From Promethearchaeota archaeon (lineage in GTDB: Archaea > Asgardarchaeota > Lokiarchaeia > Sigyniarchaeales > SOKP01), in NCBI GenBank assembly GCA_048941285.1, contig JBHLNS010000004.1, positions 2,896-66,895 of the forward strand: a stretch of 64,000 bases of DNA, read 5' to 3'. This document shows positions 1 through 64,000 of this stretch, piece after piece. The translations under genes and the position numbers were made by a program. The notes beneath the pieces are model-generated. The model saw nothing but the letters and a program-made list of their open reading frames with translations. It was not told where the DNA came from and did no database searches. Positions within the stretch are counted from its first letter, which is position 1. Every line of letters begins with the position of its first letter.

Positions 1-1
1 T

Positions 2-433
2 GAATTTGGTATACTGTCTCTACTTCACTTATGTGAGTTGCTTCTAATTAAGCTAAGCAATATCGGTAATTTAAATGTACTGGATGAGATACAAGATTAT
101 GTAAATCAAATAATGAAGGCTGCTAAAAATTCACACTCCTATTGGCTGCAAGCAGAAGCATATTTATTGCTAGCTAAATTGAAGTTAATAACGTTCGAAT
201 TTAAAGATACTCAGCAATTATTAACTCAAGCAGCCCATATTGCTGAAAAATATAACCTAAATCTTTTAGCTAAACAAGTTTCAAAAGAACAAGAGGAATT
301 GTCTAAGAAACTTAATAATTGGGAGGAATTAAAACAATCTAAAACAAAAATTGCCACCCGAATAGAGTTAGCCGGTTTAGAAGAGCAGATTAGACGTTTG
401 CTCAAAAAAAGAATGAGTTTAAGAAAATCTTAG
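2..433 (+). CDS. TPR-like helical-repeat protein, C-terminal fragment (5' end outside window)
   Basis: The frame is open from nt 2, with no stop upstream of the TTG at 38. The last ~130 aa align with the C-terminus of ORF 2440..3981 (SYWLQAEAYLLLAKLKLIT vs SFWWLAETYLLQAKLELIT; LLKKRMSL vs MLKRRYSL). Confidence 0.6.
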   Translation, partial: EFGILSLLHLCELLLIKLSNIGNLNVLDEIQDYVNQIMKAAKNSHSYWLQAEAYLLLAKLKLITFEFKDTQQLLTQAAHIAEKYNLNLLAKQVSKEQEELSKKLNNWEELKQSKTKIATRIELAGLEEQIRRLLKKRMSLRKS

Positions 434-634
434 TAATTTGAAACTGGTTTGCTAATATTTCAAATACATTGAAGAATATGCAAATTTTAAAATAAAAAAA
501 AGATATATAGAATGGAGGAAGATTGGTTTAGGTGTGGTCATTCGAGAAGCCAATTATCTAAACTTTTTCCTCCTTTTCTATAATTTAATTAAAGATTCAA
601 CCCTTCATTTAAATTCTCTCCTTTAGTCGTAATT

Positions 635-1324
635 CTAGCCAATTTCATGAACATTTATAATTTCTACAGGGAATAAATCTCCCAATGCTCCTTTGAAACC
701 ATTTCTTAATGCAGCATGAACAAGTCCTCTCTGATTAATTGTCATCATACCCTTTTCTCCAGAAGTAAATCCAAAGTTTTCAGCATAATCTGTAAAAATT
801 CCTACACCGTGCCCAACTCCACTCATAAATGTATAATCACCCAAACCTATATCCCATAAACTTGATATTGGAGCGCCAGGGAATGGGATAAAAAATTCAA
901 TTACTTCACGATATTTAATTATTTTCGCATTTTCAAATATTTGTACAGATGGATCTGAGGGAAATGGAAAATCTGGAACAACACCTAACCAGAATGGAGC
1001 ATCTTCAAGGCTTAAATATACAGTAACTAAGGCTCGTCCATCAGACAATTCTCGTTCCTTAATATATCCATCATAGGTACCTTCAGGCGGAGGGGTACCT
1101 GAGAAAAAGTCAGCAAGCAATATTCGATAACAAGGAGTATCTGCTCCAGGAGGCCATCCAGCCCATGTATAAAAAATACTAGGATTATTTGCTGCCCAAT
1201 CACTTAATGGCCTAAAAGTTACTTTAGAGTTGTCACTCGCCGCAAATACTGTGGAAGCACAACTAATGAAAACTATTGCTATCGCTAAAGGTATTGATAT
1301 TTTTAGTAATGTAGATTTTTTCAT
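635..1324 (-). CDS. exported protein of unknown function
   Basis: 229-aa ORF with a signal-like N-terminus (MKKSTLLKISIPLAIAIVFISCASTVFA). The protein is Gly/Pro/Trp-rich, and its DNA is visibly more G+C-rich than the flanks. Confidence 0.6.
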   Translation of the reverse strand: MKKSTLLKISIPLAIAIVFISCASTVFAASDNSKVTFRPLSDWAANNPSIFYTWAGWPPGADTPCYRILLADFFSGTPPPEGTYDGYIKERELSDGRALVTVYLSLEDAPFWLGVVPDFPFPSDPSVQIFENAKIIKYREVIEFFIPFPGAPISSLWDIGLGDYTFMSGVGHGVGIFTDYAENFGFTSGEKGMMTINQRGLVHAALRNGFKGALGDLFPVEIINVHEIG

Positions 1325-1571
1325 TTTTTTTCAGACTCTTTTTTTAGAAATCAAATTTTGGATATGAGCAGTCCCAATAGCATGGCATATTTGGGAAGGC
1401 TCTCTATCATTATATAATGGGAAAGATTTATATTTAAATATTGTGATCTTTTATATAGAGGAAATAAAATTTAATTACAGGAAAAGCATGAAAAGCCCGT
1501 GTATCATATTAATTTCAAAAAAAATTTTATTTATATTTAAAAGGAATACTTAAAGGTGTCTAGAGATTAAG

Positions 1572-2324
1572 ATGAGTAAAAAAAATATCAAATATGATGA
1601 AGAAATTCTAAAAAATATATCTGCTAAGCAGGAAATGTATGGAGATATCATTTTAGAAGAAAAATGGTTATCTTTAATTGATAAACACGAATTAAGGTAT
1701 GAAATTTGGGCGGTACTTAAATTATATTACGAATTAAATGTTACTCAAATTTCACGGTTAGTAAAGAAAAGTATGTCGACCGTATCAAGAGTTTTAATTT
1801 CCATGAAAAAAGATGGACTCGTTTTATCAAGAAGAGGGGTAAAAAAAGAAGGAGAAGGGGAAAAAATACCCCCAAAATATTACCGTATAAATGAGAAATA
1901 TCACAAAACAAGTGAAACAAAAGCAAAAGAATTAGAACCACCAACAGATCCTCAAAAACTTCGTGAATTCTATATTTCAGAAATTAAGAATTACAGAAAT
2001 GCCATTTATAATATACATAAATTGCTTGATCTTCTAAACCCTTTATTCAATGTTTTTGAAGATCAATTAGATGATATAGGTAAAGCAAAAAGAATATATG
2101 ATTCGTATCTCTCTGGAACAAATGAGCCTTGGTTTAATATTATGTATTTTGATGATGAAAGATATGAAAAATTTTTAGATATACGTATAGAATATTTGTT
2201 AAGATTAGAAAAACTAGCAAGAGAGCAAGAACTAAATGCTACTAATGCATTTGTTTATTTAGACGCCTCATTACCCCTAAAATCGATTTTTGAATTGAAA
2301 AAAAAGGGATATAATAAAGATTAA
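1572..2324 (+). CDS. winged-helix (ArsR/MarR-like) DNA-binding protein with helical C-terminal domain
   Basis: HTH-like segment LNVTQISRLVKKSMSTVSRVLISMKKDGLVLSRR. Sits immediately upstream of a TPR protein gene. Confidence 0.5.
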   Translation: MSKKNIKYDEEILKNISAKQEMYGDIILEEKWLSLIDKHELRYEIWAVLKLYYELNVTQISRLVKKSMSTVSRVLISMKKDGLVLSRRGVKKEGEGEKIPPKYYRINEKYHKTSETKAKELEPPTDPQKLREFYISEIKNYRNAIYNIHKLLDLLNPLFNVFEDQLDDIGKAKRIYDSYLSGTNEPWFNIMYFDDERYEKFLDIRIEYLLRLEKLAREQELNATNAFVYLDASLPLKSIFELKKKGYNKD

Positions 2325-2439
2325 ATTTAGGTTAACTTCTATTTTCCATTTTTGTAAAGTAATATAGCTTTTTATACAAAAAATACTAATATTTACTTAA
2401 AAAATATTAGAGTTTCGAATTTAATCATTTCTCGAATAT

Positions 2440-3981
2440 ATGCCATATTCAAAAATTAGAGATTTTTCCAATATAAAATTCCTTACGGATAATTACAGGT
2501 ACAAGGAAGCCCTTCAGGAATTGGAGAATATCGAAAAATATAAGGATCTTAGTCCATATGAACAAATTTCTTGCTATGTCCTAAAGAGCTCTCTATTATT
2601 TGAATTAGGAAATTATAGGAAATCTCTTAAGTTTATAGACCATATATATCAAGATTGTCAGAATTCGAAATACAATCTCTACTTAATCGATATTTTTACT
2701 ATTAAATCCCAAATTTCATGGAGACAAGGAAAACCAAAAGAAGCTCTCGATTTAATTGCGATTAGTGAAGACATCTTAAAGTCAATTCATAATGAAATTC
2801 CAATAGAATTAAATAAAAGAGCAGCTAGATTAGCAGATATTAAAAGTTGGATTTATATTTATGAAGGAGATATTAATAAAGCAACAGAAAATATGGAATA
2901 TAGTCTTAAACTACGAGAAGAAGTTGGTGATGAAGGAGAAATCGCTTTATCTTACTATCTAAAAGGAAATATTTATTTCTATTACAGAATTGATTGGGAT
3001 TATTCAAAAAAGTGCATAAAAAAAGCATTTGACCTTGCTAAAGAAAAAGGTTTCAAATCTTTAATGTCATTGTGTCTTACAAGGTTAGGAGATTTCTATC
3101 TTATTAATAGTGATTTAGAACGGACTTTTGAGTTTTATAATCGAGCTCTTGATCTATCGAAAGATATAGAATATAAAAAGGGTATTGCATTTTCACTAGG
3201 GGGTTTAGCATATCTTTATGAACAACAAGGTAATTTAAATCGAGCTTTGGAATTTGTTAATAAAAGTTATAGTACATATCAAGAGATGGGAGATATCTTA
3301 GGAATTCTCGAAAGCCTGGATACATCTTTTTGGTTTACTCTTAATAACAATGATCTTGAACACATGAAATATTACTTTAATCGTATGAAACATATTGTTG
3401 AACAGTTTAATGCTAAAATCATGAAAATATTCTTTCAATTGAACAAAGCTTTATTTTTGAAAACCAGTCCATTACCAAGTAACCAAGCAAAAGCTAAAGA
3501 AATATTGATGGAGTTGGTCAAAGAAAAAACAATATCTGAAGCGTCTATATTCTTCGAAGCTGCATATAGGGCTCTGCTTAATCTATGTGATTTATTACTA
3601 AATGAATTACGAAGTACCCATAATTTAGAATTATTAAATGACATTCAATCTTATATACATCAGATGTTATATATCTCCAAAAATGCAAATTCATTCTGGT
3701 GGTTGGCTGAAACCTACTTATTACAAGCAAAGCTAGAGTTAATTACATTAGATTTGAAAAGCGCTGAGGAATCAATAACTCAAGCTCAAAAAATAGCCGA
3801 AAAATGTGGTTTAATCCAATTAAATGAACAAATATTAATTGAAAAAATAAACTTACAAGACCAAATCAACAAATGGAAGGCATTACGCAAATCAAAAGCT
3901 ACCATAACTGAACTAATAGATTTAGCACAGATTGATGATCAATTGATTCGTATGCTTAAAAGACGATATAGTTTAGATTAA
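2440..3981 (+). CDS. TPR repeat protein
   Basis: 513-aa ORF with repeated 34-aa-like A/Y/L patterns (e.g. FEFYNRALDLSKDIEYKKGIAFSLGGLAYLYEQQGNLNRALEFVNKS). The C-terminus is paralogous to ORF 2..433. Confidence 0.65.
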   Translation: MPYSKIRDFSNIKFLTDNYRYKEALQELENIEKYKDLSPYEQISCYVLKSSLLFELGNYRKSLKFIDHIYQDCQNSKYNLYLIDIFTIKSQISWRQGKPKEALDLIAISEDILKSIHNEIPIELNKRAARLADIKSWIYIYEGDINKATENMEYSLKLREEVGDEGEIALSYYLKGNIYFYYRIDWDYSKKCIKKAFDLAKEKGFKSLMSLCLTRLGDFYLINSDLERTFEFYNRALDLSKDIEYKKGIAFSLGGLAYLYEQQGNLNRALEFVNKSYSTYQEMGDILGILESLDTSFWFTLNNNDLEHMKYYFNRMKHIVEQFNAKIMKIFFQLNKALFLKTSPLPSNQAKAKEILMELVKEKTISEASIFFEAAYRALLNLCDLLLNELRSTHNLELLNDIQSYIHQMLYISKNANSFWWLAETYLLQAKLELITLDLKSAEESITQAQKIAEKCGLIQLNEQILIEKINLQDQINKWKALRKSKATITELIDLAQIDDQLIRMLKRRYSLD

Positions 3982-4067
3982 CTTAGATCTTAATTAATAG
4001 AATATTTTATGTGATATCTCATATATATCAAATTATTATTTGTAATGATTAGAGATATTGATATTTG

Positions 4068-4661
4068 ATGCTTTTCGAAAGATTGAATAAAAGTTTTTTC
4101 GAAAGAGATACCAAGCTAGTAGCAACTGGTTTACTTGGAAAATACTTAATACGAGAAACATCTAAAGGTAGAATGATCGGAAAAGTTATAGAAGTAGAGG
4201 CGTATCTTGGACCTAAAGATAAAGCAAGTCATTCTTATGATTACAAAAAAACCGATCGTACAAAAACTATGTACATGAGACCCGGAACTCTCTATATTTA
4301 TCTAATTTATGGATTATACTACTGTTTAAATGTTATAACTGAACCAGAAGGTATACCCTGTGCGGTATTAATCCGACAATTATTTCCTATTAATGGAATT
4401 GAATTGATGAGTGAAAATAGAAATGTAAAAATTGGAAAGAATTTTCAAAATCTTACAGATGGCCCAGGAAAGTTGTGTATGGCTTTAAATATAACAAAAA
4501 GGCTATTTAATGGAAAAAATTCCTGTTCTGATGACTCAAAATTATTTTTTACAAAAGGAGAGAATATTGAAAAAAAGTCTATTATCGCTAGTAAAAGAAT
4601 CGGTATTAATTATGCAGAAGAAGATAAAGACAAATTGTTAAGATTTACATTGAAATCTTAA
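4068..4661 (+). CDS. DNA-3-methyladenine glycosylase (Mpg/AAG family)
   Basis: Full-length resemblance to the Mpg family (FFERDT..VA.GLLGK.L...., IGKVIEVEAYLGPKDKASHSY, MYMRPGTLYIYLIYGLYYCLNV, AVLIR). The ATG at 4068 lies one codon inside the TTG at 4065. Confidence 0.85.
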   Translation: MLFERLNKSFFERDTKLVATGLLGKYLIRETSKGRMIGKVIEVEAYLGPKDKASHSYDYKKTDRTKTMYMRPGTLYIYLIYGLYYCLNVITEPEGIPCAVLIRQLFPINGIELMSENRNVKIGKNFQNLTDGPGKLCMALNITKRLFNGKNSCSDDSKLFFTKGENIEKKSIIASKRIGINYAEEDKDKLLRFTLKS

Positions 4662-4856
4662 AAGTCTTAAATTGGGACTCAAATTGCAAAATTTCCTATA
4701 CTTTTAAAATAATTCTAATTTTAAAATAGAAATTTTCTCTTTTTTCCCATTACAAAATGGAAATCAATGGATAAATTTATATATCAGTATTTTTCCCTTA
4801 TCTTTGCAGTTATGGATTAAAGCTAAATAAGAGGTGATTTTATCGTTAGAGACGCC

Positions 4857-5297
4857 TTGAAATTTTTTCAAGCATATATAAAAGAAATGATTGATGTAGG
4901 TGGAAGCAATTTACCAAAAGCTATTTCTTCTAAATCTGGAGCAAAACTAGGGAAATTATATAATAAACGAGGTTTTACTCAGGATGTTGGAACAACGTTG
5001 AGGCAAATATATACTGTATTAAACGCAAAACCAATTGTAAAGCAATTAAACGAGAATACATATGAGATTACCTTGAAATATGCTAAAAAATTTTGCCCAA
5101 TTGGGGGTTCTCATAATCCAGCTCGAGCATCAATTTTTCAAGAAAACATTTGCATTCCATATACGAAAGGATTCTTAAATGAGGTCTTTCCTCAATATAA
5201 GTTTAAGTCTGATATTTTGGATTGTATTCCGCTTAATAATCATAAAACCTGTCATTATATTTTAAAATTCTCAAGAAAAGATAATGTAGGGCAATGA
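4857..5297 (+). CDS. Cys-containing small protein, V4R-like domain (paralog A)
   Basis: Highly similar to ORF 5416..5880 (LKFFQAYIKEMIDVGG.NLPK; FCPIGG; ICIPYT). Cys spacing is reminiscent of V4R ligand-binding domains. The true start may lie upstream of the TTG (see findings). Confidence 0.55.
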   Translation: MKFFQAYIKEMIDVGGSNLPKAISSKSGAKLGKLYNKRGFTQDVGTTLRQIYTVLNAKPIVKQLNENTYEITLKYAKKFCPIGGSHNPARASIFQENICIPYTKGFLNEVFPQYKFKSDILDCIPLNNHKTCHYILKFSRKDNVGQ

Positions 5298-5415
5298 TTC
5301 ATTTTCTTCTATATTATTTGTAATTAAATAATTTTTATAACTGATCTTAAATACTTTTAGGGTGACAATTAACTATAATTTACTTAATTTTCAATTAGTA
5401 ACGGGTATAAGTGAA

Positions 5416-5880
5416 ATGTCGAAGAATAAAGATGCTTTAAAATTTTTTCAAGCCTACATTAAAGAAATGATCGATGTAGGTGGTGCTAATCTCCCTAAAT
5501 CAATATCCGCGAGTTTGGGAGCAAAATTAGGCAAAATCTTGCAAAAAAGAGGAGTTATAGGATTAGAAAATAGCTTAAAAAGAATTTATAAGGTTCTAAA
5601 TGCTAAAACAACCATAGAAACTATAGATGATAATACATTAGGAATTTCATTGAGATATTCACACCGATTTTGCCCTATTGGGGGCAAATATAATCCTGAT
5701 AAATCGGAAATAATCCAAAATACAATCTGTATTCCATATACAGTAGCTATATTAAATTCTTTACATCCTGAGTTTAAATATACTGCGGAAATTAAAGAAT
5801 GTATGCTTAATTCTCATAATAAATACTGTAGATATAATTTGACTAAAGAACCAAAAAATGTAAGTAATAGTATTGAATAA
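5416..5880 (+). CDS. Cys-containing small protein, V4R-like domain (paralog B)
   Basis: Tandem paralog of 4857..5297. The ATG at 5416 (MSKNKDALKFFQAY...) is preferred over the upstream GTG at 5362. Confidence 0.6.
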   Translation: MSKNKDALKFFQAYIKEMIDVGGANLPKSISASLGAKLGKILQKRGVIGLENSLKRIYKVLNAKTTIETIDDNTLGISLRYSHRFCPIGGKYNPDKSEIIQNTICIPYTVAILNSLHPEFKYTAEIKECMLNSHNKYCRYNLTKEPKNVSNSIE

Positions 5881-5899
5881 TCAAGATTAAATTTTAAAA

Positions 5900-6215
5900 A
5901 ATCCTGAACCTTGATATCAATCCTACTATTATGACCATAAGATCTCATGCCCCTCCACACCCTTACCATAAAGCGTAAATACCTATAGTTACGGATGCTT
6001 CCTCCCGGACCTGTCCGGTTTTCTAATTATAAGCTTATACCTTTCCTACAAAAGGTACTGCTCTGATACCTACCGTTATGGGGAGTGCTTCGACGGAACA
6101 CAAGATTGGATAATAGCACTCATGAATTCTTAATTCAGGCAATTTCCACTATGAGCATTTTGTGGTCCACCCAGCAAGGGGTTTCAAGCATTGCCCAAGG
6201 TGCTCATTGAATTTA
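5900..6215 (-). ncRNA. signal recognition particle RNA (7S/SRP RNA), archaeal size class
   Basis: A G+C-rich, ORF-free island in AT-rich DNA. The minus strand reads CCGGACAGGUCC-GGGA-GGAAGCAUCC (plus 5994-6018), which is the conserved helix-8 GNRA tetraloop plus AGCA symmetric-loop motif. The 5' domain forms a hairpin (AUGAGCA...UGCUCAU, plus 6141-6207). CCUGAA (6134-6139) can pair with UUCAGG (5905-5910). An oligo-U tract follows the 3' end (plus 5896-5901) and a TATA-like element lies ~25 nt upstream of ~6215. Ends are approximate. Confidence 0.8.
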
Positions 6216-6297
6216 AATCATTGTTAAAATTTAAAATTTGCATATTCAAAAAAATGATGAAGTTTAATAAAACTTCAATTAAATGAAAAACTTCAGA

Positions 6298-6462
6298 TTA
6301 CTTCTTTGAAAACAATTCTTTTTTAATTTCTTTTCTTCTAATGATTGAGAGAAATTCTTTAGTATCAGGAAAAACATAGATAAATTCTTCTCCGTCATCC
6401 TCTATTGTAATCTCTTTATAAAACTTTCCCTTAACTTTAGTATTTAAATCATTCAAAATCAT
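6298..6462 (-). CDS. hypothetical small protein (54 aa)
   Basis: ATG..TAA ORF found by hand, below the track cutoff (MILNDLNTKVKGKFYKEITIEDDGEEFIYVFPDTKEFLSIIRRKEIKKELFSKK). It has no recognisable domain. Confidence 0.25.
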   Translation of the reverse strand: MILNDLNTKVKGKFYKEITIEDDGEEFIYVFPDTKEFLSIIRRKEIKKELFSKK

Positions 6463-6555
6463 GAATTAAAAGTACGAGATTCGAATTCAAAAAAACCTAT
6501 AGCATGGTGATAATATAGAGAGAACTATCTTAAACCAAATTAAGAATAATGATTA

Positions 6556-7410
6556 TTAATTTATAAGTAAATTATCTAAAAATGCTCTCACTTGATTATT
6601 GGCAGATTTTCCATGATTGAATAAGCCATTTAGATATCCATTTAGAAATACTTTGATTTCCAAGTTAAGGTCTTTAATATCGATGTAATTATATTGTGAT
6701 TGTAACTTCTTTCCCTCTACTACCGGTTTTATATGTTTTTCAATTAAGTTCAATGTAAAATTCACAACAGCATTATTTACTTTTTCTTTATCACCATTAG
6801 ATAATTCATAGTTACCTTGTATTGTTTGTTTTCTTATTTCATTCAATTCTAATAATAAATTTTCCAAATCAGGCAATAATTTTAACGACTTTATTTTTGT
6901 TGGCAAATCTTTCTCATTTTCATCAGGAACTTGAGCATCACAATATTTCTCCAAATTCGCGTAAAATCTAACTAAAAGTTTAAATGTATCTTGAATTTCA
7001 TACATGTTTTCCCAAATATTAAGATCTACACCTTTGAGAGATTTTTTAATGCTTATTTTGACTTTTTCAGAAACTTCAGTCAAGTATTGAGAATAATCCT
7101 CAAATGGAAAGCCAAAGTAGTAATTATTGTATTTTTCTTTAATTTCTTTATTGGTAATGCCGGGGGATTGAATCTTTTCTTTTTTGACGATTTCTTTAAC
7201 GAATTTCATGATATAATTGCAATTTGGACAATATGTGATCCAAGAACTAAGAATTACTTCAGCTGGTTTAACGCCACTAGAACTTATATACCCATTAAAC
7301 CCTGATAATAATTTTCCTTCAGAAGAAAAAGTAGCTTCCTCAGGATAAAATGTTCTAGGAATGAATTTATTATTACATAGTGGGCATTTTAGCTTTTCTT
7401 TTTTATTCAT
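6556..7410 (-). CDS. zinc-ribbon protein of unknown function
   Basis: 284-aa ORF. Its N-terminus carries CPLC...(48)...CPNC, a four-Cys ribbon arrangement. Confidence 0.55.
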   Translation of the reverse strand: MNKKEKLKCPLCNNKFIPRTFYPEEATFSSEGKLLSGFNGYISSSGVKPAEVILSSWITYCPNCNYIMKFVKEIVKKEKIQSPGITNKEIKEKYNNYYFGFPFEDYSQYLTEVSEKVKISIKKSLKGVDLNIWENMYEIQDTFKLLVRFYANLEKYCDAQVPDENEKDLPTKIKSLKLLPDLENLLLELNEIRKQTIQGNYELSNGDKEKVNNAVVNFTLNLIEKHIKPVVEGKKLQSQYNYIDIKDLNLEIKVFLNGYLNGLFNHGKSANNQVRAFLDNLLIN

Positions 7411-7609
7411 GACACTCTAAGCTATATTTTTAATTATCCTATAATTGATTATACTATATCACATATTTTAGTAGAATTCGTACTATATATACAAGAATAA
7501 TATCTAGACCATATTCCCTAAAAACAAACTCCATCTAAAAGTACAAAAAAAAAAGAACATTTACATTTAACACTTAAAAAACATTATAATTAAATTGGGG
7601 AAATTAAAA

Positions 7610-8719
7610 ATGTCAGATGATATAGTGTATGTTGATGCTGAAATCCTAGAAAATTTTATGAAGGACGTTTTTATAGGATTAGGTGTTCCCGAAAAAGATG
7701 CTCAAATTATTGCGGAAGTATTGATTACTTCAGATTTAAGAGGGATAGAATCACATGGCATTCAAAGATGTAAGATGTATTATGATCGTATAAAAGAAGG
7801 GATTTATGAAGCTAAAACGAAAATTGATGTTATAAAAGAAGGCCCAACAACAGCCTTATTGGATGGAAATTGCGGTATGGGGCATGTAATTGCTTATAAA
7901 GCAATGGAAATGGCAATTGAAAAAGCAAAAAAATATGGTCTTGGAGCAGTAGCAGTCAGAAATTCTACTCATTTTGGAATTGCAGGATATTATTCTCTTA
8001 TGGCGATAAAAGAAGGTATGATTGGGTTAACTGTTACAAATGCTAGACCTTCAATTCCACCAACATTTGGATGTGAACCTATGCTAGGAACAAATCCATT
8101 AACCATTGGAGCCCCAACAGATGAAAAATTTCCTTTCCTTCTTGATTGTGCTACGTCCATAATACAAAGAGGAAAAGTTGAAGTAAATGCAAGAGTCAAT
8201 AAACCACTTCCAGAAAACACAGTTATAAATGATAAAGGTGAAATTATGACAGATCCAAATAAAGTATTAGATGAAATGTTGAATAGAAAAGCATCTTTAT
8301 TGCCATTAGGAGGTAAAGGCGAAGAAACTGCGGGATATAAAGGATATGGATATGCTACAGTAGTAGAACTCCTTTCAGCAGCTCTTCAAAAAGGAATTTT
8401 CTTACGAGATACTCTTGGTATTGTTGAAAACGACCAGAAAAGGCTAAAGGTAGGGCATTTCTTCTTGGCAATCAACCTTGAGAACTTTATAGGAATAGAC
8501 TCATTTAAGAAAACAGCCGGTAATATAATGAGGGATTTGAGAACTTCAAGAAAGATTCCTGGAGCTGAACGAATCTATACTGCTGGAGAAAAGGAATTTC
8601 TTGCCGAAAATCAAAGAAGAAAATCAGGAATTCCCATCAACAAAAGTTTACAGGAAGACATTTTGATTATGAAAAAAGAACTCAAACTAATTGAATATCA
8701 TTTTCCCTTTTCATCATAA
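7610..8719 (+). CDS. Ldh_2-family (malate/L-lactate/sulfolactate-type) NAD(P)H-dependent 2-hydroxyacid dehydrogenase, copy 1
   Basis: Family signatures LRGIESHGIQR, GMGHV, AVRNSTHFGIAGYY, GTNP, ATSIIQRGKV and GYKGYGYA. The ATG at 7610 is preferred to the TTG at 7595. Paralog at 52617..53756. Confidence 0.85.
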   Translation: MSDDIVYVDAEILENFMKDVFIGLGVPEKDAQIIAEVLITSDLRGIESHGIQRCKMYYDRIKEGIYEAKTKIDVIKEGPTTALLDGNCGMGHVIAYKAMEMAIEKAKKYGLGAVAVRNSTHFGIAGYYSLMAIKEGMIGLTVTNARPSIPPTFGCEPMLGTNPLTIGAPTDEKFPFLLDCATSIIQRGKVEVNARVNKPLPENTVINDKGEIMTDPNKVLDEMLNRKASLLPLGGKGEETAGYKGYGYATVVELLSAALQKGIFLRDTLGIVENDQKRLKVGHFFLAINLENFIGIDSFKKTAGNIMRDLRTSRKIPGAERIYTAGEKEFLAENQRRKSGIPINKSLQEDILIMKKELKLIEYHFPFSS

Positions 8720-8862
8720 TTCTGTTTTAATTTCTTTTTTAATCTATATCTAACTTTTTTTGAATGTTTTTGATTGTTTTACTGGAAAAAAATAGAGTAC
8801 TTTATTATTATAATTTTGAAATATGAAGTAAATCAATCACTCTAAAAATTAGGATAATATAG

Positions 8863-9693
8863 ATGAATCAGAAAAACCAATACAAATTGATATTATTTCT
8901 CTCGATTTTAACAGGATTCATTTCTGTGACAATCCTCTATTTTCTGAATCTTCAAACAATTATTCAGGCTTATAATGATATTCAAGGGATGGATTTAGTG
9001 GTAATTATCGTGTTAGTCAGAATACTGATACTCTTTGGAAGCTCAATGTACATGCTCTACAAATGGTTTAAACAAGAAAAACAATTTATTTCAGATCTTC
9101 CAATTTTATTTACTCTATTTTTCCTTCTGTTGACATTTGGGAAAATGATTGACTTATTCTTTGATTTTACCTACAGTTATTTTATTGAATCCTTGAATTT
9201 ACTCGTAATTAAAATTCGATACTTTATTATCATATTTACGGTGTTTCCACTGATATATTTGAGCATAACCATGATCCTTTTTAGGCTTTCATTAATGGAT
9301 AAATTTCAAAAGCTCAAAGATGAAAAGACTAGAAACAAAACGAGTTCTATAATTGCGATGGTTATTATTATTGTTGAATCTGTTGCTGTAATAATAGTTC
9401 CTGATGCACCTTCAATAAGTATTTTATTACCCGCTGTAGTTATTCCTTCTCTTTTGGTAATCGTATGGCTTTTTGCATTTTCTTATAGAAATAAGCGTCT
9501 TTCACAGGTAAATTCTTTTGTATTGATGATTGGATTTGCTGCATATTTACTGTCTCAGATAATGAGACCTGTATTTCAACGCTTACTCGGAGAGAATACT
9601 GCTTATATAAATCTTTCAGAAATAATTGATTTGGTTATATTCATTGTAATTTTCATTGGATTTTACTTAGAAGCAAATTATAAAAAAGATTAA
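8863..9693 (+). CDS. polytopic membrane protein
   Basis: 276-aa ORF with about 7-8 hydrophobic helices and no recognisable catalytic motif. Confidence 0.6.
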   Translation: MNQKNQYKLILFLSILTGFISVTILYFLNLQTIIQAYNDIQGMDLVVIIVLVRILILFGSSMYMLYKWFKQEKQFISDLPILFTLFFLLLTFGKMIDLFFDFTYSYFIESLNLLVIKIRYFIIIFTVFPLIYLSITMILFRLSLMDKFQKLKDEKTRNKTSSIIAMVIIIVESVAVIIVPDAPSISILLPAVVIPSLLVIVWLFAFSYRNKRLSQVNSFVLMIGFAAYLLSQIMRPVFQRLLGENTAYINLSEIIDLVIFIVIFIGFYLEANYKKD

Positions 9694-9738
9694 TATATTT
9701 TTTTATTATTTTATTTTTAATTGGGCTATCAAATTTAC

Positions 9739-10890
9739 TCAGAGCCTTTTTTGTAGAACTGAGTGTTTTCTAATTGGTTTAGAATGAGGAAATATAGTAT
9801 CAATCGCTCTTGTATTATTTGACCAAATAGAAGTTCCTTCGTAATAATTTAGACCTCGCATGAGACATGTGAGTTGTCCAATATTGTTAAGAGCAGAGAA
9901 TATTCCTTTGCCATAATACCCCTTCTTCACCATAGCGGTATCAACATTTACTCTTGTTATTGGATCTCCTCTCCAAGCTTCATAAAGGTCTGGTAAACAT
10001 AAGATTATTCCTACTAATTCATTAGTGTGGCGATCAAAAGCCATAGGAACATACGGTTGAATTTGTTTAAGATCACATGAATCCCAAGCTTCAATATATT
10101 CAGGAATTGTAGAATAATCACTAAGAACTACTTCACTATTAATTCTATAAAATGAATCTGGTAATTTACTATAAGCTTCAAAGAAATCTAACACACGGTT
10201 TCTACCAGATCCATCGGGCATAATTTGATAAAATGAATTATTAGCAAGTTCCCGAATAGCATCAATGTAATCATATAATTCTTCTAGTGTTGGAAACCCT
10301 AATCGTATACTTTTATCAACTTTCTTTCCTTTATTCCATGATTGTTTTGTAACATGGACACAAGTATATTCAGATTCATTTTTGTATCCTAATCGAGTTA
10401 AATAATCGATAATTCTGGCTCCTGGTTTGGTATACCCTACACCATATAAAATTTGCCGATCGAATCCCATAAATTGAATACCTAGGCCCCCAAGATTTTT
10501 AGGAAAGCTAATATTTCCACGTATTTTTCGAATTCTATTATCTCTTATAAACTTTTCACACACTCTAATTAATTCTTTGCACGTAACAAAATCTTTGGCA
10601 TGTAACCATCCAAAGGTCCCACATTTTCTACTATAACTAGTATAGTATGGATCGATTTGGCAGACTACGAACCCAAAGACCTCAATTTCATTATAAGCTA
10701 CAAAGAATTTAATTTTATAATTCGGATCCTTCATTTTTTCTTCCAAATAAGATAAAAGCTCAATGATTACAATATCTCTTATAAGAATATCTGGTATATA
10801 TAATGTACTTTCTAATATCTCTCTAATTTCTCCTAAGTCATAAACCTCATTAACTGTTAACCTTTTTATTTGCTGGGTTGTTTGGATCAT
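9739..10890 (-). CDS. GNAT-like acyl-CoA N-acyltransferase-fold protein (two-lobed)
   Basis: 383-aa ORF. It has beta-alpha patterns ending in motif-A-like VKKGYYGKGIFSALNN, and an N-terminal lobe with FVVCQIDPYY...GWLHAKD. The assignment is tentative. Confidence 0.4.
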   Translation of the reverse strand: MIQTTQQIKRLTVNEVYDLGEIREILESTLYIPDILIRDIVIIELLSYLEEKMKDPNYKIKFFVAYNEIEVFGFVVCQIDPYYTSYSRKCGTFGWLHAKDFVTCKELIRVCEKFIRDNRIRKIRGNISFPKNLGGLGIQFMGFDRQILYGVGYTKPGARIIDYLTRLGYKNESEYTCVHVTKQSWNKGKKVDKSIRLGFPTLEELYDYIDAIRELANNSFYQIMPDGSGRNRVLDFFEAYSKLPDSFYRINSEVVLSDYSTIPEYIEAWDSCDLKQIQPYVPMAFDRHTNELVGIILCLPDLYEAWRGDPITRVNVDTAMVKKGYYGKGIFSALNNIGQLTCLMRGLNYYEGTSIWSNNTRAIDTIFPHSKPIRKHSVLQKRL

Positions 10891-10964
10891 TTCAAAATCA
10901 TCAAAACTAATTTTACTATTAATTTACACCTTTTCTTTTTAAAAAAAAAAATTAGGAATTTTGA

Positions 10965-10980
10965 TTTTTCCTTTAAATAT
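10965..10980 (+). promoter_or_regulatory. BRE/TATA-like promoter element (TTTTTCCTTTAAATAT)
   Basis: Instance of the recurrent motif ATTTTTC[CT]TTTA[AT]AT, ~35 nt upstream of where the PP-loop ORF opens (11014). Confidence 0.45.
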
Positions 10981-11136
10981 CCAAAAAAGATATAATTTAC
11001 AAATTTTGGATAAGGTGATTTTACGATAGATCATCAAAATATTTGTTGTAACTGTATTTTACCTGAAGGCTTTTTAGGAGTACATTTAAACTCAGAGGGG
11101 TTATGTGACTTTTGTACAGATCTTAACCATAAAAAT

Positions 11137-12192
11137 TTGAATTGGTCAAGAACAGAAATTAGTAATGAAAGGAGACAAAACTCTCTTGAAAACTGGAATA
11201 TAATTGTAAAATATATGCAAAACCACCATCGAAAAGGGCATTATGATTGTATATTGGGATACTCAGGTGGTAAGGATTCTACTGCATTGCTAGATTATTT
11301 AGTTAATCAGATAGAATTAATCCCATTAGCAGTTACTTCAGATACAGGCTTTATGACTAATATCGCAAAAGAAAATATGAAGGATACATTAAAAGAAATT
11401 CAAGTAGATCATATTTTAATCGAAGAATGTATACCTACTTTCACTAAGCTCTATAAATATCATTTTTTTCACCATAATTCTGATGAGGTATTTTTAGCTC
11501 GAAATATATGTGATTACTGTTCTGACTTAATTCATAGTATTGTAGTAAAAGAGGCAATAAAACGAGAAATACCATATGTATTATTTGGATATTCCCCTGA
11601 TCAAATCTTTCGCTATTTTTATGAAATACCCCGAGGAGAAATCATTAAAGAATGGAAACCTGAATTACTATCTTATCCCATCTTTGATGATAATGATGCA
11701 AGATGGTATTTAACTGATCAAGAAATTGAGGGTGGGTTACTTCCCCGAGTGTTACTTCCTTACCATGTGATTCCATATCGAGAACAAGAGATCATAGAAC
11801 TTGTAGAATCAAAAAAATATATTAAAAAAGGACATGCAGATCCATTATTAACTAACTGTAATGTGATTCATGCTGCTATGTTTTATGATCTCAATCGCTA
11901 TGGCGGAATTCTGTATGCTTATCAATATGCTGAATTAGTCCGTCAAAACCCAACATCGAGAAAAAAATGGTTAAGAACTCTTAAAATGATTGGTCCTTTA
12001 ATTCTTGAAAATAAATTCAAAACAGCTGAAGTAAATGCATTTTTTAAACAAATTGGAGTATCACAGGAAGAAATTTTAAAGCACATTAACCTTCAATTGA
12101 AAGATAATCCTAATCGAGAGCCTATTGAAAATAATATCAAAATGTTTAAAAAACGAGAAATAAAAAAGCAGAACATAACAACTATGCATTAG
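11137..12192 (+). CDS. PP-loop ATP pyrophosphatase, N-acetyl-sugar amidotransferase-like
   Basis: PP-loop SGGKDS (ILGYSGGKDSTALLDYL). An in-frame Cys cluster typical of the family N-terminus (CCNC...GLCDFC) is encoded at 11044-11115, upstream of the TTG, so the real start is probably near 11023-11041 (see findings). Confidence 0.6.
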   Translation: MNWSRTEISNERRQNSLENWNIIVKYMQNHHRKGHYDCILGYSGGKDSTALLDYLVNQIELIPLAVTSDTGFMTNIAKENMKDTLKEIQVDHILIEECIPTFTKLYKYHFFHHNSDEVFLARNICDYCSDLIHSIVVKEAIKREIPYVLFGYSPDQIFRYFYEIPRGEIIKEWKPELLSYPIFDDNDARWYLTDQEIEGGLLPRVLLPYHVIPYREQEIIELVESKKYIKKGHADPLLTNCNVIHAAMFYDLNRYGGILYAYQYAELVRQNPTSRKKWLRTLKMIGPLILENKFKTAEVNAFFKQIGVSQEEILKHINLQLKDNPNREPIENNIKMFKKREIKKQNITTMH

Positions 12193-12220
12193 TTCTTTAT
12201 AATTTACTATTTTTCTTGCC

Positions 12221-13519
12221 CTAGATCTGAAATCTTTTTTTTTTTGAGGAGGCTTTTTTCACTTTAGATTTAGTACTGACTGCATATTGAATCCCTAATA
12301 CTTCTAAAAGTCTTTTTCCTTCCTCAATTAATTGAATATCTGAACTGATCTCACCTTCAAAGTGATTAAATAAGATATAATCTTCAAAAACTCCTCTTTT
12401 CCTATTATATTTCCAGCTTGGCAAGTACCCTCGAGGTTCTAAACCAAATTTGTTAAAAAGTCTTTGGTGTTCCGGTTTATAGGCAGAAATAAAGATTTCA
12501 CAATATCTAATTCTTAAATCTTTACCGCTTTCTATAAATTTTTTTATAAAAATGTATAATTCTTCAAGAGAGCCTACTTTATATGTTGTCTTTTCAAAAT
12601 TTTTAATTTGTGGAGTATATAAAAACTCAAAATATGAGTCTGAACCTTCTATTATGAAACGAATAGTTTCATATCCAAACTTATCTTTTATTACTTGTTG
12701 TTTAAGTCTTTTTTGTAAAAGCTTTAATTTTTGGTAATCTAAATATAGATTATCCGAATTTTCAACATGATATGAACCCAAATTATAACGATTCGTAGAA
12801 TATGTAAAACAATTTAGCGCTTCAGGAATAAAAGTAGGAGTTTTGCTGCTTCGCATTGTTTCTATTGCTCGTTTATCATAGCAGATATGTAAAATATCAG
12901 ATTCCACTTTTCCAAAGAAGACATCTTTATTTGGGTAAAATGCAAGAGGACGTATTCCTCCAATTGAGAGTGCAAACTGAGATTTTGCATGAGCCGTGCG
13001 ATTTTCGCAGTACCACCGGTAAATTCTATCCTTATATTTTCTATACATTCCAATATAAGAACCAATTACAGCTTTAATAACATCAACATTGCCTTGATAT
13101 TGTTTTTTTAACATTAATCCCCTAATATAACCCATTTTTTCTTCAAAATCAAGAAGGAATGTAAAACAACCCATTGTGTTGTCATAGATGTCTTTAAACA
13201 CTACCCAATCACAGTTAGGGCTCTTTATCATTTTTTGTACTTCTTGAACATCTTCCATCTCTTTATAAGGATATGTGCCGTTATACAATTCGTTGTAGAT
13301 TTCAACAATTTCAAATGCGTCTTTAGGTTGAGCAAGCTTTAATATTGGACTTTTCTTCCTTATGCTAGCCTTATGAGCAATCTCAAAATTAAGATGCATC
13401 CCTTCATTAATACTTAGAATCTCTAAATTTTCAAATGGCTTTAGAAACTGACTAGTGGAATCCGGAAATGAATCATCTAATGAAATTATCAAATCAGTAG
13501 TTAGTTCTTCCGATATCAT
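12221..13519 (-). CDS. GNAT-like acyltransferase-fold protein (two domains)
   Basis: 432-aa ORF with segments resembling the GNAT core (GYIRGLMLKKQYQGNVDVIKAVIG; ENRTAHAKSQFALSIGGIRPLAFYP). Tentative. Confidence 0.4.
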   Translation of the reverse strand: MISEELTTDLIISLDDSFPDSTSQFLKPFENLEILSINEGMHLNFEIAHKASIRKKSPILKLAQPKDAFEIVEIYNELYNGTYPYKEMEDVQEVQKMIKSPNCDWVVFKDIYDNTMGCFTFLLDFEEKMGYIRGLMLKKQYQGNVDVIKAVIGSYIGMYRKYKDRIYRWYCENRTAHAKSQFALSIGGIRPLAFYPNKDVFFGKVESDILHICYDKRAIETMRSSKTPTFIPEALNCFTYSTNRYNLGSYHVENSDNLYLDYQKLKLLQKRLKQQVIKDKFGYETIRFIIEGSDSYFEFLYTPQIKNFEKTTYKVGSLEELYIFIKKFIESGKDLRIRYCEIFISAYKPEHQRLFNKFGLEPRGYLPSWKYNRKRGVFEDYILFNHFEGEISSDIQLIEEGKRLLEVLGIQYAVSTKSKVKKASSKKKRFQI

Positions 13520-13645
13520 CCTTTACTGCTTTTCTTTTTTTAGCGAATTTTAGAGTTTCAATATGTTTTAACTTAAATTTTTGGCAAGTATATTTAAATA
13601 AAAAAGAAGAAGAATAAAGGATCATTTTTCCTTTAAATATAAAAT

Positions 13646-14005
13646 TTATACAGCTAACGTTTCTTTTAATTTTCTATAAATATTATTTACTTTTGTTCCG
13701 ATCTCTTCAAATAAACTATTTTTTTCCTCTAATTCTTTTGATAAAATTGATAGATCCCCCGTTTCAGTGAATTCATTTAGCTTATTCTCGGTTAAACTCT
13801 GATTTAAAAAGAATGGAAAAAATTCTATTAATTGTTCTATTAGCCTTATTCTAAGTTCAATAATTTGCTTTCTCAATTCTTTTGGAGTAAGATAACCATC
13901 AGCTACTTTTTCAATTCCTTTTTTTAGAATATTTAATTGAGCCTCATCAAATATAATTTTTTCAAGCATTTCATAAAGTAAATCTTTTTTTAGTTCATTC
14001 ATCAT
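13646..14005 (-). CDS. small coiled-coil protein, last gene of the membrane operon
   Basis: Start ATGATG at 14005/14002 overlaps the stop (13995-13997) of the 1278-aa gene. The sequence is heptad-like and Glu/Lys/Leu-rich. Confidence 0.5.
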   Translation of the reverse strand: MMNELKKDLLYEMLEKIIFDEAQLNILKKGIEKVADGYLTPKELRKQIIELRIRLIEQLIEFFPFFLNQSLTENKLNEFTETGDLSILSKELEEKNSLFEEIGTKVNNIYRKLKETLAV

Positions 14006-17000
14006 CGTTGTCCTCCTCATAGATGTAGTGCTGAATTTTAATAAAGAAGTCATATATAAATTGATATACCTCTTTAGCTAAGGATTCTAGATTATAGGTT
14101 TCTAGATTTAGCACATTATATCGTTCTATATAGTCTCTAAGTTCTTGTTTAGTAATTGGAAAATCTTTAATATCTTCTAAAAAAGTAAGGAATTCTTCTA
14201 ACTTATCTGGAGATATTGGCTTCTCTATATTATAATAATGCTTTAAAATATTCATTAAGAAATTTTTAATTAATCCATGTTCTATTTTTAATGCGTTGCT
14301 ATAATCTCCATTATTAATATAATTGTAAATTTTAAATATATCATAGTTAAAATCGCTTAACTCACGCATTAAAGCATCTTTTAAGCTTTGTTTCTGCACA
14401 ATATATTTTCGAGGTTTCTCTTGAAATATTTTAGTTAAACCAGATTTATTCGTAGCTTTTTCTAATATCTCAACATTTATATCTGTTTGTGTTTTCCCCT
14501 TTGTCTTATAATAATCATTTAATGCTTCTTGATATCTCTCCCCTACGGAATAAGAGGTTCTTAATGCTTCTGAACCACTAGCCTTCCGCGGATGATTTTC
14601 AACTAAATATCCATGTTTAATTATTATGTTTAAAAGCTCATCCCGAATTTTTTTAATGTGCTCCTTCCTATTAGTCTTCTGAGATGCTTTTGGATAAATT
14701 ATTTCTTTTAACTGAGTTTTAAGTTTATGTATATAAAGATTCCCAATTTGGTCGATTGTTTGGATCTCATCTAGAAATTTAATTACTTCCTCCAAATATA
14801 TGATATAATGCCCTAGATCTATCTCAAACAATGACTTTTTAGCTTGTTCTAATATTTTTCTTTCTGTAAATTTTAGGTCAAATCCCTGTTGCTCCATAAA
14901 CGATATAATTTTATCATAAGGAAGTGGATTATTTTCCTTAATAGCTTTCCAATCAACGTAAGCTGGAAATGGTTGATCAATATCATCTCTCCTGATTAAA
15001 ACTTCATTATTTTTCATATTCTTGAGATACATAATTTGATAAGTCTGATTTCGAGAACGTGTATAGTATCCAATGCCTTCAATTTCTTGTAAGTTCAATA
15101 GATTTCGCAATATTGAAATATCACGGCTATCTGTAGCTTTCAGTGTTATTACATTATTAAAATGCAGCAAAAAGTTCGCATGAAGATAATGAATTTGGTG
15201 CGCAGAAAAAATTAATCCGAAATTATTCTCAAATAATGGTTTTAAGAAGAGATCTACTTTATCATAATTTCTTTTTAAATCTAGGAAATATGAATCAAAG
15301 AATATATCTATATGCGGAATTATAATAAATTTCTTGAAATGTTCTCCTTGATTTTTAACGTAATGAATAAATTTTGCTAAAATAATGAATGTTAAAAAAA
15401 TTTTTTTATTCAAATCTCTTATTACAGAAAGATCAATGATAACTGTTTTTCGATTCTGTATAAAATGATTGGATAAAATACTATCTTTTTGAATACCTTG
15501 AAAGAAAGATAAATCACCATGTGAAAAATCTGAAAATAAAGAAAGGAGTGTATCACTTATCGGGCTTTTTTCCCAATCACTCTGATTTTGTAATGCCATA
15601 CGAATAGAACCCAAATCCATGTCAGGATTTTTTTGAATAGTATTTCGAAACATTTCAACTGAACGCTCATCTTTCTTAAAAGCTAATCCAAATGCATCGA
15701 ATACATATTCCAAGTAATCGGTATTATGCGGATCGTATGGAATATCTGATTTAGTAGGGTCTATTATGAATGCACTTCCATATTTAAAAATTAATATATC
15801 CTCTTTAAACCTAGAATCTTCAAAATAGTTATATAGCTTTGACCAATCTCCTGTAAAATCAAATATAACTGAAGAAATTTTTGTTTTAACTAATTCCGAA
15901 ACTATTTTCATAGAAATTAAATCTCTATTCTCAGAAGAACCGTTTACGATTAACAATTTCTTTAATTGGCCAAGGGTAAATCCTACGGGGACTTCTGGTT
16001 CTAAAACTTCAGTATTAATAGTATGACCTATTGTGACAAAATTTTCTAAATATAAAGGGGTATTAAATTCTGCAGCAATTTTAGTTTTTGTGCCTTTTTT
16101 GAGAATGTCAACAATCGTTGATAGAGGATACATAGACGTTCCTTGTAACATCACATAATTTAAATGACTACCATTTAATCGAAATAAGTTGTTCTTTATC
16201 GTCGAAAACAGAAATCCTGAAATTAAGTTCTGTCTTTTTAAGTCTTCAATTTCATAACTTTGAAAATTAATATTATATGCTCCTTTTAAAGCATTAACCT
16301 GAATAATTAATTCTTCTTCTAACTCAGAAAAATTTGTAACTTCAAGTAAATCAACAAATTTATAGGAATTGATCGTCATGGTTAAAATACTGTACCACAT
16401 TCCATATCGATATCCTAACCATCGTTCGGCTTCAATTTCATCCTTAATCTGCGTTTCTTCTTTCCAAAGCATCAATCTTTTTTGTTTTTCATTTATGAAT
16501 TTTAAACCTTTCTTATAAAATTCATAAAAGTTAATTGGTTGATTTTTTAAAGTGTAGCTAAATGATATCTTGTGATTGTTTAAGCTTTCAATAAACTTGC
16601 TAAGAAGGCAAAAAGGATTTTGGTATACGTATTTAAGATTGACCATTTTCATTCCAATTAGGACTTGATTGTTTATATGAATAAATAAACTAAAAGGAAA
16701 CTGTTTAACATAATAAAAAAGAACATTTTTGAATGGATTAGTAATTAATATATCATTATCTTCTAATAATCTCGATTTTGTAAATTGAAATAATAATGAT
16801 CTCCACCATATTAATAGAAATGCTAATACAAAACCCAAATTAACTAAAATAATATATAAAAAAAATATGTTAATAGAAAAAAGAACATAATCAATATAAA
16901 TTATTAAAACAGTGATTATTAAAAACTTACCAAGGAAATAACCATTAAATCCTTTCAAATATTCTTTTTTGCTCTCATTACCATTTTGATATGACTCATC

Positions 17001-17831
17001 TTCTATATAAAAAGTCCGTAAGGCATTGATCAAATGATTTCCAGAAAGAAGCATTACCTGAAAATGATGAAAATTACTGACGAGATTGCTTTTTAAATCA
17101 GTAGATTGCTTATTAATAAAATACTGTAAACGATCTAATTTATGCCGTGATAGAATCCCTTTTATGTCATAAAATACAGAAAAATATATTTTTGCTACCC
17201 TCGAATCTAATGAATTAATAGTAATCTCCCTTGAAGCATTTTCTTTAAACAAAGAAATAATGGGTTTTTGAACAATTTGATATGAGTAAGATAATCTTGT
17301 ATTTTTTGAACTTAATGCTTTAATAAATTGATGAATCGCTGAATGAACATTTTCAGGGATCACATTTATCTGAAATATTTTAATAGCAATATGAACAATG
17401 TCTTTTCGATTAGAAATATATAATGTTGTAGTATCTTTTTTGTTATGCCAAAAAATTAAATCCTCAAATGGGTTAAAAGAAACTTTATCTCTAAAAGTAA
17501 AAGGAATGAGATACCTCAATATATAAAACTCATCATAAAACACTACAATAAACAAAATTCCACATATAACACCAATGCTAGTAGATAGAATTAGATTTTG
17601 AGAAAAGATATACATTGAAATAATTAGAAATATAAATAAAATTAATAAAAACCCAGTTTTAACAATTGATAAATTATTATTTGTATCTTTAAATGAAGGA
17701 TTTACTCTCCAGATTTTTAAATATTTTTTCTTCTCTTGATTCTCCTCTATTACTGTATATTTTTTTCTGTTCTTATCATTATCAAAATCATTTATTCCTA
17801 ATGAGGCCTCATAAGTATAGTCTTTTGTCAT
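13995..17831 (-). CDS. giant membrane protein: 2x(TM hairpin + NPF-beta module) + FtsK/HerA/VirB4-like P-loop fold with eroded Walker motifs + helical C-terminal region
   Basis: 1278-aa ORF. It has two TM hairpins, each followed by related modules (NPFEDLIFW..TLYISNRKDIVHIAIKIF / NPFKNVLFY..SLFIHINNQVLIGMKMV). The central region follows the HerA/DUF87 template, but Walker A reads LIVNGSSENRD, Walker B reads FIIIPHIDIFF, and the sensor region reads GLIFSAHQ...NNVITLKATDSRD. Confidence 0.6.
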   Translation of the reverse strand: MTKDYTYEASLGINDFDNDKNRKKYTVIEENQEKKKYLKIWRVNPSFKDTNNNLSIVKTGFLLILFIFLIISMYIFSQNLILSTSIGVICGILFIVVFYDEFYILRYLIPFTFRDKVSFNPFEDLIFWHNKKDTTTLYISNRKDIVHIAIKIFQINVIPENVHSAIHQFIKALSSKNTRLSYSYQIVQKPIISLFKENASREITINSLDSRVAKIYFSVFYDIKGILSRHKLDRLQYFINKQSTDLKSNLVSNFHHFQVMLLSGNHLINALRTFYIEDESYQNGNESKKEYLKGFNGYFLGKFLIITVLIIYIDYVLFSINIFFLYIILVNLGFVLAFLLIWWRSLLFQFTKSRLLEDNDILITNPFKNVLFYYVKQFPFSLFIHINNQVLIGMKMVNLKYVYQNPFCLLSKFIESLNNHKISFSYTLKNQPINFYEFYKKGLKFINEKQKRLMLWKEETQIKDEIEAERWLGYRYGMWYSILTMTINSYKFVDLLEVTNFSELEEELIIQVNALKGAYNINFQSYEIEDLKRQNLISGFLFSTIKNNLFRLNGSHLNYVMLQGTSMYPLSTIVDILKKGTKTKIAAEFNTPLYLENFVTIGHTINTEVLEPEVPVGFTLGQLKKLLIVNGSSENRDLISMKIVSELVKTKISSVIFDFTGDWSKLYNYFEDSRFKEDILIFKYGSAFIIDPTKSDIPYDPHNTDYLEYVFDAFGLAFKKDERSVEMFRNTIQKNPDMDLGSIRMALQNQSDWEKSPISDTLLSLFSDFSHGDLSFFQGIQKDSILSNHFIQNRKTVIIDLSVIRDLNKKIFLTFIILAKFIHYVKNQGEHFKKFIIIPHIDIFFDSYFLDLKRNYDKVDLFLKPLFENNFGLIFSAHQIHYLHANFLLHFNNVITLKATDSRDISILRNLLNLQEIEGIGYYTRSRNQTYQIMYLKNMKNNEVLIRRDDIDQPFPAYVDWKAIKENNPLPYDKIISFMEQQGFDLKFTERKILEQAKKSLFEIDLGHYIIYLEEVIKFLDEIQTIDQIGNLYIHKLKTQLKEIIYPKASQKTNRKEHIKKIRDELLNIIIKHGYLVENHPRKASGSEALRTSYSVGERYQEALNDYYKTKGKTQTDINVEILEKATNKSGLTKIFQEKPRKYIVQKQSLKDALMRELSDFNYDIFKIYNYINNGDYSNALKIEHGLIKNFLMNILKHYYNIEKPISPDKLEEFLTFLEDIKDFPITKQELRDYIERYNVLNLETYNLESLAKEVYQFIYDFFIKIQHYIYEEDNDDE

Positions 17832-17832
17832 A

Positions 17833-18693
17833 TTATTTTCTCTCCTTTTTAAATAGTTTTATATAAATATATATCAAAAGAATGGTGCCTCCAAAGAGAA
17901 ATAGTGTCCAAAAACTTAATTCACTTGAATACATTGAAATGAAACTTAATTCAAAGAGTATTATAATTCCTATGGAAGCAATTAAAATAATTAATCCAAT
18001 GATGAAATATTCATATATATTTTCTATCGAGTTTTGATAATTTATATTGTTTTTGAGAGTACCTTGAATCGTTATTTTTCCTTTCTTATCATTTATTAGT
18101 GAATTTTTGATTGAATGTAAATGGATTGCTGTCTCAAATTGTTGGCTATTTAAATTATGTTGAAGACTTTTTTGAAGAGATAATTCTCGTTCTTTAATTT
18201 TTTGTATAATTAAAGGTCTTAAATTACTGGAATTTCTATCCTTTTTCTTAGCTCTGGGAGTTAAAAAAGAAAAGACTCCTAATGTAGATGTTTCTACGAG
18301 CTCATCATATTCTACGCGTTTATGGAGATTAAGAATATCTATTTTTCTTAAATCATAATATATCTGGAAGGTATTTTTAATGCATTCAAATGGAATGTCC
18401 CCTTTACTTTTAAGAAAAAAGATTTCACACTCTCTTAGGATTTCAATATGTTTTTGGTTGAAAATAGAAATTTTCAAATTTTTCTCAAATATGTCATTTA
18501 TCAACTCCATATATTCAAAAATCTTCTCTCCTGAACCTTTATTTCTTGGTCTAACACCCAGATGAATCCCAATTTCATTAACTTTATTACTGGTTAGGAT
18601 GAAACTCACGACAGCTAACTTTTTATAATTCTTATTTTCTTTGCAAACTTGTATTAAATTCTTCAGTTTAGCATCAATGATTTGTTGCTTCAT
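17833..18693 (-). CDS. membrane-anchored protein (soluble N-domain + C-terminal TM hairpin)
   Basis: 286-aa ORF. The C-terminus (FIIGLIILIASIGIIILF...FWTLFLFGGTILLIYIYI) forms two TM helices. Its stop lies 1 nt upstream of the start of the 1278-aa gene. Confidence 0.55.
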   Translation of the reverse strand: MKQQIIDAKLKNLIQVCKENKNYKKLAVVSFILTSNKVNEIGIHLGVRPRNKGSGEKIFEYMELINDIFEKNLKISIFNQKHIEILRECEIFFLKSKGDIPFECIKNTFQIYYDLRKIDILNLHKRVEYDELVETSTLGVFSFLTPRAKKKDRNSSNLRPLIIQKIKERELSLQKSLQHNLNSQQFETAIHLHSIKNSLINDKKGKITIQGTLKNNINYQNSIENIYEYFIIGLIILIASIGIIILFELSFISMYSSELSFWTLFLFGGTILLIYIYIKLFKKERK

Positions 18694-19418
18694 TTGTTTC
18701 CCTCTATGAATGTTGTTACAATATTATTGATATCATCTTTAGAAATTGGAGAATTAATTTCTTGATCTAACTCTTCTTCGGCGATATATTGATCTAAATC
18801 AATCAACTCTTGAGAATCTTGAATTATTTTGTGCATCTGTTTTTCTGGATTACGTTCTCTCTGAATAAAATTACTTATAGTTTTAAAATAAAAAATGGAG
18901 TAAGGGAAGATAAGAGGAAATGAAATTATTTGTAAAACATAACTAGGACCAATTGAATACCATATAATAACTTCTGAATCATAATTTCTTATGTTTAGAA
19001 GAGGATAGTAAAGTTCGTTTGGTATTAAATACATTAGCGGACAAATAATCAAATAAAATGCTAATAATAATAATATAAATCCGTTCGCATAGCCATATTT
19101 GTTATAAGTTTTAATTACTTTAGCTTTTTCAACATTTTTAAAAATTACGATGTATCCAGAAGTAAGTAATGCAATTAATAATAGGGCATTTATGACAAAA
19201 GGAATTGTAGCATTTACAGGTTTCATTCCTTCATTCAGAGGGGAAGCCTCAGTAAAAGGTGTTGCCCACCCATAAAAAAAATAATAACTCCAAGATACTA
19301 AAAGTTCACTATCAAAGTTATAAATTTGATATGAATACCACTCTAAAAACAATGAAAAAAATAGTAAGGTTAAACCTATTAAATAGATAATTCGAAAGCG
19401 ATGGATAATCTTGCTCAT
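18690..19418 (-). CDS. 4-TM membrane protein with acidic C-terminal tail
   Basis: 242-aa ORF with four hydrophobic helices. It overlaps the next gene by 4 nt (ATGA). Confidence 0.55.
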   Translation of the reverse strand: MSKIIHRFRIIYLIGLTLLFFSLFLEWYSYQIYNFDSELLVSWSYYFFYGWATPFTEASPLNEGMKPVNATIPFVINALLLIALLTSGYIVIFKNVEKAKVIKTYNKYGYANGFILLLLAFYLIICPLMYLIPNELYYPLLNIRNYDSEVIIWYSIGPSYVLQIISFPLIFPYSIFYFKTISNFIQRERNPEKQMHKIIQDSQELIDLDQYIAEEELDQEINSPISKDDINNIVTTFIEGNK

Positions 19419-19424
19419 GATTCC

Positions 19425-21422
19425 CTAATCCTCCAAAAATGAGCTATATTTTTCTACTAATTTATTCTTGAGGCGATTTTCTTTTGAATTCATTGATTGA
19501 AGGTTTTCATTTGATTCGAAAAGCTCTAAGCCTTCAATTTTTCTTTTACTTAATTTATTTCTAAGAAAATTTTCAGCATTTTTCTGCTCTATTTTATTTA
19601 TAATATTGAAATCGTTGTCTTTTTCAACACACTCGAAAACAAACTGTTCCATAAATCTTGTGCTTAGCTCTTCATTAATTAAGATGAGATTTGTCTCATC
19701 AAAATCTAATTTCTTTTGATAATAAGGTGTGGCAAATTCATATTGGAGTTCTGATTTCTGTTTATAAAGTCTTAGATAAATATATGCTATTAGAACAATA
19801 TAAAACGAAATTACACCATAACCTAAATTAATTAGGAAAGATAAAACTGAATACGCTTGGAATAATAATACTAATAAAAAAAAAAAACCATAAAGCATAA
19901 AGGGAGTTGAATATTTTCGTAAGTCTTTAATAAATTTATTTGAAGCTTTACAATGTAGATCCAATGCGTTCTTCTGTTCGCTATAAGTTTCTATTAGAAA
20001 ATGCTTTTGGTCAATGTATTGCAGGAAATCCTGTAGCTGGGATAGTGATAAAATATGTATATTTAATTGTTTTTGGTAAGCAAATGGAACAAGCTTTTCA
20101 GCAAAACCTACATTATTTCGATGTATTAATAATGGTTCAATTAAGATTTTATATTGAAGTGGTCCAGAGCGAAAAAAAAGTTTTTTGTGTGTAAAAGTTT
20201 TTTCCAGAAAAAGGTTGATATTTAAATATTTAGATAAATATCTAAAAAATCTTCCTTCATTTAACATATCTTCAAGAAGAACATCCTGGATATTTTTAAA
20301 TGCTTTTAAATATGATTGAGATAGTCTTTCTAACCTAAAATTCTGTTCAGTATAATTCCCTATAGATCGATATTTAATTGCATTACCTGATACAATAATT
20401 GAACCATTTAAAGAACTAATCTTTATAGGGATGATTAATATCAATTCCAAGAATTCTTTTACTCGGATGAGTTTAACTGCTAGGAGATCTATTCCAGTAA
20501 ATATCGTTCTTAATTCCGGACTTTTTTTAATTATAACAAATTCAGATAATTCAAGTTCTTTTGCAGTTTCCAAATAAATTTCCTGTAATTGAGAAGAATT
20601 TAAAGATTCACTAGAGATTGTATCTTGTTCCTGGACTTTAAGATTAGATTGTCGTAATAATTCTGGAGGGACAACTAGGAAGTTATTTATTTCCGATTCT
20701 TGGGATAATTCGGGATTATTTTTTTCTATTTTTTTTTCAGAAACATTAAAATTGCTAATTGATGCGCCATTATTATCAATCTCTTCGTAATCAAACTCCT
20801 CAAGGTTATCGTCATACCTTTCAAAATTCTCCAAACTATTTTCTAAAGGTTTAATATCAGATGTATCAATCTGTGGAGCATACCACTCTTCAGTTTCAGG
20901 TTTTTCAAATTTTCTTTCAAACCATCTATGTGATCCTTCCCCTGATTTTGATTCTTTGGTGTTGTCCAGATTTATCCTAATATTGCTTTTTTCTGGAAAA
21001 TCGTTTAATTTTTTTAGCCTTACATGCTGCTTCGCGTTTTCTATAAATTTTTGGGCTTTAACTATCCCAATACCATTAATCTGAGTTATTTTCTTTGGTG
21101 AAGAATATGCTAATTCTGAGATTGAACTAATACCAATTTCAGCAAGCTTTTCAGCAACTTTTAAACCAATACCATCTATTATTGTAAGGGATTCTCTTTT
21201 TATACTTGGATTTAAAGAGTTTTGTTGCGACACATTTGAATTAAATATATCAAATTTATCGATCCATTCACAATTCTTTTGCAATTTAGCTTCCCTAAGG
21301 CCATTATTAGATATTTTTAGCGCTTGATCTACATCATTTGCTTGAAAGGCTTCTTGTGCCATTTTGTAGTAGAACTTCAAATCCGATTTTTTCTGCATTA
21401 AACCATCTTGAGTATCAGTCAT
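19425..21422 (-). CDS. membrane protein with N-terminal TPR-like helix pair and tandem helix-hairpin-helix DNA-binding motifs
   Basis: 665-aa ORF with HhH motifs IDGIGLKVAEKLAEIGISSISEL and INGIGIVKAQKFIENA. An acidic linker follows, then a TM hairpin (FMLYGFFFLLVLLFQAYSVLSFLINLGYGVISFYIVLIAYIYL). First gene of the operon. Confidence 0.6.
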   Translation of the reverse strand: MTDTQDGLMQKKSDLKFYYKMAQEAFQANDVDQALKISNNGLREAKLQKNCEWIDKFDIFNSNVSQQNSLNPSIKRESLTIIDGIGLKVAEKLAEIGISSISELAYSSPKKITQINGIGIVKAQKFIENAKQHVRLKKLNDFPEKSNIRINLDNTKESKSGEGSHRWFERKFEKPETEEWYAPQIDTSDIKPLENSLENFERYDDNLEEFDYEEIDNNGASISNFNVSEKKIEKNNPELSQESEINNFLVVPPELLRQSNLKVQEQDTISSESLNSSQLQEIYLETAKELELSEFVIIKKSPELRTIFTGIDLLAVKLIRVKEFLELILIIPIKISSLNGSIIVSGNAIKYRSIGNYTEQNFRLERLSQSYLKAFKNIQDVLLEDMLNEGRFFRYLSKYLNINLFLEKTFTHKKLFFRSGPLQYKILIEPLLIHRNNVGFAEKLVPFAYQKQLNIHILSLSQLQDFLQYIDQKHFLIETYSEQKNALDLHCKASNKFIKDLRKYSTPFMLYGFFFLLVLLFQAYSVLSFLINLGYGVISFYIVLIAYIYLRLYKQKSELQYEFATPYYQKKLDFDETNLILINEELSTRFMEQFVFECVEKDNDFNIINKIEQKNAENFLRNKLSKRKIEGLELFESNENLQSMNSKENRLKNKLVEKYSSFLED

Positions 21423-21484
21423 AAGCGTTTTATAAGAAAAAATTATGAATCCGTTTCTGTTTAAAAAAACAATAATTATGTTGA

Positions 21485-21500
21485 TATTTAAAGAAAAAAT
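21485..21500 (-). promoter_or_regulatory. BRE/TATA-like promoter of the five-gene membrane operon
   Basis: The minus strand reads ATTTTTTCTTTAAATAT, ~62 nt upstream of the ATG at 21422. Confidence 0.4.
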
Positions 21501-21666
21501 TAGATAGAAGAAGATTTTTTCTTGATAAAGTAGTTGTCTTTTTTTCTTTAAATTAAATCATTTCTAAAACTACTTAAGGGAAATAGTAAACATTAAGTGA
21601 TCTATTATCGTTATAGTTTTTGGAAAAATAAGAGATATTAAAGAAGTCAAACATAAAGTACAAAAA

Positions 21667-21909
21667 GTGATTTGTCCTTTATGTAATGATAAGATAATTA
21701 TAGGCGTTGAAACTCAATTTACAAATAGAATTAATACAGATATCTATTTTCCACATATTCATTTACATGGAGATCCGCTTCATGCTTTAATATGTTATAT
21801 TAACTCTGAATTAAAAATAAGGAACCTAGGAGTTGTTAAGAGTATTGAGATTTCAAGAGATTCTCATACTTTTGGAGAGATAATGAAAAAATGGACTAAT
21901 CCATACTAA
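21667..21909 (+). CDS. small Cys/His protein upstream of the helicase gene
   Basis: 80-aa ORF with a GTG start and CPLC...HIHLHGDPLH. The frame stays open upstream to 21601 without a canonical start. It lies 21 nt before the helicase gene. Confidence 0.4.
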   Translation: MICPLCNDKIIIGVETQFTNRINTDIYFPHIHLHGDPLHALICYINSELKIRNLGVVKSIEISRDSHTFGEIMKKWTNPY

Positions 21910-21930
21910 TATCAAATTAGGTTAACATCA

Positions 21931-24468
21931 ATGGTATTAACAGATTTTACTGACAAAATTAAAAAAAAAGAGTTAGAAACTGAGGCTGAAAATGAGATCT
22001 TCAAATATGTATCTGATAAACGCATCCTAAGAGTGCTTTTTGAAGGAAGAATCTTTAGTTTACGGCAGATTCAAATTGATACTATAAAAATGGGATTATT
22101 TTTTCGAAAATCATTTTTAATAAGTGCACCTTCCGGGAGCGGAAAGACTCTAATTGGTGAATTATGTGCTATTAATAATATCTTTCAGAAATTTGGAAAA
22201 TCAATTTATTTAGTCCCATATAAGGCTTTAGCTACAGAAAAGTATTCTCATTTTAAGAAGAGCTATAGTCGATACGGAATAAAGATAGAGCTTTCTATAG
22301 GTGATTATGATGTGGATGACTCTAAATTAGAAAAAGCAGATTTAATAGTCACCACTTATGAAAAAATGGATTCAATTCTTAGAAATTTCTATGATAAAGA
22401 GTGGATTTTTAATATTTCGACTATAATAATTGATGAAATTCATATTATTGGTGAATCTGACAGAGGACCACGATTAGAGTCCTTAATAGTCAGGCTAAAT
22501 GAATTCCTTCATAATCCACAGATAATTGGACTTTCAGCAACTATAGCAAATGCAGAATTTTTTAATTCGTGGCTTTCTTCGCTTGGAAATAAAACAACTT
22601 TAATTAAATCAGATATTCGTCCTGTACCACTCCATTACAGAGTCGAAATTACCCAAAATAAAGATTCAACTATAAAAAGGTTTATTAGATCCACACTTGA
22701 AAAAAATGGACAAGTACTTATCTTTGTAAACCGTCGGAAAGGCGCACAGAAGGTAGCAGAGAATATTAAAACATTAGTTTGCAAATTTCTCGAAGAAAAT
22801 GAATTAAATATTTGCATGTCCCTTGAAAAAAGATTATCTTCAATTAAAGGAGGACATCGTGAATTGAAAAAGATCATAAAATCTGGTGTTGCATTTCATC
22901 ATGCAGGTTTACTTCCAAAGGAGAGAAAAATTATTGAAGATAACTTTAGAAAGCGCATTATTAAAGTAATCTGCTGTACTACAACACTCTCAGCCGGGAT
23001 AAATACCCCTGCTCGTGTTGTTATCTTGAAAGATTTTAAGAAGTATGTAACTTCTGGCCATAATATTAAGAACTTCTCAGGATATTTCGAAAATGGGGAT
23101 GGTTTTTCTTATTTTAAACCTTTTTCTGCAAACGAAGTATTTCAAATATTAGGGAGAGCTGGAAGGCCTGGACTTGATTCTGTTGGTTATGGAATAATTT
23201 TGGTTAAAAATATTGAAGAAAAAATGTGGGTTGAAGATCGATTTTTCCAAAATCATGTACTTAAAGACGTTTCAAAACCTAAATATAATGATCTCATTTC
23301 AGGTTTAAACAAGATAAATACTCTAAAAGAACAGGTATTATTAAGAGTTTTTGAGGAAAAAAAAATCACATTAGAACAGTTAAAACAATTTTTCGAAAAA
23401 ACCTATTTCTGGTATGGAATTAAAAGTAAAATGAAGGAACAGAAAATTCCTATTGAACAATTACTGATGATAAAGGAGATTACCCCCATCAATATTTTAA
23501 AGCTTCATACTGATGCTAATACAGTAAAAGAGTTAAAAGATAGTAATTACCAAATTAAATTAACCAATCTTAATGGTTCAAATATCTCTGCATATGTAAA
23601 AACTTCATTTGGGGTATATTATTGCCAATTTGATATTGAAACAGGAATTCAGTGTACATGTGGATTTAAGAATGGCATTTCTGATAACTTCGCAAATGAT
23701 GAATTTTCTTTCGAGTTTTGTAAACATATTACATCTTTTTTACTCTACTCCGTCCAGCTTCCCGATGCTAAATTTCAAAAGTATGTTGATTCAATCATTC
23801 CAAAATCAGTAAAAAACCAATATATCTTATCATATCTTTTTGAGAAAGGATTAATTTTAAAAGATAAGAAGGGATTAATCAGATGTTCTCATTTTGGCAA
23901 ATTAATAATCAGATTATATTTATACCCAGTTTCTGGTGTGATGATTAGGTATAAACTTGAAAATAATGAAATAAATACTTTTCAAGATTTGATTAAAGAA
24001 GCATTTGACATTTTGAAGGCAGAATTCCGCGTCAAAGACAATAAAATGCTACAGCCTATTTTAGAGTGGGCAGATGAGGAACCGATTGACCAAATTTTAG
24101 ATAAATATAATATTATGGCGGGAGATTTATTTTCTGTAAGAGATAATTTAGAACGAATTATCATATTTATCGGAATTATTGCTGGTAATTTAAGTACAAA
24201 CGGGATTGATCTCCAAGATAAGTTAATCAGAATCGCGGAAATGTGTGAAACTCTAAAAATCCGATTACACTATGGTATTCATGAAGAATTATTTGATCTA
24301 GTTTTAAGATTAGGTGACGTAGCACGCGTAAGAGCAAGAATATTATATAAAGCAGGATATCATACAGCTTCACAATTAAAAAAGGAAAATCCTTATGTCT
24401 TAAATCAAAAAACTGGCCTAGGTATAAATTTATGTAAAAAAATCATTATAAATAAGAAATCGAAATAA
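21931..24468 (+). CDS. Ski2-like/Hel308-family superfamily-2 DNA helicase with inserted SWIM zinc finger
   Basis: Walker A APSGSGKTLIGE, DEIH box (IIDEIH), SAT (LSAT), motif VI QILGRAGRPG and a C-terminal HhH-like RARILYKAGYHTASQL. At 845 aa it is about 130 aa longer than typical Hel308. The insert contains CTC-x21-CKH. Confidence 0.8.
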   Translation: MVLTDFTDKIKKKELETEAENEIFKYVSDKRILRVLFEGRIFSLRQIQIDTIKMGLFFRKSFLISAPSGSGKTLIGELCAINNIFQKFGKSIYLVPYKALATEKYSHFKKSYSRYGIKIELSIGDYDVDDSKLEKADLIVTTYEKMDSILRNFYDKEWIFNISTIIIDEIHIIGESDRGPRLESLIVRLNEFLHNPQIIGLSATIANAEFFNSWLSSLGNKTTLIKSDIRPVPLHYRVEITQNKDSTIKRFIRSTLEKNGQVLIFVNRRKGAQKVAENIKTLVCKFLEENELNICMSLEKRLSSIKGGHRELKKIIKSGVAFHHAGLLPKERKIIEDNFRKRIIKVICCTTTLSAGINTPARVVILKDFKKYVTSGHNIKNFSGYFENGDGFSYFKPFSANEVFQILGRAGRPGLDSVGYGIILVKNIEEKMWVEDRFFQNHVLKDVSKPKYNDLISGLNKINTLKEQVLLRVFEEKKITLEQLKQFFEKTYFWYGIKSKMKEQKIPIEQLLMIKEITPINILKLHTDANTVKELKDSNYQIKLTNLNGSNISAYVKTSFGVYYCQFDIETGIQCTCGFKNGISDNFANDEFSFEFCKHITSFLLYSVQLPDAKFQKYVDSIIPKSVKNQYILSYLFEKGLILKDKKGLIRCSHFGKLIIRLYLYPVSGVMIRYKLENNEINTFQDLIKEAFDILKAEFRVKDNKMLQPILEWADEEPIDQILDKYNIMAGDLFSVRDNLERIIIFIGIIAGNLSTNGIDLQDKLIRIAEMCETLKIRLHYGIHEELFDLVLRLGDVARVRARILYKAGYHTASQLKKENPYVLNQKTGLGINLCKKIIINKKSK

Positions 24469-24485
24469 AATAATACCTTTTACGC

Positions 24486-24761
24486 ATGGATTCTAAAATT
24501 GAAAAGAAAAACAATATAAGGATACAAGATTCACAAATTTCTGACAAAAATTCAAGAAACTCAGAGAATAAATCTGAAAAAATAGTAAATGAAAACATCG
24601 AAAGTTTATGTGATGAAAATCTCACTACTCTTAAGAAAATCCATGCAATTTTATTAAATTGCCTTAATCTTTCCAAACAACAGAAGCTTGAGTTTTGTGA
24701 AAGTGAAAGGTATTTTATGAAATTATATCTAAATAAGTTACAAAATAAAAATAAAAAATAA
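24486..24761 (+). CDS. hypothetical low-complexity protein
   Basis: 91-aa ORF 17 nt after the helicase stop, Asn/Lys/Ser/Glu-rich. Coding status is uncertain. Confidence 0.3.
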   Translation: MDSKIEKKNNIRIQDSQISDKNSRNSENKSEKIVNENIESLCDENLTTLKKIHAILLNCLNLSKQQKLEFCESERYFMKLYLNKLQNKNKK

Positions 24762-24911
24762 AATCAAACTTGAATTGCTATTAAAGCTTTTATCCAATTG
24801 GTGTCTATAATGATCATCCTTAAAACTGCAATTTCATTCCAATTGATTTTTTATATAGATAATAGGGTCATTATTATAGAAAAATTATAATTTTAACAAA
24901 AGGTTTTAATC

Positions 24912-25130
24912 ATGAGTTCTCAATCATTAGAAAAAGCGGAATTAATACTCCTAAATTTTGAGACCTATAAAGAGGACTCTATAAATTTTAATGAGATTAT
25001 AATTCCTTTTTCTAGGTTTGGCATATCTAAAAGTCCAGCATATATTTATGAAGGGCTTGAGAATATTGCATTCAAAGAAAGACATCCATTTTATAGATCG
25101 ATTCTTTTAGACGAGTTTGTTGAATTATGA
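24912..25130 (+). CDS. small conserved protein, tandem paralog 1
   Basis: 72 aa. Shares IIPFSRF..........Y.G.E.I.F.ERHP.Y......EF with ORF 25223..25462. Confidence 0.5.
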   Translation: MSSQSLEKAELILLNFETYKEDSINFNEIIIPFSRFGISKSPAYIYEGLENIAFKERHPFYRSILLDEFVEL

Positions 25131-25168
25131 GATTAAGTCAAAAAAAATCATAAAATCTCATACGACTC

Positions 25169-25188
25169 AATATTTTTCTTTATATAAT
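25169..25188 (+). promoter_or_regulatory. BRE/TATA-like promoter element
   Basis: AATATTTTTCTTTATATAAT, ~35 nt upstream of the ATG at 25223. Confidence 0.4.
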
Positions 25189-25222
25189 TTTGATTTTATC
25201 CTGTATTAAAAGGTGAAAAAAT

Positions 25223-25462
25223 ATGAGCTCAAAATCATCAGAAAAAAAACACCAAAAAATACCAATTCAAGATTTAGAGCAACCTCTGAAATTAACTAAT
25301 GCTGTCATTCCCTTTTCTAAGCTTACTATACCTGAGAAATTTATCTATTACGGATATGAAAGAATTCCCTTTCATGAAAGACACCCTGTTTATCAAACGC
25401 TCATAAAGAGAGAATTTGCTGAAGGAATTAAAGATTTTATAAAAATAATTAAAAAGAAATGA
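25223..25462 (+). CDS. small conserved protein, tandem paralog 2
   Basis: 79 aa, paralog of 24912..25130 (VIPFSKL...YGYERIPFHERHPVYQTLIKREF). It has its own TATA-like element and a GGTGA Shine-Dalgarno-like site. Confidence 0.5.
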   Translation: MSSKSSEKKHQKIPIQDLEQPLKLTNAVIPFSKLTIPEKFIYYGYERIPFHERHPVYQTLIKREFAEGIKDFIKIIKKK

Positions 25463-25475
25463 ATTCGATTTGGAT

Positions 25476-26000
25476 TTAAACCTTTAATTTATAGTAATAA
25501 TCACCATTTATTCGTTTCAAAACGCCTTGTTTCTTTAGTTTTCTTGTTAATAATTTTACTTCTGATTTCGGAATATTGTAGTTTTCTGCCATTATTTCAA
25601 TAATATAGTAAGGAAAAGTATTATAAGCTTTAGATAAGTTATATAGCATTTGTTTTAATTTCTCAGAATAATTATAATCATTAAAATCAATATTAATTGC
25701 ATCTTTTTGACTTTTTTCCCTTCCAACTACTCTGAAATCTTCTGATGTTCTAAATACAGGTTCTGAACCCAACTCTTTTATTGCTAACTCATTCTGCTTC
25801 TTTTTCACTAATTCTATTGCATTGGATATACCTTTTATAATTTCACTTCGTTCTATTACGTTATTAACTTTATGAATATAACCACACCTAATACATTTCT
25901 TCGTCTTTTGAGTACTTTTTGCATAAATATAGTTATGACATTTTCTACAAGAAAATATCAAATAAGGAGTTTCATCTTTTTTCCAAATTATATCTTCCAA
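25476..26000 (-). CDS. zinc-ribbon protein (DUF1922-like) with C-terminal winged-helix-like region
   Basis: CRKCHNYIYAKSTQKTKKCIRCGY ribbon. The C-terminal KLLTRKLKKQGVLKRINGDYYYKL is wHTH-like. TTG start 6 nt after the Hef stop. Confidence 0.5.
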   Translation of the reverse strand: MEDIIWKKDETPYLIFSCRKCHNYIYAKSTQKTKKCIRCGYIHKVNNVIERSEIIKGISNAIELVKKKQNELAIKELGSEPVFRTSEDFRVVGREKSQKDAINIDFNDYNYSEKLKQMLYNLSKAYNTFPYYIIEIMAENYNIPKSEVKLLTRKLKKQGVLKRINGDYYYKLKV

Positions 26001-26006
26001 AGTTGC

Positions 26007-28178
26007 CTATTCCTCCTGAGGATTTTCTAGAATATTTTTTATAATAAAATATAATTCTTCTTCATTATCGATAACTATTGCCTGAATTTTTTGTTTTTTG
26101 GCAAATTCTTGTATTTTTCTCGCAATAACTCTCTTCTCTCCCTCGATATTTTGAGAAAAATCGATAAAGTCAAAGACCATGATGAAAAGTGAAGAGATTT
26201 GCTTAAAATCATTAATATCTCTTATTAGGTTTACTAAATTAAAACCTTTAGGATCGTAGATCTGGATAAGAATCTTGTTATGAATGATTATATGATGATC
26301 AGATTCTATAATATCATAAAAAATATTATCACTTTGGAGTCTTTTTCTCAGCCCGAATTTCATGGGTAAAAATTTACTTATTTTTAAATTATTTGTTATA
26401 TTGGGAGGATCAATTTTAGTCGATTCTTGCATAAATGATTCGATTTTAGATTGGTGCTGTCTTGGTTCTATTACTTTTCTCCGCAATTCCACTAGTTTAG
26501 GCTCTTTCTTAGATTTTTTAATGGTTTTCTCATTTTTAATAATAGCCATCTGATCATTGACGGGGCTATATTTATATGAATCTTGTAATTGTTTAGGATT
26601 TTTCAAATGTAAATTCATCCTTTTGAGTTTATTCATTGCAATTCTTAAATATATTTCGTCTCGCGTGTCATTACTATAAAGAATAACGACTTTACCCTCA
26701 CGATGTCTTGCTGTTCTTCCTTTCCGCTGAATGAATCTTACATCTGAAGCAACTACATCATAAAATATAACTAAATCACATTCAGCAATATCCAGCCCTT
26801 CTTCACCGACGTTTGTCGAAATGAGAACATTATATTGCCCCTCTTTAAAGTTATCTAGAATTTCTATTTGCTTTTTTTGGGACATTCCTTTATCATCAAA
26901 TGATTTCGTGGTTTGCCCCACAAATCTTACTGCATTAATTGAAGGAATTTTTTGAAGTTTTTTTGTTATATTCTTAACGGAATTACGCAACTTCACAAAC
27001 ACTAAAATTCGAGAATGAGGATTATTCTTCAATTCTTCTAAAATAATCTTAACCAAAACATAATACTTCGGATGAATCAACATTTCAGGAGAAAATTCAA
27101 CATTTTTCTTTAATTCTAAAAATATGCGATATAATCGCCCATCTGATGACAATATTTTAGTGGCTTTCGAACTACTTTTCTTCTTTGCGTCTCGATGAAG
27201 TTTATTAAAATAATCTAATAATACATCGAGCCCTTGCTGCTCTACTAATTCAAGCATATGAAATAAAATTAAAGCCTGTGCATTAATCGATAAAGCGCTA
27301 TAAATTCCTGTTTTGTCCCCATTGCTTTTTAACTCATTTACTAATTCTGAATTTAACTTTAATAAATCTTTCCTGATAACTTTTGTAAGTAATTGTTCTC
27401 CTTTTATTTCTAAAAAATTGAGTTGAGAAAGGTAATGCAATCGTTCCTCTAATACAATCGTGAGCAATTTATATACATCTTTCATTAGACTGGTTAAATC
27501 GACTCCAATTTTGTATATATCCATTGGTTTGAGATAATTCTTTACATCTTCGTCTTTTCGTGTTCTGATATGAATATTTTCTATAGGAATATGCAAATTA
27601 TTACATAATACGGTAATTTTATTTTTTGAAGCTCCAGGTGAAGCAGTCAGACCTAATATTATTCCGTCGGGATTATGATCGACAAATTCATCAGCAATCA
27701 TCGTATAAGGATAATCTCCAGTCCCATGATGAGCTTCATCAAAAATCACTAAAGCAGTATTTGAGAGGGAATACTTTTGATTCACTAAATCGTTTCTTAG
27801 AGTCTGAGGAGTGTAAAATAATATTTGATTTTGATGAAAAATATCAATCCTATGCTCAGGAAGTACTTTTCCTGTAAGAATTGCATATTTATTTTCAGGA
27901 ATCTTAAGAAATTTTAAGAATGTATGATAATGCTGATCTATTAATGGCCTGGTAGGGGCAAGGATAATAACTTTACTATCAACTGGGAACATTTCTATTA
28001 TTTTACCAGCAACAAGAACCGCAATTATCGTTTTACCCAACCCTGTAGGAAGTACAACTAACGAGTTCTTTCCAGCACATTGTTCTGCGATTTTTTCTTG
28101 GTATTCTCTAACCTCTAATTCACTCGAGTCTAATATCGATGCGCTTTTTTCTACAGTTAGCCTTATCTCACCCATCAT
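26007..28178 (-). CDS. hef: Hef/FANCM/Mph1-family SF2 helicase with C-terminal ERCC4-like domain lacking catalytic residues
   Basis: PTGLGKT Walker A, DEAH (FDEAHH), TASPG and motif VI QRKGRTAR. The C-terminal ~135 aa keep the XPF/ERCC4 topology, but I could not find the GDY/ERK residues. There is no (HhH)2 tail. Confidence 0.75.
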   Translation of the reverse strand: MMGEIRLTVEKSASILDSSELEVREYQEKIAEQCAGKNSLVVLPTGLGKTIIAVLVAGKIIEMFPVDSKVIILAPTRPLIDQHYHTFLKFLKIPENKYAILTGKVLPEHRIDIFHQNQILFYTPQTLRNDLVNQKYSLSNTALVIFDEAHHGTGDYPYTMIADEFVDHNPDGIILGLTASPGASKNKITVLCNNLHIPIENIHIRTRKDEDVKNYLKPMDIYKIGVDLTSLMKDVYKLLTIVLEERLHYLSQLNFLEIKGEQLLTKVIRKDLLKLNSELVNELKSNGDKTGIYSALSINAQALILFHMLELVEQQGLDVLLDYFNKLHRDAKKKSSSKATKILSSDGRLYRIFLELKKNVEFSPEMLIHPKYYVLVKIILEELKNNPHSRILVFVKLRNSVKNITKKLQKIPSINAVRFVGQTTKSFDDKGMSQKKQIEILDNFKEGQYNVLISTNVGEEGLDIAECDLVIFYDVVASDVRFIQRKGRTARHREGKVVILYSNDTRDEIYLRIAMNKLKRMNLHLKNPKQLQDSYKYSPVNDQMAIIKNEKTIKKSKKEPKLVELRRKVIEPRQHQSKIESFMQESTKIDPPNITNNLKISKFLPMKFGLRKRLQSDNIFYDIIESDHHIIIHNKILIQIYDPKGFNLVNLIRDINDFKQISSLFIMVFDFIDFSQNIEGEKRVIARKIQEFAKKQKIQAIVIDNEEELYFIIKNILENPQEE

Positions 28179-28791
28179 TAATCACCATAAATGTATGATT
28201 ATCTATAGTTATGTTTTGAAACTGTTTATTGCTTTTATTGTAAGAAATAATCACTTCTCCTAATTTTAATCCTAAGTTAGAAGGGTATACTACACAATTT
28301 CCTTTTGTTTCAAACAAATATGGGTGTGTGTTCCTTAATTTCTTAACCTTTGATAATAATTCAGAGCCATTCTTCACAATATCAAACCCCTTGCCTCTAT
28401 TAACATGCTTAAAGATATAGATAATATCGTTTAATAGTTTTATATGGGAATTTGATATATAGATTGTTGGTGGGATTTCAATTTTTTCGTATTCATCCTT
28501 TTTATCAGTAATTAGATAAACTTGATTATTTGCACGATATTTTCGTATTTGGTAATTTTTAAAAACATTTTCAAACTTTTCTTGAAAATTTAGTAATAAG
28601 GATATAATTTCGTCTGTCTGAGACTGAGGGATTCCCAACAGTTTTATTAGTTTGCTAAAATTGAACTTTCTATCATAAAAGTTCTCGAACTTTCCTAGAT
28701 AATCCACCATTTGGTTTAATACTCTAAGAATCTTTCGAAATTGCTCTGTATTATAATCATTAGTATTATTAGTATCTGAGGCTAAAGTCAT
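28168..28791 (-). CDS. hypothetical protein, possible HTH + beta-rich (WYL-like?) regulator, co-transcribed with hef
   Basis: Overlaps the hef start by 11 nt. HTH-like FSKLIKLLGIPQSQTDEIISLL. The domain guess is weak. Confidence 0.45.
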   Translation of the reverse strand: MTLASDTNNTNDYNTEQFRKILRVLNQMVDYLGKFENFYDRKFNFSKLIKLLGIPQSQTDEIISLLLNFQEKFENVFKNYQIRKYRANNQVYLITDKKDEYEKIEIPPTIYISNSHIKLLNDIIYIFKHVNRGKGFDIVKNGSELLSKVKKLRNTHPYLFETKGNCVVYPSNLGLKLGEVIISYNKSNKQFQNITIDNHTFMVINDG

Positions 28792-28837
28792 CAAATATTA
28801 ATAATTTATTGAATGAATAAAAAGGAAAAATTTAGCT

Positions 28838-31750
28838 TTAATTATTTTTAGATTCTTTTTTCAACTTTTCTAGCTGCTTTGATGATATTATAAAAACTAT
28901 TCCAGGTACAGCAATAAATATTATCGTTAATGGAATTGCTCTAGCAATATCCTTCTTATAGCTTTCTGAGATTTGATTTACATCAAAGAAAACACTTTTA
29001 ACATTAATTGGGGAACCATAGATCCCATCATTGATAAAAAGTTCGAATTTGTATTCTCCAGTCATACTTGGATTATAAATAATGCTGAACATACTATAAT
29101 CAGAAAAATCTTCATGAATTGCGTGAATCTCATCTAAATATTCATTATTTCTATAAATTTGAGCATAGGATCTTCCAGAAGTTAATGGAAACTTCTCATA
29201 ATTAGCCAAAATTGAAACATTGATCTTAAAGAGTAAACCATTCAAATCGGAATGGTAATTTATTTCACATTCTAAAGTATAGTTAGTTGAAAATGAGATA
29301 TAAAGCTCTGCCTTTACCTGCATTCCCTCATATGCTCTTAGATATCCTTCGATTAGCGGGTAACAATCTGAGTTTATTGGAATTGGGATGTTATACACAT
29401 ATGAATTATTAGAGAGTTTTGAAAAAACAAAGCTCCCAATCTGTTCACTTTCAAATTTGAATGTAATATAAGTACCAAAATCCCTCAATATAAGATTGTA
29501 GAGTGATACTTCCATATGATTTAAACCCCCTAATTGGCAAGTATCAGAATGTCGTGCGTCAATTCCGATATCACTAGTTCGTGCCATTTCACAAATCCAG
29601 AAAAAGATCTCTTGATTCAGTATTTCTTTATCTGTAGTAAAATAGAATTCATTAGAATTATCTGAGAAAATATCCTGAACTAGCGCTTGAATCTTATGAA
29701 AATTAAACTCAATATTTAAATTTAGAAGTTCTGAAAGCTTATAGCTGTAGTATATGTTTTTAATATTGGAATAGTTAAGATTTGTTTCAACATAATTTTT
29801 AATTTTCTGGCTGTTTTTATTAAATAAGTTGAGCACTTTCAACACATAGGTCATAAAATAAGTGGTTTTTAAGATAGTTGCAACGTCATCAGCATATTTT
29901 GGACTAAAGTAAAGCATTGTAGAGGTTTCAATCAGATTTCTATCGATATAATTATATATTGCAGTTATATCAAAACCAATTTCAGCAAAATTCAAGCCGA
30001 GATAATTCCCAAGAAGTTCTAAACATTTTATAGCATAATAAGTATAATCGCAATAGATTTTGTTATTAATAACCTCAGATCTATCCTTAGTATATTTTAA
30101 AATGGAAGTGAATCCGCCAAAAGTATCATAATATGTTGTATTTAAAAATTGAGTTTTTACTATATCATTCATTAAATCCATTAAATCAAAAGAATTAGCA
30201 AAATCATCTAATTTGAAAAGCTTCTCTAAAGATTCTAAGGCATAGTATGTAGATTGATGAGAATTTATTTGATCAATCTTATTTATGTAAATCTTATGTC
30301 CCGAAGTATAAAACTCTATTGGATATGAACGAAACCACTCAATCATTGTATCTTGTCTTAGATATCCATTAAAATATCGCGATATATCATCAGGCGGGTA
30401 ATCTCTATATGAATTTTTAATAGCTCCATACAATTTTTGGATATTCAGATCCGAAATTCTCGTATATAAATCAAAGGAACTAACAACAGTATGGATAAGA
30501 TTCATAGAATTATAGTCTTCAGATAAGAGTGAAAAGGCTATATAAGATTGGTAATATAAAGTAGCATTCCCAATGAGACTTCTATCACCTTTTGATAATT
30601 GGAATATTTCATTTGTATTATACAATGAACGAATAATTTGATATGTATCTATAAGTTCATGGATAGCAACTGTGGTTGACTGATCCCAGTTCCCTAAAGA
30701 GTTACGATGGTTTAGAATAAAAGAAACAGTTTCAGTTGTATTTATCCCTATAAAACCGGTAATTACTGAAAGTTCTAAACCTATCGACGTTGCAACAATA
30801 TTAGTGTAATTCAATCCATAATCTAAGGCAGATATCCGAAAATAATGAGAATCTGGATCATAGAGATAACTAAGAAATTGGTAAAAATCTACTTCATTAA
30901 TACTAGACACCATTCCAAATACTTCTAATGTTTTTATACAATAATATGAAGAAATGAGATTGGGCTCATAATGAAATAAGAGAGAATCGAAACTTTCATC
31001 TTCATCATTTTCAAATCCTCCTACAGTCCAACCCATTCCTTCTGTAAGTTGGAGAGCGTTAATAAAAGATATAATACTCGCTCTCTGCGAAGAATATCCA
31101 AACCAGTCGTCCATCAATAAATCTAATGTGATCACAGCAAAATAAGTATTATCTGCCGTTGCTATTTTATATCCGTCTTCTAAATCTGCATTATACTGGC
31201 GTCCAATAAACCCACCGGTTGAGGGATTAAAACAACTCCAGATAAAATCTATAATTTCTGAGACATCGATTAAATATAACGCATCTAACAATTCTAAAGA
31301 AAGAATCGCATAGCATGTTACCTCCAATACCGTGCTCAATGGGAAATATGACTTTGTAAAATCGGTATCCAAATATCGATATGCTAAAGTGTCCATAAAG
31401 TGAGTACTATCATCTTCATAGTGATCCATGATATAATTTATTATCTTAGATTGGTTTATCTCATGTAATTTTCCCACCCTACTTAGCGTATACAAAGCAT
31501 AATAAGTTGCTTGTAAAGAAGGTTCATAGATTTGGGGAAAATATCCAGCATCATAATAATCTGCCACTTTAGAATTAAATACATTATCTATGAGTCTCTT
31601 ATTACTCACCTCGGACATTTGAGTGATTTCATTAAAATCACTTAAAGAATAATTACTTGAACTATTGGTAAAAGGCTGAGTGTAAATAATATTACTAAAA
31701 AATAAAATTCCAATAACACTACAAATGAATATGACGGGTTTCAATTTCAT
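28838..31750 (-). CDS. large cell-surface protein with prenyltransferase/terpene-cyclase-like alpha-alpha toroid repeats, N-terminal signal/anchor and C-terminal TM anchor
   Basis: At least nine repeats of the type QATYYALYTLSRVG, EVTCYAILSLELLD, DNTYFAVITLDLL, SSYYCIKTLEVFG, QSTYYALESLEKL and DYTYYAIKCLELLG. The C-terminal beta-rich region is followed by a TM helix and a basic tail. The ATG at 31750 is preferred to the TTG at 31762. Confidence 0.55.
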   Translation of the reverse strand: MKLKPVIFICSVIGILFFSNIIYTQPFTNSSSNYSLSDFNEITQMSEVSNKRLIDNVFNSKVADYYDAGYFPQIYEPSLQATYYALYTLSRVGKLHEINQSKIINYIMDHYEDDSTHFMDTLAYRYLDTDFTKSYFPLSTVLEVTCYAILSLELLDALYLIDVSEIIDFIWSCFNPSTGGFIGRQYNADLEDGYKIATADNTYFAVITLDLLMDDWFGYSSQRASIISFINALQLTEGMGWTVGGFENDEDESFDSLLFHYEPNLISSYYCIKTLEVFGMVSSINEVDFYQFLSYLYDPDSHYFRISALDYGLNYTNIVATSIGLELSVITGFIGINTTETVSFILNHRNSLGNWDQSTTVAIHELIDTYQIIRSLYNTNEIFQLSKGDRSLIGNATLYYQSYIAFSLLSEDYNSMNLIHTVVSSFDLYTRISDLNIQKLYGAIKNSYRDYPPDDISRYFNGYLRQDTMIEWFRSYPIEFYTSGHKIYINKIDQINSHQSTYYALESLEKLFKLDDFANSFDLMDLMNDIVKTQFLNTTYYDTFGGFTSILKYTKDRSEVINNKIYCDYTYYAIKCLELLGNYLGLNFAEIGFDITAIYNYIDRNLIETSTMLYFSPKYADDVATILKTTYFMTYVLKVLNLFNKNSQKIKNYVETNLNYSNIKNIYYSYKLSELLNLNIEFNFHKIQALVQDIFSDNSNEFYFTTDKEILNQEIFFWICEMARTSDIGIDARHSDTCQLGGLNHMEVSLYNLILRDFGTYITFKFESEQIGSFVFSKLSNNSYVYNIPIPINSDCYPLIEGYLRAYEGMQVKAELYISFSTNYTLECEINYHSDLNGLLFKINVSILANYEKFPLTSGRSYAQIYRNNEYLDEIHAIHEDFSDYSMFSIIYNPSMTGEYKFELFINDGIYGSPINVKSVFFDVNQISESYKKDIARAIPLTIIFIAVPGIVFIISSKQLEKLKKESKNN

Positions 31751-31799
31751 TTTCTCTACCAAAAACTGTTTCTTGTATGTTTAACTACCATTCTTACTA

Positions 31800-31820
31800 T
31801 TCATATTTAAACAAAAAATC
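31800..31820 (-). promoter_or_regulatory. BRE/TATA-like promoter element
   Basis: The minus strand reads GATTTTTTGTTTAAATATGAA, ~50 nt upstream of the ATG at 31750. Confidence 0.35.
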
Positions 31821-31843
31821 ACCATTCATGATCCTATAAAATT

Positions 31844-31888
31844 AGAAAAGAAAAAGAAAAGTTAATTAAAACAATGATCTTGGATCAT
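31844..31888 (-). terminator. candidate terminator after tfb paralog (hairpin + oligo-T)
   Basis: On the minus strand, the inverted repeat ATGATC-N3-GATCAT (31874-31888) lies right after the stop. The T-rich run CTTTTCTTTTTCTTTTCT follows (plus 31844-31861). Confidence 0.35.
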
Positions 31889-31891
31889 GAT

Positions 31892-33256
31892 TTATATCTT
31901 ACAAATTGGAGGAGGCCCTTTATAATTATAATATTTATATACTTCAAAATCAAATAGGCTATTACACTTGAACTTTGATTTTGATCTCTTATTCTTATTA
32001 ATATTAAATTTCAATGGAAAATCATTCATTTTGAGAGTAATAATTAAAGGAGTTCTATTCTCCCCCCGTAAAGCAAAATAATAATAATCAGATTTATCGT
32101 AAGTATTAAACACTTTAGTAGCATTACCCATGATTAATGTCTCATAATCTTCGGAAGATAAATCTTCTTGATCTTCTTGCTCAGATGCATCAATAAGTCC
32201 TAATTTCTGAATTACTTTCACAAGCAAATCAGACGATTTTATTAAACTGATAAATCCATCTATTTTATACCTCTCAAAAATCTTTTTTTTCACTTGTGAT
32301 TGGATAGTAGACATTCTAATTCCTAATCTATTGCAGATGGCACTTACACTTACATCATTATGTTTTAAACATAACAAAGAAATTGAACTTACTAGTCCAG
32401 CTAATGCATTATCAGTGGTGTTTTTAATCCCACTCCATAATTTATACATAATTTTTTTAGCTAAATAATAAAATGACATTCCTATGTCAAAATGTTCTGC
32501 AATTTCATAAACTCTGTGAAGAATATACTCTTTTCTATTACGATCAGCATATTGTGGTAAAAATCGTTGAATCTGAAGATTAAAATCCTTGAATTCTTTT
32601 TTTGTAATCTTAGAAACTTCAATTAATTCAAATGGACTAATTGAAACATTTCTAAGTTTGAGACAGAAGTAAATAACTATAGATACTAATTTATCAGTAT
32701 TTCTGTATTTTAATCCAGGACGAAGTTTAGTACGAATTTCTTTAAACTTTTCTAAAGCCATCTCTTTTATTGTATCATAGTCAGTTAAATCTAAACAATT
32801 TAAAATTCTTGAAATTTCAAGACGAGCTTGTTCAATAATGGCCTTTTCATTACTGATTATTGAGTTATGTCTATTTAGTCTATTAAATTCCCCGAAATTA
32901 GGAGAAATTCCTCTTTCTCTCTTGGTTCCTATCTTTGTTATTCCAAGTCCCTTTGCATACTGAATAAGATCCTCATTATAGGGTCTATCATATTGTAATT
33001 TCTGGATTTCTAATACAATACCACATTCCCGACATACATACCCCTCTGTAGTACTTACAGTTTCTGCTGAACCACAGATATCACATGTAAGATATGAATA
33101 ATTTAGGGGTAGCGAACTATTTTGGATTGTTTTATAGGTTGCCAATGTTTTGATCACTATTTTTTTAAATTTATCTAAAGAATATAAGGAAGGAGTTTGC
33201 TTTTTAAACCTTTTCCTCAAAATCTGAACGATGAAAAGAAGGCTTCTTCTCGTCAA
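31892..33256 (-). CDS. tfb: transcription factor B (TFIIB-type) paralog with N- and C-terminal extensions
   Basis: Zn ribbon CDICGS...CRECG followed by two cyclin-like repeats. At 454 aa it compares with ~300-330 aa for canonical TFB. The start is uncertain (TTG 33256, or TTG/GTG further in at 33220/33157). Confidence 0.65.
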   Translation of the reverse strand: MTRRSLLFIVQILRKRFKKQTPSLYSLDKFKKIVIKTLATYKTIQNSSLPLNYSYLTCDICGSAETVSTTEGYVCRECGIVLEIQKLQYDRPYNEDLIQYAKGLGITKIGTKRERGISPNFGEFNRLNRHNSIISNEKAIIEQARLEISRILNCLDLTDYDTIKEMALEKFKEIRTKLRPGLKYRNTDKLVSIVIYFCLKLRNVSISPFELIEVSKITKKEFKDFNLQIQRFLPQYADRNRKEYILHRVYEIAEHFDIGMSFYYLAKKIMYKLWSGIKNTTDNALAGLVSSISLLCLKHNDVSVSAICNRLGIRMSTIQSQVKKKIFERYKIDGFISLIKSSDLLVKVIQKLGLIDASEQEDQEDLSSEDYETLIMGNATKVFNTYDKSDYYYFALRGENRTPLIITLKMNDFPLKFNINKNKRSKSKFKCNSLFDFEVYKYYNYKGPPPICKI

Positions 33257-33317
33257 TTTTAAATAGTGGTTTTTGTGTCATAACAAAAAAGTCATGATTT
33301 TTTTGATTTTGTTTCGC

Positions 33318-33336
33318 ATTGACATTTTTGTCAATA
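33318..33336. promoter_or_regulatory. perfect palindrome ATTGACA-N5-TGTCAAT (candidate operator)
   Basis: 7-bp arms separated by TTTTT, in the 358-nt divergent region between the tfb paralog and gene 33615. Confidence 0.25.
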
Positions 33337-33575
33337 TGCGTAAAGCTATTAATTTTTAATAAATTATGCCAAAATTTAGAAATAGAGATTTGGAAATAAT
33401 GATTTACTTAGATTCTTATATGAATTTAAGAGATGTCTATAGTAACAACTTACCATTTTTAATATCACATGGTTAAGAGTCTACGTTTCATAGCCTCTCG
33501 TTCTGAGTCTATTGTTTTTAATATTTCATGTGATACTTTCTATATTTTAGTCTAATTTAGTATATTTAAATCCAA

Positions 33576-33599
33576 CATTTTTTCCTTTATATTTAAAGG
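33576..33599 (+). promoter_or_regulatory. BRE/TATA-like promoter element
   Basis: CATTTTTTCCTTTATATTTAAAGG ends ~16 nt before the ATG at 33615, which suggests a leaderless mRNA. Confidence 0.45.
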
Positions 33600-33614
33600 A
33601 TAGTATACTATTTC

Positions 33615-34355
33615 ATGATCGAAGAACCGTTTGTATTTCTCGGTGTTCTAGTCATATCTCTAATTATGTCAAGTTTTATAAAAAGTGATTTATCTGGAAT
33701 ATTAAAACCAATTGCCCTACGTTTGTGTCTTATTGGAGTTATTTTTCATGAGCTTGCTCATTATTTAATGAGTCTAGTAGTAGGAAAAATGCCAGATAGT
33801 TTTAATATCAAATGGGAAAGTAAAAAAGATCAGTTTAAAGGTCCTTATGGATGGATTACTCTTGAAAAGCCTCCAAGTTTCCTGCAGACATTTATTATTA
33901 GCTTTGCGCCGCTATATATTAGTACATGGTTAATTTTCCTATTATGGTTTGGGGTTATATTTAATCCATACTTCAATCCTATAGTCAAAACTATTGCAGT
34001 GTTTATATGCCTTTCCCTATTCTTCACTGCTTCACCATCAAAAGCTGATTTACAATACATTTCTTATTCCTTTAAAAAGGATTCCACCTATTCTTGGTAT
34101 CAAATTTTCTTAATTTGTTTCTCAATAGTAATTTTATGGTTCTTTTTAGTATTCACTCAAATTACACTTTTCTTGGATTTTTTTTATTATTTAGCAATAG
34201 CCGTTATTTATTTTATGTTAAAATTTTCATTTATCGGATTAAGAAATATAACACTTAAAATTCAATCAAGAAATTTCAAAAAACCCGAAGAAATTAAGTT
34301 TAAAAGATTTTCTCGTCAACATTATAAACCAAAAAAGCCATGGAAAGAAAAATGA
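33615..34355 (+). CDS. polytopic membrane protein with HExxH motif (putative intramembrane/M50-like metalloprotease)
   Basis: GVIFHELAHYLMS lies within a TM helix, and there are about 6 TM helices. A TATA-like element ~20 nt upstream of the ATG suggests a leaderless mRNA. Confidence 0.45.
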   Translation: MIEEPFVFLGVLVISLIMSSFIKSDLSGILKPIALRLCLIGVIFHELAHYLMSLVVGKMPDSFNIKWESKKDQFKGPYGWITLEKPPSFLQTFIISFAPLYISTWLIFLLWFGVIFNPYFNPIVKTIAVFICLSLFFTASPSKADLQYISYSFKKDSTYSWYQIFLICFSIVILWFFLVFTQITLFLDFFYYLAIAVIYFMLKFSFIGLRNITLKIQSRNFKKPEEIKFKRFSRQHYKPKKPWKEK

Positions 34356-34378
34356 TTTAAAAAAAGAGGAAAAAGTAA

Positions 34379-34723
34379 ATGAAAGGGTACTGTTATATTG
34401 CGTTAATTATTGGATTTTTTATCTTCTATCAGCAAAATCCTATCTATGCCATCGTTATTATCGCATTATTTATTGGGGTATATTTATTTTTCAAATCAAG
34501 ATCATCAGGTTCAAATAGAAGCATATTAGGTTTTTTTAGTGGGAGAAATACGCAACAAGATAATAGAATGGATGATTTAATTACATTAATGATGATACAG
34601 CAATTAATGAATTCATCCTCTCAGAGTAGCGATAATCGAGGAGGAAATGATAAAAAGAAGGAACAAGACGAACAGATTGATAAAATAAAACAAGAAGTTC
34701 TCGAATTACTTGAAGAAGATTGA
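34379..34723 (+). CDS. small membrane protein with polar/acidic C-terminus
   Basis: 114-aa ORF with two N-terminal TM helices. Confidence 0.5.
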   Translation: MKGYCYIALIIGFFIFYQQNPIYAIVIIALFIGVYLFFKSRSSGSNRSILGFFSGRNTQQDNRMDDLITLMMIQQLMNSSSQSSDNRGGNDKKKEQDEQIDKIKQEVLELLEED

Positions 34724-34724
34724 A

Positions 34725-35435
34725 ATGCAAGCAGATTTAGAGTTTTTTGAAGAAATCCGACAGTTATTACATTATCATAACATTGTTTCTATTTCAGGAG
34801 AATCTGGTACGGGAAAGACAACCCTTGCACTTCACTTAATAGGGAATCTATTAACACAGAAAAAACCATATATAGCCTCATGCATATGGATTCAAGCAAG
34901 TGAAAGATTTCCGATCAAACGGTTAACGCAAATTTTTGAAGATACATCTAAAAGATTGGAATATATAAAAAATAATACATATCTTCTACCACAAAAGGGA
35001 CTAATCCATACCTATGAAGAACAAATTTCAAGAATTCGAAAAATAATAGATTTAACATCCAATAACCCACCTTCTCTTAAATATATAGTCATTGATAATA
35101 TTTCACACCATTTACGTTACAAATTAACTCAATTTAATAATCCAAAAGATATTTTACCTATACTAGATGACTTTTACGAGACGCAACTTATGCCACTCAT
35201 TTTATTTTGTAAGCGAAATGAGATATCCTTGATATTAATTCATGAAGTTACTTATATCCCTACACTCCAAAAAATTAGACCCTTCTTTTATAAGTTATAT
35301 GATAGAATTAAGACAATTGATATTGTTTTAAGTAAGTTTAATAATAACAAAAAGATGATTCTAGATTTATTTTTTAACGAATTAAAGTGGACTTTTCAAT
35401 TTAGTTTAGAGCAAAAAGGTATAATAATGATATAA
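34725..35435 (+). CDS. RecA-superfamily ATPase, RadB/Rad51-paralog-like
   Basis: Walker A ISGESGTGKTTLALHL and Walker B-like YIVIDNISHHL. It has no N-terminal HhH domain. The ATG at 34725 lies 1 nt after the preceding stop. Confidence 0.55.
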   Translation: MQADLEFFEEIRQLLHYHNIVSISGESGTGKTTLALHLIGNLLTQKKPYIASCIWIQASERFPIKRLTQIFEDTSKRLEYIKNNTYLLPQKGLIHTYEEQISRIRKIIDLTSNNPPSLKYIVIDNISHHLRYKLTQFNNPKDILPILDDFYETQLMPLILFCKRNEISLILIHEVTYIPTLQKIRPFFYKLYDRIKTIDIVLSKFNNNKKMILDLFFNELKWTFQFSLEQKGIIMI

Positions 35436-35545
35436 TTTCTAAAGATGATTACAAATTTCTACTAATCCAAATTTCAATAATTTTATTAAATAAATTTTAT
35501 ATAATGACTTTTCTTCTTAATCGTTGATAATAAAATATAAATTTA

Positions 35546-35653
35546 ATGATTAATATGAGAAGGGAGGTAATAAAAGGACTTTTAATCGTGGGTATAATTA
35601 TTTTCTTAATTATGGGGGTGGTCTTCATAATTGGGTTCTCTATAATAGCCTGA
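35546..35653 (+). CDS. small hydrophobic protein (35 aa), ORF continues in frame beyond a TGA to 35761
   Basis: MINMRREVIKGLLIVGIIIFLIMGVVFIIGFSIIA-TGA-GHILIESPIPAIISFLVAGILIAVYVIFYRESKRK-TAG. A TATA-like element lies ~35-50 nt upstream. Confidence 0.35.
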   Translation: MINMRREVIKGLLIVGIIIFLIMGVVFIIGFSIIA

Positions 35654-36022
35654 GGTCATATTCTAATTGAATCTCCTATTCCTGCAATTATAAGTTTCTT
35701 AGTTGCTGGAATTTTAATTGCAGTTTATGTAATTTTTTATAGGGAATCTAAAAGAAAATAGAATCTATTTAATATTCAGGTTTAATCCGAGAAAAATGAT
35801 TCCAATAAAAAAATAGTAGTTATTGGATGATAATCCCTGCAAGGGAGTCGGGAAAATAAATTAAAGGGTAAATATTTAATATAAATTACTAGTTAATAGA
35901 AATAGTTCATTTAAATTCCGAGAGATATCCTTGAATTTTCCTCTCATTTTTAATAATTCTACATCTAGATTTTGCTTGAAGTAAAATAAAAAAGTAACTA
36001 GATAAATGTCTCTAACTAACCT

Positions 36023-36040
36023 AATTTTTCTTTAAATATG
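36023..36040 (+). promoter_or_regulatory. BRE/TATA-like promoter element
   Basis: AATTTTTCTTTAAATATG ends 20 nt before the ATG at 36060. Confidence 0.45.
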
Positions 36041-36059
36041 CACACTAATTTAATATTTC

Positions 36060-36458
36060 ATGGAAATAAATTCAATCAATACGGAACCTACGCCACATAT
36101 TATACATGAACTTGTAAAGTGTGGGATTTGCAGAGATGAGATTAAACGAGGAGCCTCGATATATCAGGAAGGGCTTACTTTCGGAGTTGTCTGTGAACAT
36201 TGCTACAAAAATAATTCGCAAGAAGACCTAGAGCTGATGGCAAATATTTTTCTGGCCTATGGAGGTTATTTTGGAAAGTTAAAACAGAAAAAATTTTCTG
36301 TATATAAGACAATAAAAAAGCTAATGGCGCAATTTCAGCCAGGTAAAGACTTGGATACCTTAATTGAGCTTAACATTAAAATGATGCATCAAGCACTTTT
36401 ATATGGGGTTACTCCTCAAGAACTCATTCACGGATTAAAAATTCTTCTAAATGAGTAA
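36060..36458 (+). CDS. hypothetical Cys-containing protein
   Basis: 132-aa ORF with CGIC...CEHC. A consensus TATA element 20 nt upstream suggests a leaderless mRNA. Confidence 0.5.
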   Translation: MEINSINTEPTPHIIHELVKCGICRDEIKRGASIYQEGLTFGVVCEHCYKNNSQEDLELMANIFLAYGGYFGKLKQKKFSVYKTIKKLMAQFQPGKDLDTLIELNIKMMHQALLYGVTPQELIHGLKILLNE

Positions 36459-36554
36459 TTTCTTTTTATTTTCCTCTTTTTCTTATTTTTGATTGAGAGA
36501 TAGACATAAATACATAATCGAAGATCAATTAGATAAAAATTATTTATTAAAAAT

Positions 36555-36773
36555 GTGAGATTTTTGAAAACCGAAATAATTTTTTTATCCAGAATGACTG
36601 AACAATTGCTCCACCATAGTGCTATGGAAACTAAAGAAGTTAAAATCAAAAAGAAAGATTTCTTTCAAGAAGCATTGCAATATATTGAACGACATATAAA
36701 TGCAACTGGATTTAAAGTTCTCAATGTTACATCAGCACAAGGAGGAATTGGATATTTTTTAATTAAAGAATAA
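36555..36773 (+). CDS. hypothetical small protein
   Basis: 72-aa GTG ORF (internal ATG at 36594) in the radA upstream region. It has no recognisable motif. Confidence 0.25.
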   Translation: MRFLKTEIIFLSRMTEQLLHHSAMETKEVKIKKKDFFQEALQYIERHINATGFKVLNVTSAQGGIGYFLIKE

Positions 36774-36902
36774 TAAAAATTATATCAAATTATATTTTTT
36801 TTTCTAAATGTTATATTCATTTCGATAACGATAGACATAGAAATTTCAATATTTTGGGTTTTTTTTATCTTTGATTTAATTTTTTATTTACTCTTCTTCT
36901 CT

Positions 36903-36918
36903 TTTTTCTTTAAATAGA
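36903..36918 (+). promoter_or_regulatory. BRE/TATA-like promoter element of radA
   Basis: TTTTTTCTTTAAATAG, ~58 nt upstream of the ATG at 36976. AGGAG lies at 36955-36959 in the predicted leader. Confidence 0.4.
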
Positions 36919-36975
36919 TTAAATCGATTTGGTATTCAATATAATTACATTAAAAGGAGTTGATAAAAAAGAAGG

Positions 36976-38202
36976 ATGGCAGATTTAGATCAAGTAAAAG
37001 CAATCAATTCCCGTCAGATAAAACTACTCCAAGAAAACGGTATAAGTACTGCAGAAGCATTAGCAATGAGTCCTCACTCTATAGTTGCTTCAATTGATGG
37101 TCTTGGAGAAAAGACCGCAAAAAAGTTAATCTGGAATGCTAGGAATGCATTAGGGATGACCGATTTTACTCCTGCTGCCAAAATAGATGATAATGTTGAA
37201 TACATTACAACAGGGTCCGCTGAATTAAATCGAATTTTAGGTGGTGGGTTTCAAACTGGAAAATTGACTGAGGTATATGGGCCATTTAAATCCGGAAAAA
37301 CAGCTTTAGCACATACAATAGCAGTTACAGTTCAATTACCTGAAAAGAAAGGTGGAATTAATAGTGCTGTTGCCTATATTGATACTGAAAATACATTCTC
37401 TAAAGAAAAAATCAAAAGAATAGCTAAACGATTTGAACTGAATCCAAAAGATGTACTTTCAAAGATTTATCACGCAAGGATCTACTCCTCAGATCATCAA
37501 GCTCAAATGATCCAAAAGGCTGAAACACTTTGTAAAACTCGTGGAGTCCGGTTAATTGTCATAGACAGCTTAATGGCTTTACTACGTGCTGAGTATGTAG
37601 GAATTGGTAGATTGGCTCCTCGTCAAGCAGTTTTAAATAATATGATTCATGGCTTATCACGTATAGCAGAGATATATAATTGCGCAGTTTTACTTACTAA
37701 TCAAGTAGCTACAAGAATGATGGGTATGTTTTCAGCTGATGATGCTATAGGTGGTAATATCCTAGCTCATGGTTGTCATTTCAGAGTAATGTTTAAAACA
37801 AAAGGATTCTCTTCTAATAGCTCACTCCAACGGAGGGCTATTATAGTTGACGCACCAGATCTACCACCAGACGAAGCTGAGTTCTATATCACAGGAGTAG
37901 GCGTTGCTGATACCGATAAAGTCGAACTTTCTGAATCTACAGGTTTAGATTTCGAAATTGAAACTCTATATGAAGAAAATGACTCTAAACAAGAAGTTAA
38001 TGAATCTGAAGAAGAGATTTCTCTATTAAATGTGAAAGGTATTGGTAAAGGGACTTTAGAAAATTTAAAGACCCGTGGGATTCTTTCTGTTTCAGATTTA
38101 ATAGCAGCAGACCCAGAAGAGCTCTCAGCAAGCATATCGGGAGCTTCGGCAAAGATGGTGAGTGAGTGGCAAACCAATGCTAGAGCACTAATTAATATTT
38201 AA
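36976..38202 (+). CDS. radA: DNA repair and recombination protein RadA with an extra C-terminal HhH domain
   Basis: N-terminal HhH domain (NSRQIKLLQENGISTAEALA...IDGLGEKTAKKLIWNARNAL), Walker A GPFKSGKTALAHT and Walker B LIVIDSLMALLRAEY. The core ends at ...FYITGVGVAD (aa 312). An acidic linker and a second HhH follow (VKGIGKGTLENLKTRGILSVSDL). Confidence 0.9.
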   Translation: MADLDQVKAINSRQIKLLQENGISTAEALAMSPHSIVASIDGLGEKTAKKLIWNARNALGMTDFTPAAKIDDNVEYITTGSAELNRILGGGFQTGKLTEVYGPFKSGKTALAHTIAVTVQLPEKKGGINSAVAYIDTENTFSKEKIKRIAKRFELNPKDVLSKIYHARIYSSDHQAQMIQKAETLCKTRGVRLIVIDSLMALLRAEYVGIGRLAPRQAVLNNMIHGLSRIAEIYNCAVLLTNQVATRMMGMFSADDAIGGNILAHGCHFRVMFKTKGFSSNSSLQRRAIIVDAPDLPPDEAEFYITGVGVADTDKVELSESTGLDFEIETLYEENDSKQEVNESEEEISLLNVKGIGKGTLENLKTRGILSVSDLIAADPEELSASISGASAKMVSEWQTNARALINI

Positions 38203-38348
38203 ATACTTGTTTTTTTATTCTTTTAACTTTTTTTTATGCAATTATTTAATTTTCAAACCATAAATCTTGACTTAGATATGCATATTATTTTTAATCCTAT
38301 AACTTCAAATTTTAATATTAAATAATCAACACCCTTAAGATTTGAACT

Positions 38349-38366
38349 ATTTTTCTTTTAAATAAG
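38349..38366 (+). promoter_or_regulatory. BRE/TATA-like promoter element
   Basis: ATTTTTCTTTTAAATAAG, ~32 nt upstream of the ATG at 38398. Confidence 0.4.
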
Positions 38367-38397
38367 ATAAAAGAAGAATTTAATGTGATAAAAAAGA

Positions 38398-38901
38398 ATG
38401 GGAACTTTAACTAAAGATGAAGTTAATGCTTTACCAACTCGATTTGATAAAGTGGCTTATAGTACTTTTTTCAAACTGTGGTATGCCTTGCAGAAAGCGC
38501 TTCCTGCTGAGAAGAAGGATGAAATTTTGACAAAGATTGGGCGAACTATTGGAAAAGAATTCAATGAAGAAGGCATTGAGACGCTTGAAGATTTTTTAAG
38601 ACGATTAAGGGAATTTTTAGAACAGGAATGGGCAATTACCGACAATGCAAAAGTAGATATAAAAATGGATGAGGAAGGAAATGCAACAAAAATTCTTGCT
38701 TACCAAGACAGTTGTAAAATGTGTTTTGCCAATACATATTACAGGTACCATGATTACGGAAGCCCTTCTTGCATGTTCCCACAAGTTATGATGGGAATCT
38801 TATCAAAGGTTAAAAATAAGTTTGGGTTTAGAAATCTACGATTTGAGGGGGTTGAAAAAGGCGGAGTTGGTGAATGTGCGATGCAGTGGAATGTTAGATA
38901 A
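38398..38901 (+). CDS. V4R-domain-like protein
   Basis: The C-terminal pattern SCKMCFAN...SPSCMFPQVMMGILSKV...GGVGECAMQWNV resembles the V4R (4-vinyl reductase) small-molecule-binding domain. Confidence 0.45.
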   Translation: MGTLTKDEVNALPTRFDKVAYSTFFKLWYALQKALPAEKKDEILTKIGRTIGKEFNEEGIETLEDFLRRLREFLEQEWAITDNAKVDIKMDEEGNATKILAYQDSCKMCFANTYYRYHDYGSPSCMFPQVMMGILSKVKNKFGFRNLRFEGVEKGGVGECAMQWNVR

Positions 38902-38938
38902 AAATTAATTTTACTAATAGAAGATTGGTTAAATAAGG

Positions 38939-39334
38939 TTATATCCATTCAATTTGTTTGTATTTATTTATTCCAATTTTTAATATATCTTCAATTTCCT
39001 TTAAGAGTTGGGGTGTAGTTTTATTTATATTAAAACAAGACTTTCCTTTCAAAAATTTTTTAAGATCTGAGCTGATTTTTGTGAATAAATCTGGGTGGGA
39101 ATAAATAGGTGAGAAATAAAGACTAACATAGTTCTTTTGTTTTATTACACCAGCAATATATGTCGGTTGTGGTTTCTTTCCGAATAAGCTAACTTCTTTA
39201 TTTCCATACATATGATAAGCTGGTTTTTGTTGTTTGGCTTGGGATCCGATATAATGGTTTTTTATTAGAAAGTTGCTGGAGTTTTTTTCCAGGATTTTTT
39301 TTATCTCTAAAAAGATATTTTCTAGTTTCTCCAT
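38939..39334 (-). CDS. DUF1801/YdhG-like small protein
   Basis: 131-aa ORF with pattern ...YVSLYFSPIYSHPDLFTKISSDLKKFLKGKSCFNINK... Confidence 0.4.
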   Translation of the reverse strand: MEKLENIFLEIKKILEKNSSNFLIKNHYIGSQAKQQKPAYHMYGNKEVSLFGKKPQPTYIAGVIKQKNYVSLYFSPIYSHPDLFTKISSDLKKFLKGKSCFNINKTTPQLLKEIEDILKIGINKYKQIEWI

Positions 39335-39418
39335 ATTAAAAAAGATTTAAGAATATAATTTAACTATTTGACTTTTATTTTATTTGGATTTGATATAAAA
39401 AATATATAGAATGAAAAA

Positions 39419-40423
39419 TTAAATTCCTGTGGTATTTTTCTTTTTCCGGGATACGATGATTAGCACAGGAATACTTACAGCACTTCCTACAAATACTATC
39501 ATACCTATTGTCCATTCAGTGGGAATTAATATGTCTATTCCTTCATTTGTATTGTTTCCTGGAACATCTGGAGGTGGATCTTCATCATTCGGATCATTAT
39601 CATCAGCAATCCGATGTCTCTCAACGACTGCGAAAGCAATGTTAACATTCGGAACTTGGCAATAAATCGTAATATTCATGATGTAAAGACCCTCTACACT
39701 AGTACCAAATCGATATACTAAGATTCCAAGAGACTCATTTCTATAAATTTTGTATGGTATTCCTATAGAACTCACTATATCATGTGCTATTACAACAAAA
39801 TTGCTAAGCTTTATTGAGATGGGAGAAACTCTCTGAAAATAAAATTTGTAATACCAATTGCTTTTTAGTGTTGTATTAAAAACAATATTTGTTTCATTTT
39901 TAAATTTTCTCACATCATAATAGTTTATCTTTTGTTGTTCATCACTGGGCATAATATCATAAAGACATTTGATCCCTTGTTCAATTTTAATATGTATATT
40001 AAGATTCTCAGTAAGGATTGCCTTGAATATAATGGTATAATTCCCTGTGAGAGCTGTTCCAAATGGGGTGGTTCTGTAATCATCTTGTATCATGTTTGTC
40101 TCATATGTAATTTCATAGGGATCATCTTCAGGATCAATTATTGTTATATTCATATCGCATATATGAGGTGTCACGACACCGACAATGATGTCATAATAAA
40201 AAGGTTTCTCGAAGAAAATAATTTCATTGAATATAAGAATTGGGTCTTCCACTGTGAAATTATATACTTTATCAGTAAGAATATCACCAATAGAACTGGT
40301 ATGAAGTTCACTAATTTCACTTAATTTTCTTGAATTATTGAGAAAGTTGGGAAAAACTATTGAAATACCAGAGAATAATAAAATCAAGGAAAATAAAATT
40401 ACTTTAGACCGCTTAATATCCAT
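39419..40423 (-). CDS. cell-surface protein (N-terminal signal/anchor, beta-rich ectodomain, Pro/Asp linker, C-terminal TM anchor)
   Basis: MDIKRSKVILFSLILLFSGISIV... at the N-terminus and DDNDPNDEDPPPDVPG...WTIGMIVFVGSAVSIPVLIIVSRKKK at the C-terminus. Confidence 0.6.
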   Translation of the reverse strand: MDIKRSKVILFSLILLFSGISIVFPNFLNNSRKLSEISELHTSSIGDILTDKVYNFTVEDPILIFNEIIFFEKPFYYDIIVGVVTPHICDMNITIIDPEDDPYEITYETNMIQDDYRTTPFGTALTGNYTIIFKAILTENLNIHIKIEQGIKCLYDIMPSDEQQKINYYDVRKFKNETNIVFNTTLKSNWYYKFYFQRVSPISIKLSNFVVIAHDIVSSIGIPYKIYRNESLGILVYRFGTSVEGLYIMNITIYCQVPNVNIAFAVVERHRIADDNDPNDEDPPPDVPGNNTNEGIDILIPTEWTIGMIVFVGSAVSIPVLIIVSRKKKNTTGI

Positions 40424-40730
40424 ACACCTTTAGTTCAGTAAATTCAGAAATTAATTCTTTTACCCTTTTACATTTATCGTAAGAAACGCAGTTAAAACAT
40501 GGCTGATCAGTCCAAAAATATGCCTTATGGTCTTTCTTATCAATAATCAAGATCGGGAATCTGCTTCTAGGGCAAGTTAGGGCAGAATTACTAATAGCAC
40601 CCCGTTTTGGTAAAGCATATGATACTCCACAGATCTCGCATTTTGCATATCGCTTATAATTTTGAGTTTTAAAAATAGAAATCGTACAATCACAATTTGG
40701 GCAAATCCCAATCTCATCTATTTTTCGCAT
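40413..40730 (-). CDS. Cys-rich zinc-ribbon protein (topoisomerase-type zinc-finger-like)
   Basis: CPNCDC...CEIC...CP...CFNC...C. It overlaps the downstream gene by 11 nt. Confidence 0.45.
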   Translation of the reverse strand: MRKIDEIGICPNCDCTISIFKTQNYKRYAKCEICGVSYALPKRGAISNSALTCPRSRFPILIIDKKDHKAYFWTDQPCFNCVSYDKCKRVKELISEFTELKVYGY

Positions 40731-40845
40731 ATCAATTATTAAATGTGTATAATAGTTTGAATAGAACTAAATCATGTTTATTTAAAGAAAAAAAATCTCA
40801 TCCGGATTTTTTGTTTATAAAGATCAAATAATAATATTTGATAGT

Positions 40846-41064
40846 ATGTTATTCGATTATTTTGATGGTATTGCAGAAGCGATAGAGTTCCTAGTGGCAT
40901 TAGGCTCAATAATCGGAATGCTTGGACTAATTGTGGGAATAATTGGTTGGCTGTTTTTGGGGCAATTCCAGCGTCATAGGATGATAGGCGTCATTATAGT
41001 ATCTATTATCTTGTTGGCCATATGTGGGATCCATACAGGAATTAGATACTTTCGGATATACTGA
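40846..41064 (+). CDS. small two-TM membrane protein
   Basis: 72-aa ORF with two clear hydrophobic helices. Confidence 0.45.
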   Translation: MLFDYFDGIAEAIEFLVALGSIIGMLGLIVGIIGWLFLGQFQRHRMIGVIIVSIILLAICGIHTGIRYFRIY

Positions 41065-41597
41065 TATTCTTTTGACCATCAAGAAATTAAGCAGATACCT
41101 TTTATATTCCGGATTATTTATGAAAGAATAACTATTTTTCCTTTTCTTTTTAAGAGGGTATATAGAAAGTCTAGTACAAATCATTAACAATTCCAAGCAA
41201 GAGATAATTAAAAAAGATGTTCGAATAATTTATTTCGTTGTAAAGAAGTAGATCAAAATATTTGACAACCAGATCACCTTCACTAAAAGACCTATGAATT
41301 TTAAACCAAGGAATAAAAAAAGAAAATAGAATGTATAAATATCCAAAATTATTGGAAATTGTTAAATATATATGATGGCATATTTTTTTATTTTTCTCCA
41401 TAAAAAATCTTCTCTAGTATCAATTTATTGGTTATTGAAGTATATCTCTTAATTTAGACCAATTTTTTGTATACCTTAATTCACTTTTCTTCATAAAAAT
41501 AGATTTTTTTGACGCTTATTAAGATTTTTTTGTTCAAACTTTTGAACACATATTTAGAGGTATAATTATTTATACTAACATTGATATTTTACCTATA

Positions 41598-42068
41598 ATG
41601 AAATCAAAACTGCAATTGGTGATTCCCCTGCTATTAATTGGGGTTTTTACATTAATACCTAGTATTTTAATTAATATTGAGGGTATTGCTGATAAATCTA
41701 TTAATTTTGAAACAATTGCACAAGGATGGAATTCAGATTATACAACTCATGAATATATAGTTATAGACTCTCAAGTATTATGGGTAAAAATTTGGGATCA
41801 AACGTTTTCATCAATTCAACCTCAACCAGAAACACCCTATATTGATTTTACACAAAACAGTGTAATCGCTGTATTTTCCGGTTTTAAGCCAACGGGGGGT
41901 TATTCCATAAATATCACAAAAATTAGAGTAAAGATAACTTCTGTTTATGTATATGTTGAAAATATTTCCCCTCCTCCAGAAGTAGAAGTTCCTGCTGTAA
42001 TAACATTTCCATATCATATAATAAAAACACAAAAACTCTTTCTAAATATTATTTTTCAACGTATTTAA
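41598..42068 (+). CDS. exported PrcB-C-terminal-domain-like protein
   Basis: Signal/anchor MKSKLQLVIPLLLIGVFTLIPSIL and the motif VIAVFSGFKPTGGYSINITKI typical of the PrcB C-terminal domain. Confidence 0.5.
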   Translation: MKSKLQLVIPLLLIGVFTLIPSILINIEGIADKSINFETIAQGWNSDYTTHEYIVIDSQVLWVKIWDQTFSSIQPQPETPYIDFTQNSVIAVFSGFKPTGGYSINITKIRVKITSVYVYVENISPPPEVEVPAVITFPYHIIKTQKLFLNIIFQRI

Positions 42069-42169
42069 TTTAATTAAAAAGAAAACAGTGTAGATATTAT
42101 GATATGAAGCGAATTTTGTTTATTAAGCTTGAAATGATATTAAAAATCAATATAAGAATTAAAAATTAT

Positions 42170-42661
42170 TCACGTTTTTAACAATAAATGATATCCACTT
42201 CCACCTGAAGAAGTAGAATCGCCTATTAATATTCCAAAGAAATCCAAAACTGATCCTGTACACCAGCAACCAATCCATAACAGTGCTACTCCGATAATAA
42301 CATTTCTTGCCCAGTGTAGACTTCTTGTAAATATTCCTACAAAACCCACTAGCATAAGAATTCCACCAATCATTATAGAAAAGGTTCCTATTCCATCAAT
42401 AAGTATTGAAAAAAGCCCACCAATTTGAAATCTCCAATTCAACCCAAAAATTGGAAAAAAGATGAATACAAATAATAAGATACAGAAGAATATTGCTACA
42501 ATCCACCTCGATTGTTCGTATTTTGGCTTTACAATATATCTTGTGTCATAAGAATGTTTTTTTGAAATTTTAAGAACACCTTTTTTTATTGATATCCTTT
42601 TTGAAACTGAAGTTGAGTATATATAAAGGAAAAAGTGTATACAATAATAGCTCATTTTCAT
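42170..42661 (-). CDS. membrane protein (4 TM)
   Basis: 163-aa ORF with Gly-rich hydrophobic helices. Confidence 0.5.
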   Translation of the reverse strand: MKMSYYCIHFFLYIYSTSVSKRISIKKGVLKISKKHSYDTRYIVKPKYEQSRWIVAIFFCILLFVFIFFPIFGLNWRFQIGGLFSILIDGIGTFSIMIGGILMLVGFVGIFTRSLHWARNVIIGVALLWIGCWCTGSVLDFFGILIGDSTSSGGSGYHLLLKT

Positions 42662-42768
42662 TTAAAAAGAATTGATTAAATGAAAGCAATAAATCAGATG
42701 GTGAAATAAAAATTCCCATTAAATTTCCAATAATCTTAATTTTTTACATAGATGATGATAGTTTTATA

Positions 42769-43080
42769 TTGCCAGTTTTCATATTATTAGTTATTACATA
42801 TCTATTCATGATTTTTAATCCAAATATGCCTTCAGAATTTCGCTGTCCTAATTGCCAATCCGATGAGTTTATTGACTATGGAGAGCTTATTGAATGCGTT
42901 CAATGTGGTTTTGAATTTTTCAAAGAAGTCTTAGACCATGATATTGAAGAGGAAAATATTTTGTCTGATCAAGAATTAGAAAGTCTGGCAGAAACATTTC
43001 AAGGAGAATTTAAAGAAGAAAAGGATCGCGAAAGATTCTTAAAATCAATTGATGATGATCTCAGAGATCTTCAGGACTAG
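42769..43080 (+). CDS. zinc-ribbon protein with acidic C-terminus
   Basis: CPNC...CVQCG. The start is ambiguous (TTG 42769, ATG 42808 or 42826). Confidence 0.45.
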   Translation: MPVFILLVITYLFMIFNPNMPSEFRCPNCQSDEFIDYGELIECVQCGFEFFKEVLDHDIEEENILSDQELESLAETFQGEFKEEKDRERFLKSIDDDLRDLQD

Positions 43081-43167
43081 ATTAGCTTTACTATTTAATT
43101 AAATAATCTTTATTCAAATAACAATATCGATTTTTTCAATTAATTATCTTTAATCTGGTTTTATCAT

Positions 43168-43188
43168 GTTTTTTTCTTTTTATACAAC
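43168..43188 (+). promoter_or_regulatory. BRE/TATA-like promoter element of fen
   Basis: GTTTTTTTCTTTTTATACAAC. The TATA core ends ~24 nt before the ATG at 43209, which suggests a leaderless mRNA. Confidence 0.4.
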
Positions 43189-43208
43189 TATTTTATAATT
43201 GATAAGAT

Positions 43209-44303
43209 ATGGGTGTTAAATTACAGAATCTTATTTTAAGAAAGGTTATTGAATTTCAAGATTTAAATGGGAAGATTGCGGCAATTGATGCTCCAAACAT
43301 AATTATGGGATTATTTAATTTTGCTGTGAAGAATCAAGATAATCTAAAAACAGGATTAATATTAGATCGAACACAACGACCAATTTCTCATCTATATGGT
43401 CTTCTGTATCGAGTTAATTTCTTTTACTCAAAGAATATTTTCCCGGTATTTTGCTTTGATGGAAAGGTTTCAGAACTTAAAAAAATAATAACAAAAGATC
43501 AATTACGGGATTTCATATTTACTCAGAACTGGTATAATGAGGCATTGAGAACTGGGAATAAAATCTTAGCTAGAGATATAGCACTAAGTAAGGAATATAT
43601 GTGGCAGAACATTATCAAAGAATCAAAACAACTTATTGGTGCGTTAGGTGTTCCCTATATAGAATCTCCCGCATCAGCAGAATCTCAATGTGCCTATTTA
43701 GTGAAAAGAGGATTGGTTGATTATTCTAATTCACAAGATTTTGATTCTCTCTTATTTGGATGTCCCTTATTAATCCAAAATCTTTCAAAATCATTAAGAA
43801 GGAAAATTCAAGGAAAGTGGCATTATCATAAGATACAACCCGTTGTTATTGATCTACAAAAGAATTTAAAAAATTTAGGTATTTCAATATTTCAATTAGT
43901 TGATATTGGAATATTAATAGGTACAGATTATTTTCCTGGTGTAGGTGGTATTGGATCAAAAAAAGCATTGAGTCTTGTTAGAAAATACAAATCTCTTGAA
44001 AAAATTATTCTAAAAGAGTATAATAAGTATGATTTTGGTCAATTAAACCCAGATCTTATTAAAAAAGTAAGAAAAATCTTTTTATTCCCTAATGTTAAAG
44101 GAAGAATTGATAACCTTTTGTGGAATCCCCCTAATAAAACAAGAATAAATTCATTATTGTGTGAAGAACATCATTTAAATAAAAGCCGTGTAGAAAAAAA
44201 TCTTGAACAATTTGAATTGAATTATAAGAAATGTAGAAATTATTTCATACAATATAAAAAACAACCAAAAAGACTCCAAGTTACATTAGATAATATCCCA
44301 TAA
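43209..44303 (+). CDS. fen: flap endonuclease 1 (FEN1)
   Basis: MGVKLQNLI...GKIAAIDAPN, HLYGLLYR, FCFDG, ESPASAESQCAYL, SQDFDSLLFG and H3TH GTDYFPGVGGIGSKKAL. A TATA element ends ~24 nt before the ATG. Confidence 0.9.
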   Translation: MGVKLQNLILRKVIEFQDLNGKIAAIDAPNIIMGLFNFAVKNQDNLKTGLILDRTQRPISHLYGLLYRVNFFYSKNIFPVFCFDGKVSELKKIITKDQLRDFIFTQNWYNEALRTGNKILARDIALSKEYMWQNIIKESKQLIGALGVPYIESPASAESQCAYLVKRGLVDYSNSQDFDSLLFGCPLLIQNLSKSLRRKIQGKWHYHKIQPVVIDLQKNLKNLGISIFQLVDIGILIGTDYFPGVGGIGSKKALSLVRKYKSLEKIILKEYNKYDFGQLNPDLIKKVRKIFLFPNVKGRIDNLLWNPPNKTRINSLLCEEHHLNKSRVEKNLEQFELNYKKCRNYFIQYKKQPKRLQVTLDNIP

Positions 44304-44319
44304 TTTTTCCTTTAAATGT
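44303..44319 (+). promoter_or_regulatory. BRE/TATA-like promoter element
   Basis: ATTTTTCCTTTAAATGT. Its position argues against the TTG at 44326 and for the ATG at 44410. Confidence 0.4.
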
Positions 44320-44409
44320 AAAATCTTGACAACGCTAACTCCTTTTTTTTATTTAAATAATCTCATAATTATCATAATAATAAGATTCAGCTTTAGCATC
44401 GAGGAAATC

Positions 44410-45018
44410 ATGACTCAGACACTAAAAAAGGAAATATTTGATACAGATAATATAAGTGATTACTATAAAAAGTATTATAAGTCTCAAAATAAATTTAAAC
44501 CGATTGTGTTAAACTATGTATTCCGAAATATCTCTTTTATTACAAAAAAGGAAAAAATTCGAACCATTACTCACTCTGAGTATAAAGAAATAAGTATCTG
44601 TTTAAATATCCCTATTATGCTTATTCACAAGGTAATCAGTGAATATTTAATTAACTTGTTAAGGTTCAAAAAATTTCTCAATAAAAATCCAAATTTACTT
44701 CATATTAAAGAACAGAAACACTTTATTAATATTCTTATTCATAGATTCTATCGACTAGCTCCTGTTTTTGACTATAAAAGGGCAAAACAAAATGCAAAAA
44801 TCCTTCAAATAAAATTAAATAAATTGTTTTTCTGGCCACAATTAATGACTCAATTAGCAATTATAATATTCGTAACTGATTTATTCGATAAGCAAAATTC
44901 TCAAAAAATAATTCAATCTAATTTAAGAGCTTTATGTAGTTGTTCTGCTTATGCATTTCATAGAACCAGAAATAAGCTGGGTTTAACCTCGAAATTTGCC
45001 AAAAGCTTAACAGCATAG
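44410..45018 (+). CDS. hypothetical helical protein (possibly cyclin/TFB-core-like)
   Basis: The ATG at 44410 with GAGGAA 5 nt upstream is preferred to the TTG at 44326. The C-terminal LAIIIFVTDLFDKQNSQKIIQSNLRALCSCSAYAFHRTRNKLGL is faintly TFIIB-repeat-like. The call is weak. Confidence 0.4.
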   Translation: MTQTLKKEIFDTDNISDYYKKYYKSQNKFKPIVLNYVFRNISFITKKEKIRTITHSEYKEISICLNIPIMLIHKVISEYLINLLRFKKFLNKNPNLLHIKEQKHFINILIHRFYRLAPVFDYKRAKQNAKILQIKLNKLFFWPQLMTQLAIIIFVTDLFDKQNSQKIIQSNLRALCSCSAYAFHRTRNKLGLTSKFAKSLTA

Positions 45019-45050
45019 TTTATGAATAACAAAGAATAATTTGAAAGAAA

Positions 45051-45998
45051 ATGTTAGAAAGAGCTGAAGAGATCTATCAAGCTTTATTAGATGGAGGGAT
45101 AAGTGAAGAGGAACTTATCCAGCAAATTAAGGAAAAAACAAATGAATTTCAAGGTTTTATGACCAAGCAAGCAATATTATATCTTATTGCAAAAGAAAAT
45201 GGAATTAATGTGGATTCCTCTGATAATGTGGAAATGGTTAATCACATTACTGAGGATATTATTGATTATAATGAGTTTTCTGTTCCAATCTCATCTATTG
45301 TTGAAAACATAAATAACATTGTCATTGCAGGGAGAGTGGAGAGGATTTACACAATTAGAGATTTTATAAAGAAAGATGGCACTCCCGGACGTATAGGGTC
45401 ATTTCAAATTTGTGATGCTTCTGAATGCATTAAAATCATTCTATGGAATGAGAATGTTGAAATTATGGAAAATGACCTTTTCAAGAAGGGCGAAATAATT
45501 CAATTAGTTGGGGGTTATTCTAAAAAAAATAGTGATGGGAAGTTAGAAGTCCATTTAAGTAGGCAGGGGACTATTATTTTGGCTCCAGAAACCGTACTTA
45601 TATCTGAAAATCTAAAACCTAATTTTGTGAAAAACAAATCCATTGAAATATCCGACAACACTAAACAAGAAAATTTGGATATAAAATCTCAATTATCTAT
45701 TCAAAACCTTCATAATAAGGATGGATACATTAGGTTTATTTCAGGGATAGTAAATGTTGAATTTTTTAAGGAATTCTCTCTAAAAAATGGTGAGAAATCA
45801 TTTCTGTTAAAGTTACAACTTTCAGATGGTTCTGCGTCAATAAAAGTGAATATTTGGGGTTTAAAGGCAGTAGAGTGTATAAAGTTAATTACCAATGGAG
45901 ATAAGGTCAAGTTTTTTAATGTAGTTATTAAGGAAAATTCATATACAAATGATAAAGAACTTAATTTTACGAGAAATTCTACCCTTAGTGTTCTATAA
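45051..45998 (+). CDS. RPA-like single-stranded DNA-binding protein (two OB folds)
   Basis: The N-terminal helical module ISEEELIQQIKEKTNEFQGFMTKQAILYLIAKENGINV is typical of archaeal RPA. Two OB-like units follow (IVIAGRVERIY...FQICDASECIKIILWN; ISGIVNVEF...LQLSDGSASIKVNIWG). Confidence 0.55.
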   Translation: MLERAEEIYQALLDGGISEEELIQQIKEKTNEFQGFMTKQAILYLIAKENGINVDSSDNVEMVNHITEDIIDYNEFSVPISSIVENINNIVIAGRVERIYTIRDFIKKDGTPGRIGSFQICDASECIKIILWNENVEIMENDLFKKGEIIQLVGGYSKKNSDGKLEVHLSRQGTIILAPETVLISENLKPNFVKNKSIEISDNTKQENLDIKSQLSIQNLHNKDGYIRFISGIVNVEFFKEFSLKNGEKSFLLKLQLSDGSASIKVNIWGLKAVECIKLITNGDKVKFFNVVIKENSYTNDKELNFTRNSTLSVL

Positions 45999-46084
45999 TT
46001 TTATTGGAAAAATTATAGAATTATAACTAATATATTTATTAAGGTAATGTTATTTGCTTTATTAAGAATTAAAAGGGTTATTAT

Positions 46085-47371
46085 TTGTTGCAGAAACAGA
46101 AAATTATTTTCGGATTTATCGTATTTTTCATGATTATTCCTTCTATTTATATATATAATACAGAAAATCAATTCGATCCATTCTTAAGCAAGGGATTATC
46201 ACCAAATTATTCTTTAGATGATATATCTAATACTATTAATTATAATGTTCTTACTGGTATAGAAGAAATTGAATATTTCAGTCCCACATTAGTAGAACAG
46301 TCAATCCAAACGATTATACAACCATTTTTTGGTGAAAATAGCTATAGCAATACCTTGGAAAATTTAACTCCAGAAATTTCGTATCCTTTTCCTCCTGACG
46401 ACAGGGTAAGAATAAATAATACTTCAATTTTTCCATGGAGTACAATAACTAAGTTGTATATAACTGCAGCAGACGATACAGAATGGATTGGATCTGGTGC
46501 AATGTTAGATGAGTTTCATGTACTTACATGTGGCCACTGTGTTTATTTACATGGTCATGGAGGTTGGGCTAGTGAAATAGTGGTTGTTCCAGGAATGAGA
46601 GGACCCTATAGACCTTTTGGTCAAGCATTTGCTACTAATTATCGTACATATACGGAATGGACGCAAAGTGAAATGTTCCAGCATGATTGGGCTGTTATCA
46701 CCCTTGATCGAACTATAGGAAATCAAACTGGTTGGATGGGAAGGAAGACTGAGGCACCATCGGACCCTATTTATCAGGGGACACTCCATACAGCTGGATA
46801 TCCCGGTGACTTAGATCTCGGGGAATATATGTATTATGATTCGGATGTAGGTAAGAATGCTGATGCTTATAATCATTGGTATTGGATGGATACCGCAGCG
46901 GGGCAAAGTGGCGGACCAGTATGGCAAGAAGAAAATGGGAGCTACTATATCTTAACTGTCAACGCTTATGAATATGAAAATGGTGCTGATGCAAATTTTG
47001 GTACACGATTAAATCAAGATAAATTTGATCAGATAAATATATGGTTAGCATCAGACACCCCTCCTGAAAATCCTGGTGGATGGGATCCTAATCTTATTGT
47101 GATCATTATTATTATAGCTTCTATTGGAGTTGTTATTGTAATTTTCAGTATTGTGATGGTATCAAGAAGATCACGTCAGAAATTGAAGTTTGTTGAGCCA
47201 TATGAGGGACCCATTACTGAATATAACTCAGAAAGCATCCCTTTAATTACCCCGCAATTATACTCTCAAAATCTTGGGATTTGCCCTAATTGTGGAATGC
47301 AATTTTTTCGGGATAATCAACGATTTTGTTCTAACTGCGGTAATGAGCTTCGTTTAGAATCAGAAGAATAA
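46085..47371 (+). CDS. membrane-anchored trypsin-like (S1B/glutamyl-endopeptidase-like) serine protease with cytoplasmic C-terminal zinc ribbon
   Basis: Catalytic triad contexts LTCGHCVY (His), DWAVITL (Asp) and AAGQSGGPVW (Ser). There is an N-terminal signal/anchor and a TM helix IVIIIIIASIGVVIVIFSIVMV followed by CPNCG...CSNCG. Confidence 0.8.
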   Translation: MLQKQKIIFGFIVFFMIIPSIYIYNTENQFDPFLSKGLSPNYSLDDISNTINYNVLTGIEEIEYFSPTLVEQSIQTIIQPFFGENSYSNTLENLTPEISYPFPPDDRVRINNTSIFPWSTITKLYITAADDTEWIGSGAMLDEFHVLTCGHCVYLHGHGGWASEIVVVPGMRGPYRPFGQAFATNYRTYTEWTQSEMFQHDWAVITLDRTIGNQTGWMGRKTEAPSDPIYQGTLHTAGYPGDLDLGEYMYYDSDVGKNADAYNHWYWMDTAAGQSGGPVWQEENGSYYILTVNAYEYENGADANFGTRLNQDKFDQINIWLASDTPPENPGGWDPNLIVIIIIIASIGVVIVIFSIVMVSRRSRQKLKFVEPYEGPITEYNSESIPLITPQLYSQNLGICPNCGMQFFRDNQRFCSNCGNELRLESEE

Positions 47372-47381
47372 AAATAATTTT

Positions 47382-47987
47382 TCATAATATTTGCTCCATC
47401 AGATTTTCTCCACACTCTTCGCAAAATTCTTGTTGCTTGTCGCGTATTTTTGCCCCACATTTTTTGCAATGACTTAATTGCTCTCTCAGTTTTCTCTCAG
47501 CTTCTTTTTTCTCTTCAATCATCTTAGATTCAATAAATTTTTCATAATCATCTTTTGGATGAATTCCCTTCTGAAGATTGGAAATTGTATCATTTAACCA
47601 CAACATAAATATGTATTTTTCTGTATCTTCTACAGTTTTAAATGATTGGTAATTTTTTGTTATTTTATCTGGAATATCTATGAATTTTTTATTCCCTATA
47701 TCTAAAAAAGTATTATAGAATAAGACTCCATCATAAATTAAATGTTTCACTTCTTGATTTTTCTCAACTTCATAAGCTAGATCGAAGCCAGTAGCACCCT
47801 TATTTATCATAATTAACAATTGCTTTAAAAACTCTAACTTTTTTTTCATATCATGCACTTTAGGTTTTTTATTTTTAGGATCTATGAAGAGATAACCACT
47901 TGACCTATAGTTGTCTGAATTTTTTCTATAATTTTTTTCTTTTTCCATCTTTTTCTGCAATTTTTCTAGTTGAGTACCTATTTTCAT
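47382..47987 (-). CDS. hypothetical protein with C-terminal zinc ribbon
   Basis: CKKCGAKIRDKQQEFCEECG at the C-terminus. The ATG at 47987 lies ~25 nt downstream of a TATA-like AAATTTAAAC, so it is preferred over the TTG at 48029. Confidence 0.5.
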   Translation of the reverse strand: MKIGTQLEKLQKKMEKEKNYRKNSDNYRSSGYLFIDPKNKKPKVHDMKKKLEFLKQLLIMINKGATGFDLAYEVEKNQEVKHLIYDGVLFYNTFLDIGNKKFIDIPDKITKNYQSFKTVEDTEKYIFMLWLNDTISNLQKGIHPKDDYEKFIESKMIEEKKEAERKLREQLSHCKKCGAKIRDKQQEFCEECGENLMEQIL

Positions 47988-48148
47988 GGTGTAAAACCCT
48001 TTTAAGAAGTTTAAATTTCGCGTCAACAATAAAAAATATTCCCTAGACTCAATAGGTGCTTTCTATATAAATATTTTTTCAAATTATACACCCAAATCTA
48101 ATTTGAATATTGAGAGATCTACTTTAAATTCCTGATGACCCTTATACT

Positions 48149-48168
48149 AATTTTTTCTTTATATATTC
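48149..48168 (+). promoter_or_regulatory. BRE/TATA-like promoter of the MglB/MglA-like cluster
   Basis: AATTTTTTCTTTATATATTC. Its position argues for the ATG at 48218 rather than the TTG at 48173. Confidence 0.4.
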
Positions 48169-48217
48169 TGCATTGAATTTTCATCAAAAATTAAAATATA
48201 GAAAAAAAGGAAAAAAA

Positions 48218-48766
48218 ATGATAACTCACATACCAAAAGTTTTATACCAAAATAAAATAACAGAAGTGTTGGATGATATTAGATATAACTATGGCAAATT
48301 AACACGAAAAGGGTATATCTACGGTTTAATAGCAATAGATCAAGATGCAAAAATAATAGCAATAGATTCCAGATTCGACAGAAAGTTAAACTATTGGGAC
48401 TTAAGCTCAATAGGAGCTGCATTATATGGAGTTGCTAGGCAAGGTCAAGATTTTTTCGAAACAGAATCCTTAGAAAGAGCTACTCTGATTTATAGTGATA
48501 TGCGGTTATTTGTCAAATCCATAGGTAACATAGAGCTTCAAAAGAAAGGAAAGCGAGATATTCTTATCGTTCTATTAACCGATAACGAGGTAAATTTAGG
48601 AGTAATGATCCTTCAGATGAGTAAGTTTGCGCAGAAAATTAAAGAAGAAATTGAAAAAAATGATCATATGAAAAATGTCTTAAAAATGCCTGAGAAAGAT
48701 ATCAAAGAGCATATCAAAGAATTAAAGAAACAGATGTTTAAAGATAAAATTGGTACAATATCCTAA
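48218..48766 (+). CDS. Roadblock/LC7 (MglB-like) domain protein
   Basis: Pattern GYIYGLIAIDQDAKIIAIDS...SSIGAALYGVARQGQDFF...LERATLIYSDMRLFVKSIG. The ATG at 48218 fits the TATA element at 48158-48166. It sits immediately upstream of the GTPase gene. Confidence 0.6.
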   Translation: MITHIPKVLYQNKITEVLDDIRYNYGKLTRKGYIYGLIAIDQDAKIIAIDSRFDRKLNYWDLSSIGAALYGVARQGQDFFETESLERATLIYSDMRLFVKSIGNIELQKKGKRDILIVLLTDNEVNLGVMILQMSKFAQKIKEEIEKNDHMKNVLKMPEKDIKEHIKELKKQMFKDKIGTIS

Positions 48767-48789
48767 GATTCTTGAGCTCAGGTGATTAT

Positions 48790-49446
48790 ATGGAATTAGA
48801 GCATAGAAATTTAGGAAAAGTAAAAGTAGAAGTAAGTGAAGATTTTGATTTCAATGATTCAGAAAATATGATTCAATTTAAGATTGTTTATTGGGGTCCC
48901 GGTGAAAGTGGTAAAACTACAAATTTTTTTAGATTACGTGAAAAATTTGATTTGATTAAATTAACTCGGGGGTATTCTATAGAAACCACCGAAGGTCGGA
49001 CTCTCTGGGAAGATTCCTTATATTTACTCTTCAAATTTACACTACATAATATTAAATTCAATATAATATGTCATGTAGTGACATGTACTGGACAGGAGAG
49101 ATTCCTTTCCACACGAGAGTATGTTTTAGATGGAGCTGATGGGATAATGTTTATAGGAGATTCTGAACCCGATAAAATCGAGCAAAATAAAAGAAGTTTT
49201 CGAGAACTGGTAAGTTTTGCTAAACCAAAGAATATCCCATACTTAATTCAGTTAAATAAACGGGATTTAGGAAACGCTATTTCTATTAAAGATTTTAAAC
49301 TTAATTTAGGTCTACCCCTCCAAGAATCATACCCAGATGGTTCTTTAGTTGTATATCCTTCAGAAGCCCTCCAAGGTAAAAATATAATTGAAAGTTTCAG
49401 AGATTTAATGCTCCAAGTAATTTTTAAATATTTTAAGGAAGAATGA
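48790..49446 (+). CDS. MglA-like Ras-superfamily small GTPase
   Basis: G1 GPGESGKT within KIVYWGPGESGKTTNFFRL, G3 TCTGQERF (MglA has TVPGQ), G4 NKRD (QLNKRDL) and GADGIMFIGDS. GGTGAT lies 3 nt before the ATG at 48790. Confidence 0.75.
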   Translation: MELEHRNLGKVKVEVSEDFDFNDSENMIQFKIVYWGPGESGKTTNFFRLREKFDLIKLTRGYSIETTEGRTLWEDSLYLLFKFTLHNIKFNIICHVVTCTGQERFLSTREYVLDGADGIMFIGDSEPDKIEQNKRSFRELVSFAKPKNIPYLIQLNKRDLGNAISIKDFKLNLGLPLQESYPDGSLVVYPSEALQGKNIIESFRDLMLQVIFKYFKEE

Positions 49447-49477
49447 TAACATTTTCGTTGAAATGTAAGGTGATCTC

Positions 49478-51196
49478 ATGGATACAAGTTCAGATTTTAT
49501 TCAACCAGAATTCCTTAACATAATTTTTTTTCAGCAAAAGAACTTGGTGGTTTTCCCATATGTGGATCTAAAACATCTTCATGGATTAGAAATATTTACT
49601 ACTGGGTATAATGTGGTTGATCTTGAATCCACGGCATTTCATAATCTTAAAGAAATATTAGAATTCGAATCGGATAATTCTTATTCTCAAAATCCTACTT
49701 TATATTTCATTTATAATATAGATCGAGAGAGATTAAAAGAAATAATGCAAATGGAAAGTATTCGATGCATTATTAATTCAAATGAAAATGTAAGTAATTT
49801 AGCAAATGGAAGTAAATTTATTTTCTTCAATAAAAAAAATAATCAGTTTTTAAACTATAATTCTACTGCTTCAGAATTAGAATTTGAAAATTTACTTATT
49901 AATAATTCGCAGGATGAGCATATCCTACAAGAAAACATTCATAAAATTAAGATGTCAGCAACCAGAATTTTTAAAGAATTGAATCAATCTGGCAAATTGG
50001 AAACTCTTCCTGATATCCTTGGCGAATATGATAAAAACTATTGGAACACGATATTAGATTTCACAAGCCGTTATTATGATATCAATATTCCAGATACTTC
50101 TGGAATAACATCTAAATCTCAAAAGAATTTGAATGATTTTTCGAAGGAATATGAAGTACTGATTTCAACAAATCAAGCACTTGGGAAGGAATTCATTCAA
50201 TTATTGCATGAATTCAGAAGTAAAAGAGTAAACTCAGCCCATTTAGAATTAGAAGAGTTATATAATCCTCTAAAACTTTTTAATTATTTAAGAAACCATC
50301 ACTGGAAAGAAGGGATTCCAAAAGACTTTGTTGAGGAATGGAGGGAGATGAATATCTCAAAATATCACCTAACTGAATCAGATCAGATAGATTTTGAGAC
50401 TATACTAGAAAAGTTAGGATTAGAAATCAAAGCTATGACGTTATCTCCAAATGTGGCTTTATTGCCAGAATTTGAAGAGGATTCTTTAAGTTTGGTGATG
50501 CCTTTACCTAGCAAAGACTGGAATATTTACAAAAATTGGATAATGGCTCAATTAACTGCATTAGATCAGTTAATTTTATCCATTCCAAGAACTTCTAATG
50601 TTAATTCCTATATGTTGAAAGAATTATCGGAATTAATTAACTTGCTTAAAATCAATAAAAAAGACATTATTTCAAGAGTTCCTCATAATGATGAGATAAT
50701 TCCGGGGGCTATTAAACTAGAAATTATGACACAAATGCAAAAAATGAGAATTGGAGATTGGGTGGAATTATTTGGAGTTCAAAATAAAATTGACTTTATT
50801 ATTGATTTTTTCAGACAATTTTCCAATTTTCATGATGAAGTATTTGGTATTGACAGATCAAAAAAAATTGAAATGCCTATTAAAATAAAAAAATTCAGCT
50901 TCCCCTCTAATCTTGAGAGAAAACTTTTATGGTTTAATCATTTTAGAAATAAAATTGTTCATGGAAAAATGAGCCGTGAGCAGACAAAAATGGCACTAAA
51001 AAATAATGAACCACGAATAAACTCCACATTTCTTCAATTTTTGGCTTATTTAATTAAAAAGCAAGTACATTTCTTGGCTAAAAATTATAACCTTGCAAAC
51101 TACTCCAAAATAAAAGATATAATAATGTTAAAATATCTAAAAAATCATATTTTCTCCCAAAAAGAAATTAAGAAAATTTGTGAATATTTAGAATAA
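49478..51196 (+). CDS. large protein of unknown function with C-terminal HEPN-like Rx4H motif
   Basis: 572-aa ORF with GGTGAT 3 nt before the ATG. The C-terminal helical region contains LWFNHFRNKIVHGK (R490-x4-H495). Confidence 0.55.
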   Translation: MDTSSDFIQPEFLNIIFFQQKNLVVFPYVDLKHLHGLEIFTTGYNVVDLESTAFHNLKEILEFESDNSYSQNPTLYFIYNIDRERLKEIMQMESIRCIINSNENVSNLANGSKFIFFNKKNNQFLNYNSTASELEFENLLINNSQDEHILQENIHKIKMSATRIFKELNQSGKLETLPDILGEYDKNYWNTILDFTSRYYDINIPDTSGITSKSQKNLNDFSKEYEVLISTNQALGKEFIQLLHEFRSKRVNSAHLELEELYNPLKLFNYLRNHHWKEGIPKDFVEEWREMNISKYHLTESDQIDFETILEKLGLEIKAMTLSPNVALLPEFEEDSLSLVMPLPSKDWNIYKNWIMAQLTALDQLILSIPRTSNVNSYMLKELSELINLLKINKKDIISRVPHNDEIIPGAIKLEIMTQMQKMRIGDWVELFGVQNKIDFIIDFFRQFSNFHDEVFGIDRSKKIEMPIKIKKFSFPSNLERKLLWFNHFRNKIVHGKMSREQTKMALKNNEPRINSTFLQFLAYLIKKQVHFLAKNYNLANYSKIKDIIMLKYLKNHIFSQKEIKKICEYLE

Positions 51197-51377
51197 AATC
51201 CTTTGTATATTATTATAGTTCGATTGATAATGAAATGTAATCATAGTAAATCTTAGCATTTAACCTGTGTGAATAGAATTCAAGAGACCTTAAACAATCT
51301 TTAATTATATTTGGTAATAATTTAAAAGAGTAATATCTTTATTTTCTCTTAAAGAAGCGTATATTTTTTTTAATGAT

Positions 51378-52223
51378 ATGAATATATGGGTTTTAGATTC
51401 TGAATCAGGAACTAAATTATTATACAAATCATTTTTGAAAACCGATGCTGATGAAGACATTGTTTCTGGTTTTTTAACAGCTTTTCACCATTTTTCTATG
51501 ATAGAATTTAAAGAATCATTAGATTCTATAGAAATGGGTGGTTTAAGATGGGTCTACATATTAGAAGAAAACTATAATTTACTTTTTGTAGCTGCTGATA
51601 CAAAGCATACAAAGACTGAGTTCATTTTAGCTAGACTTAACGTAATTAAAAATGCCTTTATAAAACAATTTGATTCTGTTTGGAAAAAAAAAGGGTGTAA
51701 TTGGGATGGAGATATTAACATTTTTTTGCCATTTCTCAATGAAATTGAAGATTATCATGATCAATGGGAAGAAGTGGAGGATCTGGCAAAAACTGCTGAC
51801 TTTTTTGATATTTTAGGTATCTTTCAAAGAATTCTAATAATGTTAAGAAATGTAATAGAAAAAAAAATGTATAGTAAATCAAAAACTTCAATTCTCAACA
51901 AAATAGAGAATATGTATAATGCTTTTATTGCTCAAAAAAATTTTAAGGATACCCCAGAACTTAAAAATATTACATTTAGTAGGGAATCTTGGTTCAACTT
52001 AATAGATATAAACCTGATAAAAAGTGATAAAAATTTAGTAAATGAAAATTTAAAATCAATTGTTTCTGGAATTGTTAATATCTTAAAGGAAGTGAAAGGG
52101 GTAAATGCATGTTTTAAATATTTTAGTGAAGAAAAAATATACCGTTATATTTTCAATAATATGAAACTGTTAAAAGATTTAAAATTAGACTTATTCTTGT
52201 TAGAAATCTTTTTATTATTATAG
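51378..52223 (+). CDS. protein with N-terminal roadblock/longin-like domain and helical C-terminal region
   Basis: MNIWVLDSESGTKLLYKSFL...DIVSGFLTAFHHFSMIEF...GGLRWVYILEENYNLLFVAADT...ILARLNVIKNAFIKQF follows a beta-beta-alpha-beta-beta-beta-alpha pattern. Confidence 0.45.
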   Translation: MNIWVLDSESGTKLLYKSFLKTDADEDIVSGFLTAFHHFSMIEFKESLDSIEMGGLRWVYILEENYNLLFVAADTKHTKTEFILARLNVIKNAFIKQFDSVWKKKGCNWDGDINIFLPFLNEIEDYHDQWEEVEDLAKTADFFDILGIFQRILIMLRNVIEKKMYSKSKTSILNKIENMYNAFIAQKNFKDTPELKNITFSRESWFNLIDINLIKSDKNLVNENLKSIVSGIVNILKEVKGVNACFKYFSEEKIYRYIFNNMKLLKDLKLDLFLLEIFLLL

Positions 52224-52278
52224 ATTATTAATTTCAAAAATTCTTTTTATAAAATCTAAATGAAATTAAATAGAGGGA

Positions 52279-52397
52279 GGCTCCTGCCAAAAAGCCTCAA
52301 TAAAAGGCTCAAAATTTTCAAAAGGCAGAGTAGGTTATTCCTATGTGTAAGTAATTACACAACCAAAAGACAAAAATCCAGGGGATTGACAGGAGCC
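52279..52397. ncRNA. candidate structured RNA (unclassified)
   Basis: An 8-bp long-range helix, GGCTCCTG (52279-86) with CAGGAGCC (52390-97), encloses three hairpins: AGCC/GGCT at 52293-52309, TAGG/CCTA at 52331-52343, and TGTGTAA/TTACACA at 52344-52361. The region is locally G+C-enriched inside a 393-nt ORF-free gap. Confidence 0.3.
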
Positions 52398-52616
52398 ATT
52401 ATTTTAATAATTTATAGGCGAACTTTTGCAATTTAAGGGTTTTCTAAAAAACCTTGCTATTAACTTATAAATTGGTTAATTAATATAAAAATTTTAGCCC
52501 TGAATAAATACAATAGAATTGTCTTCACCAACTTTCACCTTCTGTTAAATAGGATTTTAATTAAATAGAAAGAATCCTAGACAATTCTATCATAATTTTT
52601 TTACGATTTCAGAAGA

Positions 52617-53756
52617 ATGTTAGAAGAAATTCCTAAAGAAACCAATCTTCCTTCATCAGATGATATTGTCTATATAAGAATAGATACACTGAAGGATTTT
52701 ATAAAAGAGGTTTTCATAAATTTAGACGTTCCAGAAGGTCATGCAGAAATTATCTCTGATGTTCTTATTTCTTCCGATTTAAAAGGCATAGATTCGCATG
52801 GAATTCAAAGATTAAAAATGTATTACGACAGAATTAAAAATGGGATGTATAACCCAAAAACTAAGATAAAAATCATTCGAGACGATAAAACTACTGCAGT
52901 TTTAGACGGTGGTTGTGGAATGGGGCATGTTATTGCGTATTTAGCAATGAGGTTGGCAATTGAAAAGGCGAAAAAGTATGGTCTTGGAGCAGTAGCGGTA
53001 AGAAATTCTACTCATTTTGGTATTGCAGGTTATTATTCATCAATGGCAATAAAAGAGGGCATGATTGGCTTTGTCACTACAAATACGCGACCTTCTGTTC
53101 CTCCAACTTTTGGTATTGAACCCATGTTAGGTACTAATCCTTTAACTTATGGTGCTCCCACTGATGAGGATTTTCCTTTTCTAATTGATTGTGCGACATC
53201 TATTATCCAACGAGGGAAAGTTGAGGTTTATAATCGATTACATAAGCCACTCCCCGAAGGATTGATTATATCTTCTAATGGCAATTCTAAAACTGATCCT
53301 AATATTGTATTGAATAAATTAGTTAATCGCTCTGCAGCCTTATTACCCCTAGGAGGGAAAGGAGAAGATACATCGGGCCATAAAGGTTATGGTTATGCTA
53401 CATTTGCTGAGATTTTATCTTCGGCTTTACAAGATGGGGTATATCTTAAAGATACCGCTGGTGTAGTTGAAGATGGTCAACAAAAACTCAAAGTAGGACA
53501 TTTCTTTTTAGTTATTAATGTTGAAAATTTCATTCCATTAAAAAGATTTAAAGAAATATCAGGTAATATAATGCGAGAATTAAGAAGTTCTAAGAAAGCA
53601 CCAGGAAAGAATAAAATTTACACCGCAGGAGAAAAAGAATACTATAATGAAATGGAAAGAAGAAAAATCGGTATACCTCTGAATAGAAGTATACAAAAAG
53701 ATATTAAAATAATGCAAAAAGAACTTAATCTAGATAAATTTAATTTCCCATTTTAG
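52617..53756 (+). CDS. Ldh_2-family 2-hydroxyacid dehydrogenase, copy 2
   Basis: Same signatures as 7610..8719 (LKGIDSHGIQR, GMGHV, AVRNSTHFGIAGYY, ATSIIQRGKV, GHKGYGYA). Long stretches are nearly identical to copy 1 at the nucleotide level. Confidence 0.85.
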   Translation: MLEEIPKETNLPSSDDIVYIRIDTLKDFIKEVFINLDVPEGHAEIISDVLISSDLKGIDSHGIQRLKMYYDRIKNGMYNPKTKIKIIRDDKTTAVLDGGCGMGHVIAYLAMRLAIEKAKKYGLGAVAVRNSTHFGIAGYYSSMAIKEGMIGFVTTNTRPSVPPTFGIEPMLGTNPLTYGAPTDEDFPFLIDCATSIIQRGKVEVYNRLHKPLPEGLIISSNGNSKTDPNIVLNKLVNRSAALLPLGGKGEDTSGHKGYGYATFAEILSSALQDGVYLKDTAGVVEDGQQKLKVGHFFLVINVENFIPLKRFKEISGNIMRELRSSKKAPGKNKIYTAGEKEYYNEMERRKIGIPLNRSIQKDIKIMQKELNLDKFNFPF

Positions 53757-53769
53757 ATTGAATTTAATA

Positions 53770-55209
53770 TTAAAAAATAGTCCCTTCCTTTTGTTCTTCT
53801 ATTGGTTCAGAATGAAGAAAAATTGAGTCTAAGTTATCAATACCTAATTCATCTCTAATTTTATTCTCTATTTCAGAAATGTAATTATGTATTTTTGATA
53901 TGTTTAATGTACCATCAAAAAATATATGAGCTTCTAATACACAGTAATCTAATGTTGCCCAAAATTCTATTTTATGATATCCTTTAACTTTGGGGTGTTT
54001 TCTTAAAACTTTTTCAACCGAATCACTAATTTGCTGTATCATTTCTGGTCCAACATCTGCACATTTTACTTGCCCTGGGGATGAAATTCTACTGTATGGC
54101 TGACCTTCTATATGAGTAATAACTCTGGATATGTAGGAGGCTTGTTTTTTTATCTCATCCTCAAAATGAGAGCAAATCTGATGAGCTTTTAAAAGGGAAA
54201 GCGTTTCATCAACAATCACGATTAAAGAAATAAAATATTCATTTTGAATACTAAAGATGTTTAGGTCCTTAAAATTCACGATCTCTGGGTAATCAGATCT
54301 CATTGAAAAAATTAAATTAATTAATCCTTCACCGATTGATGCTTCACTTGCCATCGGATTCATTTCTACAATACATTCTACTTCATATAACGGAAATAAC
54401 CTCTCACTTAAGCTTCTAATAGATGTTATTATCTCATTCGCGTGAACAATTGAAATATGGTCTTCCACTGACAAAATAACCTCTAAAAATAAAGTTTTGC
54501 CACTTGTCCGAAGTTTTATATTATTTACCCCGATAACATGTTCTAAAACAAATATTTTCTGTCTTAATTCTTCAATTATAATTGAACTTATCGGATTCGT
54601 ATCTGTAAGTTCTTTAATACCCTTTTTAGCTAAACTAAGTGCTCCAACTATAATCCAAAGAGAAAGAACAATACTAAGTATTGGATCGAGAAAAATAATG
54701 TTAAAGTAAGCAAAAATGAAACTTAGAAAGACGATGACAGCTCTCATAGAATCTTGAAATAAATTAAGACCTTGTATTTCCATAGTTAGGCTTCTATGGC
54801 TCTTTCCTTTTGATATTAACACTCTTGAAAAGCTTAAATTTACTATAAAAGAAATTATTAACAATAACAAACCAATTTCAGGGTTAACAACTTGGAAATT
54901 GGCTGAAATGATTGTTTGGATCGCATTATAAATTAAAACAACATAGATGTTAATAAGGATTATCCCTTGAATCAATGCGGAAAGGGAATCAATTTTTGTA
55001 TGCCCAAACATATGCTCATAATCAGCTGGTTTTTGACTATAATATAAGGAATATAATGTTATGGAGACAAAAAGTATGTCTGTGAAAGTATCAGCTGTTT
55101 CAGACAAAAAACTTAAACTTCCTGTAATTAAAACTCCCAGAAGTTTCAATGCAGATTGGAATAATATCACTATAAGTGTTAAAACAGCGAATTTTAATTT
55201 AATATTCAT
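53770..55209 (-). CDS. cation diffusion facilitator (CDF) transporter with three tandem cytoplasmic C-terminal domains
   Basis: Six TM helices with a CDF-like TM2 (SETADTFTDILF). Three repeats of the CTD pattern follow: VIGVNNIKLRTSGKTLFLEVIL...EMNP, IVNFKDLNIFSIQNEYFISLIV...THIEG, and VKGYHKIEFWATLDYCVLEAHIF...LHSEP. Confidence 0.7.
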   Translation of the reverse strand: MNIKLKFAVLTLIVILFQSALKLLGVLITGSLSFLSETADTFTDILFVSITLYSLYYSQKPADYEHMFGHTKIDSLSALIQGIILINIYVVLIYNAIQTIISANFQVVNPEIGLLLLIISFIVNLSFSRVLISKGKSHRSLTMEIQGLNLFQDSMRAVIVFLSFIFAYFNIIFLDPILSIVLSLWIIVGALSLAKKGIKELTDTNPISSIIIEELRQKIFVLEHVIGVNNIKLRTSGKTLFLEVILSVEDHISIVHANEIITSIRSLSERLFPLYEVECIVEMNPMASEASIGEGLINLIFSMRSDYPEIVNFKDLNIFSIQNEYFISLIVIVDETLSLLKAHQICSHFEDEIKKQASYISRVITHIEGQPYSRISSPGQVKCADVGPEMIQQISDSVEKVLRKHPKVKGYHKIEFWATLDYCVLEAHIFFDGTLNISKIHNYISEIENKIRDELGIDNLDSIFLHSEPIEEQKEGTIF

Positions 55210-55227
55210 GTCAAGTATATTTTATTA

Positions 55228-55734
55228 TTATTCGGGTTTATATTTTTTCAGTTTTGGGACGAACAAATTTACATTTTTTTTATAATGAAGATATTTTTGA
55301 CCAAATTTTTGGAGTAAATATTTTTCTTCTTTTCTAATGAAAATCCTTACTAAAATATAATATATAACGAGTAGAAAAAAGAGAATCCAACTGTTAAATA
55401 GGCAAAAAATACCAGGAAGCGTCAATAGACCCCAAGAAGCGTACATTGGATGTCTCACATATGCATAAGTTTTTGTTGTGTTTAATTCTGATGAACTATG
55501 TGCAGCACTTAAAATTCTTTCAGAATAAATGAATACAAAAATGCCAAATGCTATTAAAATCAATCCAATAATAACTAATAAATAATATTCAACTGGAAAT
55601 TGGAAAAGTGGATAATAAATGGAATTGATAATCCCAAATATAACGAAAAAGGGACAAATAGATAGTAAAACTTTTGGGCCAATTCCTAATAATGGAAATT
55701 GATCTTTTGAGTTTTCATTAGATGGACTATTCAT
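55228..55734 (-). CDS. isoprenylcysteine carboxyl methyltransferase (ICMT)/phospholipid methyltransferase-family membrane protein
   Basis: TYAYVRHPMYASWGLLTLPG motif in a 4-5 TM protein. Confidence 0.6.
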   Translation of the reverse strand: MNSPSNENSKDQFPLLGIGPKVLLSICPFFVIFGIINSIYYPLFQFPVEYYLLVIIGLILIAFGIFVFIYSERILSAAHSSSELNTTKTYAYVRHPMYASWGLLTLPGIFCLFNSWILFFLLVIYYILVRIFIRKEEKYLLQKFGQKYLHYKKNVNLFVPKLKKYKPE

Positions 55735-55905
55735 TTCTAAATAATAGTAAAATTCTCATTATAATAATTTACTTAGAAAACTCTTATTTATATAACTTAC
55801 TATGATTTAAACGGGTAAATTTTAAGGTTTTCAAAGATTTGCTGACTTTTGTTTCATCAGAAGAAAATTTTTTATTAAAATCCTCTTTATATTTTTTTTA
55901 AAATA

Positions 55906-57267
55906 TCATTTTTCTTCAAGCCACCATTGACCTGTAAGTCTACCCTTATATCCCTCCTTATATTGCGGATTTTTCGCCAAAGAAAATTTCTCAAATGTCC
56001 CTAAATGATCTTTTATTTGAGTTAATAATTCTTTTTTTGTTAATCCAACATTGAACTCTCTTACTACTATTTCAGCCCAGTCTTTCTCACGATATCTTCC
56101 ATGGTAGAAACCATAATCTTTAGGAGCATAACATCCTGTACAAGGAGCATTCGCATTTATACATTGTGCCCCACATCCTGCATTAGTTCTTGGACCCAAA
56201 CAAACGTATCCTTGTTCTATAAAACAGTCTTCTGTATTAGGTAGACCTTCATAATCTCTTTTAACTCTTGTCATTTTCATTCTTCCCCTTATTCTTCCAC
56301 AGGTATCACAAACCGTGGATATTGGAATAAAATCTGATGAGAGTTTCAGGTTCTTTGGAAATCTTTTTTCTCGCAAAAATTCATTAATTTTTATTGTAAT
56401 TTCCTCAGTCTCTGAAGGCATTTGAGGTAATGCTGGCCCCACTAAGAGAAAATTAGCGAGCATAGGGAGATTGTTAAACAAAGGATAAAACTCACGCAAA
56501 GCTTTTTGATTTACTTCATCTAGGCTATCTAAATTATTTGTAATCTCTTTTAATTTCTCGACTTTAGAAGATAGGGCTTTTGAAGGACCTCTACAACCCA
56601 CACATGGTTTATCTTGACTAGTGCATTTTAAAACACAGCCAGAACTAGTTATAGGCCCAAAACAGAGAGTTCCTAAATCCAAAAGACATCTTGTACTATA
56701 TAATACACATTCATCACAGTAGGTATTATCAGTCATCGGAAATGGAGTTTTCCCTAATAAAGAAAGTATATTACTTACAATCGCTTCCGTTTTAGGAGGA
56801 CAACCCACAAAATATGAATCAATCTTGATTAAATCATCAATACCTTTGACAGACACTTCAAAACCGGGAAGATTAACAGTTGGCTCTTTAGGATTTTCAG
56901 TTGTTATAGATTCAACTTCCTTAAATTTTCTTTTTATTAAATCTTCTAATGGATAATTATTTGCCATAGCAATTACACCACCTTGACAAGCACACGTTCC
57001 AAAAGTAGAAAGGAATTTGCATTTCTCTCTCATTAATCTCAAATTCTCTAGATCTTGGGCTGTTCTTACGGCACCCTCAATTATTCCGAGATCAATTTCA
57101 CCATCTCCCTTTGCCTTTAAAGAATCGAGTTTAAAATCCACGACTGCTGGCCAATATACGAACTCTAACTCAGGGAGAACAGGTAATAACTGAAGGTGAG
57201 CATTTAAAAGGCTTTGATGGCATCCCCAACAACTACTTAATTGCATAAAAGCTACTTTTACTGGCAT
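55906..57267 (-). CDS. [NiFe]-hydrogenase small-subunit-like Fe-S protein (MvhG/FrhG-like) with duplicated C-terminal Cys module
   Basis: N-terminus MQLSSCWGCHQSLL...IIEGAV...STFGTCACQGG matches the small-subunit fold. The module CDEC...CFGP...GC..KC....PCVGCRGP is followed by a second one, CDTC...CLGP...GCGAQC....PCTGCYAP. No large-subunit gene is adjacent. Confidence 0.65.
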   Translation of the reverse strand: MPVKVAFMQLSSCWGCHQSLLNAHLQLLPVLPELEFVYWPAVVDFKLDSLKAKGDGEIDLGIIEGAVRTAQDLENLRLMREKCKFLSTFGTCACQGGVIAMANNYPLEDLIKRKFKEVESITTENPKEPTVNLPGFEVSVKGIDDLIKIDSYFVGCPPKTEAIVSNILSLLGKTPFPMTDNTYCDECVLYSTRCLLDLGTLCFGPITSSGCVLKCTSQDKPCVGCRGPSKALSSKVEKLKEITNNLDSLDEVNQKALREFYPLFNNLPMLANFLLVGPALPQMPSETEEITIKINEFLREKRFPKNLKLSSDFIPISTVCDTCGRIRGRMKMTRVKRDYEGLPNTEDCFIEQGYVCLGPRTNAGCGAQCINANAPCTGCYAPKDYGFYHGRYREKDWAEIVVREFNVGLTKKELLTQIKDHLGTFEKFSLAKNPQYKEGYKGRLTGQWWLEEK

Positions 57268-57476
57268 TTTACTTCAACTATTTAATCAATATATGTTATT
57301 TTTTCGATAATGTTCTATATAAAAATTGCTATAATAAGATATTTATTATAAACTTTCATAGCTATTGTATTAATTTGACACAAATGTGAATCTAATGAAG
57401 TTATAATAGATAAGTGAAAGATTAAAAAAGGGGATCGATGAAATATATATTACAATTATTTTCTTGTTGATTATTC

Positions 57477-59027
57477 TTGGTAAAAACCTACTTAAAAACA
57501 GAAAATATTATATTATCAGAAATAAAAAGTCAAAAATTTCCAGAAAGAATTGTAGATACAAAAGTTAAAATAAAAAGTATAAAGTTTGACCTTTTAATTT
57601 GGAATATAATAAATAAATTTCATTTAACTAAATTTTTTCATCTATTTAATAAACAATGTTATAAATGCAAGCGGAATTTTTCTGAAATCTTTTTAGATTA
57701 CTATGTAAATAAAAAGATAAAATGTGGTAAATGCAGATATAAAACGATTTTTTCAACTTCATTGATTTCATTTGTTTTAAATGCAGTAAGTCGAAGTTTG
57801 AATATACCAAAAAAGAGATTTCCAGAAATTTTGAGGGAAAATAAGCCATTAAAACGATTAGCTTTATCATACATCGAAGGAATTGGAATGTATGGCTTCA
57901 AGATGCCAACTGTCCCTATAGGTCCCCCAGTTGTATTTTGGTCGGTTACCCATCGTTGTAATCTAAATTGTACTCATTGTTATGTCGATCAAGATTCGAT
58001 GGAAATACCATTTGATGAAGCCTGCAAAATAATTGATCAACTCTCAGAAGCAAAAAATTTCATTCTAATATTTTTTGGTGGGGAAGCCCTTCTTCGAAAG
58101 GATATATTTGAACTTATGCGATATGCATCTAAAAAGGATATTAATGTTGCTCTCGCGTCTAATGGGACGCTGATTGATAAAGCAATGGCTAAAAAATTAA
58201 AAAATACAGGGGTTGGTTATGTTCAAGTAAGCATTGATGGTTTGAGGGATATACATGAGCAAATACGCGGGTTAAATACTTTTGATAAAGCAATATCTGC
58301 GATTAAAAATTGTTTAAATGAAGGATTTTACACTTGTATAGGCACAACAATAACGAAACAGAATGTTCATCAAATATATGAATTGGTTGATTTAGCTAAA
58401 TCATTAAAAGTTCAAAAGTTTGAGATAGTCGATTTTGTTCCCTCGGGAAAAGCTTCTTCAAAAGCTCATATAACACTTTCCCCACTCCAGATAGAAAAAT
58501 TTAGTGTAATCGTATGTGATATATGGCAAGAACTTATTGAAGAGGGATATCCATTGACTCTTTCATATAAAAACCCAGTTTTTGCTAGAATTCTAGCCCA
58601 AAGATTTCCAGAAGTCATTATAGCTCCTTTTTTCAAGAGTATTTTTTCAAAAGAGGCGCTTTCATATTTTAATTTTTCTGAACGGCTTGGTAGTGGTGTG
58701 TTTAGCAAACAGAGTCCCTTTTCTCCATTTATAACTGGATGCGAGTGTGGCGTATTTACTATGCATATTAAATCAAACGGTGATGTAACTCCATGTCCTC
58801 TTAACCCCACATATCTAGGTAATGTTAAAAAGCACCATCTACAAAAAATATGGCTTGGTTCTCCGGTTCTAAATCAGTATCGTAGTTTAAAATTTTCGGG
58901 TCAATGTGGGAAATGTAACTTTAAAACTATATGTGGGGGATGTAGAGCAAAAGCTTTTATAACATCCGGTAGTAATATCACATCAGACCCTACATGTATA
59001 CTTGAAATTAAATCCAAAATGAAATAA
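57477..59027 (+). CDS. radical SAM protein with SPASM domain (N-terminal Cys-ribbon extension if TTG start is real)
   Basis: CNLNCTHC (Cx3Cx2C) and the C-terminal SPASM-like CECG...TPC...CGKC...CGGCRA. An alternative in-frame ATG at 57888 would give a canonical-length enzyme. Confidence 0.8.
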   Translation: MVKTYLKTENIILSEIKSQKFPERIVDTKVKIKSIKFDLLIWNIINKFHLTKFFHLFNKQCYKCKRNFSEIFLDYYVNKKIKCGKCRYKTIFSTSLISFVLNAVSRSLNIPKKRFPEILRENKPLKRLALSYIEGIGMYGFKMPTVPIGPPVVFWSVTHRCNLNCTHCYVDQDSMEIPFDEACKIIDQLSEAKNFILIFFGGEALLRKDIFELMRYASKKDINVALASNGTLIDKAMAKKLKNTGVGYVQVSIDGLRDIHEQIRGLNTFDKAISAIKNCLNEGFYTCIGTTITKQNVHQIYELVDLAKSLKVQKFEIVDFVPSGKASSKAHITLSPLQIEKFSVIVCDIWQELIEEGYPLTLSYKNPVFARILAQRFPEVIIAPFFKSIFSKEALSYFNFSERLGSGVFSKQSPFSPFITGCECGVFTMHIKSNGDVTPCPLNPTYLGNVKKHHLQKIWLGSPVLNQYRSLKFSGQCGKCNFKTICGGCRAKAFITSGSNITSDPTCILEIKSKMK

Positions 59028-59149
59028 CAAGAAAAAATGACCTTATATTTGGTATAAGTCGTAAGATTACAGGCATTTGACTGCAATAACGATTAATTTC
59101 TAAAAATTAAACAAATTGTTCTTTAGTAAAGGTGGTATTTGAATAAAAA

Positions 59150-61090
59150 ATGGTTGAAGGGTTTGAATATCTAGATAGAGTTGTATATAAGGTCTTGGAG
59201 ACCTATTCCAATGTTCATAGAGGTACTGGTCATAATTCAATGGTGACTACTGCCTTATTTGAACAAGCAAGAAATGTAATTCTAGAATATTTTCAATTAG
59301 AAAAAAAAGAATATACTGTAGTTTTTTGTAGTCCACTAAGGTTTAGGATATTCAAAAAGCAATTAAAACATTTAGTTTATTATTCTTTGTCAAGTAAAGA
59401 TTTAGGTTTACCATTAGGTGTGAGGGTAATTGCTTTAAAGAAAAAAGATCTTCAGAAATGTTCTGTAATTTATACCGGTGGAGGCATGATAAAGCATGTC
59501 ACTTCTAATTATGTAGTGTGGGCAGATCTTCCAGATAGATTTGAAGCAGGTACACCTAATATAATTAATGTAATAGCGTTTGCTAGTGCTGTTCAATTAG
59601 TTAAAAAATTCGGCATTGAATTTCAAGAAAAGCAAGTTACTTGGAGAATGTTGTCAGGTGAAATATTACATCAAGATGATTTAGGTGAAATCTCTGGAAC
59701 CAAACTATTACTAGAACTTAAAAAATCATCAATAGGTAATGATATTTATGTCCCAACAGTTAAAGGAAAAAAAAAGTTTATTAATCTAGACAATGCAGCA
59801 AGTACACCTTCATTTTCACCTATTTGGGAGGTATTCTGTAAAACAATACGTCAATCAAAGGAAATTCATAAAAAAATTATACATGATGTTAAAGCTATCA
59901 TAGCTAATTTTCTGAGCGCGCCCTTGGAAAAATATGATATTCTATTTACATTAAATACAACTGAAGCTATAAATATTCTAGCACGTAGTTTAACCAGATT
60001 ATCTAAAAAAAATAAAAATTTTATCATTATTAACACAAAAGCAGAGCATCACTCTAATGAACTTCCTTTCCGTTACATACCACGGGCTAAACTAATTAGA
60101 ATTTCTATTGATGATAATGGTTTTATAGATTTAGATGAATTAGAAAAAGTACTTCGTGCTTATAACCGAGATCATAAATATGGACTTGTGCGAGTTCAAA
60201 TAGTAGCTTTGAGTGGTGGGTCCAATGTTCTAGGTAATTGTAATGATCTTCAATCAATTAGCAATATTGTTCATGAATATGGTGCTAAATTACTTGTTGA
60301 TGGAGCCCAAATAGTAGCACACCATAAAATAAATATCTCTGATGTCAATATTGATTATTTTGCCTTTTCAGGACATAAAACATATGCCCCATTTGGTACT
60401 GGCGTTCTTTTGGTGAAAAAGGGGCTTTTATTATTTAATCCTGATGAAATTAATGAAATCAAATTATCTGGGGAGGAAAATGTTGCCGGTATTGCTACAT
60501 TGGGGAAAGCAATTTTACTATTAGAAAGAATTGGTATTGATATTATTGAAGATTATGAAAAGGAATTGACACGACTTGCTTTAAATGGATTAAATAATTT
60601 AGAAGAAGTAAAAGTCTTTGGAGTTAATAGTACAACGCCTAACAAATTCAATACTCGAGGAAGTATTATATCTTTTAACTTAAAAAGTGTTCCACATAAT
60701 GTCGCTGCAAAAGAGCTCGCAGAATATGGAGGAATTGGTATTCGTAATGGTTGTTTTTGTGCACATATGTTAATTCAACATGTGCTTAAAATCCAACAAA
60801 TCAGAGTTTTAGGGGCAAGATTGACTTCTATTATATTTCCAAAAAGAACGGCATTGTGCCTTCCAGGAACATTGAGAGTAAGTTTTGGAATTGAGAATGA
60901 TAAAACTGATGTAGAATGTCTATTGAACACAATTCAGAAAATGATTCAAAAACCTAGATCAATTATGGATAAATTATTTGGTCATACTAATAATGGAACT
61001 CTATTTGTACCAAGGACTAAAACTGAAGAAAAGATGAAATATTATGTTAAGTATATTATTAACAAAGTTTATTCAACTAAAAATGAATAA
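59150..61090 (+). CDS. class-V aminotransferase-fold PLP enzyme (cysteine desulfurase/selenocysteine lyase-like), long form
   Basis: YSNVHRGTGH, HHSNELPF and FSGHKTYAPFGTGVLL (PLP-Lys context). At 646 aa it carries an internal insertion relative to ~400-aa family members. Confidence 0.7.
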   Translation: MVEGFEYLDRVVYKVLETYSNVHRGTGHNSMVTTALFEQARNVILEYFQLEKKEYTVVFCSPLRFRIFKKQLKHLVYYSLSSKDLGLPLGVRVIALKKKDLQKCSVIYTGGGMIKHVTSNYVVWADLPDRFEAGTPNIINVIAFASAVQLVKKFGIEFQEKQVTWRMLSGEILHQDDLGEISGTKLLLELKKSSIGNDIYVPTVKGKKKFINLDNAASTPSFSPIWEVFCKTIRQSKEIHKKIIHDVKAIIANFLSAPLEKYDILFTLNTTEAINILARSLTRLSKKNKNFIIINTKAEHHSNELPFRYIPRAKLIRISIDDNGFIDLDELEKVLRAYNRDHKYGLVRVQIVALSGGSNVLGNCNDLQSISNIVHEYGAKLLVDGAQIVAHHKINISDVNIDYFAFSGHKTYAPFGTGVLLVKKGLLLFNPDEINEIKLSGEENVAGIATLGKAILLLERIGIDIIEDYEKELTRLALNGLNNLEEVKVFGVNSTTPNKFNTRGSIISFNLKSVPHNVAAKELAEYGGIGIRNGCFCAHMLIQHVLKIQQIRVLGARLTSIIFPKRTALCLPGTLRVSFGIENDKTDVECLLNTIQKMIQKPRSIMDKLFGHTNNGTLFVPRTKTEEKMKYYVKYIINKVYSTKNE

Positions 61091-61140
61091 AATTTTCAAT
61101 TTTATAGAATTGGTATATAAAAATAAGAAATTTAAATTAG

Positions 61141-62025
61141 TTAACTTCCAACTAATTCTCCTATAGCAGTAAGGATAACTTTTCCACCAACAGAGACACT
61201 AATATCTTTTTCATCACTTTCTTCTGCTCTTAAGTGAAGCAATGAAGGTCTTCCTACTTCATATCCCTGTTCAACTCTAATGTCTATACGCTTTTTGATA
61301 AAATATTGATGTTTTACTAAATACGCAGCTAAACAACCATTCCCGCTTCCTGTAGCAGGATCTTCGGGAATGCCATGATAATGTGCGAATACTCGGACAC
61401 TTAGATCATTTCCCTTATTACGTGTTTCTGGGCAAAAAATTAAAATCGATTTCGCTTCAATTTTTTCCATCAGTTCAAAACATTTATCTATATTTACTTT
61501 TGCTCGTTTTAGGGCATCTAATGTTTTTAATGGCACAATAATAAAAGGACCTCCAGTAGATACCTCTTGAATTGGAAATCTATTATCAATATCATATTCC
61601 TCTAAATTCAGAATCTCAGAAATTGTTTCTGTATCAAAAAATCTGCCAAAAGTGGGAGGATTCTGTTCCATCCAAATTAAGTCAGGCTTTCCAGATTTAT
61701 ATTTAAATAAAACAGGAATTGGTCCAATTTTGAGATTAAGAAGAATTGTTTTAACATTACCCTTAATTAATTCTTGTTGAATTACATAAGCTGTCCCTAT
61801 TGTAGGATGTCCCGCAAAGGGTAATTCTACTTCTGGGGTAAAAATACGAATATCGTAATTTTCTTTGGATGTAATAAAAGTAGTCTCCGAATAGTTCATC
61901 TCTTTTGCTATTTTTTGCATTTCAGCTTCGAAAAGTATCTCTTCACAAATAAATACAGCTAGTTGGTTTCCTTCAAATTTTCTTTCAGCAAACACATCTA
62001 ATATATAAAACTTACACTTTGGCAT
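61141..62025 (-). CDS. PhzF-family isomerase/epimerase-like protein
   Basis: FYILDVFAERKFEGNQLAVF, YSETTFI, PFAGHPTIGTAYV and PATGSGNGCLAAYL. Confidence 0.85.
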   Translation of the reverse strand: MPKCKFYILDVFAERKFEGNQLAVFICEEILFEAEMQKIAKEMNYSETTFITSKENYDIRIFTPEVELPFAGHPTIGTAYVIQQELIKGNVKTILLNLKIGPIPVLFKYKSGKPDLIWMEQNPPTFGRFFDTETISEILNLEEYDIDNRFPIQEVSTGGPFIIVPLKTLDALKRAKVNIDKCFELMEKIEAKSILIFCPETRNKGNDLSVRVFAHYHGIPEDPATGSGNGCLAAYLVKHQYFIKKRIDIRVEQGYEVGRPSLLHLRAEESDEKDISVSVGGKVILTAIGELVGS

Positions 62026-62198
62026 GAATTAACCTCTCTATTTATTTAACCTCAACAATAATATTATATTCAATATAAAAACTGAATTGTTTTTAATATG
62101 TATTTATTTTGGTTTTTCTTTAATATTCAATATTTTTATTTCTATTAAAATTTATAATTATATTTTTTATTAAAAAAATTCAATTATACAGATATAAA

Positions 62199-62654
62199 AT
62201 GAAAATTAAAGATTCTGAAAAAATTGGTAGAATATTTTTCGAAGAGTTATGGAGTAAACCAGATCTTAATATAGCAGATGAAATAATTGATCCAGAATAC
62301 AAACCAAGTTGGATTCAGATAGATAAAATTGGTCCTGCCCAGATAAAGCATGAAATCCAACACTTTCGATCCCTTTTTCCAGATTTAAAATATGAGATTG
62401 TTGAGATAAAGGGAGAAGAAGATAAGGTTTGGATTCGATATAAAGGGCATGGAACGCACCTTGGAAAAGGATGGGGTTTCGATCCTACAGGGAAAGAAGT
62501 AACCTTTGAAGGAGCAACAATTTTATATATAAATTCAGAAGGTAAGATTATTGATCAATGGGGTGCGTTTTGCTTTTATGATATTTTTTATGAACTCGGA
62601 GTGGTACCCCCCTTTTGGCAATTATCTCAATATATTTCAGGTATGAAAAAGTAG
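62199..62654 (+). CDS. SnoaL-like ester cyclase family protein
   Basis: LFPDLKYEIVEI..EEDKVWIRYKGHGTHLG...PTGKEVTFEGATILYINSEGKIIDQWG. Confidence 0.7.
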   Translation: MKIKDSEKIGRIFFEELWSKPDLNIADEIIDPEYKPSWIQIDKIGPAQIKHEIQHFRSLFPDLKYEIVEIKGEEDKVWIRYKGHGTHLGKGWGFDPTGKEVTFEGATILYINSEGKIIDQWGAFCFYDIFYELGVVPPFWQLSQYISGMKK

Positions 62655-62663
62655 ATTTATTTC

Positions 62664-63530
62664 TTATTTTTTTGCAGGAGAAGCATAACAATAATGACAA
62701 TTATGCTTACACCGAAAAATTCCAGTATAACCTCCAATATCTTTCGATTTAGAGCATCCACAATCTTTTCTCTGACCTATATCCTTTATTTTAGGTATTT
62801 GTTCACCCACAATCTTCTCAATTTTATAAGCATCGATACAGTGTGCTTGATCAATTCCTTCTATATTATGTAAGTCTGGTTGGCAACACGCCTTCATTTT
62901 AATATTATTCTGGGCACAAATATCTATCATGTTATTTAGAATCTCTATTTTCTTTTGAAAAGGGGGATCGATTGGAGTATATCCCCTAGCATTCATACGA
63001 TTCTTCACTTTTTCATAAATTGTTGCAAAAGAAAAAATCATTTCTGTCAACCCTAGTTTCGAAACGTTCTCAATGATATATTCAAATTTATCTAAATTAC
63101 TTTTTATTGTATTAGAACCATGCTTTTTATAGACAATTATTGGATCAAACCTGAAATTAACTGCTAGTAAACCAAATTCATTGATTAACCATTCTAATTG
63201 CTTAAACCTCTGTTCTAAAGAAATTTTCACATTATTTTCTAATTCTGAGGGGGAATTAATTGTGAATTGGAAGGAGTGCCCTTTATACTTTTTAAATAGA
63301 TTTTCATTTTCGTTAAATTTTTTGATCCAATCTTCAAAATTTTTAGACCACCACACCCAACATTTAACATCCTCCGATTTTAAAGAAATTCGAGATACTT
63401 GTTTCTTATTAAAAGGATTCGCTACATCTACATATCCAATTTTTATATTATGAATAACCCAATCCATTAAAAAAGCAGGTATATCCGTCCTCCGACTACA
63501 AGATATAATAGGAAATTTTATTTCTCTCAT
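62664..63530 (-). CDS. DUF1848-family protein (Cys-rich C-terminus)
   Basis: N-terminus IISCSRRTDIPAFLMDW...NPFNKKQVSRISL and C-terminus CGCSKSKDIGGY..CKHNCHYCYA. Confidence 0.6.
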   Translation of the reverse strand: MREIKFPIISCSRRTDIPAFLMDWVIHNIKIGYVDVANPFNKKQVSRISLKSEDVKCWVWWSKNFEDWIKKFNENENLFKKYKGHSFQFTINSPSELENNVKISLEQRFKQLEWLINEFGLLAVNFRFDPIIVYKKHGSNTIKSNLDKFEYIIENVSKLGLTEMIFSFATIYEKVKNRMNARGYTPIDPPFQKKIEILNNMIDICAQNNIKMKACCQPDLHNIEGIDQAHCIDAYKIEKIVGEQIPKIKDIGQRKDCGCSKSKDIGGYTGIFRCKHNCHYCYASPAKK

Positions 63531-63668
63531 TTATCAGATCAATTTTTTTATAAATCCTTTTCCTTCACAATTCTTTTAGAACTTATCAAAAAAACTTCTT
63601 TAATGATCAAATAAGCATCTAAATAATTTCAAATTTAATTTTTAAGGATTGCAAGATTCTTGATATTT

Positions 63669-64000
63669 ATGATTCCTTCAATTGAATGGGTTGATAATAA
63701 AGTAAAGATGATTGATCAAACGCTCCTTCCCCATAAACTTGAATTTCTCGATTTTGAGGATTTTAGAGATGTTGCTAAATCTATAAAGGTTATGAACATC
63801 CGTGGGGCCCCAGCAATCGGTGTAGCTGCGGCAATGGGAATGGCCTTAGCTACGATTGAATTTAAAAATCTTCCAAAATCTGAGTTTCTTAATAAAATGG
63901 AAGAAGTTGCTAATATAATTAAGAGCACTCGACCAACGGCTTCAAATCTTTTTTGGGCAGTGAATAGAATGTGGAAAATTATCAGTTCATATCCCGATAA
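63669..64000 (+). CDS. eIF-2B alpha/beta/delta-like family isomerase (methylthioribose-1-phosphate or ribose-1,5-bisphosphate isomerase), 3'-truncated by window edge
   Basis: Hand translation from the ATG at 63669 gives MIPSIEWVDNKVKMIDQTLLPHKLEFLDFEDFRDVAKSIKVMNIRGAPAIGVAAAMGMALA...STRPTASNLFWAV. The ORF is absent from the track because it runs off the window. Confidence 0.85.
   Translation, partial: MIPSIEWVDNKVKMIDQTLLPHKLEFLDFEDFRDVAKSIKVMNIRGAPAIGVAAAMGMALATIEFKNLPKSEFLNKMEEVANIIKSTRPTASNLFWAVNRMWKIISSYPD

Follow-up and report, generated by a model that had tools for sequence, protein, structure and literature searches.

What is the additional segment carried by a Hel308-like helicase of a Lokiarchaeal genome, where in the protein does it lie, and does it belong with the SWIM zinc fingers? 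These questions are raised by one gene in the window, that is, the whole stretch of 64,000 nucleotides that was analysed. A preliminary description of this DNA had recognised a Hel308/Ski2-like helicase some 130 aa longer than is usual and had read the additional part as a SWIM zinc finger. Both the helicase and its extra length were borne out. Three Pfam domains all match the protein (DEAD at 1.3e-28, Helicase_C at 2.9e-11, and Helicase_dom4_arc), its best match among PDB sequences is P. furiosus Hjm (1.6e-85), and it exceeds the solved Hel308/Hjm chains (699-720 aa) by ~125-145 aa. The 845-aa product is 100% identical to a record named 'MAG: DEAD/DEAH box helicase [Promethearchaeota archaeon]'.

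The protein possesses all five domains of Hel308, namely RecA1, RecA2, the winged helix, the ratchet and the C-terminal helix-loop-helix (HLH), whose positions are given in Table 1. Several motor motifs are invariant across the family: motif I PSGSGKT (67-73), DEIH (168-171), SAT (202-204), and Q405 together with GRAGRP (408-413). The model of the archaeal domain 4, PF21280, matches residues 694-756 with 27.8 bits relative to a cut-off of 27, and residues 706-837 were aligned with Hjm 573-694, which corresponds to the ratchet/C-terminal part. The RecA2 hairpin region is ~18 aa longer than that of Hjm and presents a high column conservation (0.88), and the protein begins with an N-terminal extension of ~20 aa relative to Hjm/Hel308. 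The curated Hel308 equivalog models of NCBIfam were missed, with 402 bits for NF002654 (cut-off 887) and 331 for NF040935 (cut-off 1200). The helicase represents a divergent subfamily rather than a Hel308 equivalog.

Table 1. Features of the insert-bearing helicase gene and its neighbour, with positions in the window and the basis of each assignment
Feature	Position	Strand	Basis
Hel308/Ski2-like SF2 helicase gene, 845 aa	21931..24468	+	ORF, Pfam, PDB and database matches
RecA1 (~residues 41-235) and RecA2 (~236-455) motor domains	22051..23295	+	Pfam DEAD, Helicase_C; invariant columns
RecA2 hairpin region (residues 367-400)	23029..23130	+	Alignment to 2zj2; column conservation
Winged-helix domain, N-terminal part (~residues 456-506)	23296..23448	+	Aligned to Hjm up to residue 456
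Insertion, 123 aa (residues 507-629)	23449..23817	+	Hel308 alignments; AF2 insert model
Predicted four-stranded beta-sheet (residues 541-575), ending at the CxC pair	23551..23655	+	AF2 models
CCCH putative metal-binding signature C575-x-C577-x19-C597-x-H599 (SWIM-type CxCxnCxH)	23653..23727	+	Sequence, family conservation
Spacer loop from CxC to CxH (residues 578-596, GFKNGISDNFANDEFSFEF)	23662..23718	+	Conservation; AF2 insert model
Winged-helix domain, C-terminal part (recognition helix and wing, residues 630-655, QYILSYLFEKGLI...GLIRCSHFGK)	23818..23895	+	Hjm/Sso alignment
Ratchet (~residues 656-780) and C-terminal helix-loop-helix/HhH domain (~781-845)	23896..24465	+	PF21280; Hjm alignment
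Hef/FANCM-like helicase, neighbouring context, outside the insert	26007..28178	-	Related-loci comparison

The location of the additional residues was defined from alignments to three solved structures in all. Residues 29-506 correspond to Hjm 9-456, and the alignment resumes at residues 630-678, which correspond to Hjm 457-505 across the winged-helix/ratchet junction. For the segment 630-655, the counterpart starts at residue 457 in Hjm and at residue 477 in Sso Hel308, and the boundaries of the insert are identical in the Sso and Afu Hel308 alignments. The additional 123 aa interrupt the winged-helix domain cleanly, following its first helices and preceding its recognition helix. The insert had originally been placed after the winged-helix region, which the Hjm, Sso and Afu alignments show to be wrong. 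The conservation of the insert reaches 0.755 relative to 0.79-0.80 for RecA2 and the ratchet, and the insert is about as conserved as these two domains. The insert is under purifying selection. Its net charge is ~0. An intein or the remnant of a mobile element was considered, but searches with the family against Pfam and PHROGs yielded no transposase or intein match.

When 1.84 billion protein clusters were searched exhaustively with a profile, the insert was detected in only 18 of them, and every full-length one is a helicase of 839-863 aa. The insert is restricted to Asgard helicases. According to the preliminary description, the same insert might turn out to be common and already annotated in Hel308 families; it is indeed common within Lokiarchaeia (63 species representatives), but it is without annotation. 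No report of a SWIM or other insert in Hel308 was found in the searchable literature and no database annotation of one was found, in line with the earlier statement that no SWIM insertion was known in characterised Hel308 enzymes. Because the insert is not annotated in public records, automatic pipelines currently miss it. A Hef-like helicase neighbours the gene of the insert-bearing helicase in 41 of the 63 related loci, and a 90%-identical homologue of the window helicase lies in the same gene neighbourhood. What these loci encode is a new, lineage-specific version of a helicase already known, rather than a system of a new kind.

The four ligand residues C575, C577, C597 and H599 were found where they had first been reported; the spacer between the two pairs is made of 19 residues, however, and not of 21. 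Across the family, the spacer of the C577-to-C597 type contains 19-21 residues, which falls within the SWIM signature C-x-C-x(n)-C-x-H (n ~6-25). All four ligands are invariant in close homologues (120 of 120) and are kept in each of the 63 Asgard species loci recovered from GTDB. They are also the only invariant columns of the insert among 35 sequences extending down to ~20% identity. In contrast, the conservation of C565 does not extend to distant members and the insert presents no additional conserved Cys. By chance, 0.015 occurrences of the pattern C.C.{6,25}C.H are expected in the long ORFs of the window (17.9 kaa); given this expectation and the retention of the four ligands in 63 of 63 loci, we rejected the interpretation of a chance motif. 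The most conserved part of the insert is the spacer loop 578-596 (0.83), which constitutes a candidate interaction surface.

A structural model had been proposed as a way to see where the insert sits, and this was only partly successful. The AF2 model of the isolated insert was obtained with a pLDDT of 84.2 and a pTM of 0.81, and the fold of the insert is therefore predicted confidently. The full-length AlphaFold model, with a pLDDT of 58.9, is too poor to show how the insert is placed with respect to the motor, although the insert itself is confident there. In order, the prediction contains three short helices, then an antiparallel sheet of four strands, the loop of the metal site, and a pair of helices that lead back into the winged-helix domain. 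CxC lies at the end of strands b3 and b4, and CxH opens helix 598-609. The prediction thus displays the local architecture of SWIM domains, with CxC at a strand end and CxH at the N-terminus of a helix. Within the spacer, residues 583-590 were modelled with a pLDDT <50.

We then compared the insert to SWIM domains using profiles and structures. The search with a SWIM HMM, which the preliminary description had put forward as a check and whose failure would in its terms refute the SWIM reading, was negative in the strict sense: PF04434, the SWIM model of Pfam, gave no match at E<=10 for the whole window protein or for the three isolated segments. A Pfam SWIM annotation is absent from all 120 close homologues, and the 90%-identical homologue has no recorded SWIM match, even a faint one. 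Across the 35 insert sequences, PF04434 was nonetheless the only Pfam family that matched more than one member. It was detected below threshold in two of the 35 (11.8 and 9.5 bits relative to a gathering cut-off of 19.6), and both alignments are in register and span exactly the region from CxC to the CxH helix. When the disordered loop was deleted, the best PF04434 scores were 17.3 and 14.5 bits, and the loop-trimmed window protein still gave no match. Since the trimmed inserts remain below the cut-off of 19.6, the long spacer is not the sole reason for the failure of the Pfam model. NCBIfam and PHROGs yielded nothing recurrent or meaningful for the 35 insert sequences.

Other comparisons gave mixed results. 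The insert alignment was compared with hhalign to an alignment of ZSWIM7, built from 22 real sequences of one narrow family, with a score of 19.1-19.9 (P=0.012-0.02). This alignment is in register and includes the upstream strand, and its score was reached by three of 300 column shuffles. A profile of distant inserts retrieved only chance matches from the PDB sequences (Eag channel and uL6), with no SWIM and no Shu2; likewise, E. coli YehQ, an annotated SWIM protein, gave no matches when used as a seed against the PDB. The Foldseek search of the insert model against the PDB found no sensible neighbour (best E 0.17) and did not retrieve Shu2. Against BFVD, the match of rank 2 was a viral 'SWIM-type domain-containing protein' (E 0.015, prob 0.99, TM 0.36) and rank 36 was another SWIM-type viral protein, among BFVD matches with E >0.001 and TM ~0.36-0.43.

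The SWIM interpretation of the preliminary description therefore stands for the signature and the predicted architecture and does not stand for the profile score. We infer that the insert is a divergent SWIM-like module with a probable zinc site, whose homology to SWIM is suggested by weak but consistent signals. Alternatively, the insert could have originated independently, as a lineage-specific, zinc-stabilised novel fold with a SWIM-like motif and geometry but without homology to SWIM. Short metal-binding motifs converge readily, and this scenario would explain that the insert escapes the curated SWIM profile even with the loop trimmed, that Foldseek found no structural neighbour in the PDB, and that the whole 123-aa module is without significant library match. 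We consider it unlikely, if a serious alternative, given that three independent weak signals (PF04434, hhalign with ZSWIM7, and BFVD) all designate SWIM and no other family. Moreover, accepted ZSWIM7 orthologues often have no PF04434 match either.

The explanation that we favour, with moderate confidence, is that of a Lokiarchaeal Hel308 with a divergent SWIM-like zinc module as an arch-like docking domain in its winged helix. The insert would form a compact, autonomously folding alpha/beta module, with a tetrahedral Cys3-His metal site at its core that most likely binds Zn2+. With CxC closing the fourth beta-strand and CxH at the N-terminus of the next helix, the site would reproduce the SWIM-type arrangement, in a module that may be too diverged to be recognised by the curated SWIM profile. 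The role of zinc would be structural, stapling the sheet to the helix and presenting the conserved spacer loop. The module is expected to project from the winged-helix domain, to which helices connect it, in a topology resembling that of the Mtr4/Ski2 arch, and it probably offers a surface for docking or recognition. Its lack of charge makes a protein the more likely partner, ahead of nucleic acid. In this way, the module would direct a 3'-5' Hel308-type motor to substrates in replication-fork/recombination repair, and the syntenic Hef-like helicase possibly acts together with the insert-bearing Hel308.

It is also worth considering that the protein could be an RNA helicase of the Brr2/ASCC3/Slh1 lineage, whose insert would recognise RNA or ribosomal partners like the arch/KOW of Mtr4/Ski2. 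In the PDB sequence comparison, the ASCC3, Slh1 and Brr2 cassettes (1e-80 to 6.5e-75) nearly equal Hjm and outscore the Sso and Afu Hel308 (1e-74 and 8.5e-69, respectively). The Hel308 equivalog cut-offs are missed by far, and the insertion lies in the domain that hosts the arch, both of which agree with such a lineage. We nevertheless find this quite improbable since the architecture is Hel308-like, as seen from the domain-4 model and the Hjm-aligned C-terminal HLH, with no Sec63/FN3 match, and since the gene has a Hef-like repair helicase as its conserved neighbour. In addition, the insert is not basic, and neither the arch model PF13234 nor KOW gave a Pfam match on the window protein, its segments or the family inserts.

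A bolder version of the favoured docking module is very unlikely in our view: a true SWIM docking 'arch' tethering the Lokiarchaeal Hel308 to RadA-paralogue or Hef-type factors of recombination and fork repair, as the archaeal counterpart or antecedent of the SWIM-Rad51-paralogue partnership (Shu2/SWS1-SWSAP1) in the homologous recombination of eukaryotes. If true, it would place a SWIM-recombination partnership in the archaeal lineage closest to eukaryotes. Finally, the metal site could hold an iron-sulfur cluster instead of zinc and serve as a redox/damage-sensing module, as in XPD, DinG or the 3Cys-1His sites of the mitoNEET type; three Cys and one His could serve as the ligands in some 2Fe-2S sites, the host organisms live as strict anaerobes, and other repair helicases carry Fe-S clusters. 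This is scarcely probable, considering that the adjacent ligand pairs CxC...CxH are the zinc signature of SWIM and hold Zn in Shu2 (PMC5727457), that the CDGSH motif is not matched, and that there is no extra conserved Cys.

The extra, conserved and putatively metal-binding domain is present in all the Lokiarchaeal loci recovered and provides an experimental handle, with four point mutants and one clean deletion. This handle bears on how accessory domains retarget Ski2-like motors, in parallel to the Mtr4/Ski2 arch. Human HELQ and the helicase domain of POLQ have their archaeal relative in Hel308, and Lokiarchaeia count among the nearest relatives that eukaryotes are known to have. In a survey of 2024, which applied a filter of 60% COG coverage, Hel308 was listed as 'absent' from 13 of 15 Lokiarchaeota genomes (PMC10946056). 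The 123-aa insert could split the COG alignment, and this may be the cause of the reported absence of Hel308 in Lokiarchaeota.

Relative to known systems, the window protein shares the five-domain plan and the SF2 motifs of archaeal Hel308/Hjm (2ZJ2 of P. furiosus, 2VA8 of S. solfataricus and 2P6R of A. fulgidus). It differs from them by the CCCH insert, the longer hairpin region and the N-terminal extension, and by scoring less than half of the NCBIfam equivalog cut-offs. With SWIM proteins (ZSWIM7/SWS1, Shu2 5XYN, SNF2 ATPases, MuDR and MEKK1), the insert shares the CxCxnCxH motif, the preceding strand and the helix started by CxH. The context of the motif is different, since it is found here in an internal insertion of a helicase accessory domain and not as a terminal module. 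SWIM has reportedly been described in fusion with SF2 ATPases, by Makarova et al. in 2002, and bacterial SNF2 ATPases carry it at their N-termini. The SWIM spacer usually contains 6-16 residues (PMC5727457) compared to 19-21 in the Lokiarchaeal insert; the solved SWIM of Shu2 possesses a beta-sheet before CxC, tolerates a spacer of 59 residues and mediates protein-protein contacts (PMC5727457).

Two further Ski2-like systems offer a comparison for the accessory element itself. The arch of Mtr4/Ski2 likewise sits in the winged-helix domain of the Ski2-like core (PMC10946056; PMC4731217). In both cases, a globular accessory module is found in the winged-helix domain with a helical connection, and the fold of the core is independent of the module. 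The arch, however, spans ~260 aa with a KOW beta-barrel and without a metal site, whereas the Lokiarchaeal insert spans 123 aa with a CCCH site. The two modules are likely of independent origin, and their likeness concerns the host domain. ASH-Ski2, a Ski2-like helicase of archaea whose N-terminus carries a zinc finger of four cysteines (PMC10946056), shares with the window protein the acquisition of a zinc-binding accessory element, which is putative in our case. In ASH-Ski2, which belongs to COG1202, this element is a C4 finger in an N-terminal extension, whereas the element described here is a CCCH site in an internal insert of the Hel308 subfamily (COG1204).

The helicase is 100% identical in sequence to a record named 'MAG: DEAD/DEAH box helicase [Promethearchaeota archaeon]', which assigns the window (~29% G+C) to an Asgard archaeon of Loki type. 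Its assignment to the Hel308/Ski2-like group in the preliminary description is upheld by Pfam matches to DEAD (1.3e-28), Helicase_C (2.9e-11) and archaeal helicase domain 4 (PF21280, 27.8 bits) and by its closest solved relative, P. furiosus Hjm (2ZJ2, 1.6e-85). The solved relatives ranked next are the ASCC3, Slh1 and Brr2 cassettes, followed by the Hel308 of S. solfataricus and A. fulgidus. NCBIfam Hel308 models are matched at 1e-98 to 4e-120, yet the scores do not reach half of the equivalog cut-offs.

HMMER pairs helicase residues 29-506 with Hjm 9-456 and residues 630-678 with Hjm 457-505. Because these alignment blocks abut, Hjm residues 456 and 457 are split by a clean 123-aa insertion, whose boundaries are identical in the alignments with Sso (2VA8) and Afu (2P6R) Hel308. 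The sequence from residue 630, QYILSYLFEKGLI..GLIRCSHFGKLIIRLYLYP, pairs with Hjm 457-505, which we take from published domain boundaries to be the recognition helix, wing and start of the ratchet domain, and with Sso Hel308 477-523. Since the residues after 630 thus correspond to the recognition helix and wing, the insert lies inside the winged-helix (WH) domain and not, as had been proposed, after it. A second feature specific to the lineage is the RecA2 hairpin region, which is ~18 aa longer in this helicase than in P. furiosus Hjm. This region, located between motifs V and VI and aligned to the strand-separating hairpin of Hel308, ranks among the best-conserved stretches of the protein (0.88).

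Translation places C575, C577, C597 and H599 of the insert where they had been described, with a C577-C597 spacer of 19 residues instead of the 21 initially counted. Given the amino-acid composition of long ORFs in the window, the pattern C.C.{6,25}C.H is expected 0.015 times by chance in 17.9 kaa. The four residues are invariant in 120 of 120 homologues (69-100% identity) and constitute the sole invariant columns among 35 aligned inserts with identities down to ~20%. By column, the insert is conserved nearly as well (0.755) as RecA2 (0.79) and the ratchet domain (0.80), and its best-conserved part is the spacer loop (0.83). The sole other match to the pattern in the window, CGCSKSKDIGGYTGIFRCKH, belongs to a DUF1848 protein.

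An exhaustive HMMER search of the insert profile over 1.84 billion cluster representatives (E<=1e-3) matched just 18 clusters, and every full-length match was an 839-863-aa helicase with an identically placed insert. Scanning one genome per GTDB species yielded 63 loci with the insert-bearing helicase, every one in Asgard MAGs (mostly labelled Promethearchaeota/Promethearchaeia, with a few Hermod-, Hod-, Odin- or Thorarchaeota). The motif was kept in all 63, with a spacer of 19 residues in 54 loci and 20 in nine. One distant cluster comes from a cultured organism, Promethearchaeum syntrophicum MK-D1, for which there are two almost identical entries (QEE16306.1, QEE17768.1). HMB66297.1, from a distant cluster of insert-bearing helicases (that of P0138), carries the name 'Patescibacteria group bacterium' in its deposited record; as the other named relatives are all Asgard, it was probably misbinned or mislabelled. 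Several Lokiarchaeal genomes present two to three copies, including MAGs CSMAG_616 (L031, L039, L041), ABR11 (L053/L055) and CSMAG_2743 (L038/L046); MK-D1 is also multicopy (P0135/P0146). The usual downstream neighbours are absent at L031 and L032, which suggests paralogous copies located away from the conserved neighbourhood.

AlphaFold modelled the full-length protein poorly as a whole (pLDDT 58.9) but the insert with confidence. Residues 503-634, modelled with a diverse alignment (pLDDT 84.2, pTM 0.81), are predicted to form three short helices, a four-stranded antiparallel sheet whose fourth strand terminates at C575/C577, a loop partly disordered at 583-590, and two helices. The first (598-609) starts at C597/H599, and the second (613-626, or 613-630 in the full-length model) runs back towards the WH domain. 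This predicted geometry, in which a strand ends at CxC and a helix begins at CxH, is that of a SWIM zinc finger, in line with the preliminary description.

Profile searches were less favorable to that description: at E<=10, the Pfam SWIM model (PF04434) matched neither the complete helicase nor any of three segments searched separately. PF04434 matched just two of 35 family members, at 11.8 bits (E 0.19) and 9.5 bits (E 1) relative to a cut-off of 19.6 bits; deleting the low-confidence loop raised these to 17.3 and 14.5 bits and rescued no further member. No match was found for the insert in NCBIfam or PHROGs, for its profile among PDB sequences, or for its model in the PDB by Foldseek. The same local design may have been reached convergently. 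PF04434 is, however, the sole Pfam family matched by more than one family member, and its alignments, which run from CxC into the helix that starts at CxH, take in positions 13-37 of the 38 in the profile. This model is itself insensitive, since many accepted vertebrate ZSWIM7 orthologues (among P0154-P0273), such as those of platypus, Monodelphis and Xenopus, lack a precomputed match. Using hhalign against a single reference family, a ZSWIM7/SWS1 alignment of real sequences gathered with a probe sequence, the insert scored 19.1-19.9 (P=0.012-0.02), and CxC, CxH and the strand preceding them were aligned in register; three of 300 column-shuffled insert alignments reached this score. Among predicted viral structures, the second-ranked Foldseek match was a 'SWIM-type domain-containing protein' (E 0.015, prob 0.99), and a further protein of this name came at rank 36. 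The SWIM motif of Shu2, as seen in its solved structure, is preceded by a beta-sheet and accommodates a spacer of 59 residues; it binds zinc and mediates contacts between proteins (PMC5727457). We consider it fairly likely that the insert is homologous to SWIM as a divergent module of this type.

With a net charge of ~0, the insert is more plausibly a structural element or a docking site for proteins than a basic clamp on nucleic acid. Gene order around the helicase, from the two uncharacterised ORFs to the 974-aa prenyltransferase-toroid protein, is strongly conserved in ~40 of 63 Asgard loci (L002-L064). The 72- and 79-aa ORFs, without Pfam match, adjoin it in ~40 loci. The 80-aa ORF upstream, read in the same direction as the helicase gene and ending 21 nt before its start, may encode a co-transcribed small metal-binding partner. 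By association, the link to the Hef-like helicase and the Hel308 architecture favor a role in fork repair or recombination. Pfam detected no ERCC4/XPF nuclease in the ~200 C-terminal residues of the Hef-like protein, and no family in the 1278-aa ORF at E<=0.001.

Helicase features and neighbouring genes, listed from upstream to downstream
Feature	Coordinates	Strand	Description
1278-aa ORF	13995..17831	-	Kept upstream of the neighbourhood in 90%-identical relative L065
Conserved neighbourhood	17833..31762		
Two uncharacterised ORFs			
665-aa HhH protein			
80-aa ORF	21667..21909	+	Starts CPLC, contains HIHLH; kept in 28 related loci
Helicase gene	21931..24468	+	845 aa (ORF translation)
RecA2 hairpin region	23029..23130		Residues 367-400
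Insert	23449..23817	+	Residues 507-629, from Hjm alignment
CCCH motif	23653..23727		QCTCGFKNG...FCKHITSFLLY
91-aa ORF			
72-aa ORF	24912..25130	+	Tandem paralogue of 79-aa ORF (37% identity, E 2e-12)
79-aa ORF	25223..25462	+	Tandem paralogue of 72-aa ORF
DUF1922 zinc-ribbon protein			
Hef/FANCM-like helicase	26007..28178	-	DEAD, Helicase_C, Hef-type helical bundle PF21210
208-aa ORF			
974-aa prenyltransferase-toroid protein			
DUF1848 protein	62664..63530	-	Pfam 2.2e-67

It is not unusual for the accessory domains of helicases to carry insertions specific to one lineage; what is new here is an insertion of SWIM-like, probable zinc-binding type in a Hel308-family helicase, present across the lineage, so far unannotated and readily open to testing. 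Consistent with the initial impression that such an insertion was unfamiliar, our literature search found no paper tying SWIM to Hel308 or to Asgard helicases, and close homologues carry no SWIM annotation. In a survey published in 2024, 13 of 15 Lokiarchaeota genomes were reported to lack Hel308, an absence that the survey itself called questionable; its filter was 60% coverage of COG1204 within one RPS-BLAST hit (PMC10946056). We infer that the 123-aa insert could be behind this absence by defeating the coverage filter. The arch of Mtr4/Ski2 is likewise inserted into the WH domain (PMC10946056; PMC4731217). Although the insert presents no arch or KOW signal, it is topologically parallel to the arch at the level of the host domain.

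Follow-up and report, generated by a model that had tools for sequence, protein, structure and literature searches.

The window (the whole stretch of DNA that was analysed, 64 kb) carries on its minus strand a gene for a 723-residue protein of the Hef helicase family, which is tightly flanked by two smaller genes (Table 1). The protein combines a helicase core, a linker with a PIP-box-like motif and a C-terminal domain that is predicted to have the fold, and to lack the active site, of the ERCC4/XPF nucleases. An earlier note on this DNA had singled out positions 26007-26424, which correspond to residues 585-723 of the ORF plus its stop codon, and the strings quoted there are present in the ORF (ESDHHIIIHNKILIQIYD, residues 625-642; IQAIVIDNEEELYFIIKNILE, residues 698-718).

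Table 1. Features of the Hef-like gene and of the genes next to it (positions are those of the window).
Feature	Position	Strand	Residues	Description
Whole ORF	26007..28178	(-)	723 aa	Hef-like helicase, then linker with PIP-like motif, then ERCC4-fold pseudo-nuclease; no (HhH)2
SF2 helicase core	26619..28136	(-)	15-520	Two RecA lobes and helical "thumb" insert
Helicase motif I, PTGLGKT	28029..28049	(-)	44-50	Intact
Helicase motif II, DEAHH	27726..27740	(-)	147-151	Intact
Helicase motif VI, QRKGRTAR	26706..26729	(-)	484-491	Intact
Variable K/E-rich linker	26454..26618	(-)	521-575	30% mean pairwise identity, as against 74% for the helicase
PIP-box-like QSKIESFM	26430..26453	(-)	576-583	Consensus Q-x-x-L-x-x-F-[ILFM]
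ERCC4/XPF-fold pseudo-nuclease domain (predicted)	26025..26387	(-)	598-718	b1-a1-b2-b3-b4-a2-b5-a3-b6-a4
Strand b1, LKISKFLP	26364..26387	(-)	598-605	Replaces canonical I-I-V-D-x-R-E
SDHHIII	26283..26303	(-)	626-632	Replaces canonical V-G-D-Y-I-x-S
Strand b4, ILIQIYD	26253..26273	(-)	636-642	Replaces canonical V-A-I-E-R-K-x
b6-a4 end, IDNEEELYFIIKNILEN	26022..26072	(-)	703-719	Matches canonical "...I(F/Y)T....ETA..L..IAKREQ" ending
Upstream gene	28168..28794	(-)	208 aa	Stop overlaps Hef-like start by 11 nt; conserved neighbour
Downstream gene	25476..26000	(-)	174 aa	Starts 6 nt past Hef-like stop; DUF1922 zinc ribbon; conserved neighbour

The locus falls within a stretch of about 20 kb whose synteny is shared among Asgard genomes, and PADLOC showed generic SF2 similarity only; a defence-system reading was rejected on these grounds. 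The "operon" formed with the neighbour genes is not universal, both flanking genes being absent from the locus of P. syntrophicum MK-D1. The AF2 model of the upstream protein (pLDDT 83) suggests tandem winged-helix-like modules, its winged-helix similarities being weak and all of its PDB fold matches having an E value of 0.06 or more. As a candidate FAAP24/ERCC1-like partner this protein was rejected, hhalign returning nothing and a fold match being absent. The C-terminal half of the downstream DUF1922 protein has marginal similarity to SelB winged-helix domains (E = 0.02), and by hhalign the protein is unrelated to ERCC4-like partners.

The N-terminal part of the protein is a Hef-type SF2 core in which motifs I, II, III, V and VI were all found. 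Pfam recognizes DEAD, Helicase_C and RNA_helicase_helical domains, the last of which (PF21210, residues 242-351) is the helical thumb insert. The best match among PDB sequences was the helicase of P. furiosus Hef (1wp9; E = 8e-105 over residues 21-519), and FANCM (9el5) matched in two segments with E = 2.7e-62, as befits a translocase of the Hef/FANCM type. Mean pairwise identity in the core reaches 74% among 108 homologues. These matches confirm the initial assignment to the Hef helicase family, to which the NCBIfam "Hef nuclease" model (PRK13766/NF010337) adds a score of 556.5 bits, covering profile positions 9-551 of 781 only and staying below the equivalog cut-off (610 bits, full-length match).

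For the C-terminal region, the alignment to ERCC4 profiles that the earlier note had called for gave a divided answer: sequence profiles found no ERCC4 domain, whereas fold search and iterated profiles did. Pfam (E<=1) and NCBIfam searches with the C-terminal 197 aa gave no ERCC4 match, a profile of 40 homologues retrieved no ERCC4 chain from the PDB sequences, and PF02732 was precomputed on 0 of the 120 closest homologues. When the C-terminal 155 aa served as the only query, the homologue search yielded just 18 fragments, all from the protein's own family, with no other architectures and no ERCC4 proteins, and direct hhalign comparison with 44 canonical ERCC4 domains was weak (E = 0.086). The AF2 model, built on 40 homologues (pLDDT 85.9, pTM 0.76; mostly pLDDT >90 within the pseudo-nuclease domain), had as its best Foldseek match the nuclease domain of P. 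furiosus Hef (1j22; E = 7e-6, TM 0.63/0.70), and the best 38 matches were all XPF, Mus81-Eme1, ERCC1, FANCM or FAAP24. In addition, an iterated profile seeded by the degenerate family alone pulled in canonical GDY...ERK domains at iteration 3. The C-terminus is thus predicted to have an ERCC4 fold, homology being argued from the fold match together with the intermediate profiles, and on both counts the original description of the last ~125 aa as ERCC4-like is borne out.

The stop codon follows five residues after modelled helix a4, which ends at residue 718; canonical Hef runs on from there into (HhH)2, a tail for dimerisation and DNA binding. Pfam found no HhH in this ORF or its neighbour, which starts 6 nt downstream, while canonical Asgard Hefs do give HHH_5/HHH_2 matches. 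Of the active nuclease and (HhH)2 that characterize Hef, the nuclease fold is predicted to be present, its motif is replaced and HhH is absent. All 108 near-full-length homologues terminate at the same place, so the C-terminal end is not a truncation artefact, and the absence of an (HhH)2 tail, as read earlier from the one sequence, holds for the family. Alternatively, the C-terminal region might have no relationship with ERCC4 and resemble its fold by chance, or the protein might have been cut by an assembly or frameshift error. We regard this as extremely improbable in spite of the missing direct sequence-profile match: the 38 best Foldseek matches belong to one family and are headed by the orthologous P. 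furiosus Hef domain, the domain occupies the same place in the protein as in canonical Hef, a transitive profile link leads to canonical ERCC4, and the shared end point comes from independent assemblies, with the next gene only 6 nt downstream.

Within this domain the metal-binding and catalytic residues are replaced. In the register on which two of three alignments agree (the third is shifted by one residue, leaving each assignment uncertain by one position), VDxRE of strand b1 becomes ISKFL, with S601 for D (S in 101/108 homologues) and L604 for E; the catalytic D of GDY becomes H629 (H in 104/108), D627 lying two residues before it; E, R and K of ERK become Q639 (Q in 108/108), I640 and Y641 (Y in 79/108, otherwise mostly L, I, F or M); and G645 stands at the D position of ERKxxxD. 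The residues of a PD-(D/E)XK-type site are therefore missing, and their replacements are conserved family-wide. Whatever the register, strand b4 (ILIQIY) is without an acidic or basic residue, and in none of the registers was an intact GDxn(E/D)RK motif recovered. These results therefore agree with the earlier proposal that the catalytic GDxn-ERK residues have been lost.

A number of polar residues are nevertheless invariant or nearly so, namely Q639 and E708 (108/108 each), D670 (107/108), E707 (106/108), H629 (104/108) and E681 (99/108), and together these six could make up another active site. The domain would in that case still be an enzyme, a non-canonical nuclease or some other hydrolase with a rebuilt site (for example H629, Q639, D670 and E681). 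We consider this improbable, since every D, E, D, E, R and K position of the PD-(D/E)XK site has been replaced, E to Q at the E position is a classic inactivating change, and D670 and E708 are the "EG" and "ET" positions, which lie outside the catalytic motif and are conserved in canonical domains too. More distant members of the clade carry unrelated residues at the catalytic positions (H..H-I-L, D..K-F-L, N..N-I-L, G..S-L-V), a pattern that fits relaxed catalytic constraint across the clade.

The sequence QSKIESFM, which fits the PIP-box pattern Q-x-x-[LIM]-x-x-[FYW]-[FYW/hydrophobic], is embedded in linker regions of 14-30% identity about 15 aa N-terminal to the pseudo-nuclease domain, the adjoining spacer having a mean pairwise identity of 14% (108 homologues). 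In the homologue alignment Q1 is invariant (108/108) and L4 and F7 are near-invariant, with L, I or M at the former and F or Y at the latter in 108/108. The motif forms a short helix in the AF2 model, and it aligns with QxxLxxF of canonical Hefs. PCNA binding has been demonstrated for T. acidophilum Hef, while FANCM binds via a different, N-terminal PIP-box (PMC4838364). From its sequence we infer that QSKIESFM may likewise bind PCNA.

More than 100 orthologues of 685-730 aa were found in MAGs labelled Loki-, Thor-, Hermod-, Hod-, Hel- and Odinarchaeota, and the cultured P. syntrophicum MK-D1 and L. ossiferum also have the protein. A neighbour-joining (NJ) tree of the helicase sets the pseudo-nuclease forms apart from canonical Hefs with 75% bootstrap, canonical Asgard Hefs sharing ~41% identity with them in the helicase. 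The pseudo-nuclease domain has a mean pairwise identity of 54%, compared to 14-30% in the flanking linkers, which indicates that the dead domain is under purifying selection and that its state is maintained family-wide in Asgard archaea and is not a local decay. The first description of the domain as eroded was thus right as to the catalytic residues and wrong in so far as it implied the erosion of a single gene, the state being kept in >100 Asgard orthologues. A full-text literature search gave no paper describing a pseudo-nuclease Hef clade, and the labels in use ("Fanconi anemia group M protein", "ERCC4-related helicase", "DEAD/DEAH box helicase") mask a distinct, uncharacterised clade. Taken as a whole, the results are very probably explained by an Asgard-wide Hef-family clade with an intact SF2 translocase and an ERCC4 pseudo-nuclease, from which (HhH)2 has been lost.

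Catalytic ERCC4 proteins also occur in Asgard archaea. Complete Ca. Heimdallarchaeum genomes carry a canonical Hef (P0203), one "Hodarchaeota" contig (L006) carries both a canonical Hef and a short XPF of 230 aa (ERCC4 plus HhH; L006:231-923), and a precomputed PF02732 match exists for the canonical Asgard Hefs at L006-L009, L018 and L019, as it does for genes of the "Hodarchaeota" P0162/P0306 cluster. A 2026 review also states that XPF occurs in Asgards (PMC12993045). Asgard archaea thus have two kinds of ERCC4-domain protein, a catalytic one (short XPF, canonical Hef) and a non-catalytic one (pseudo-nuclease Hef).

In eukaryotes, every degenerate ERCC4 domain that we know of is partnered by another ERCC4 domain, and pairs of this kind occur among the Foldseek matches reported above. 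The pseudo-nuclease domain might similarly contribute the inactive half of a heterodimer, its catalytic ERCC4 partner being the short Asgard XPF or a canonical Hef. Such a pair would mirror ERCC1/XPF, EME1/MUS81 and FAAP24/FANCM, with the helicase bringing an active nuclease and the (HhH)2 of its partner to forks. The existence of both candidate partners in Asgards and the purifying selection on the dead domain are in keeping with this, and an (HhH)2 of its own would be dispensable if the partner provides one. However, among the assemblies sampled, the three with canonical Hef (JBHLKK, JBHLKL, JBHLKU) and the 13 with the degenerate form do not overlap, a scan of genome contigs with the full-length protein having given only six close relatives. 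Neither of the closely linked neighbour genes resembles ERCC4, and in the proposed check for a separate XPF, run with a canonical-ERCC4 HMM on six-frame ORFs, neither the 64-kb window nor the syntenic loci L001-L005 contained an XPF/ERCC4 gene. We therefore think such a heterodimer possible, though rather unlikely. To our knowledge, heterodimers of a catalytic and a non-catalytic ERCC4 protein have so far been described in eukaryotes only, and it is doubtful that the dead domain together with a catalytic XPF represents a prokaryotic forerunner of the XPF-ERCC1, MUS81-EME1 and FANCM-FAAP24 pairs.

The clade invites comparison with eukaryotic FANCM, which the earlier note had drawn by calling a degenerate ERCC4 domain the hallmark of that protein. 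This was overstated: according to Coulthard et al. 2013 (PMC3763369), only hominid FANCM orthologues depart from the PD-(D/E)XK consensus, which non-hominid FANCM retains. FANCM has moreover kept its (HhH)2 and forms a pair with FAAP24. FANCM thus joins an ERCC4-like domain to (HhH)2 and acts with FAAP24, whereas HhH, a FAAP24-like neighbour and a window ERCC4 gene are all absent here. Moreover, because the protein has 723 aa and a linker of ~75 aa, there is no room for regions that bind MHF1/2, BLM/RMI and the FA core (MM1-MM3).

Direct descent of eukaryotic FANCM from the Asgard pseudo-nuclease Hef clade would account for a combination found in both, that of a working translocase and a dead ERCC4 domain, and the point-estimate NJ tree of the helicase does join human FANCM to the degenerate clade. 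In this tree, which includes one eukaryotic sequence, the two are joined in only 6/100 bootstraps, with long branches on both sides; the phylogenetic placement that had been suggested thus does not fix the position of FANCM. Human FANCM helicase fragments score on average 233 bits against canonical Hefs and 224 bits against the pseudo-nuclease family, and their scores against two Asgard canonical Hefs (P0162, 264 bits; P0153, 260 bits) exceed that of the best family member (245 bits). FANCM keeps (HhH)2, and outside hominids the nuclease consensus (PMC3763369), which is hard to reconcile with descent from a lineage that has lost both. Its PIP-box is N-terminal, whereas the motif here lies in the linker, as in archaeal Hef. 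We therefore judge such an ancestry to be very improbable. A lineage that had already lost the catalytic residues as well as (HhH)2 is unlikely to have given rise to FANCM, which makes convergence, not descent, the best reading of the resemblance. Of the "FANCM-like state" originally proposed, the translocase with a dead ERCC4 domain remains, whereas its strong form, a tie by descent, is very improbable.

Judging from sequence, predicted structure and analogy, the protein is most likely a PCNA-tethered fork-remodelling translocase, in which the dead nuclease domain would serve as a structural or partner-binding module. PCNA would recruit it to stalled forks via the linker motif, as demonstrated for T. 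acidophilum Hef, and ATP-driven translocation would remodel branched DNA, as it does for Hef, FANCM, Mph1 and Fml1. The protein itself would not cut DNA, any incision being done in trans by another nuclease. The pseudo-nuclease domain would be kept for self-association, for contact with the branch point or duplex, or for the docking of a partner.

Eukaryotic elaboration has a textbook example in the XPF/MUS81/FANCM family, where homodimeric archaeal nucleases gave rise to heterodimers of one live and one dead ERCC4 subunit, and helicases, live or dead, were fused to some of these. Some Asgard lineages retain a Hef in which a live helicase is joined to a selectively conserved dead ERCC4 domain, and others have canonical Hef and a short XPF. 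Pseudo-nuclease evolution in this family therefore took place in archaea as well, independently of FANCM. The 723-aa protein offers a compact model for the role of a dead ERCC4 domain beside a fork-remodelling motor.

Among known systems, euryarchaeal Hef (P. furiosus, T. kodakarensis, H. volcanii) consists of an SF2 helicase, a disordered linker, an active XPF-type nuclease and (HhH)2. In H. volcanii, where loss of hef causes aphidicolin sensitivity and is synthetically lethal with loss of hjc, Hef is reported to require its helicase as well as its nuclease activity. The protein described here shares with euryarchaeal Hef the helicase core with thumb, the domain order, the QxxLxxF past the helicase and an ERCC4 fold at the same position; it differs in lacking VDxRE, GDY, ERK and (HhH)2, in forming a separate clade (75% NJ bootstrap) and in its score relative to the equivalog cut-off (556 vs 610 bits). 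The canonical Asgard Hefs come from the same phylum and share the linker motif (QRDLTEFF, QPPLERFI). Unlike the pseudo-nuclease form, they and the short XPF (P0203, P0162/P0306, L006) have GDY...ERK (ADY in P0162) and (HhH)2, and canonical Hef lies in another neighbourhood, in which 0 conserved neighbours of the degenerate form are present.

ERCC1, EME1/Mms4 and FAAP24 are similar in that selection has preserved an ERCC4 fold with lost catalytic residues for a structural or partner role, but they are separate subunits that dimerise via their own (HhH)2, whereas the domain here is fused to a helicase and has none. Human FANCM-FAAP24 (4bxo, 4m6w, 9hjo), chains of which are among the Foldseek matches of the pseudo-nuclease model with TMq of about 0.6, likewise includes a Hef-related translocase with an ERCC4-fold domain, and that of FANCM lacks endonuclease activity. 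[quoted passage not shown] The closest archaeal precedent is the Hef of T. acidophilum (taHef), which is nuclease-less, has already been used as a FANCM model and was proposed to work together with PCNA as a translocase of the FANCM type (Rohleder et al. 2016, PMC4838364). Both are archaeal Hef helicases with a PIP-box-type motif past the core, and taHef lacks, as the Asgard protein is predicted to lack, nuclease activity; taHef stops at the PIP-box, an ERCC4 domain being entirely absent, whereas the Asgard protein keeps, after the motif, a conserved pseudo-nuclease domain that is predicted to be folded.

The Hef-like protein combines a live Hef-type motor with a dead, conserved domain of predicted ERCC4 fold, lacks the (HhH)2 tail and carries a conserved PIP-like motif. 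The span flagged in an earlier note forms the 3' end of its ORF (G+C content of the window ~29%), and both strings quoted there were located in the protein, at residues 625-642 and 698-718. The same protein, lacking the first Met but otherwise identical, is encoded on a contig of 146 kb in a MAG named 'Promethearchaeota archaeon' (Asgard archaeon). Assignment of the helicase to the Hef family, made in that note, is well founded: motifs I (PTGLGKT), II (DEAHH), III (TASPG), V and VI (QRKGRTAR) are intact, and the top match among sequences of solved structures was the P. furiosus Hef helicase (1wp9, 8e-105), followed by human FANCM (2.7e-62) and then by RIG-I-like receptors (RIG-I, MDA5, LGP2) and Dicer. 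The NCBIfam Hef model PRK13766 scored 556.5 bits, under its 610-bit cut-off, and aligned to profile positions 9-551 of 781 only, leaving the nuclease and HhH section of the profile unmatched.

Features of the Hef-like locus and of compared loci (window positions unless a locus or residues are named)
Feature	Position	Strand	Remarks
Syntenic block, ~15-20 kb	17833-33256		loci L001-L005, L010-L017
665-aa protein	19425-21422	-	sole recognisable part: RadA/Rad51-N-terminal-type HHH_5, residues 76-140
Hel308-like helicase, 845 aa	21931-24468	+	convergent; NCBIfam Hel308 models cover only ~residues 30-500
Small ORF, 91 aa	24486-24761	+	beside 72/79-aa pair; no Pfam match
Small ORF, 72 aa	24912-25130	+	no Pfam match
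Small ORF, 79 aa	25223-25462	+	no Pfam match
DUF1922 gene, 174 aa	25476-26000	-	starts 6 nt past Hef-like stop; conserved in close-orthologue loci
Hef-like ORF, 723 aa	26007-28178	-	3' end is the flagged span
DEAD/ResIII	Hef-like residues 21-181	-	Pfam
Helical 'thumb' insert PF21210	Hef-like residues 242-351	-	Pfam
Helicase_C	Hef-like residues 377-492	-	Pfam
PIP-box-like motif QSKIESFM	26430-26453, residues 576-583	-	Q-x-x-L-x-x-F-[ILFM]; conserved island in fast-evolving linker
208-aa gene	28168-28794	-	stop codon overlaps Hef-like start by 11 nt
P-loop NTPase, 241 aa	34710-35435	+	nSTAND3/NB-ARC-type similarity
Short crenarchaeal-type XPF, 230 aa	L006:231-923		ERCC4 + HhH, GDY...ERK intact
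Canonical Hef, 758 aa	L006:6001-8277		ADY...ERK + HhH2
Prometheoarchaeum syntrophicum MK-D1 member	L020 (CP042905.2):10001-12115

Neither Pfam nor NCBIfam detected an ERCC4 domain in the last 197 aa of the ORF, and a profile built from alignment A1 (40 homologous C-termini) found no ERCC4 chain among PDB sequences. An AlphaFold2 model from the same alignment (pLDDT 85.9, pTM 0.76; model residues 21-145 mostly >90) has the secondary-structure order b-a-b-b-b-a-b-a-b-a, and its first Foldseek match in the PDB was the P. furiosus Hef nuclease domain 1j22 (E 7e-6, TM 0.63/0.70, 18% identity). Further matches were to A. pernix XPF, MUS81-EME1, XPF-ERCC1, FANCM-FAAP24, the ERCC1 central domain and FAAP24, the XPF/MUS81/ERCC1/FANCM/FAAP24 family accounting for all of the top 38. 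Iterated local hmmsearch seeded with A1 alone retrieved other degenerate tails first, then canonical GDY...ERK domains at iteration 3 (E<1e-3) and 43 of these by iteration 5; direct profile-profile comparison of the degenerate and canonical domains was weak (hhalign, E 0.086). Judging from these profiles, sequence homology to canonical ERCC4 can be reached through intermediates. By its predicted structure, the C-terminus is an ERCC4-fold domain, as had been claimed.

For the active site, two independent alignments (hhalign, and MAFFT of the bridged set) agree on a register that fits the hydrophobic periodicity of the beta-strands and F646 as anchor of the canonical 'ERKxxxDF'; a third (iterated hmmsearch) is shifted by one residue there, and the register carries this one-residue uncertainty. 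The catalytic positions D, E, D, E, R and K are all replaced, and the reported erosion and absence of ERK extend to the whole family. In V-D-x-R-E the D is replaced by S601 (S in 101/108 homologues) and the E by L604 (L/F/I/V in 108/108), and the D of G-D-Y by H629 (H in 104/108), while E-R-K has become Q639 (Q in all 108), I640 (I/V/L in 103/108) and Y641 (Y in 79/108, the rest mostly L/I/F/M). Whatever the register, the beta4 strand I-L-I-Q-I-Y is without an acidic or basic residue, and D627, two residues ahead of H629, is the sole candidate acidic survivor. Residues equivalent to the first D and to the K are among those that XPF needs for activity, according to work that Coulthard et al. 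2013 (PMC3763369) cite. Distant members of the degenerate clade have unrelated residues at the same positions (H..H-I-L, D..K-F-L, N..N-I-L, and G..S-L-V in P. syntrophicum MK-D1), as expected from an old loss of catalytic constraint.

The (HhH)2 tail is likewise missing, as first noticed: no HHH family of Pfam matched the ORF, the last modelled helix stops at residue 718, the ORF immediately downstream is that of the DUF1922 zinc-ribbon protein, and the C-terminal end point is common to 108/108 near-full-length homologues (685-730 aa). PF02732 appears in the precomputed annotation of 0/120 of the closest homologues; canonical Asgard Hefs carry PF02732 with HHH_5/HHH_2 in the same annotation. 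Mean pairwise identity among the 108 homologues is 74% in the helicase and 54% in the ERCC4-like domain, as against 30% in the linker and 14% in the spacer directly before the domain. These values indicate that the dead domain is kept by selection and is not decaying.

The PIP-box-like motif adjoins the upstream side of the flagged span, matches the consensus Qxxhxxaa and forms a short helix in the AlphaFold2 model. Its Q, L/I/M and F/Y positions are each kept in 108/108 homologues, and I/L/F/M at position 8 in 100/108. It lines up with the QxxLxxF of canonical Hefs from Thermococcus, Methanosarcina, Hadesarchaea and Asgards, and Rohleder et al. predicted this motif for the Hefs of P. furiosus and of haloarchaea from an alignment of the helicase C-terminus and linker start (PMC4838364). 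The protein may therefore be a PCNA binder through this motif.

The surrounding syntenic block is kept in 11/11 distinct Asgard loci with close orthologues, and is absent at canonical-Hef loci and at the MK-D1 locus. Its order is a TFB-like protein (454 aa), a prenyltransferase-like protein (974 aa), the 208-aa protein, the Hef-like protein, DUF1922 and small ORFs, continuing with the Hel308-like and HHH_5 proteins and unknowns of 242, 286 and 1278 aa. The 208-aa protein has 83 homologues, all unannotated, and its AlphaFold2 model (pLDDT 83.4) resembles tandem (two or three) winged-helix-like modules, with nothing below E 0.06 among PDB folds. We rejected it as a FAAP24/ERCC1-like partner, there being neither profile similarity nor such a fold match. 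DUF1922 has an N-terminal, MTH1184-like zinc ribbon and a C-terminal half marginally similar to SelB winged-helix domains (E 0.02). Neither neighbour was found beside the MK-D1 member, and they are thus not obligate partners of the whole clade. PADLOC returned generic helicase similarity only for the locus.

Three small ORFs between the DUF1922 gene and Hel308 are conserved in most syntenic loci, and the 72- and 79-aa ORFs look mutually paralogous (shared ...IPFS+...Y.Y.G.E.I.F.ERHP.Y...). The Hel308-like gene, with 65-80% identity between loci, is far better conserved than the Hef-like one; its C-terminal half has a C-x-C...C-x-H pattern (YCQFDIETGIQCTCGF...FCKH) that is SWIM-zinc-finger-like by eye, with no Pfam report. 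The HHH_5 protein is a conserved block member, as are the three unknowns after it. Locus L004 has a gene of 230 aa, close to RadA, that resembles the P-loop NTPase.

The 120 nearest homologues, at 58-82% identity, belong to MAGs that carry the labels Loki-, Thor-, Hermod-, Hod-, Hel-, Odinarchaeota or 'Promethearchaeota', all taxon names here being MAG labels. An exhaustive search over 50%-identity representatives added more degenerate subfamilies, with members P0165 (QEE16342.1) from the cultured P. syntrophicum MK-D1 and P0222 from Ca. Lokiarchaeum ossiferum, and experimental systems for the clade therefore exist. These two are still more diverged and bear no annotation beyond 'DEAD/DEAH box helicase' or 'SrmB'. 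The search also yielded canonical Hefs, Asgard ones among them: P0203 from the complete genomes of Ca. Heimdallarchaeum endolithica and aukensis, P0162 and P0306 from 'Hodarchaeota'/Promethearchaeota MAGs, and P0153 from a 'Lokiarchaeota' MAG. Among the assemblies sampled (3 canonical, 13 degenerate), none had both forms.

In a neighbour-joining tree of 440 helicase columns with one eukaryotic sequence, the phylogenetic check set beforehand, 37/37 degenerate forms fell into a single clade apart from canonical Hefs (75/100 bootstraps). The point estimate places FANCM with this clade, yet in 6/100 bootstraps, both branches being long. Human FANCM helicase fragments, taken from the FANCM alignment of the PDB-sequence search, scored slightly lower against the degenerate family (mean 224 bits, maximum 245) than against canonical Hefs (mean 233; Asgard P0162 264, P0153 260). 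The 'FANCM-like state' proposed earlier is best taken as analogy and not as lineage. To call a degenerate ERCC4 domain the hallmark of eukaryotic FANCM also goes too far, since departure from the nuclease consensus is confined to hominid orthologues, and FANCM retains (HhH)2, most acidic residues and bound metal (Coulthard et al. 2013, PMC3763369). Having lost everything that FANCM keeps of these, the degenerate Asgard Hef is an improbable ancestor of it. To our knowledge, the fungal FANCM orthologues Mph1 and Fml1 are without an ERCC4 domain altogether.

We infer that PCNA would tether the protein at stalled forks, where it would remodel branched DNA by translocation, like Hef, the T. acidophilum Hef (taHef), FANCM and Mph1. 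It would be unable to incise DNA; the pseudo-nuclease domain may be a module for self-association, DNA contact or partner docking, and any needed cutting would fall to nucleases in trans. The alternative of greatest interest would pair the dead domain with a catalytic Asgard XPF, in the manner of eukaryotic ERCC1, EME1 and FAAP24. Asgards carry XPF according to a 2026 review (PMC12993045), and a short XPF lies in another Asgard MAG ('Hodarchaeota', L006, GCA_048886755.1, JBHLKL010000004.1), 5 kb from a canonical Hef, so that some Asgards at least have two active ERCC4 genes; the check for a separate XPF proposed in the earlier note turned up no ERCC4 gene in the 64-kb window. We hold such pairing to be rather unlikely.

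Our full-text literature search found no description of the degenerate Asgard clade. The clade is of moderate interest for how the XPF/MUS81/FANCM family evolved at the archaeal-eukaryotic boundary. A nuclease-less Hef (T. acidophilum) and a pseudo-nuclease FANCM are already known. The Asgard protein, like taHef, is a Hef helicase, and it is predicted from its sequence to have no nuclease activity.

Follow-up and report, generated by a model that had tools for sequence, protein, structure and literature searches.

The locus considered here raises the question of why a RadA recombinase should carry, beyond the point where its relatives stop, a second helix-hairpin-helix (HhH) domain at its C-terminal end, where such a domain came from and what it could do. 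The window, meaning the whole 64-kb stretch of DNA that was analysed, belongs, as judged from its sequence, to a Loki-type Asgard archaeon (Promethearchaeota/Promethearchaeia in NCBI), and the window protein, identified in the same way as the RadA strand-exchange recombinase of this host, is encoded on the forward strand by a single ORF of 408 codons plus a stop codon (radA, 36976..38202). A first-pass annotation held that the recombinase core ends at residue 312, where canonical RadAs stop, and that about 95 further residues follow as an acidic linker and an HhH domain. Both points stand: residues 2-312 align with positions 5-315 of the 316 in the NCBIfam model PRK04301, and the remainder (37912..38199) is exactly codons 313-408, a tail of 96 residues formed by an acidic-aromatic peptide, then an acidic spacer, then a five-helix (HhH)2 domain (Pfam HHH_5).

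The portion preceding the tail has the composition of a RadA. The N-terminal (HhH)2 domain (NTD, residues 1-62, 36976..37161, forward strand) is matched by HHH_5 on residues 3-56 with 33.6 bits, its first hairpin being degenerate (KAINSRQ) and its second canonical (DGLGEKT), with a family pN/pS of 0.07 and a pLDDT of 89-95 in the AF2 model. In the linker between this domain and the core lies an FxxA-type polymerisation motif, F64-T-P-A67 (37165..37176, forward strand), in which F64 and A67 do not vary across the 50 sequences of alignment A2; in Rad51/RadA, this motif is the contact between protomers. The RecA-fold ATPase core follows (residues 73-312, 37192..37911, forward strand; Pfam Rad51 on 74-312, E 2.8e-69, with the Pfam RecA match confined to core residues 71-271), having the Walker A motif GPFKSGKT (102-109), the Walker B motif LIVIDS and the L1/L2 loops, with G102, G107, K108, T109, D197 and S198 invariant across the family and a pN/pS of 0.06. 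The whole protein reaches 323.3 bits with the RadA equivalog model PRK04301 (cutoff 259) and 289.8 bits with TIGR02236 (cutoff 361).

The AF2 model has an overall pLDDT of 87 when built from a 117-sequence alignment including distant RadAs, while an alignment of 50 family sequences left the core poorly modelled, with a pLDDT of 62; within the core, the low-pLDDT stretch 247-253 is the L2 loop. Foldseek against the PDB retrieved RAD51, Dmc1 and RadA filament protomers (E 1e-30 to 1e-34), on which the NTD and core superpose with a target TM of 0.87-0.93 and an rmsd of ~2 Å over ~320 columns, and no match to a solved recombinase extended beyond ~325 aligned columns, i.e., past the core. The window protein can be placed on these grounds in the RadA/Rad51 family, and strand-exchange activity is predicted for it.

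The C-terminal domain (CTD, residues 347-408, 38014..38199, forward strand) is recognised by HHH_5 on its own with 37.6 bits (cutoff 27; E 3.2e-9), and HHH_5 matches the window protein twice in the Pfam search, with 349-398 as the best stretch. The AF2 model predicts for it a five-helix (HhH)2 fold with two Gly hairpins and a connector helix, the helices lying at 350-352, 358-366, 372-377, 380-386 and 392-407 (pLDDT 93-97). Hairpin 1, V353-K-G-I-G-K-G-T360 (38032..38055, forward strand), is canonical (KGIGKGT), with G355 and G357 present in 290/290 family clusters and K354 in 282/290; hairpin 2, I387-S-G-A-S391 (38134..38148, forward strand), is atypical (SGAS), with G389 in 290/290 and S391 in 284/290. 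Further basic positions are K393, present in 223 of the 290 clusters, and K/R403, present in 272. The domain is under purifying selection, with a family pN/pS of 0.21.

Between core and CTD, the tether consists of two parts that evolve differently. The first is an acidic-aromatic peptide (residues 313-334, 37912..37977, forward strand) with the pattern TDKVE-x-P-E-x-x-GLDFE[IV]ETLYE[ED], to which the Pfam search gave no match and in which F326 is kept in 113, E329 in 117, L331 in 117, Y332 in 116 and E333 in all of 120 sequences; an h-[YF]-E motif is found in 222/229 linkers. The second is a variable acidic spacer (residues 335-346, 37978..38013, forward strand), predicted to be disordered (pLDDT ~38), and the stretch aligned to residues 335-349 varies from 3 to 21 residues, with 36% D+E, 16% S and a mean net charge of -4, while residues 313-349 together reach a mean of -10. 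Purifying selection acts on the peptide (pN/pS 0.17) and not on the spacer (0.91), whose indels are always in frame, the ORFs being intact. Since the pLDDT falls below 50 from residue 327 (327-345), the peptide has no confident placement in the monomer model. A reading of it as an FxxA mimic, or as a BRC-type binder of the Rad51 pocket with that signature, was dropped because in F326-E-[IV]-E329 a Glu sits at the Ala position in 117/120 sequences; its L-Y-E-E part presumably resembles the 'LFDE' element of BRC.

Regarding its distribution, the CTD is present in 290/290 related protein clusters, which come from independent studies and assemblers. Among Asgard species representatives of GTDB, 41/41 complete loci have radA as one intact ORF, and the BLASTP alignments begin at residue 1-2 and reach residue 402-408 of the window protein, at 68-90% identity, so that core and extension stand in one reading frame. 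An identical 408-aa protein occurs in a 146-kb MAG contig, and the conserved flanking genes indicate orthology. Identity is at least 66% among the 41 complete orthologues at species level and 58-62% between outlying family fragments and the window protein, whereas all other RadA/Rad51 proteins reach at most ~50% with the latter, setting the clade sharply apart. Two readings were discarded: the 381-aa 'short' members, taken as NTD-truncated variants, are start-codon miscalls, and P0125 (50% identity) and P0121 (62%), considered as a close outgroup, are orphan fragments whose nearest relatives belong to the extended family.

Outside the clade, the comparison took in the 126 nearest RadA/Rad51 representatives with an alignment up to the end of the core, and in none of them is there a folded domain at the C-terminus; the median past the position equivalent to 312 is one residue, and 103/126 have five or fewer, against an extension in every clade cluster. 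This survey of ortholog lengths bears out the suggestion that an HhH-core-HhH arrangement is not the textbook architecture. The C-terminal HhH tail was seen in no other RadA/Rad51 sampled, a set that, going by score and length, includes eukaryotic-type Rad51/Dmc1. By sequence comparison, the 96-residue module is conserved throughout the clade, and the Loki-type lineage would have acquired and stably kept it as part of the same polypeptide.

Concerning its function, we infer that the tail most likely serves, tethered at the surface of the filament, as a second contact to DNA or as a regulatory module. The best explanation of the whole, which we hold tentatively and with slightly less than even confidence, is a module kept by the lineage whose (HhH)2 domain would sit on a leash of ~35 residues at the filament surface and provide a second, sequence-independent contact with duplex DNA, possibly helping the presynaptic filament to capture or hold donor dsDNA, while the acidic tether and its conserved peptide would damp or gate this contact or give a docking site. 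The first part of this proposal would parallel the role suggested for the RecA CTD and the Rad51/RadA NTD, and the second the acidic tails found at the C-terminus of RecA and in SSB-type proteins. The mean net charge of the tether, -10, agrees with this proposal.

A DNA contact is suggested by the HHH_5 match, the Gly hairpins without exception in the family, and the near-constant K354 and K/R403. It is also supported by the nearest matches that the CTD has outside RadA, as they include the HhH elements of DNA enzymes, namely a Y-family polymerase, the C-terminus of topoisomerase I, a RecB-like nuclease and Hel308. In RadA, the HhH of the NTD binds dsDNA, with Sso K60 and human K73 as the dsDNA-binding lysines of RadA/Rad51 NTDs, and the CTD of RecA was proposed to bind likewise (PMC1964548). 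The equivalent of this lysine in the NTD of the window protein is K50, kept in 286/290 family clusters. Its slot in the CTD (hairpin Gly + 8) is taken by E397, a position with E or D in 277/290 clusters, and this charge reversal counts against a DNA contact, as do the average net charge of the domain, ~0, and the atypical G-A-S of hairpin 2. In addition, a conserved short linear motif within the tether would be equally compatible with partner binding and with autoinhibition.

The same features lead to the alternative that survives best, although it is rather unlikely: that the CTD, together with the acidic-aromatic peptide, serves protein-protein contacts or autoregulation instead of DNA binding. 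Domains of the (HhH)2 type can be dimerisation or regulatory modules, as in XPF-ERCC1 and in NusA AR1/AR2. The CTD may pair with another (HhH)2 domain in an XPF-ERCC1-like manner, the candidate partners being the NTD of its own or of a neighbouring protomer, or else a different HhH protein, for example one of two that the window encodes, a helicase of the Hel308-like type (21931..24468) and the 665-aa HhH protein (19425..21422). Alternatively, it may fold back like the AR2 repeat of NusA and gate filament assembly, with GLDFE[IV]ETLYEE docking, in cis or in trans, onto the surface of a RecA fold. Besides the charge reversal at E397, this alternative is favoured by a neutral domain adjoining a linker of -10, by a strongly conserved linear motif within an otherwise disordered tether and by two further HhH-bearing repair-type proteins encoded in the same 64-kb window. 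However, hairpin 1 keeps KGIGKGT, the canonical signature of DNA-backbone binding, in essentially all members, and the peptide, with its F-E-[IV]-E and invariant E329, lacks the FxxA signature of known binders of the Rad51 pocket.

A bolder version, for which we see a clearly smaller chance, regards the tail as a built-in, cis-acting filament regulator, where the peptide and the charge-reversed CTD would bind the protein's own core or NTD, a neighbouring protomer or a partner helicase, thereby gating assembly or dsDNA capture until release by DNA or a partner. If true, a lineage near the eukaryotic stem would have joined what is functionally a mediator or anti-recombinase element directly to its recombinase, which would amount to a control principle for recombinases without a described counterpart in RadA/Rad51.

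As for its origin, it was initially thought that the CTD looks like a copy of the protein's own NTD. The pairwise comparison of both segments shows a significant similarity: in BLASTP, 51 aa align at 33% identity (E 8e-5), the Smith-Waterman score is 60 where shuffled sequences score 24.7 +/- 4.9 and 0/5000 of them reach it (z=7.2), and the profile-profile alignment by hhalign has a probability of 92% and an E of 6e-7. The order of helices is the same in the AF2 model, and both domains finish in an N-A-[RK]-x-L helix. Homology at the level of the family (Pfam HHH_5) is, by these comparisons, well established, and this part of the claim stands, while a copy of the own NTD in particular is not supported. 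A recent intragenic duplication of the own NTD with a redundant, NTD-like function is very unlikely, although the significant similarity, the common order of secondary structures and the shared final helix would agree with it. The own NTD is only 31-33% identical, and the CTD profile gives it 12.5-13.2 bits, compared to 27-30 bits for the NTDs of other RadAs (P0178, P0132 and P0155) and 22.7 bits for the unrelated 665-aa HhH protein of the same window. The margin in this ranking is small, non-RadA HhH domains scoring 22-25 bits, and in NCBIfam, the CTD matches two domains about equally well, namely the HhH at the C-terminus of topoisomerase I (24.3 bits) and the RadA NTD (22.7 bits). Among the 60 best matches listed for the CTD against PDB sequences, the archaeal RadA NTD is absent. 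Moreover, the hairpin pattern is inverted, the canonical hairpin being the first in the CTD and the second in the own NTD, and the divergence between both domains has become fixed clade-wide; therefore, any duplication must be older than the clade's radiation. On sequence grounds, the CTD does not qualify as a recent copy of the own NTD, and an ancient intragenic duplication or descent from an ancient RadA-type N-domain is possible. No HhH gene lies downstream of the gene for P0178, whose NTD is the most like both domains, and a precursor of a gene fusion was not found among the best non-clade candidates checked.

The weakest explanation, an artefact by frameshift, by mis-assembly joining radA to a small downstream HhH gene or by untranslated read-through, has in its favour only the general caution due to a metagenome-assembled genome and is effectively refuted, with hardly any chance left to it, by the module standing in frame in each of the 41 complete loci, which represent different genomes at species level, and in all 290 clusters, by the purifying selection on peptide and CTD, by the in-frame spacer indels and by a probable T-rich terminator that appears only after the stop codon at 38200. 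These T-rich tracts (38210..38236, forward strand), read from the sequence directly 3' of the stop codon, are likely an archaeal oligo-T terminator, a reading that we take from general knowledge of archaeal termination.

In the literature searched, no description of a RadA with an HhH-core-HhH architecture was found. Two recent phylogenies of Asgard RadA (PMC12722695; bioRxiv 10.1101/2025.02.19.639135) used alignments trimmed to the core, one of them having no wording for an extension at the C-terminus or for HhH and the other lacking 'C-terminal' and 'helix-hairpin'. The NCBI product name 'RadA (modular protein)', given to two MAG proteins, is the only hint of the architecture. Among prokaryotes, it is the RadA of Asgard archaea that is most closely related to Rad51/Dmc1, and it serves in reconstructions of how recombination in eukaryotes arose. 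Since the module is selected clade-wide, Loki-type RadA may differ from textbook RadA in dsDNA capture, salt dependence, self-regulation or partner recruitment, which is relevant to any expression of this protein as an 'ancestral Rad51' model. The module has no direct bearing on eukaryogenesis, because it is absent from every other RadA/Rad51 sampled. It also offers a natural test of a long-standing idea, in which the CTD of RecA and the NTD of Rad51 can replace each other as 'outer-lobe' modules that bind dsDNA.

Compared to canonical archaeal RadA and Rad51/Dmc1, the Loki clade shares the N-terminal (HhH)2 domain, the FxxA motif in the linker and the RecA-fold core, including its Walker A/B motifs and L1/L2 loops, but the former stop ~0-5 residues past the core, and the latter continues for 96 residues, which include another folded HhH domain. 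RadAs of the Methanospirillum type (cluster P0168/P0276-P0278) also have two HHH_5 domains within ~408 aa; however, both are N-terminal and adjacent (residues 5-58 and 92-143), and they are devoid of the C-terminal module, the acidic tether and the conserved peptide. The best non-RadA matches of the CTD, in archaeal topoisomerase I, domain 5 of Hel308 and the HhH of Y-family polymerases, are likewise C-terminal accessory modules with sequence-independent DNA-contact or regulatory roles, and domain 5 of Hel308 serves to brake the enzyme and to sense ssDNA (PMC13623763). Their catalytic cores are different, and scores of 15-25 bits correspond to the general level of the HhH superfamily. With RecA, the resemblance lies in an extra small domain C-terminal of the core, for which a dsDNA role like that of the NTD was proposed (PMC1964548), together with an acidic segment. 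The two domains are not homologous, the RecA CTD having an alpha/beta fold and not (HhH)2, while the Loki extension matches HHH_5 in Pfam and is all-helical in the AF2 model. The acidic residues are also placed differently, as they form the extreme tail of RecA and the tether from core to domain in Loki RadA. In RecA, the acidic tail damps DNA binding, and the likeness may point, by analogy, to a possible way of working shared with RecA rather than to membership.

The radA gene (36976..38202, + strand) is a single 408-codon frame in a window that is AT-rich throughout (~29% G+C), with a GGAG box at its 5' side and T-rich tracts directly 3' of the stop codon. Its product matches PRK04301, the NCBIfam RadA equivalog, with 323 bits (cutoff 259), residues 2-312 aligning to positions 5-315 of the 316 in the model, and reaches 290 bits with the older RadA model TIGR02236, under its cutoff of 361. 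Pfam places Rad51 at residues 74-312 and HHH_5 twice, at the N-terminus and at 349-398. As the first-pass annotation had proposed, the core ends at residue 312 and further residues follow, positions 37912..38199 being exactly codons 313-408, and the sequences quoted there are correct.

Regarding the reality of this extension, an identical protein is recorded on a 146-kb MAG contig of a 'Promethearchaeota archaeon', and the best 120 database clusters, 75-90% identical, are all 396-422 aa long with a query coverage of 99-100%. A scan for the motif of the C-terminal domain (CTD) in one genome per GTDB species gave 43 loci, labeled as Asgard or 'uncultured archaeon' in all but one, a 3.4-kb contig from a bacterial bin. 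The gene is a single uninterrupted ORF in all 41 complete loci, the remaining two being cut by contig ends, and BLASTP aligns the complete ones from residue 1-2 through 402-408 of the window protein with 68-90% identity. Among the flanking genes that the related loci share with the window are, upstream, a RadB-like ATPase gene and a Cys-rich ORF of 132 aa and, downstream, ORFs for a membrane protein of 334 aa and a product of 105 aa; this common neighbourhood points to orthologues of a single locus. The CTD is present in all 290 family clusters pooled from three sequence searches, with both hairpin signatures kept in each.

Nei-Gojobori counts over 95 orthologue pairs above 84% identity gave pN/pS ratios of 0.07 for the N-terminal domain (NTD), 0.06 for the core, 0.17 for residues 313-334, 0.91 for the spacer 335-346 and 0.21 for the CTD. 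These ratios are rough, as synonymous sites are near saturation (pS ~0.6), but the spacer still stands out clearly from the regions on either side of it. The tail is thus under selection and translated as part of the RadA polypeptide. An antisense 97-aa ORF (37884..38177, - strand) overlaps the extension and is almost certainly spurious, as it is the sense frame that is under strong purifying selection. The MAG ABR03 carries two extended radA copies on two contigs (L017 and L035) with 94% mutual identity, which could stem from different strains in the bin or from a duplication that is still young, and short contigs with an Asgard-type radA filed in Neomarinimicrobiota, Patescibacteria and Omnitrophica bins (L039, P0389, P0405) are probably mis-binned.

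Some family members are annotated as shorter at the N-terminal side: 82 of the 290 clusters have 368-396 aa, most beginning with MSPHNI or MSPNNI, whose Met is M31 in the window RadA. Three independent loci were inspected (L047 1407-1500, L050/L051 and L052, corresponding to P0364, P0355 and P0287): 28-30 in-frame, stop-free codons precede the annotated start, specify the first HhH motif in its conserved form and follow the same GGAG box, with ATT or ATA at the position of the window ATG (36976). This pattern argues that the short forms are start-site miscalls, and a whole radA subclade probably initiates at AUU/AUA.

When 1.84 billion representatives clustered at 50% identity were searched exhaustively with HMMER, an isolated clade emerged, made up of a single full-length member (87% identity, 787 bits) and a few fragments, beyond which scores fall to 226 bits or less, identity to at most 50%, and alignments stop at query residue ~312. 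It had been claimed that canonical RadA proteins terminate at the core, and the length survey agrees: the 126 non-clade representatives have a median tail of one residue (≤5 in 103), the few longer tails being low-complexity charged sequence or apparent junk. An HhH domain at both ends is likewise not the textbook architecture: every match of the CTD profile in the non-clade representatives lies in the N-terminal domain. As judged from these searches, the C-terminal module is confined to one RadA lineage. Its members are labeled 'Promethearchaeota', 'Promethearchaeia' or 'Lokiarchaeota', and Hermod-, Hod-, Thor- or Odinarchaeota in one study, with a low G+C in all loci (28-44%). For Lokiarchaeia, PMC12722695 reports weak support for what may be another RadA clade.

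Other C-termini were also seen. In P0137, a 244-aa fragment, the core shares 68% identity with residues 179-322 of the window RadA, but its tail, of ~100 residues, is another one: a Lys-rich stretch precedes 'GDLEDDFESLKQAGFEEKYAALIEHY...', and Pfam recognizes nothing in it. A sister lineage may thus have its own C-terminal module, hinting that the RadA C-terminus is a site of module turnover. Seven unrelated archaeal RadAs (P0217, P0231, P0159, P0240, P0267, P0155 and P0132) bear low-complexity tails of 20-70 residues, mostly acidic or mixed-charge and without a folded domain, so that charged tails are a recurrent feature of RadA C-termini.

The tail begins with a peptide at residues 313-334, with the consensus T-D-K-V-E-[LI]-P-E-S-x-G-L-D-F-E-[VI]-E-T-L-Y-E-[ED], where F326, E329, L331, Y332 and E333 are near-invariant and a Pfam scan found no match. 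The acidic linker reported previously is seen in the family as a spacer: the stretch aligned to residues 335-349 is 3-21 residues long, abounds in Glu, Asp and Ser and carries a net charge near -4. For the whole of 313-349 the mean charge is -10, and the total linker of the wider family spans 20-45 residues (median 34). The (HhH)2 domain follows at residues ~347-408. An AlphaFold2 model from a 117-sequence alignment (mean pLDDT 87, pTM 0.73) is confident for the NTD and core, with pLDDT ~80 at 311-320, below 50 at 327-345 and 93-97 in the CTD, whose predicted helices (358-366, 372-377, 380-386 and 392-407) match those of the NTD (12-20, 26-31, 34-38 and 44-58) in order and spacing. Foldseek against the PDB retrieves RAD51, Dmc1 and RadA filament protomers (E ~1e-30 to 1e-34, TM ~0.9, ~2 Å), in alignments of never more than ~325 columns, none of these solved recombinases covering the tail.

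The similarity between the two HhH domains is significant, as had been anticipated: BLASTP finds 51 aligned residues with 33% identity (E 8e-5), and Smith-Waterman gives the pair a score of 60, a value attained by none of 5000 shuffles (24.7 ± 4.9; z=7.2). Profiles from 120 orthologues, compared with hhalign, pair 54 columns with just one gap, at a probability of 92% and an E of 6e-7. Both segments separately pass the HHH_5 threshold of 27 bits (37.6 and 33.6). The common family membership behind the first-pass annotation of the CTD as a copy of its own NTD stands, but a specific self-copy is not supported, as the CTD profile gives its own NTD just 12.5-13.2 bits, against 29.6, 29.2 and 26.9 for the NTDs of other RadAs (P0178, P0132 and P0155) and 22.7 for the HhH domain of the unrelated ORF665, a 665-aa protein of the window (19425..21422, - strand). 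Smith-Waterman z values are ordered similarly (own NTD 7, ORF665 8, the three other NTDs 14-15). Among NCBIfam models, the CTD scores about equally with the topoisomerase I C-terminal HhH (24.3 bits), a RecB-like nuclease (22.5) and the RadA NTD (22.7), and in PDB sequences it matches Y-family polymerase, L32e, Hel308 and RAD51C/D N-domains, with no archaeal RadA NTD among the best 60. Its first hairpin is textbook (V-K-G-I-G-K-G-T) and its second atypical (S-G-A-S), the reverse of the clade NTD (K-[GA]-I-N-[AS]-R-Q, then D-G-L-G-E-K-T). These data are compatible with an origin in which a RadA-type N-domain was duplicated long ago and the two copies then diverged, and also with capture of another HHH_5 domain.

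ORF665, whose HhH is rated by the CTD profile above RadA's own NTD, has a RadA-NTD-like (HhH)2 at residues 75-139, which reaches 36.8 bits with the NTD region of PRK04301. Its middle is long, acidic and of low complexity, hydrophobic helices lie in its C-terminal part, and the gene is divergent to an adjoining 845-aa Ski2/Hel308-like helicase gene (21931..24468, +), which matches PRK02362 (402 bits) and the Hel308 model (331 bits) well under their cutoffs and only over its first ~500 residues. The RadB-like ORF (34710..35435, +), a 241-aa RecA-fold ATPase ~1.5 kb 5' of radA, has RadB (TIGR02237) as best match, at 42.8 bits, where the cutoff is 172. At least 20 of the 43 related loci have this ORF on the 5' side of radA, a lower bound from 3 kb of flank per locus, and its product could be a mediator or a diverged paralogue of RadA. 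The Cys-rich ORF upstream of radA (36060..36458, +) is conserved in 20 loci and a 167-aa ORF downstream (38398..38901, +) in 6 close relatives, neither with a Pfam or NCBIfam match. Within 6 kb 3' of radA are also a PrcB_C-domain protein (41598..42068, +) and a FEN1/XPG-type flap endonuclease (43209..44303, +; XPG_I, E 8e-24).

In S. solfataricus RadA, binding of dsDNA and formation of D-loops depend on Lys27 and Lys60, and Gly52 is a further conserved residue, the human counterparts of Lys27, Gly52 and Lys60 being Lys40, Gly65 and Lys73 (PMC1964548). In the CTD, all hairpin glycines are kept in 290/290 members, K354 in 282 and K/R403 in 272, which fits an HhH that binds the DNA backbone. However, the position of Lys60/Lys73, eight residues after the second-hairpin glycine, differs between the two domains, being Lys in 286/290 family NTDs and Glu or Asp in 277/290 CTDs, and the CTD is neutral overall, hung on the -10 tether. 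The favoured, still tentative reading is that the CTD would touch DNA as an auxiliary contact at the filament surface, its engagement being damped or gated by the acidic tether. The main rival, somewhat less likely, is that the CTD and the conserved peptide are instead protein-interaction or autoregulatory elements, for which the (HhH)2-(HhH)2 pairing in XPF-ERCC1 and the fold-back of NusA AR2 are precedents. The peptide as an FxxA mimic is ruled out by a Glu at the Ala position.

In full-text searches of the literature, no paper came up that describes RadA with an HhH domain at its C-terminus. Two recent phylogenetic papers on Asgard RadA used alignments trimmed to the core, one containing none of the terms 'C-terminal', 'extension', 'HhH' and 'domain' and the other neither 'C-terminal' nor 'helix-hairpin'. 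The sole trace of the architecture is the automatic product name 'RadA (modular protein)' in two MAG entries, and in some JGI entries the protein wrongly bears the name 'transcription termination factor NusA', for which the HhH repeats are presumably the reason. As a tethered DNA contact, the tail would be an analogue of the RecA CTD and its acidic tail, assembled from different parts. Meanwhile, RadA of the Methanospirillum type (P0168, P0276-P0278; ~408 aa) has two tandem N-terminal HHH_5 domains, at residues 5-58 and 92-143, before the core. DNA enzymes commonly gain HhH modules, and here a separate RadA lineage has duplicated the N-terminal one. The tailed RadA is no new kind of system but a form of a very well-known enzyme that is new and shared by a whole clade.
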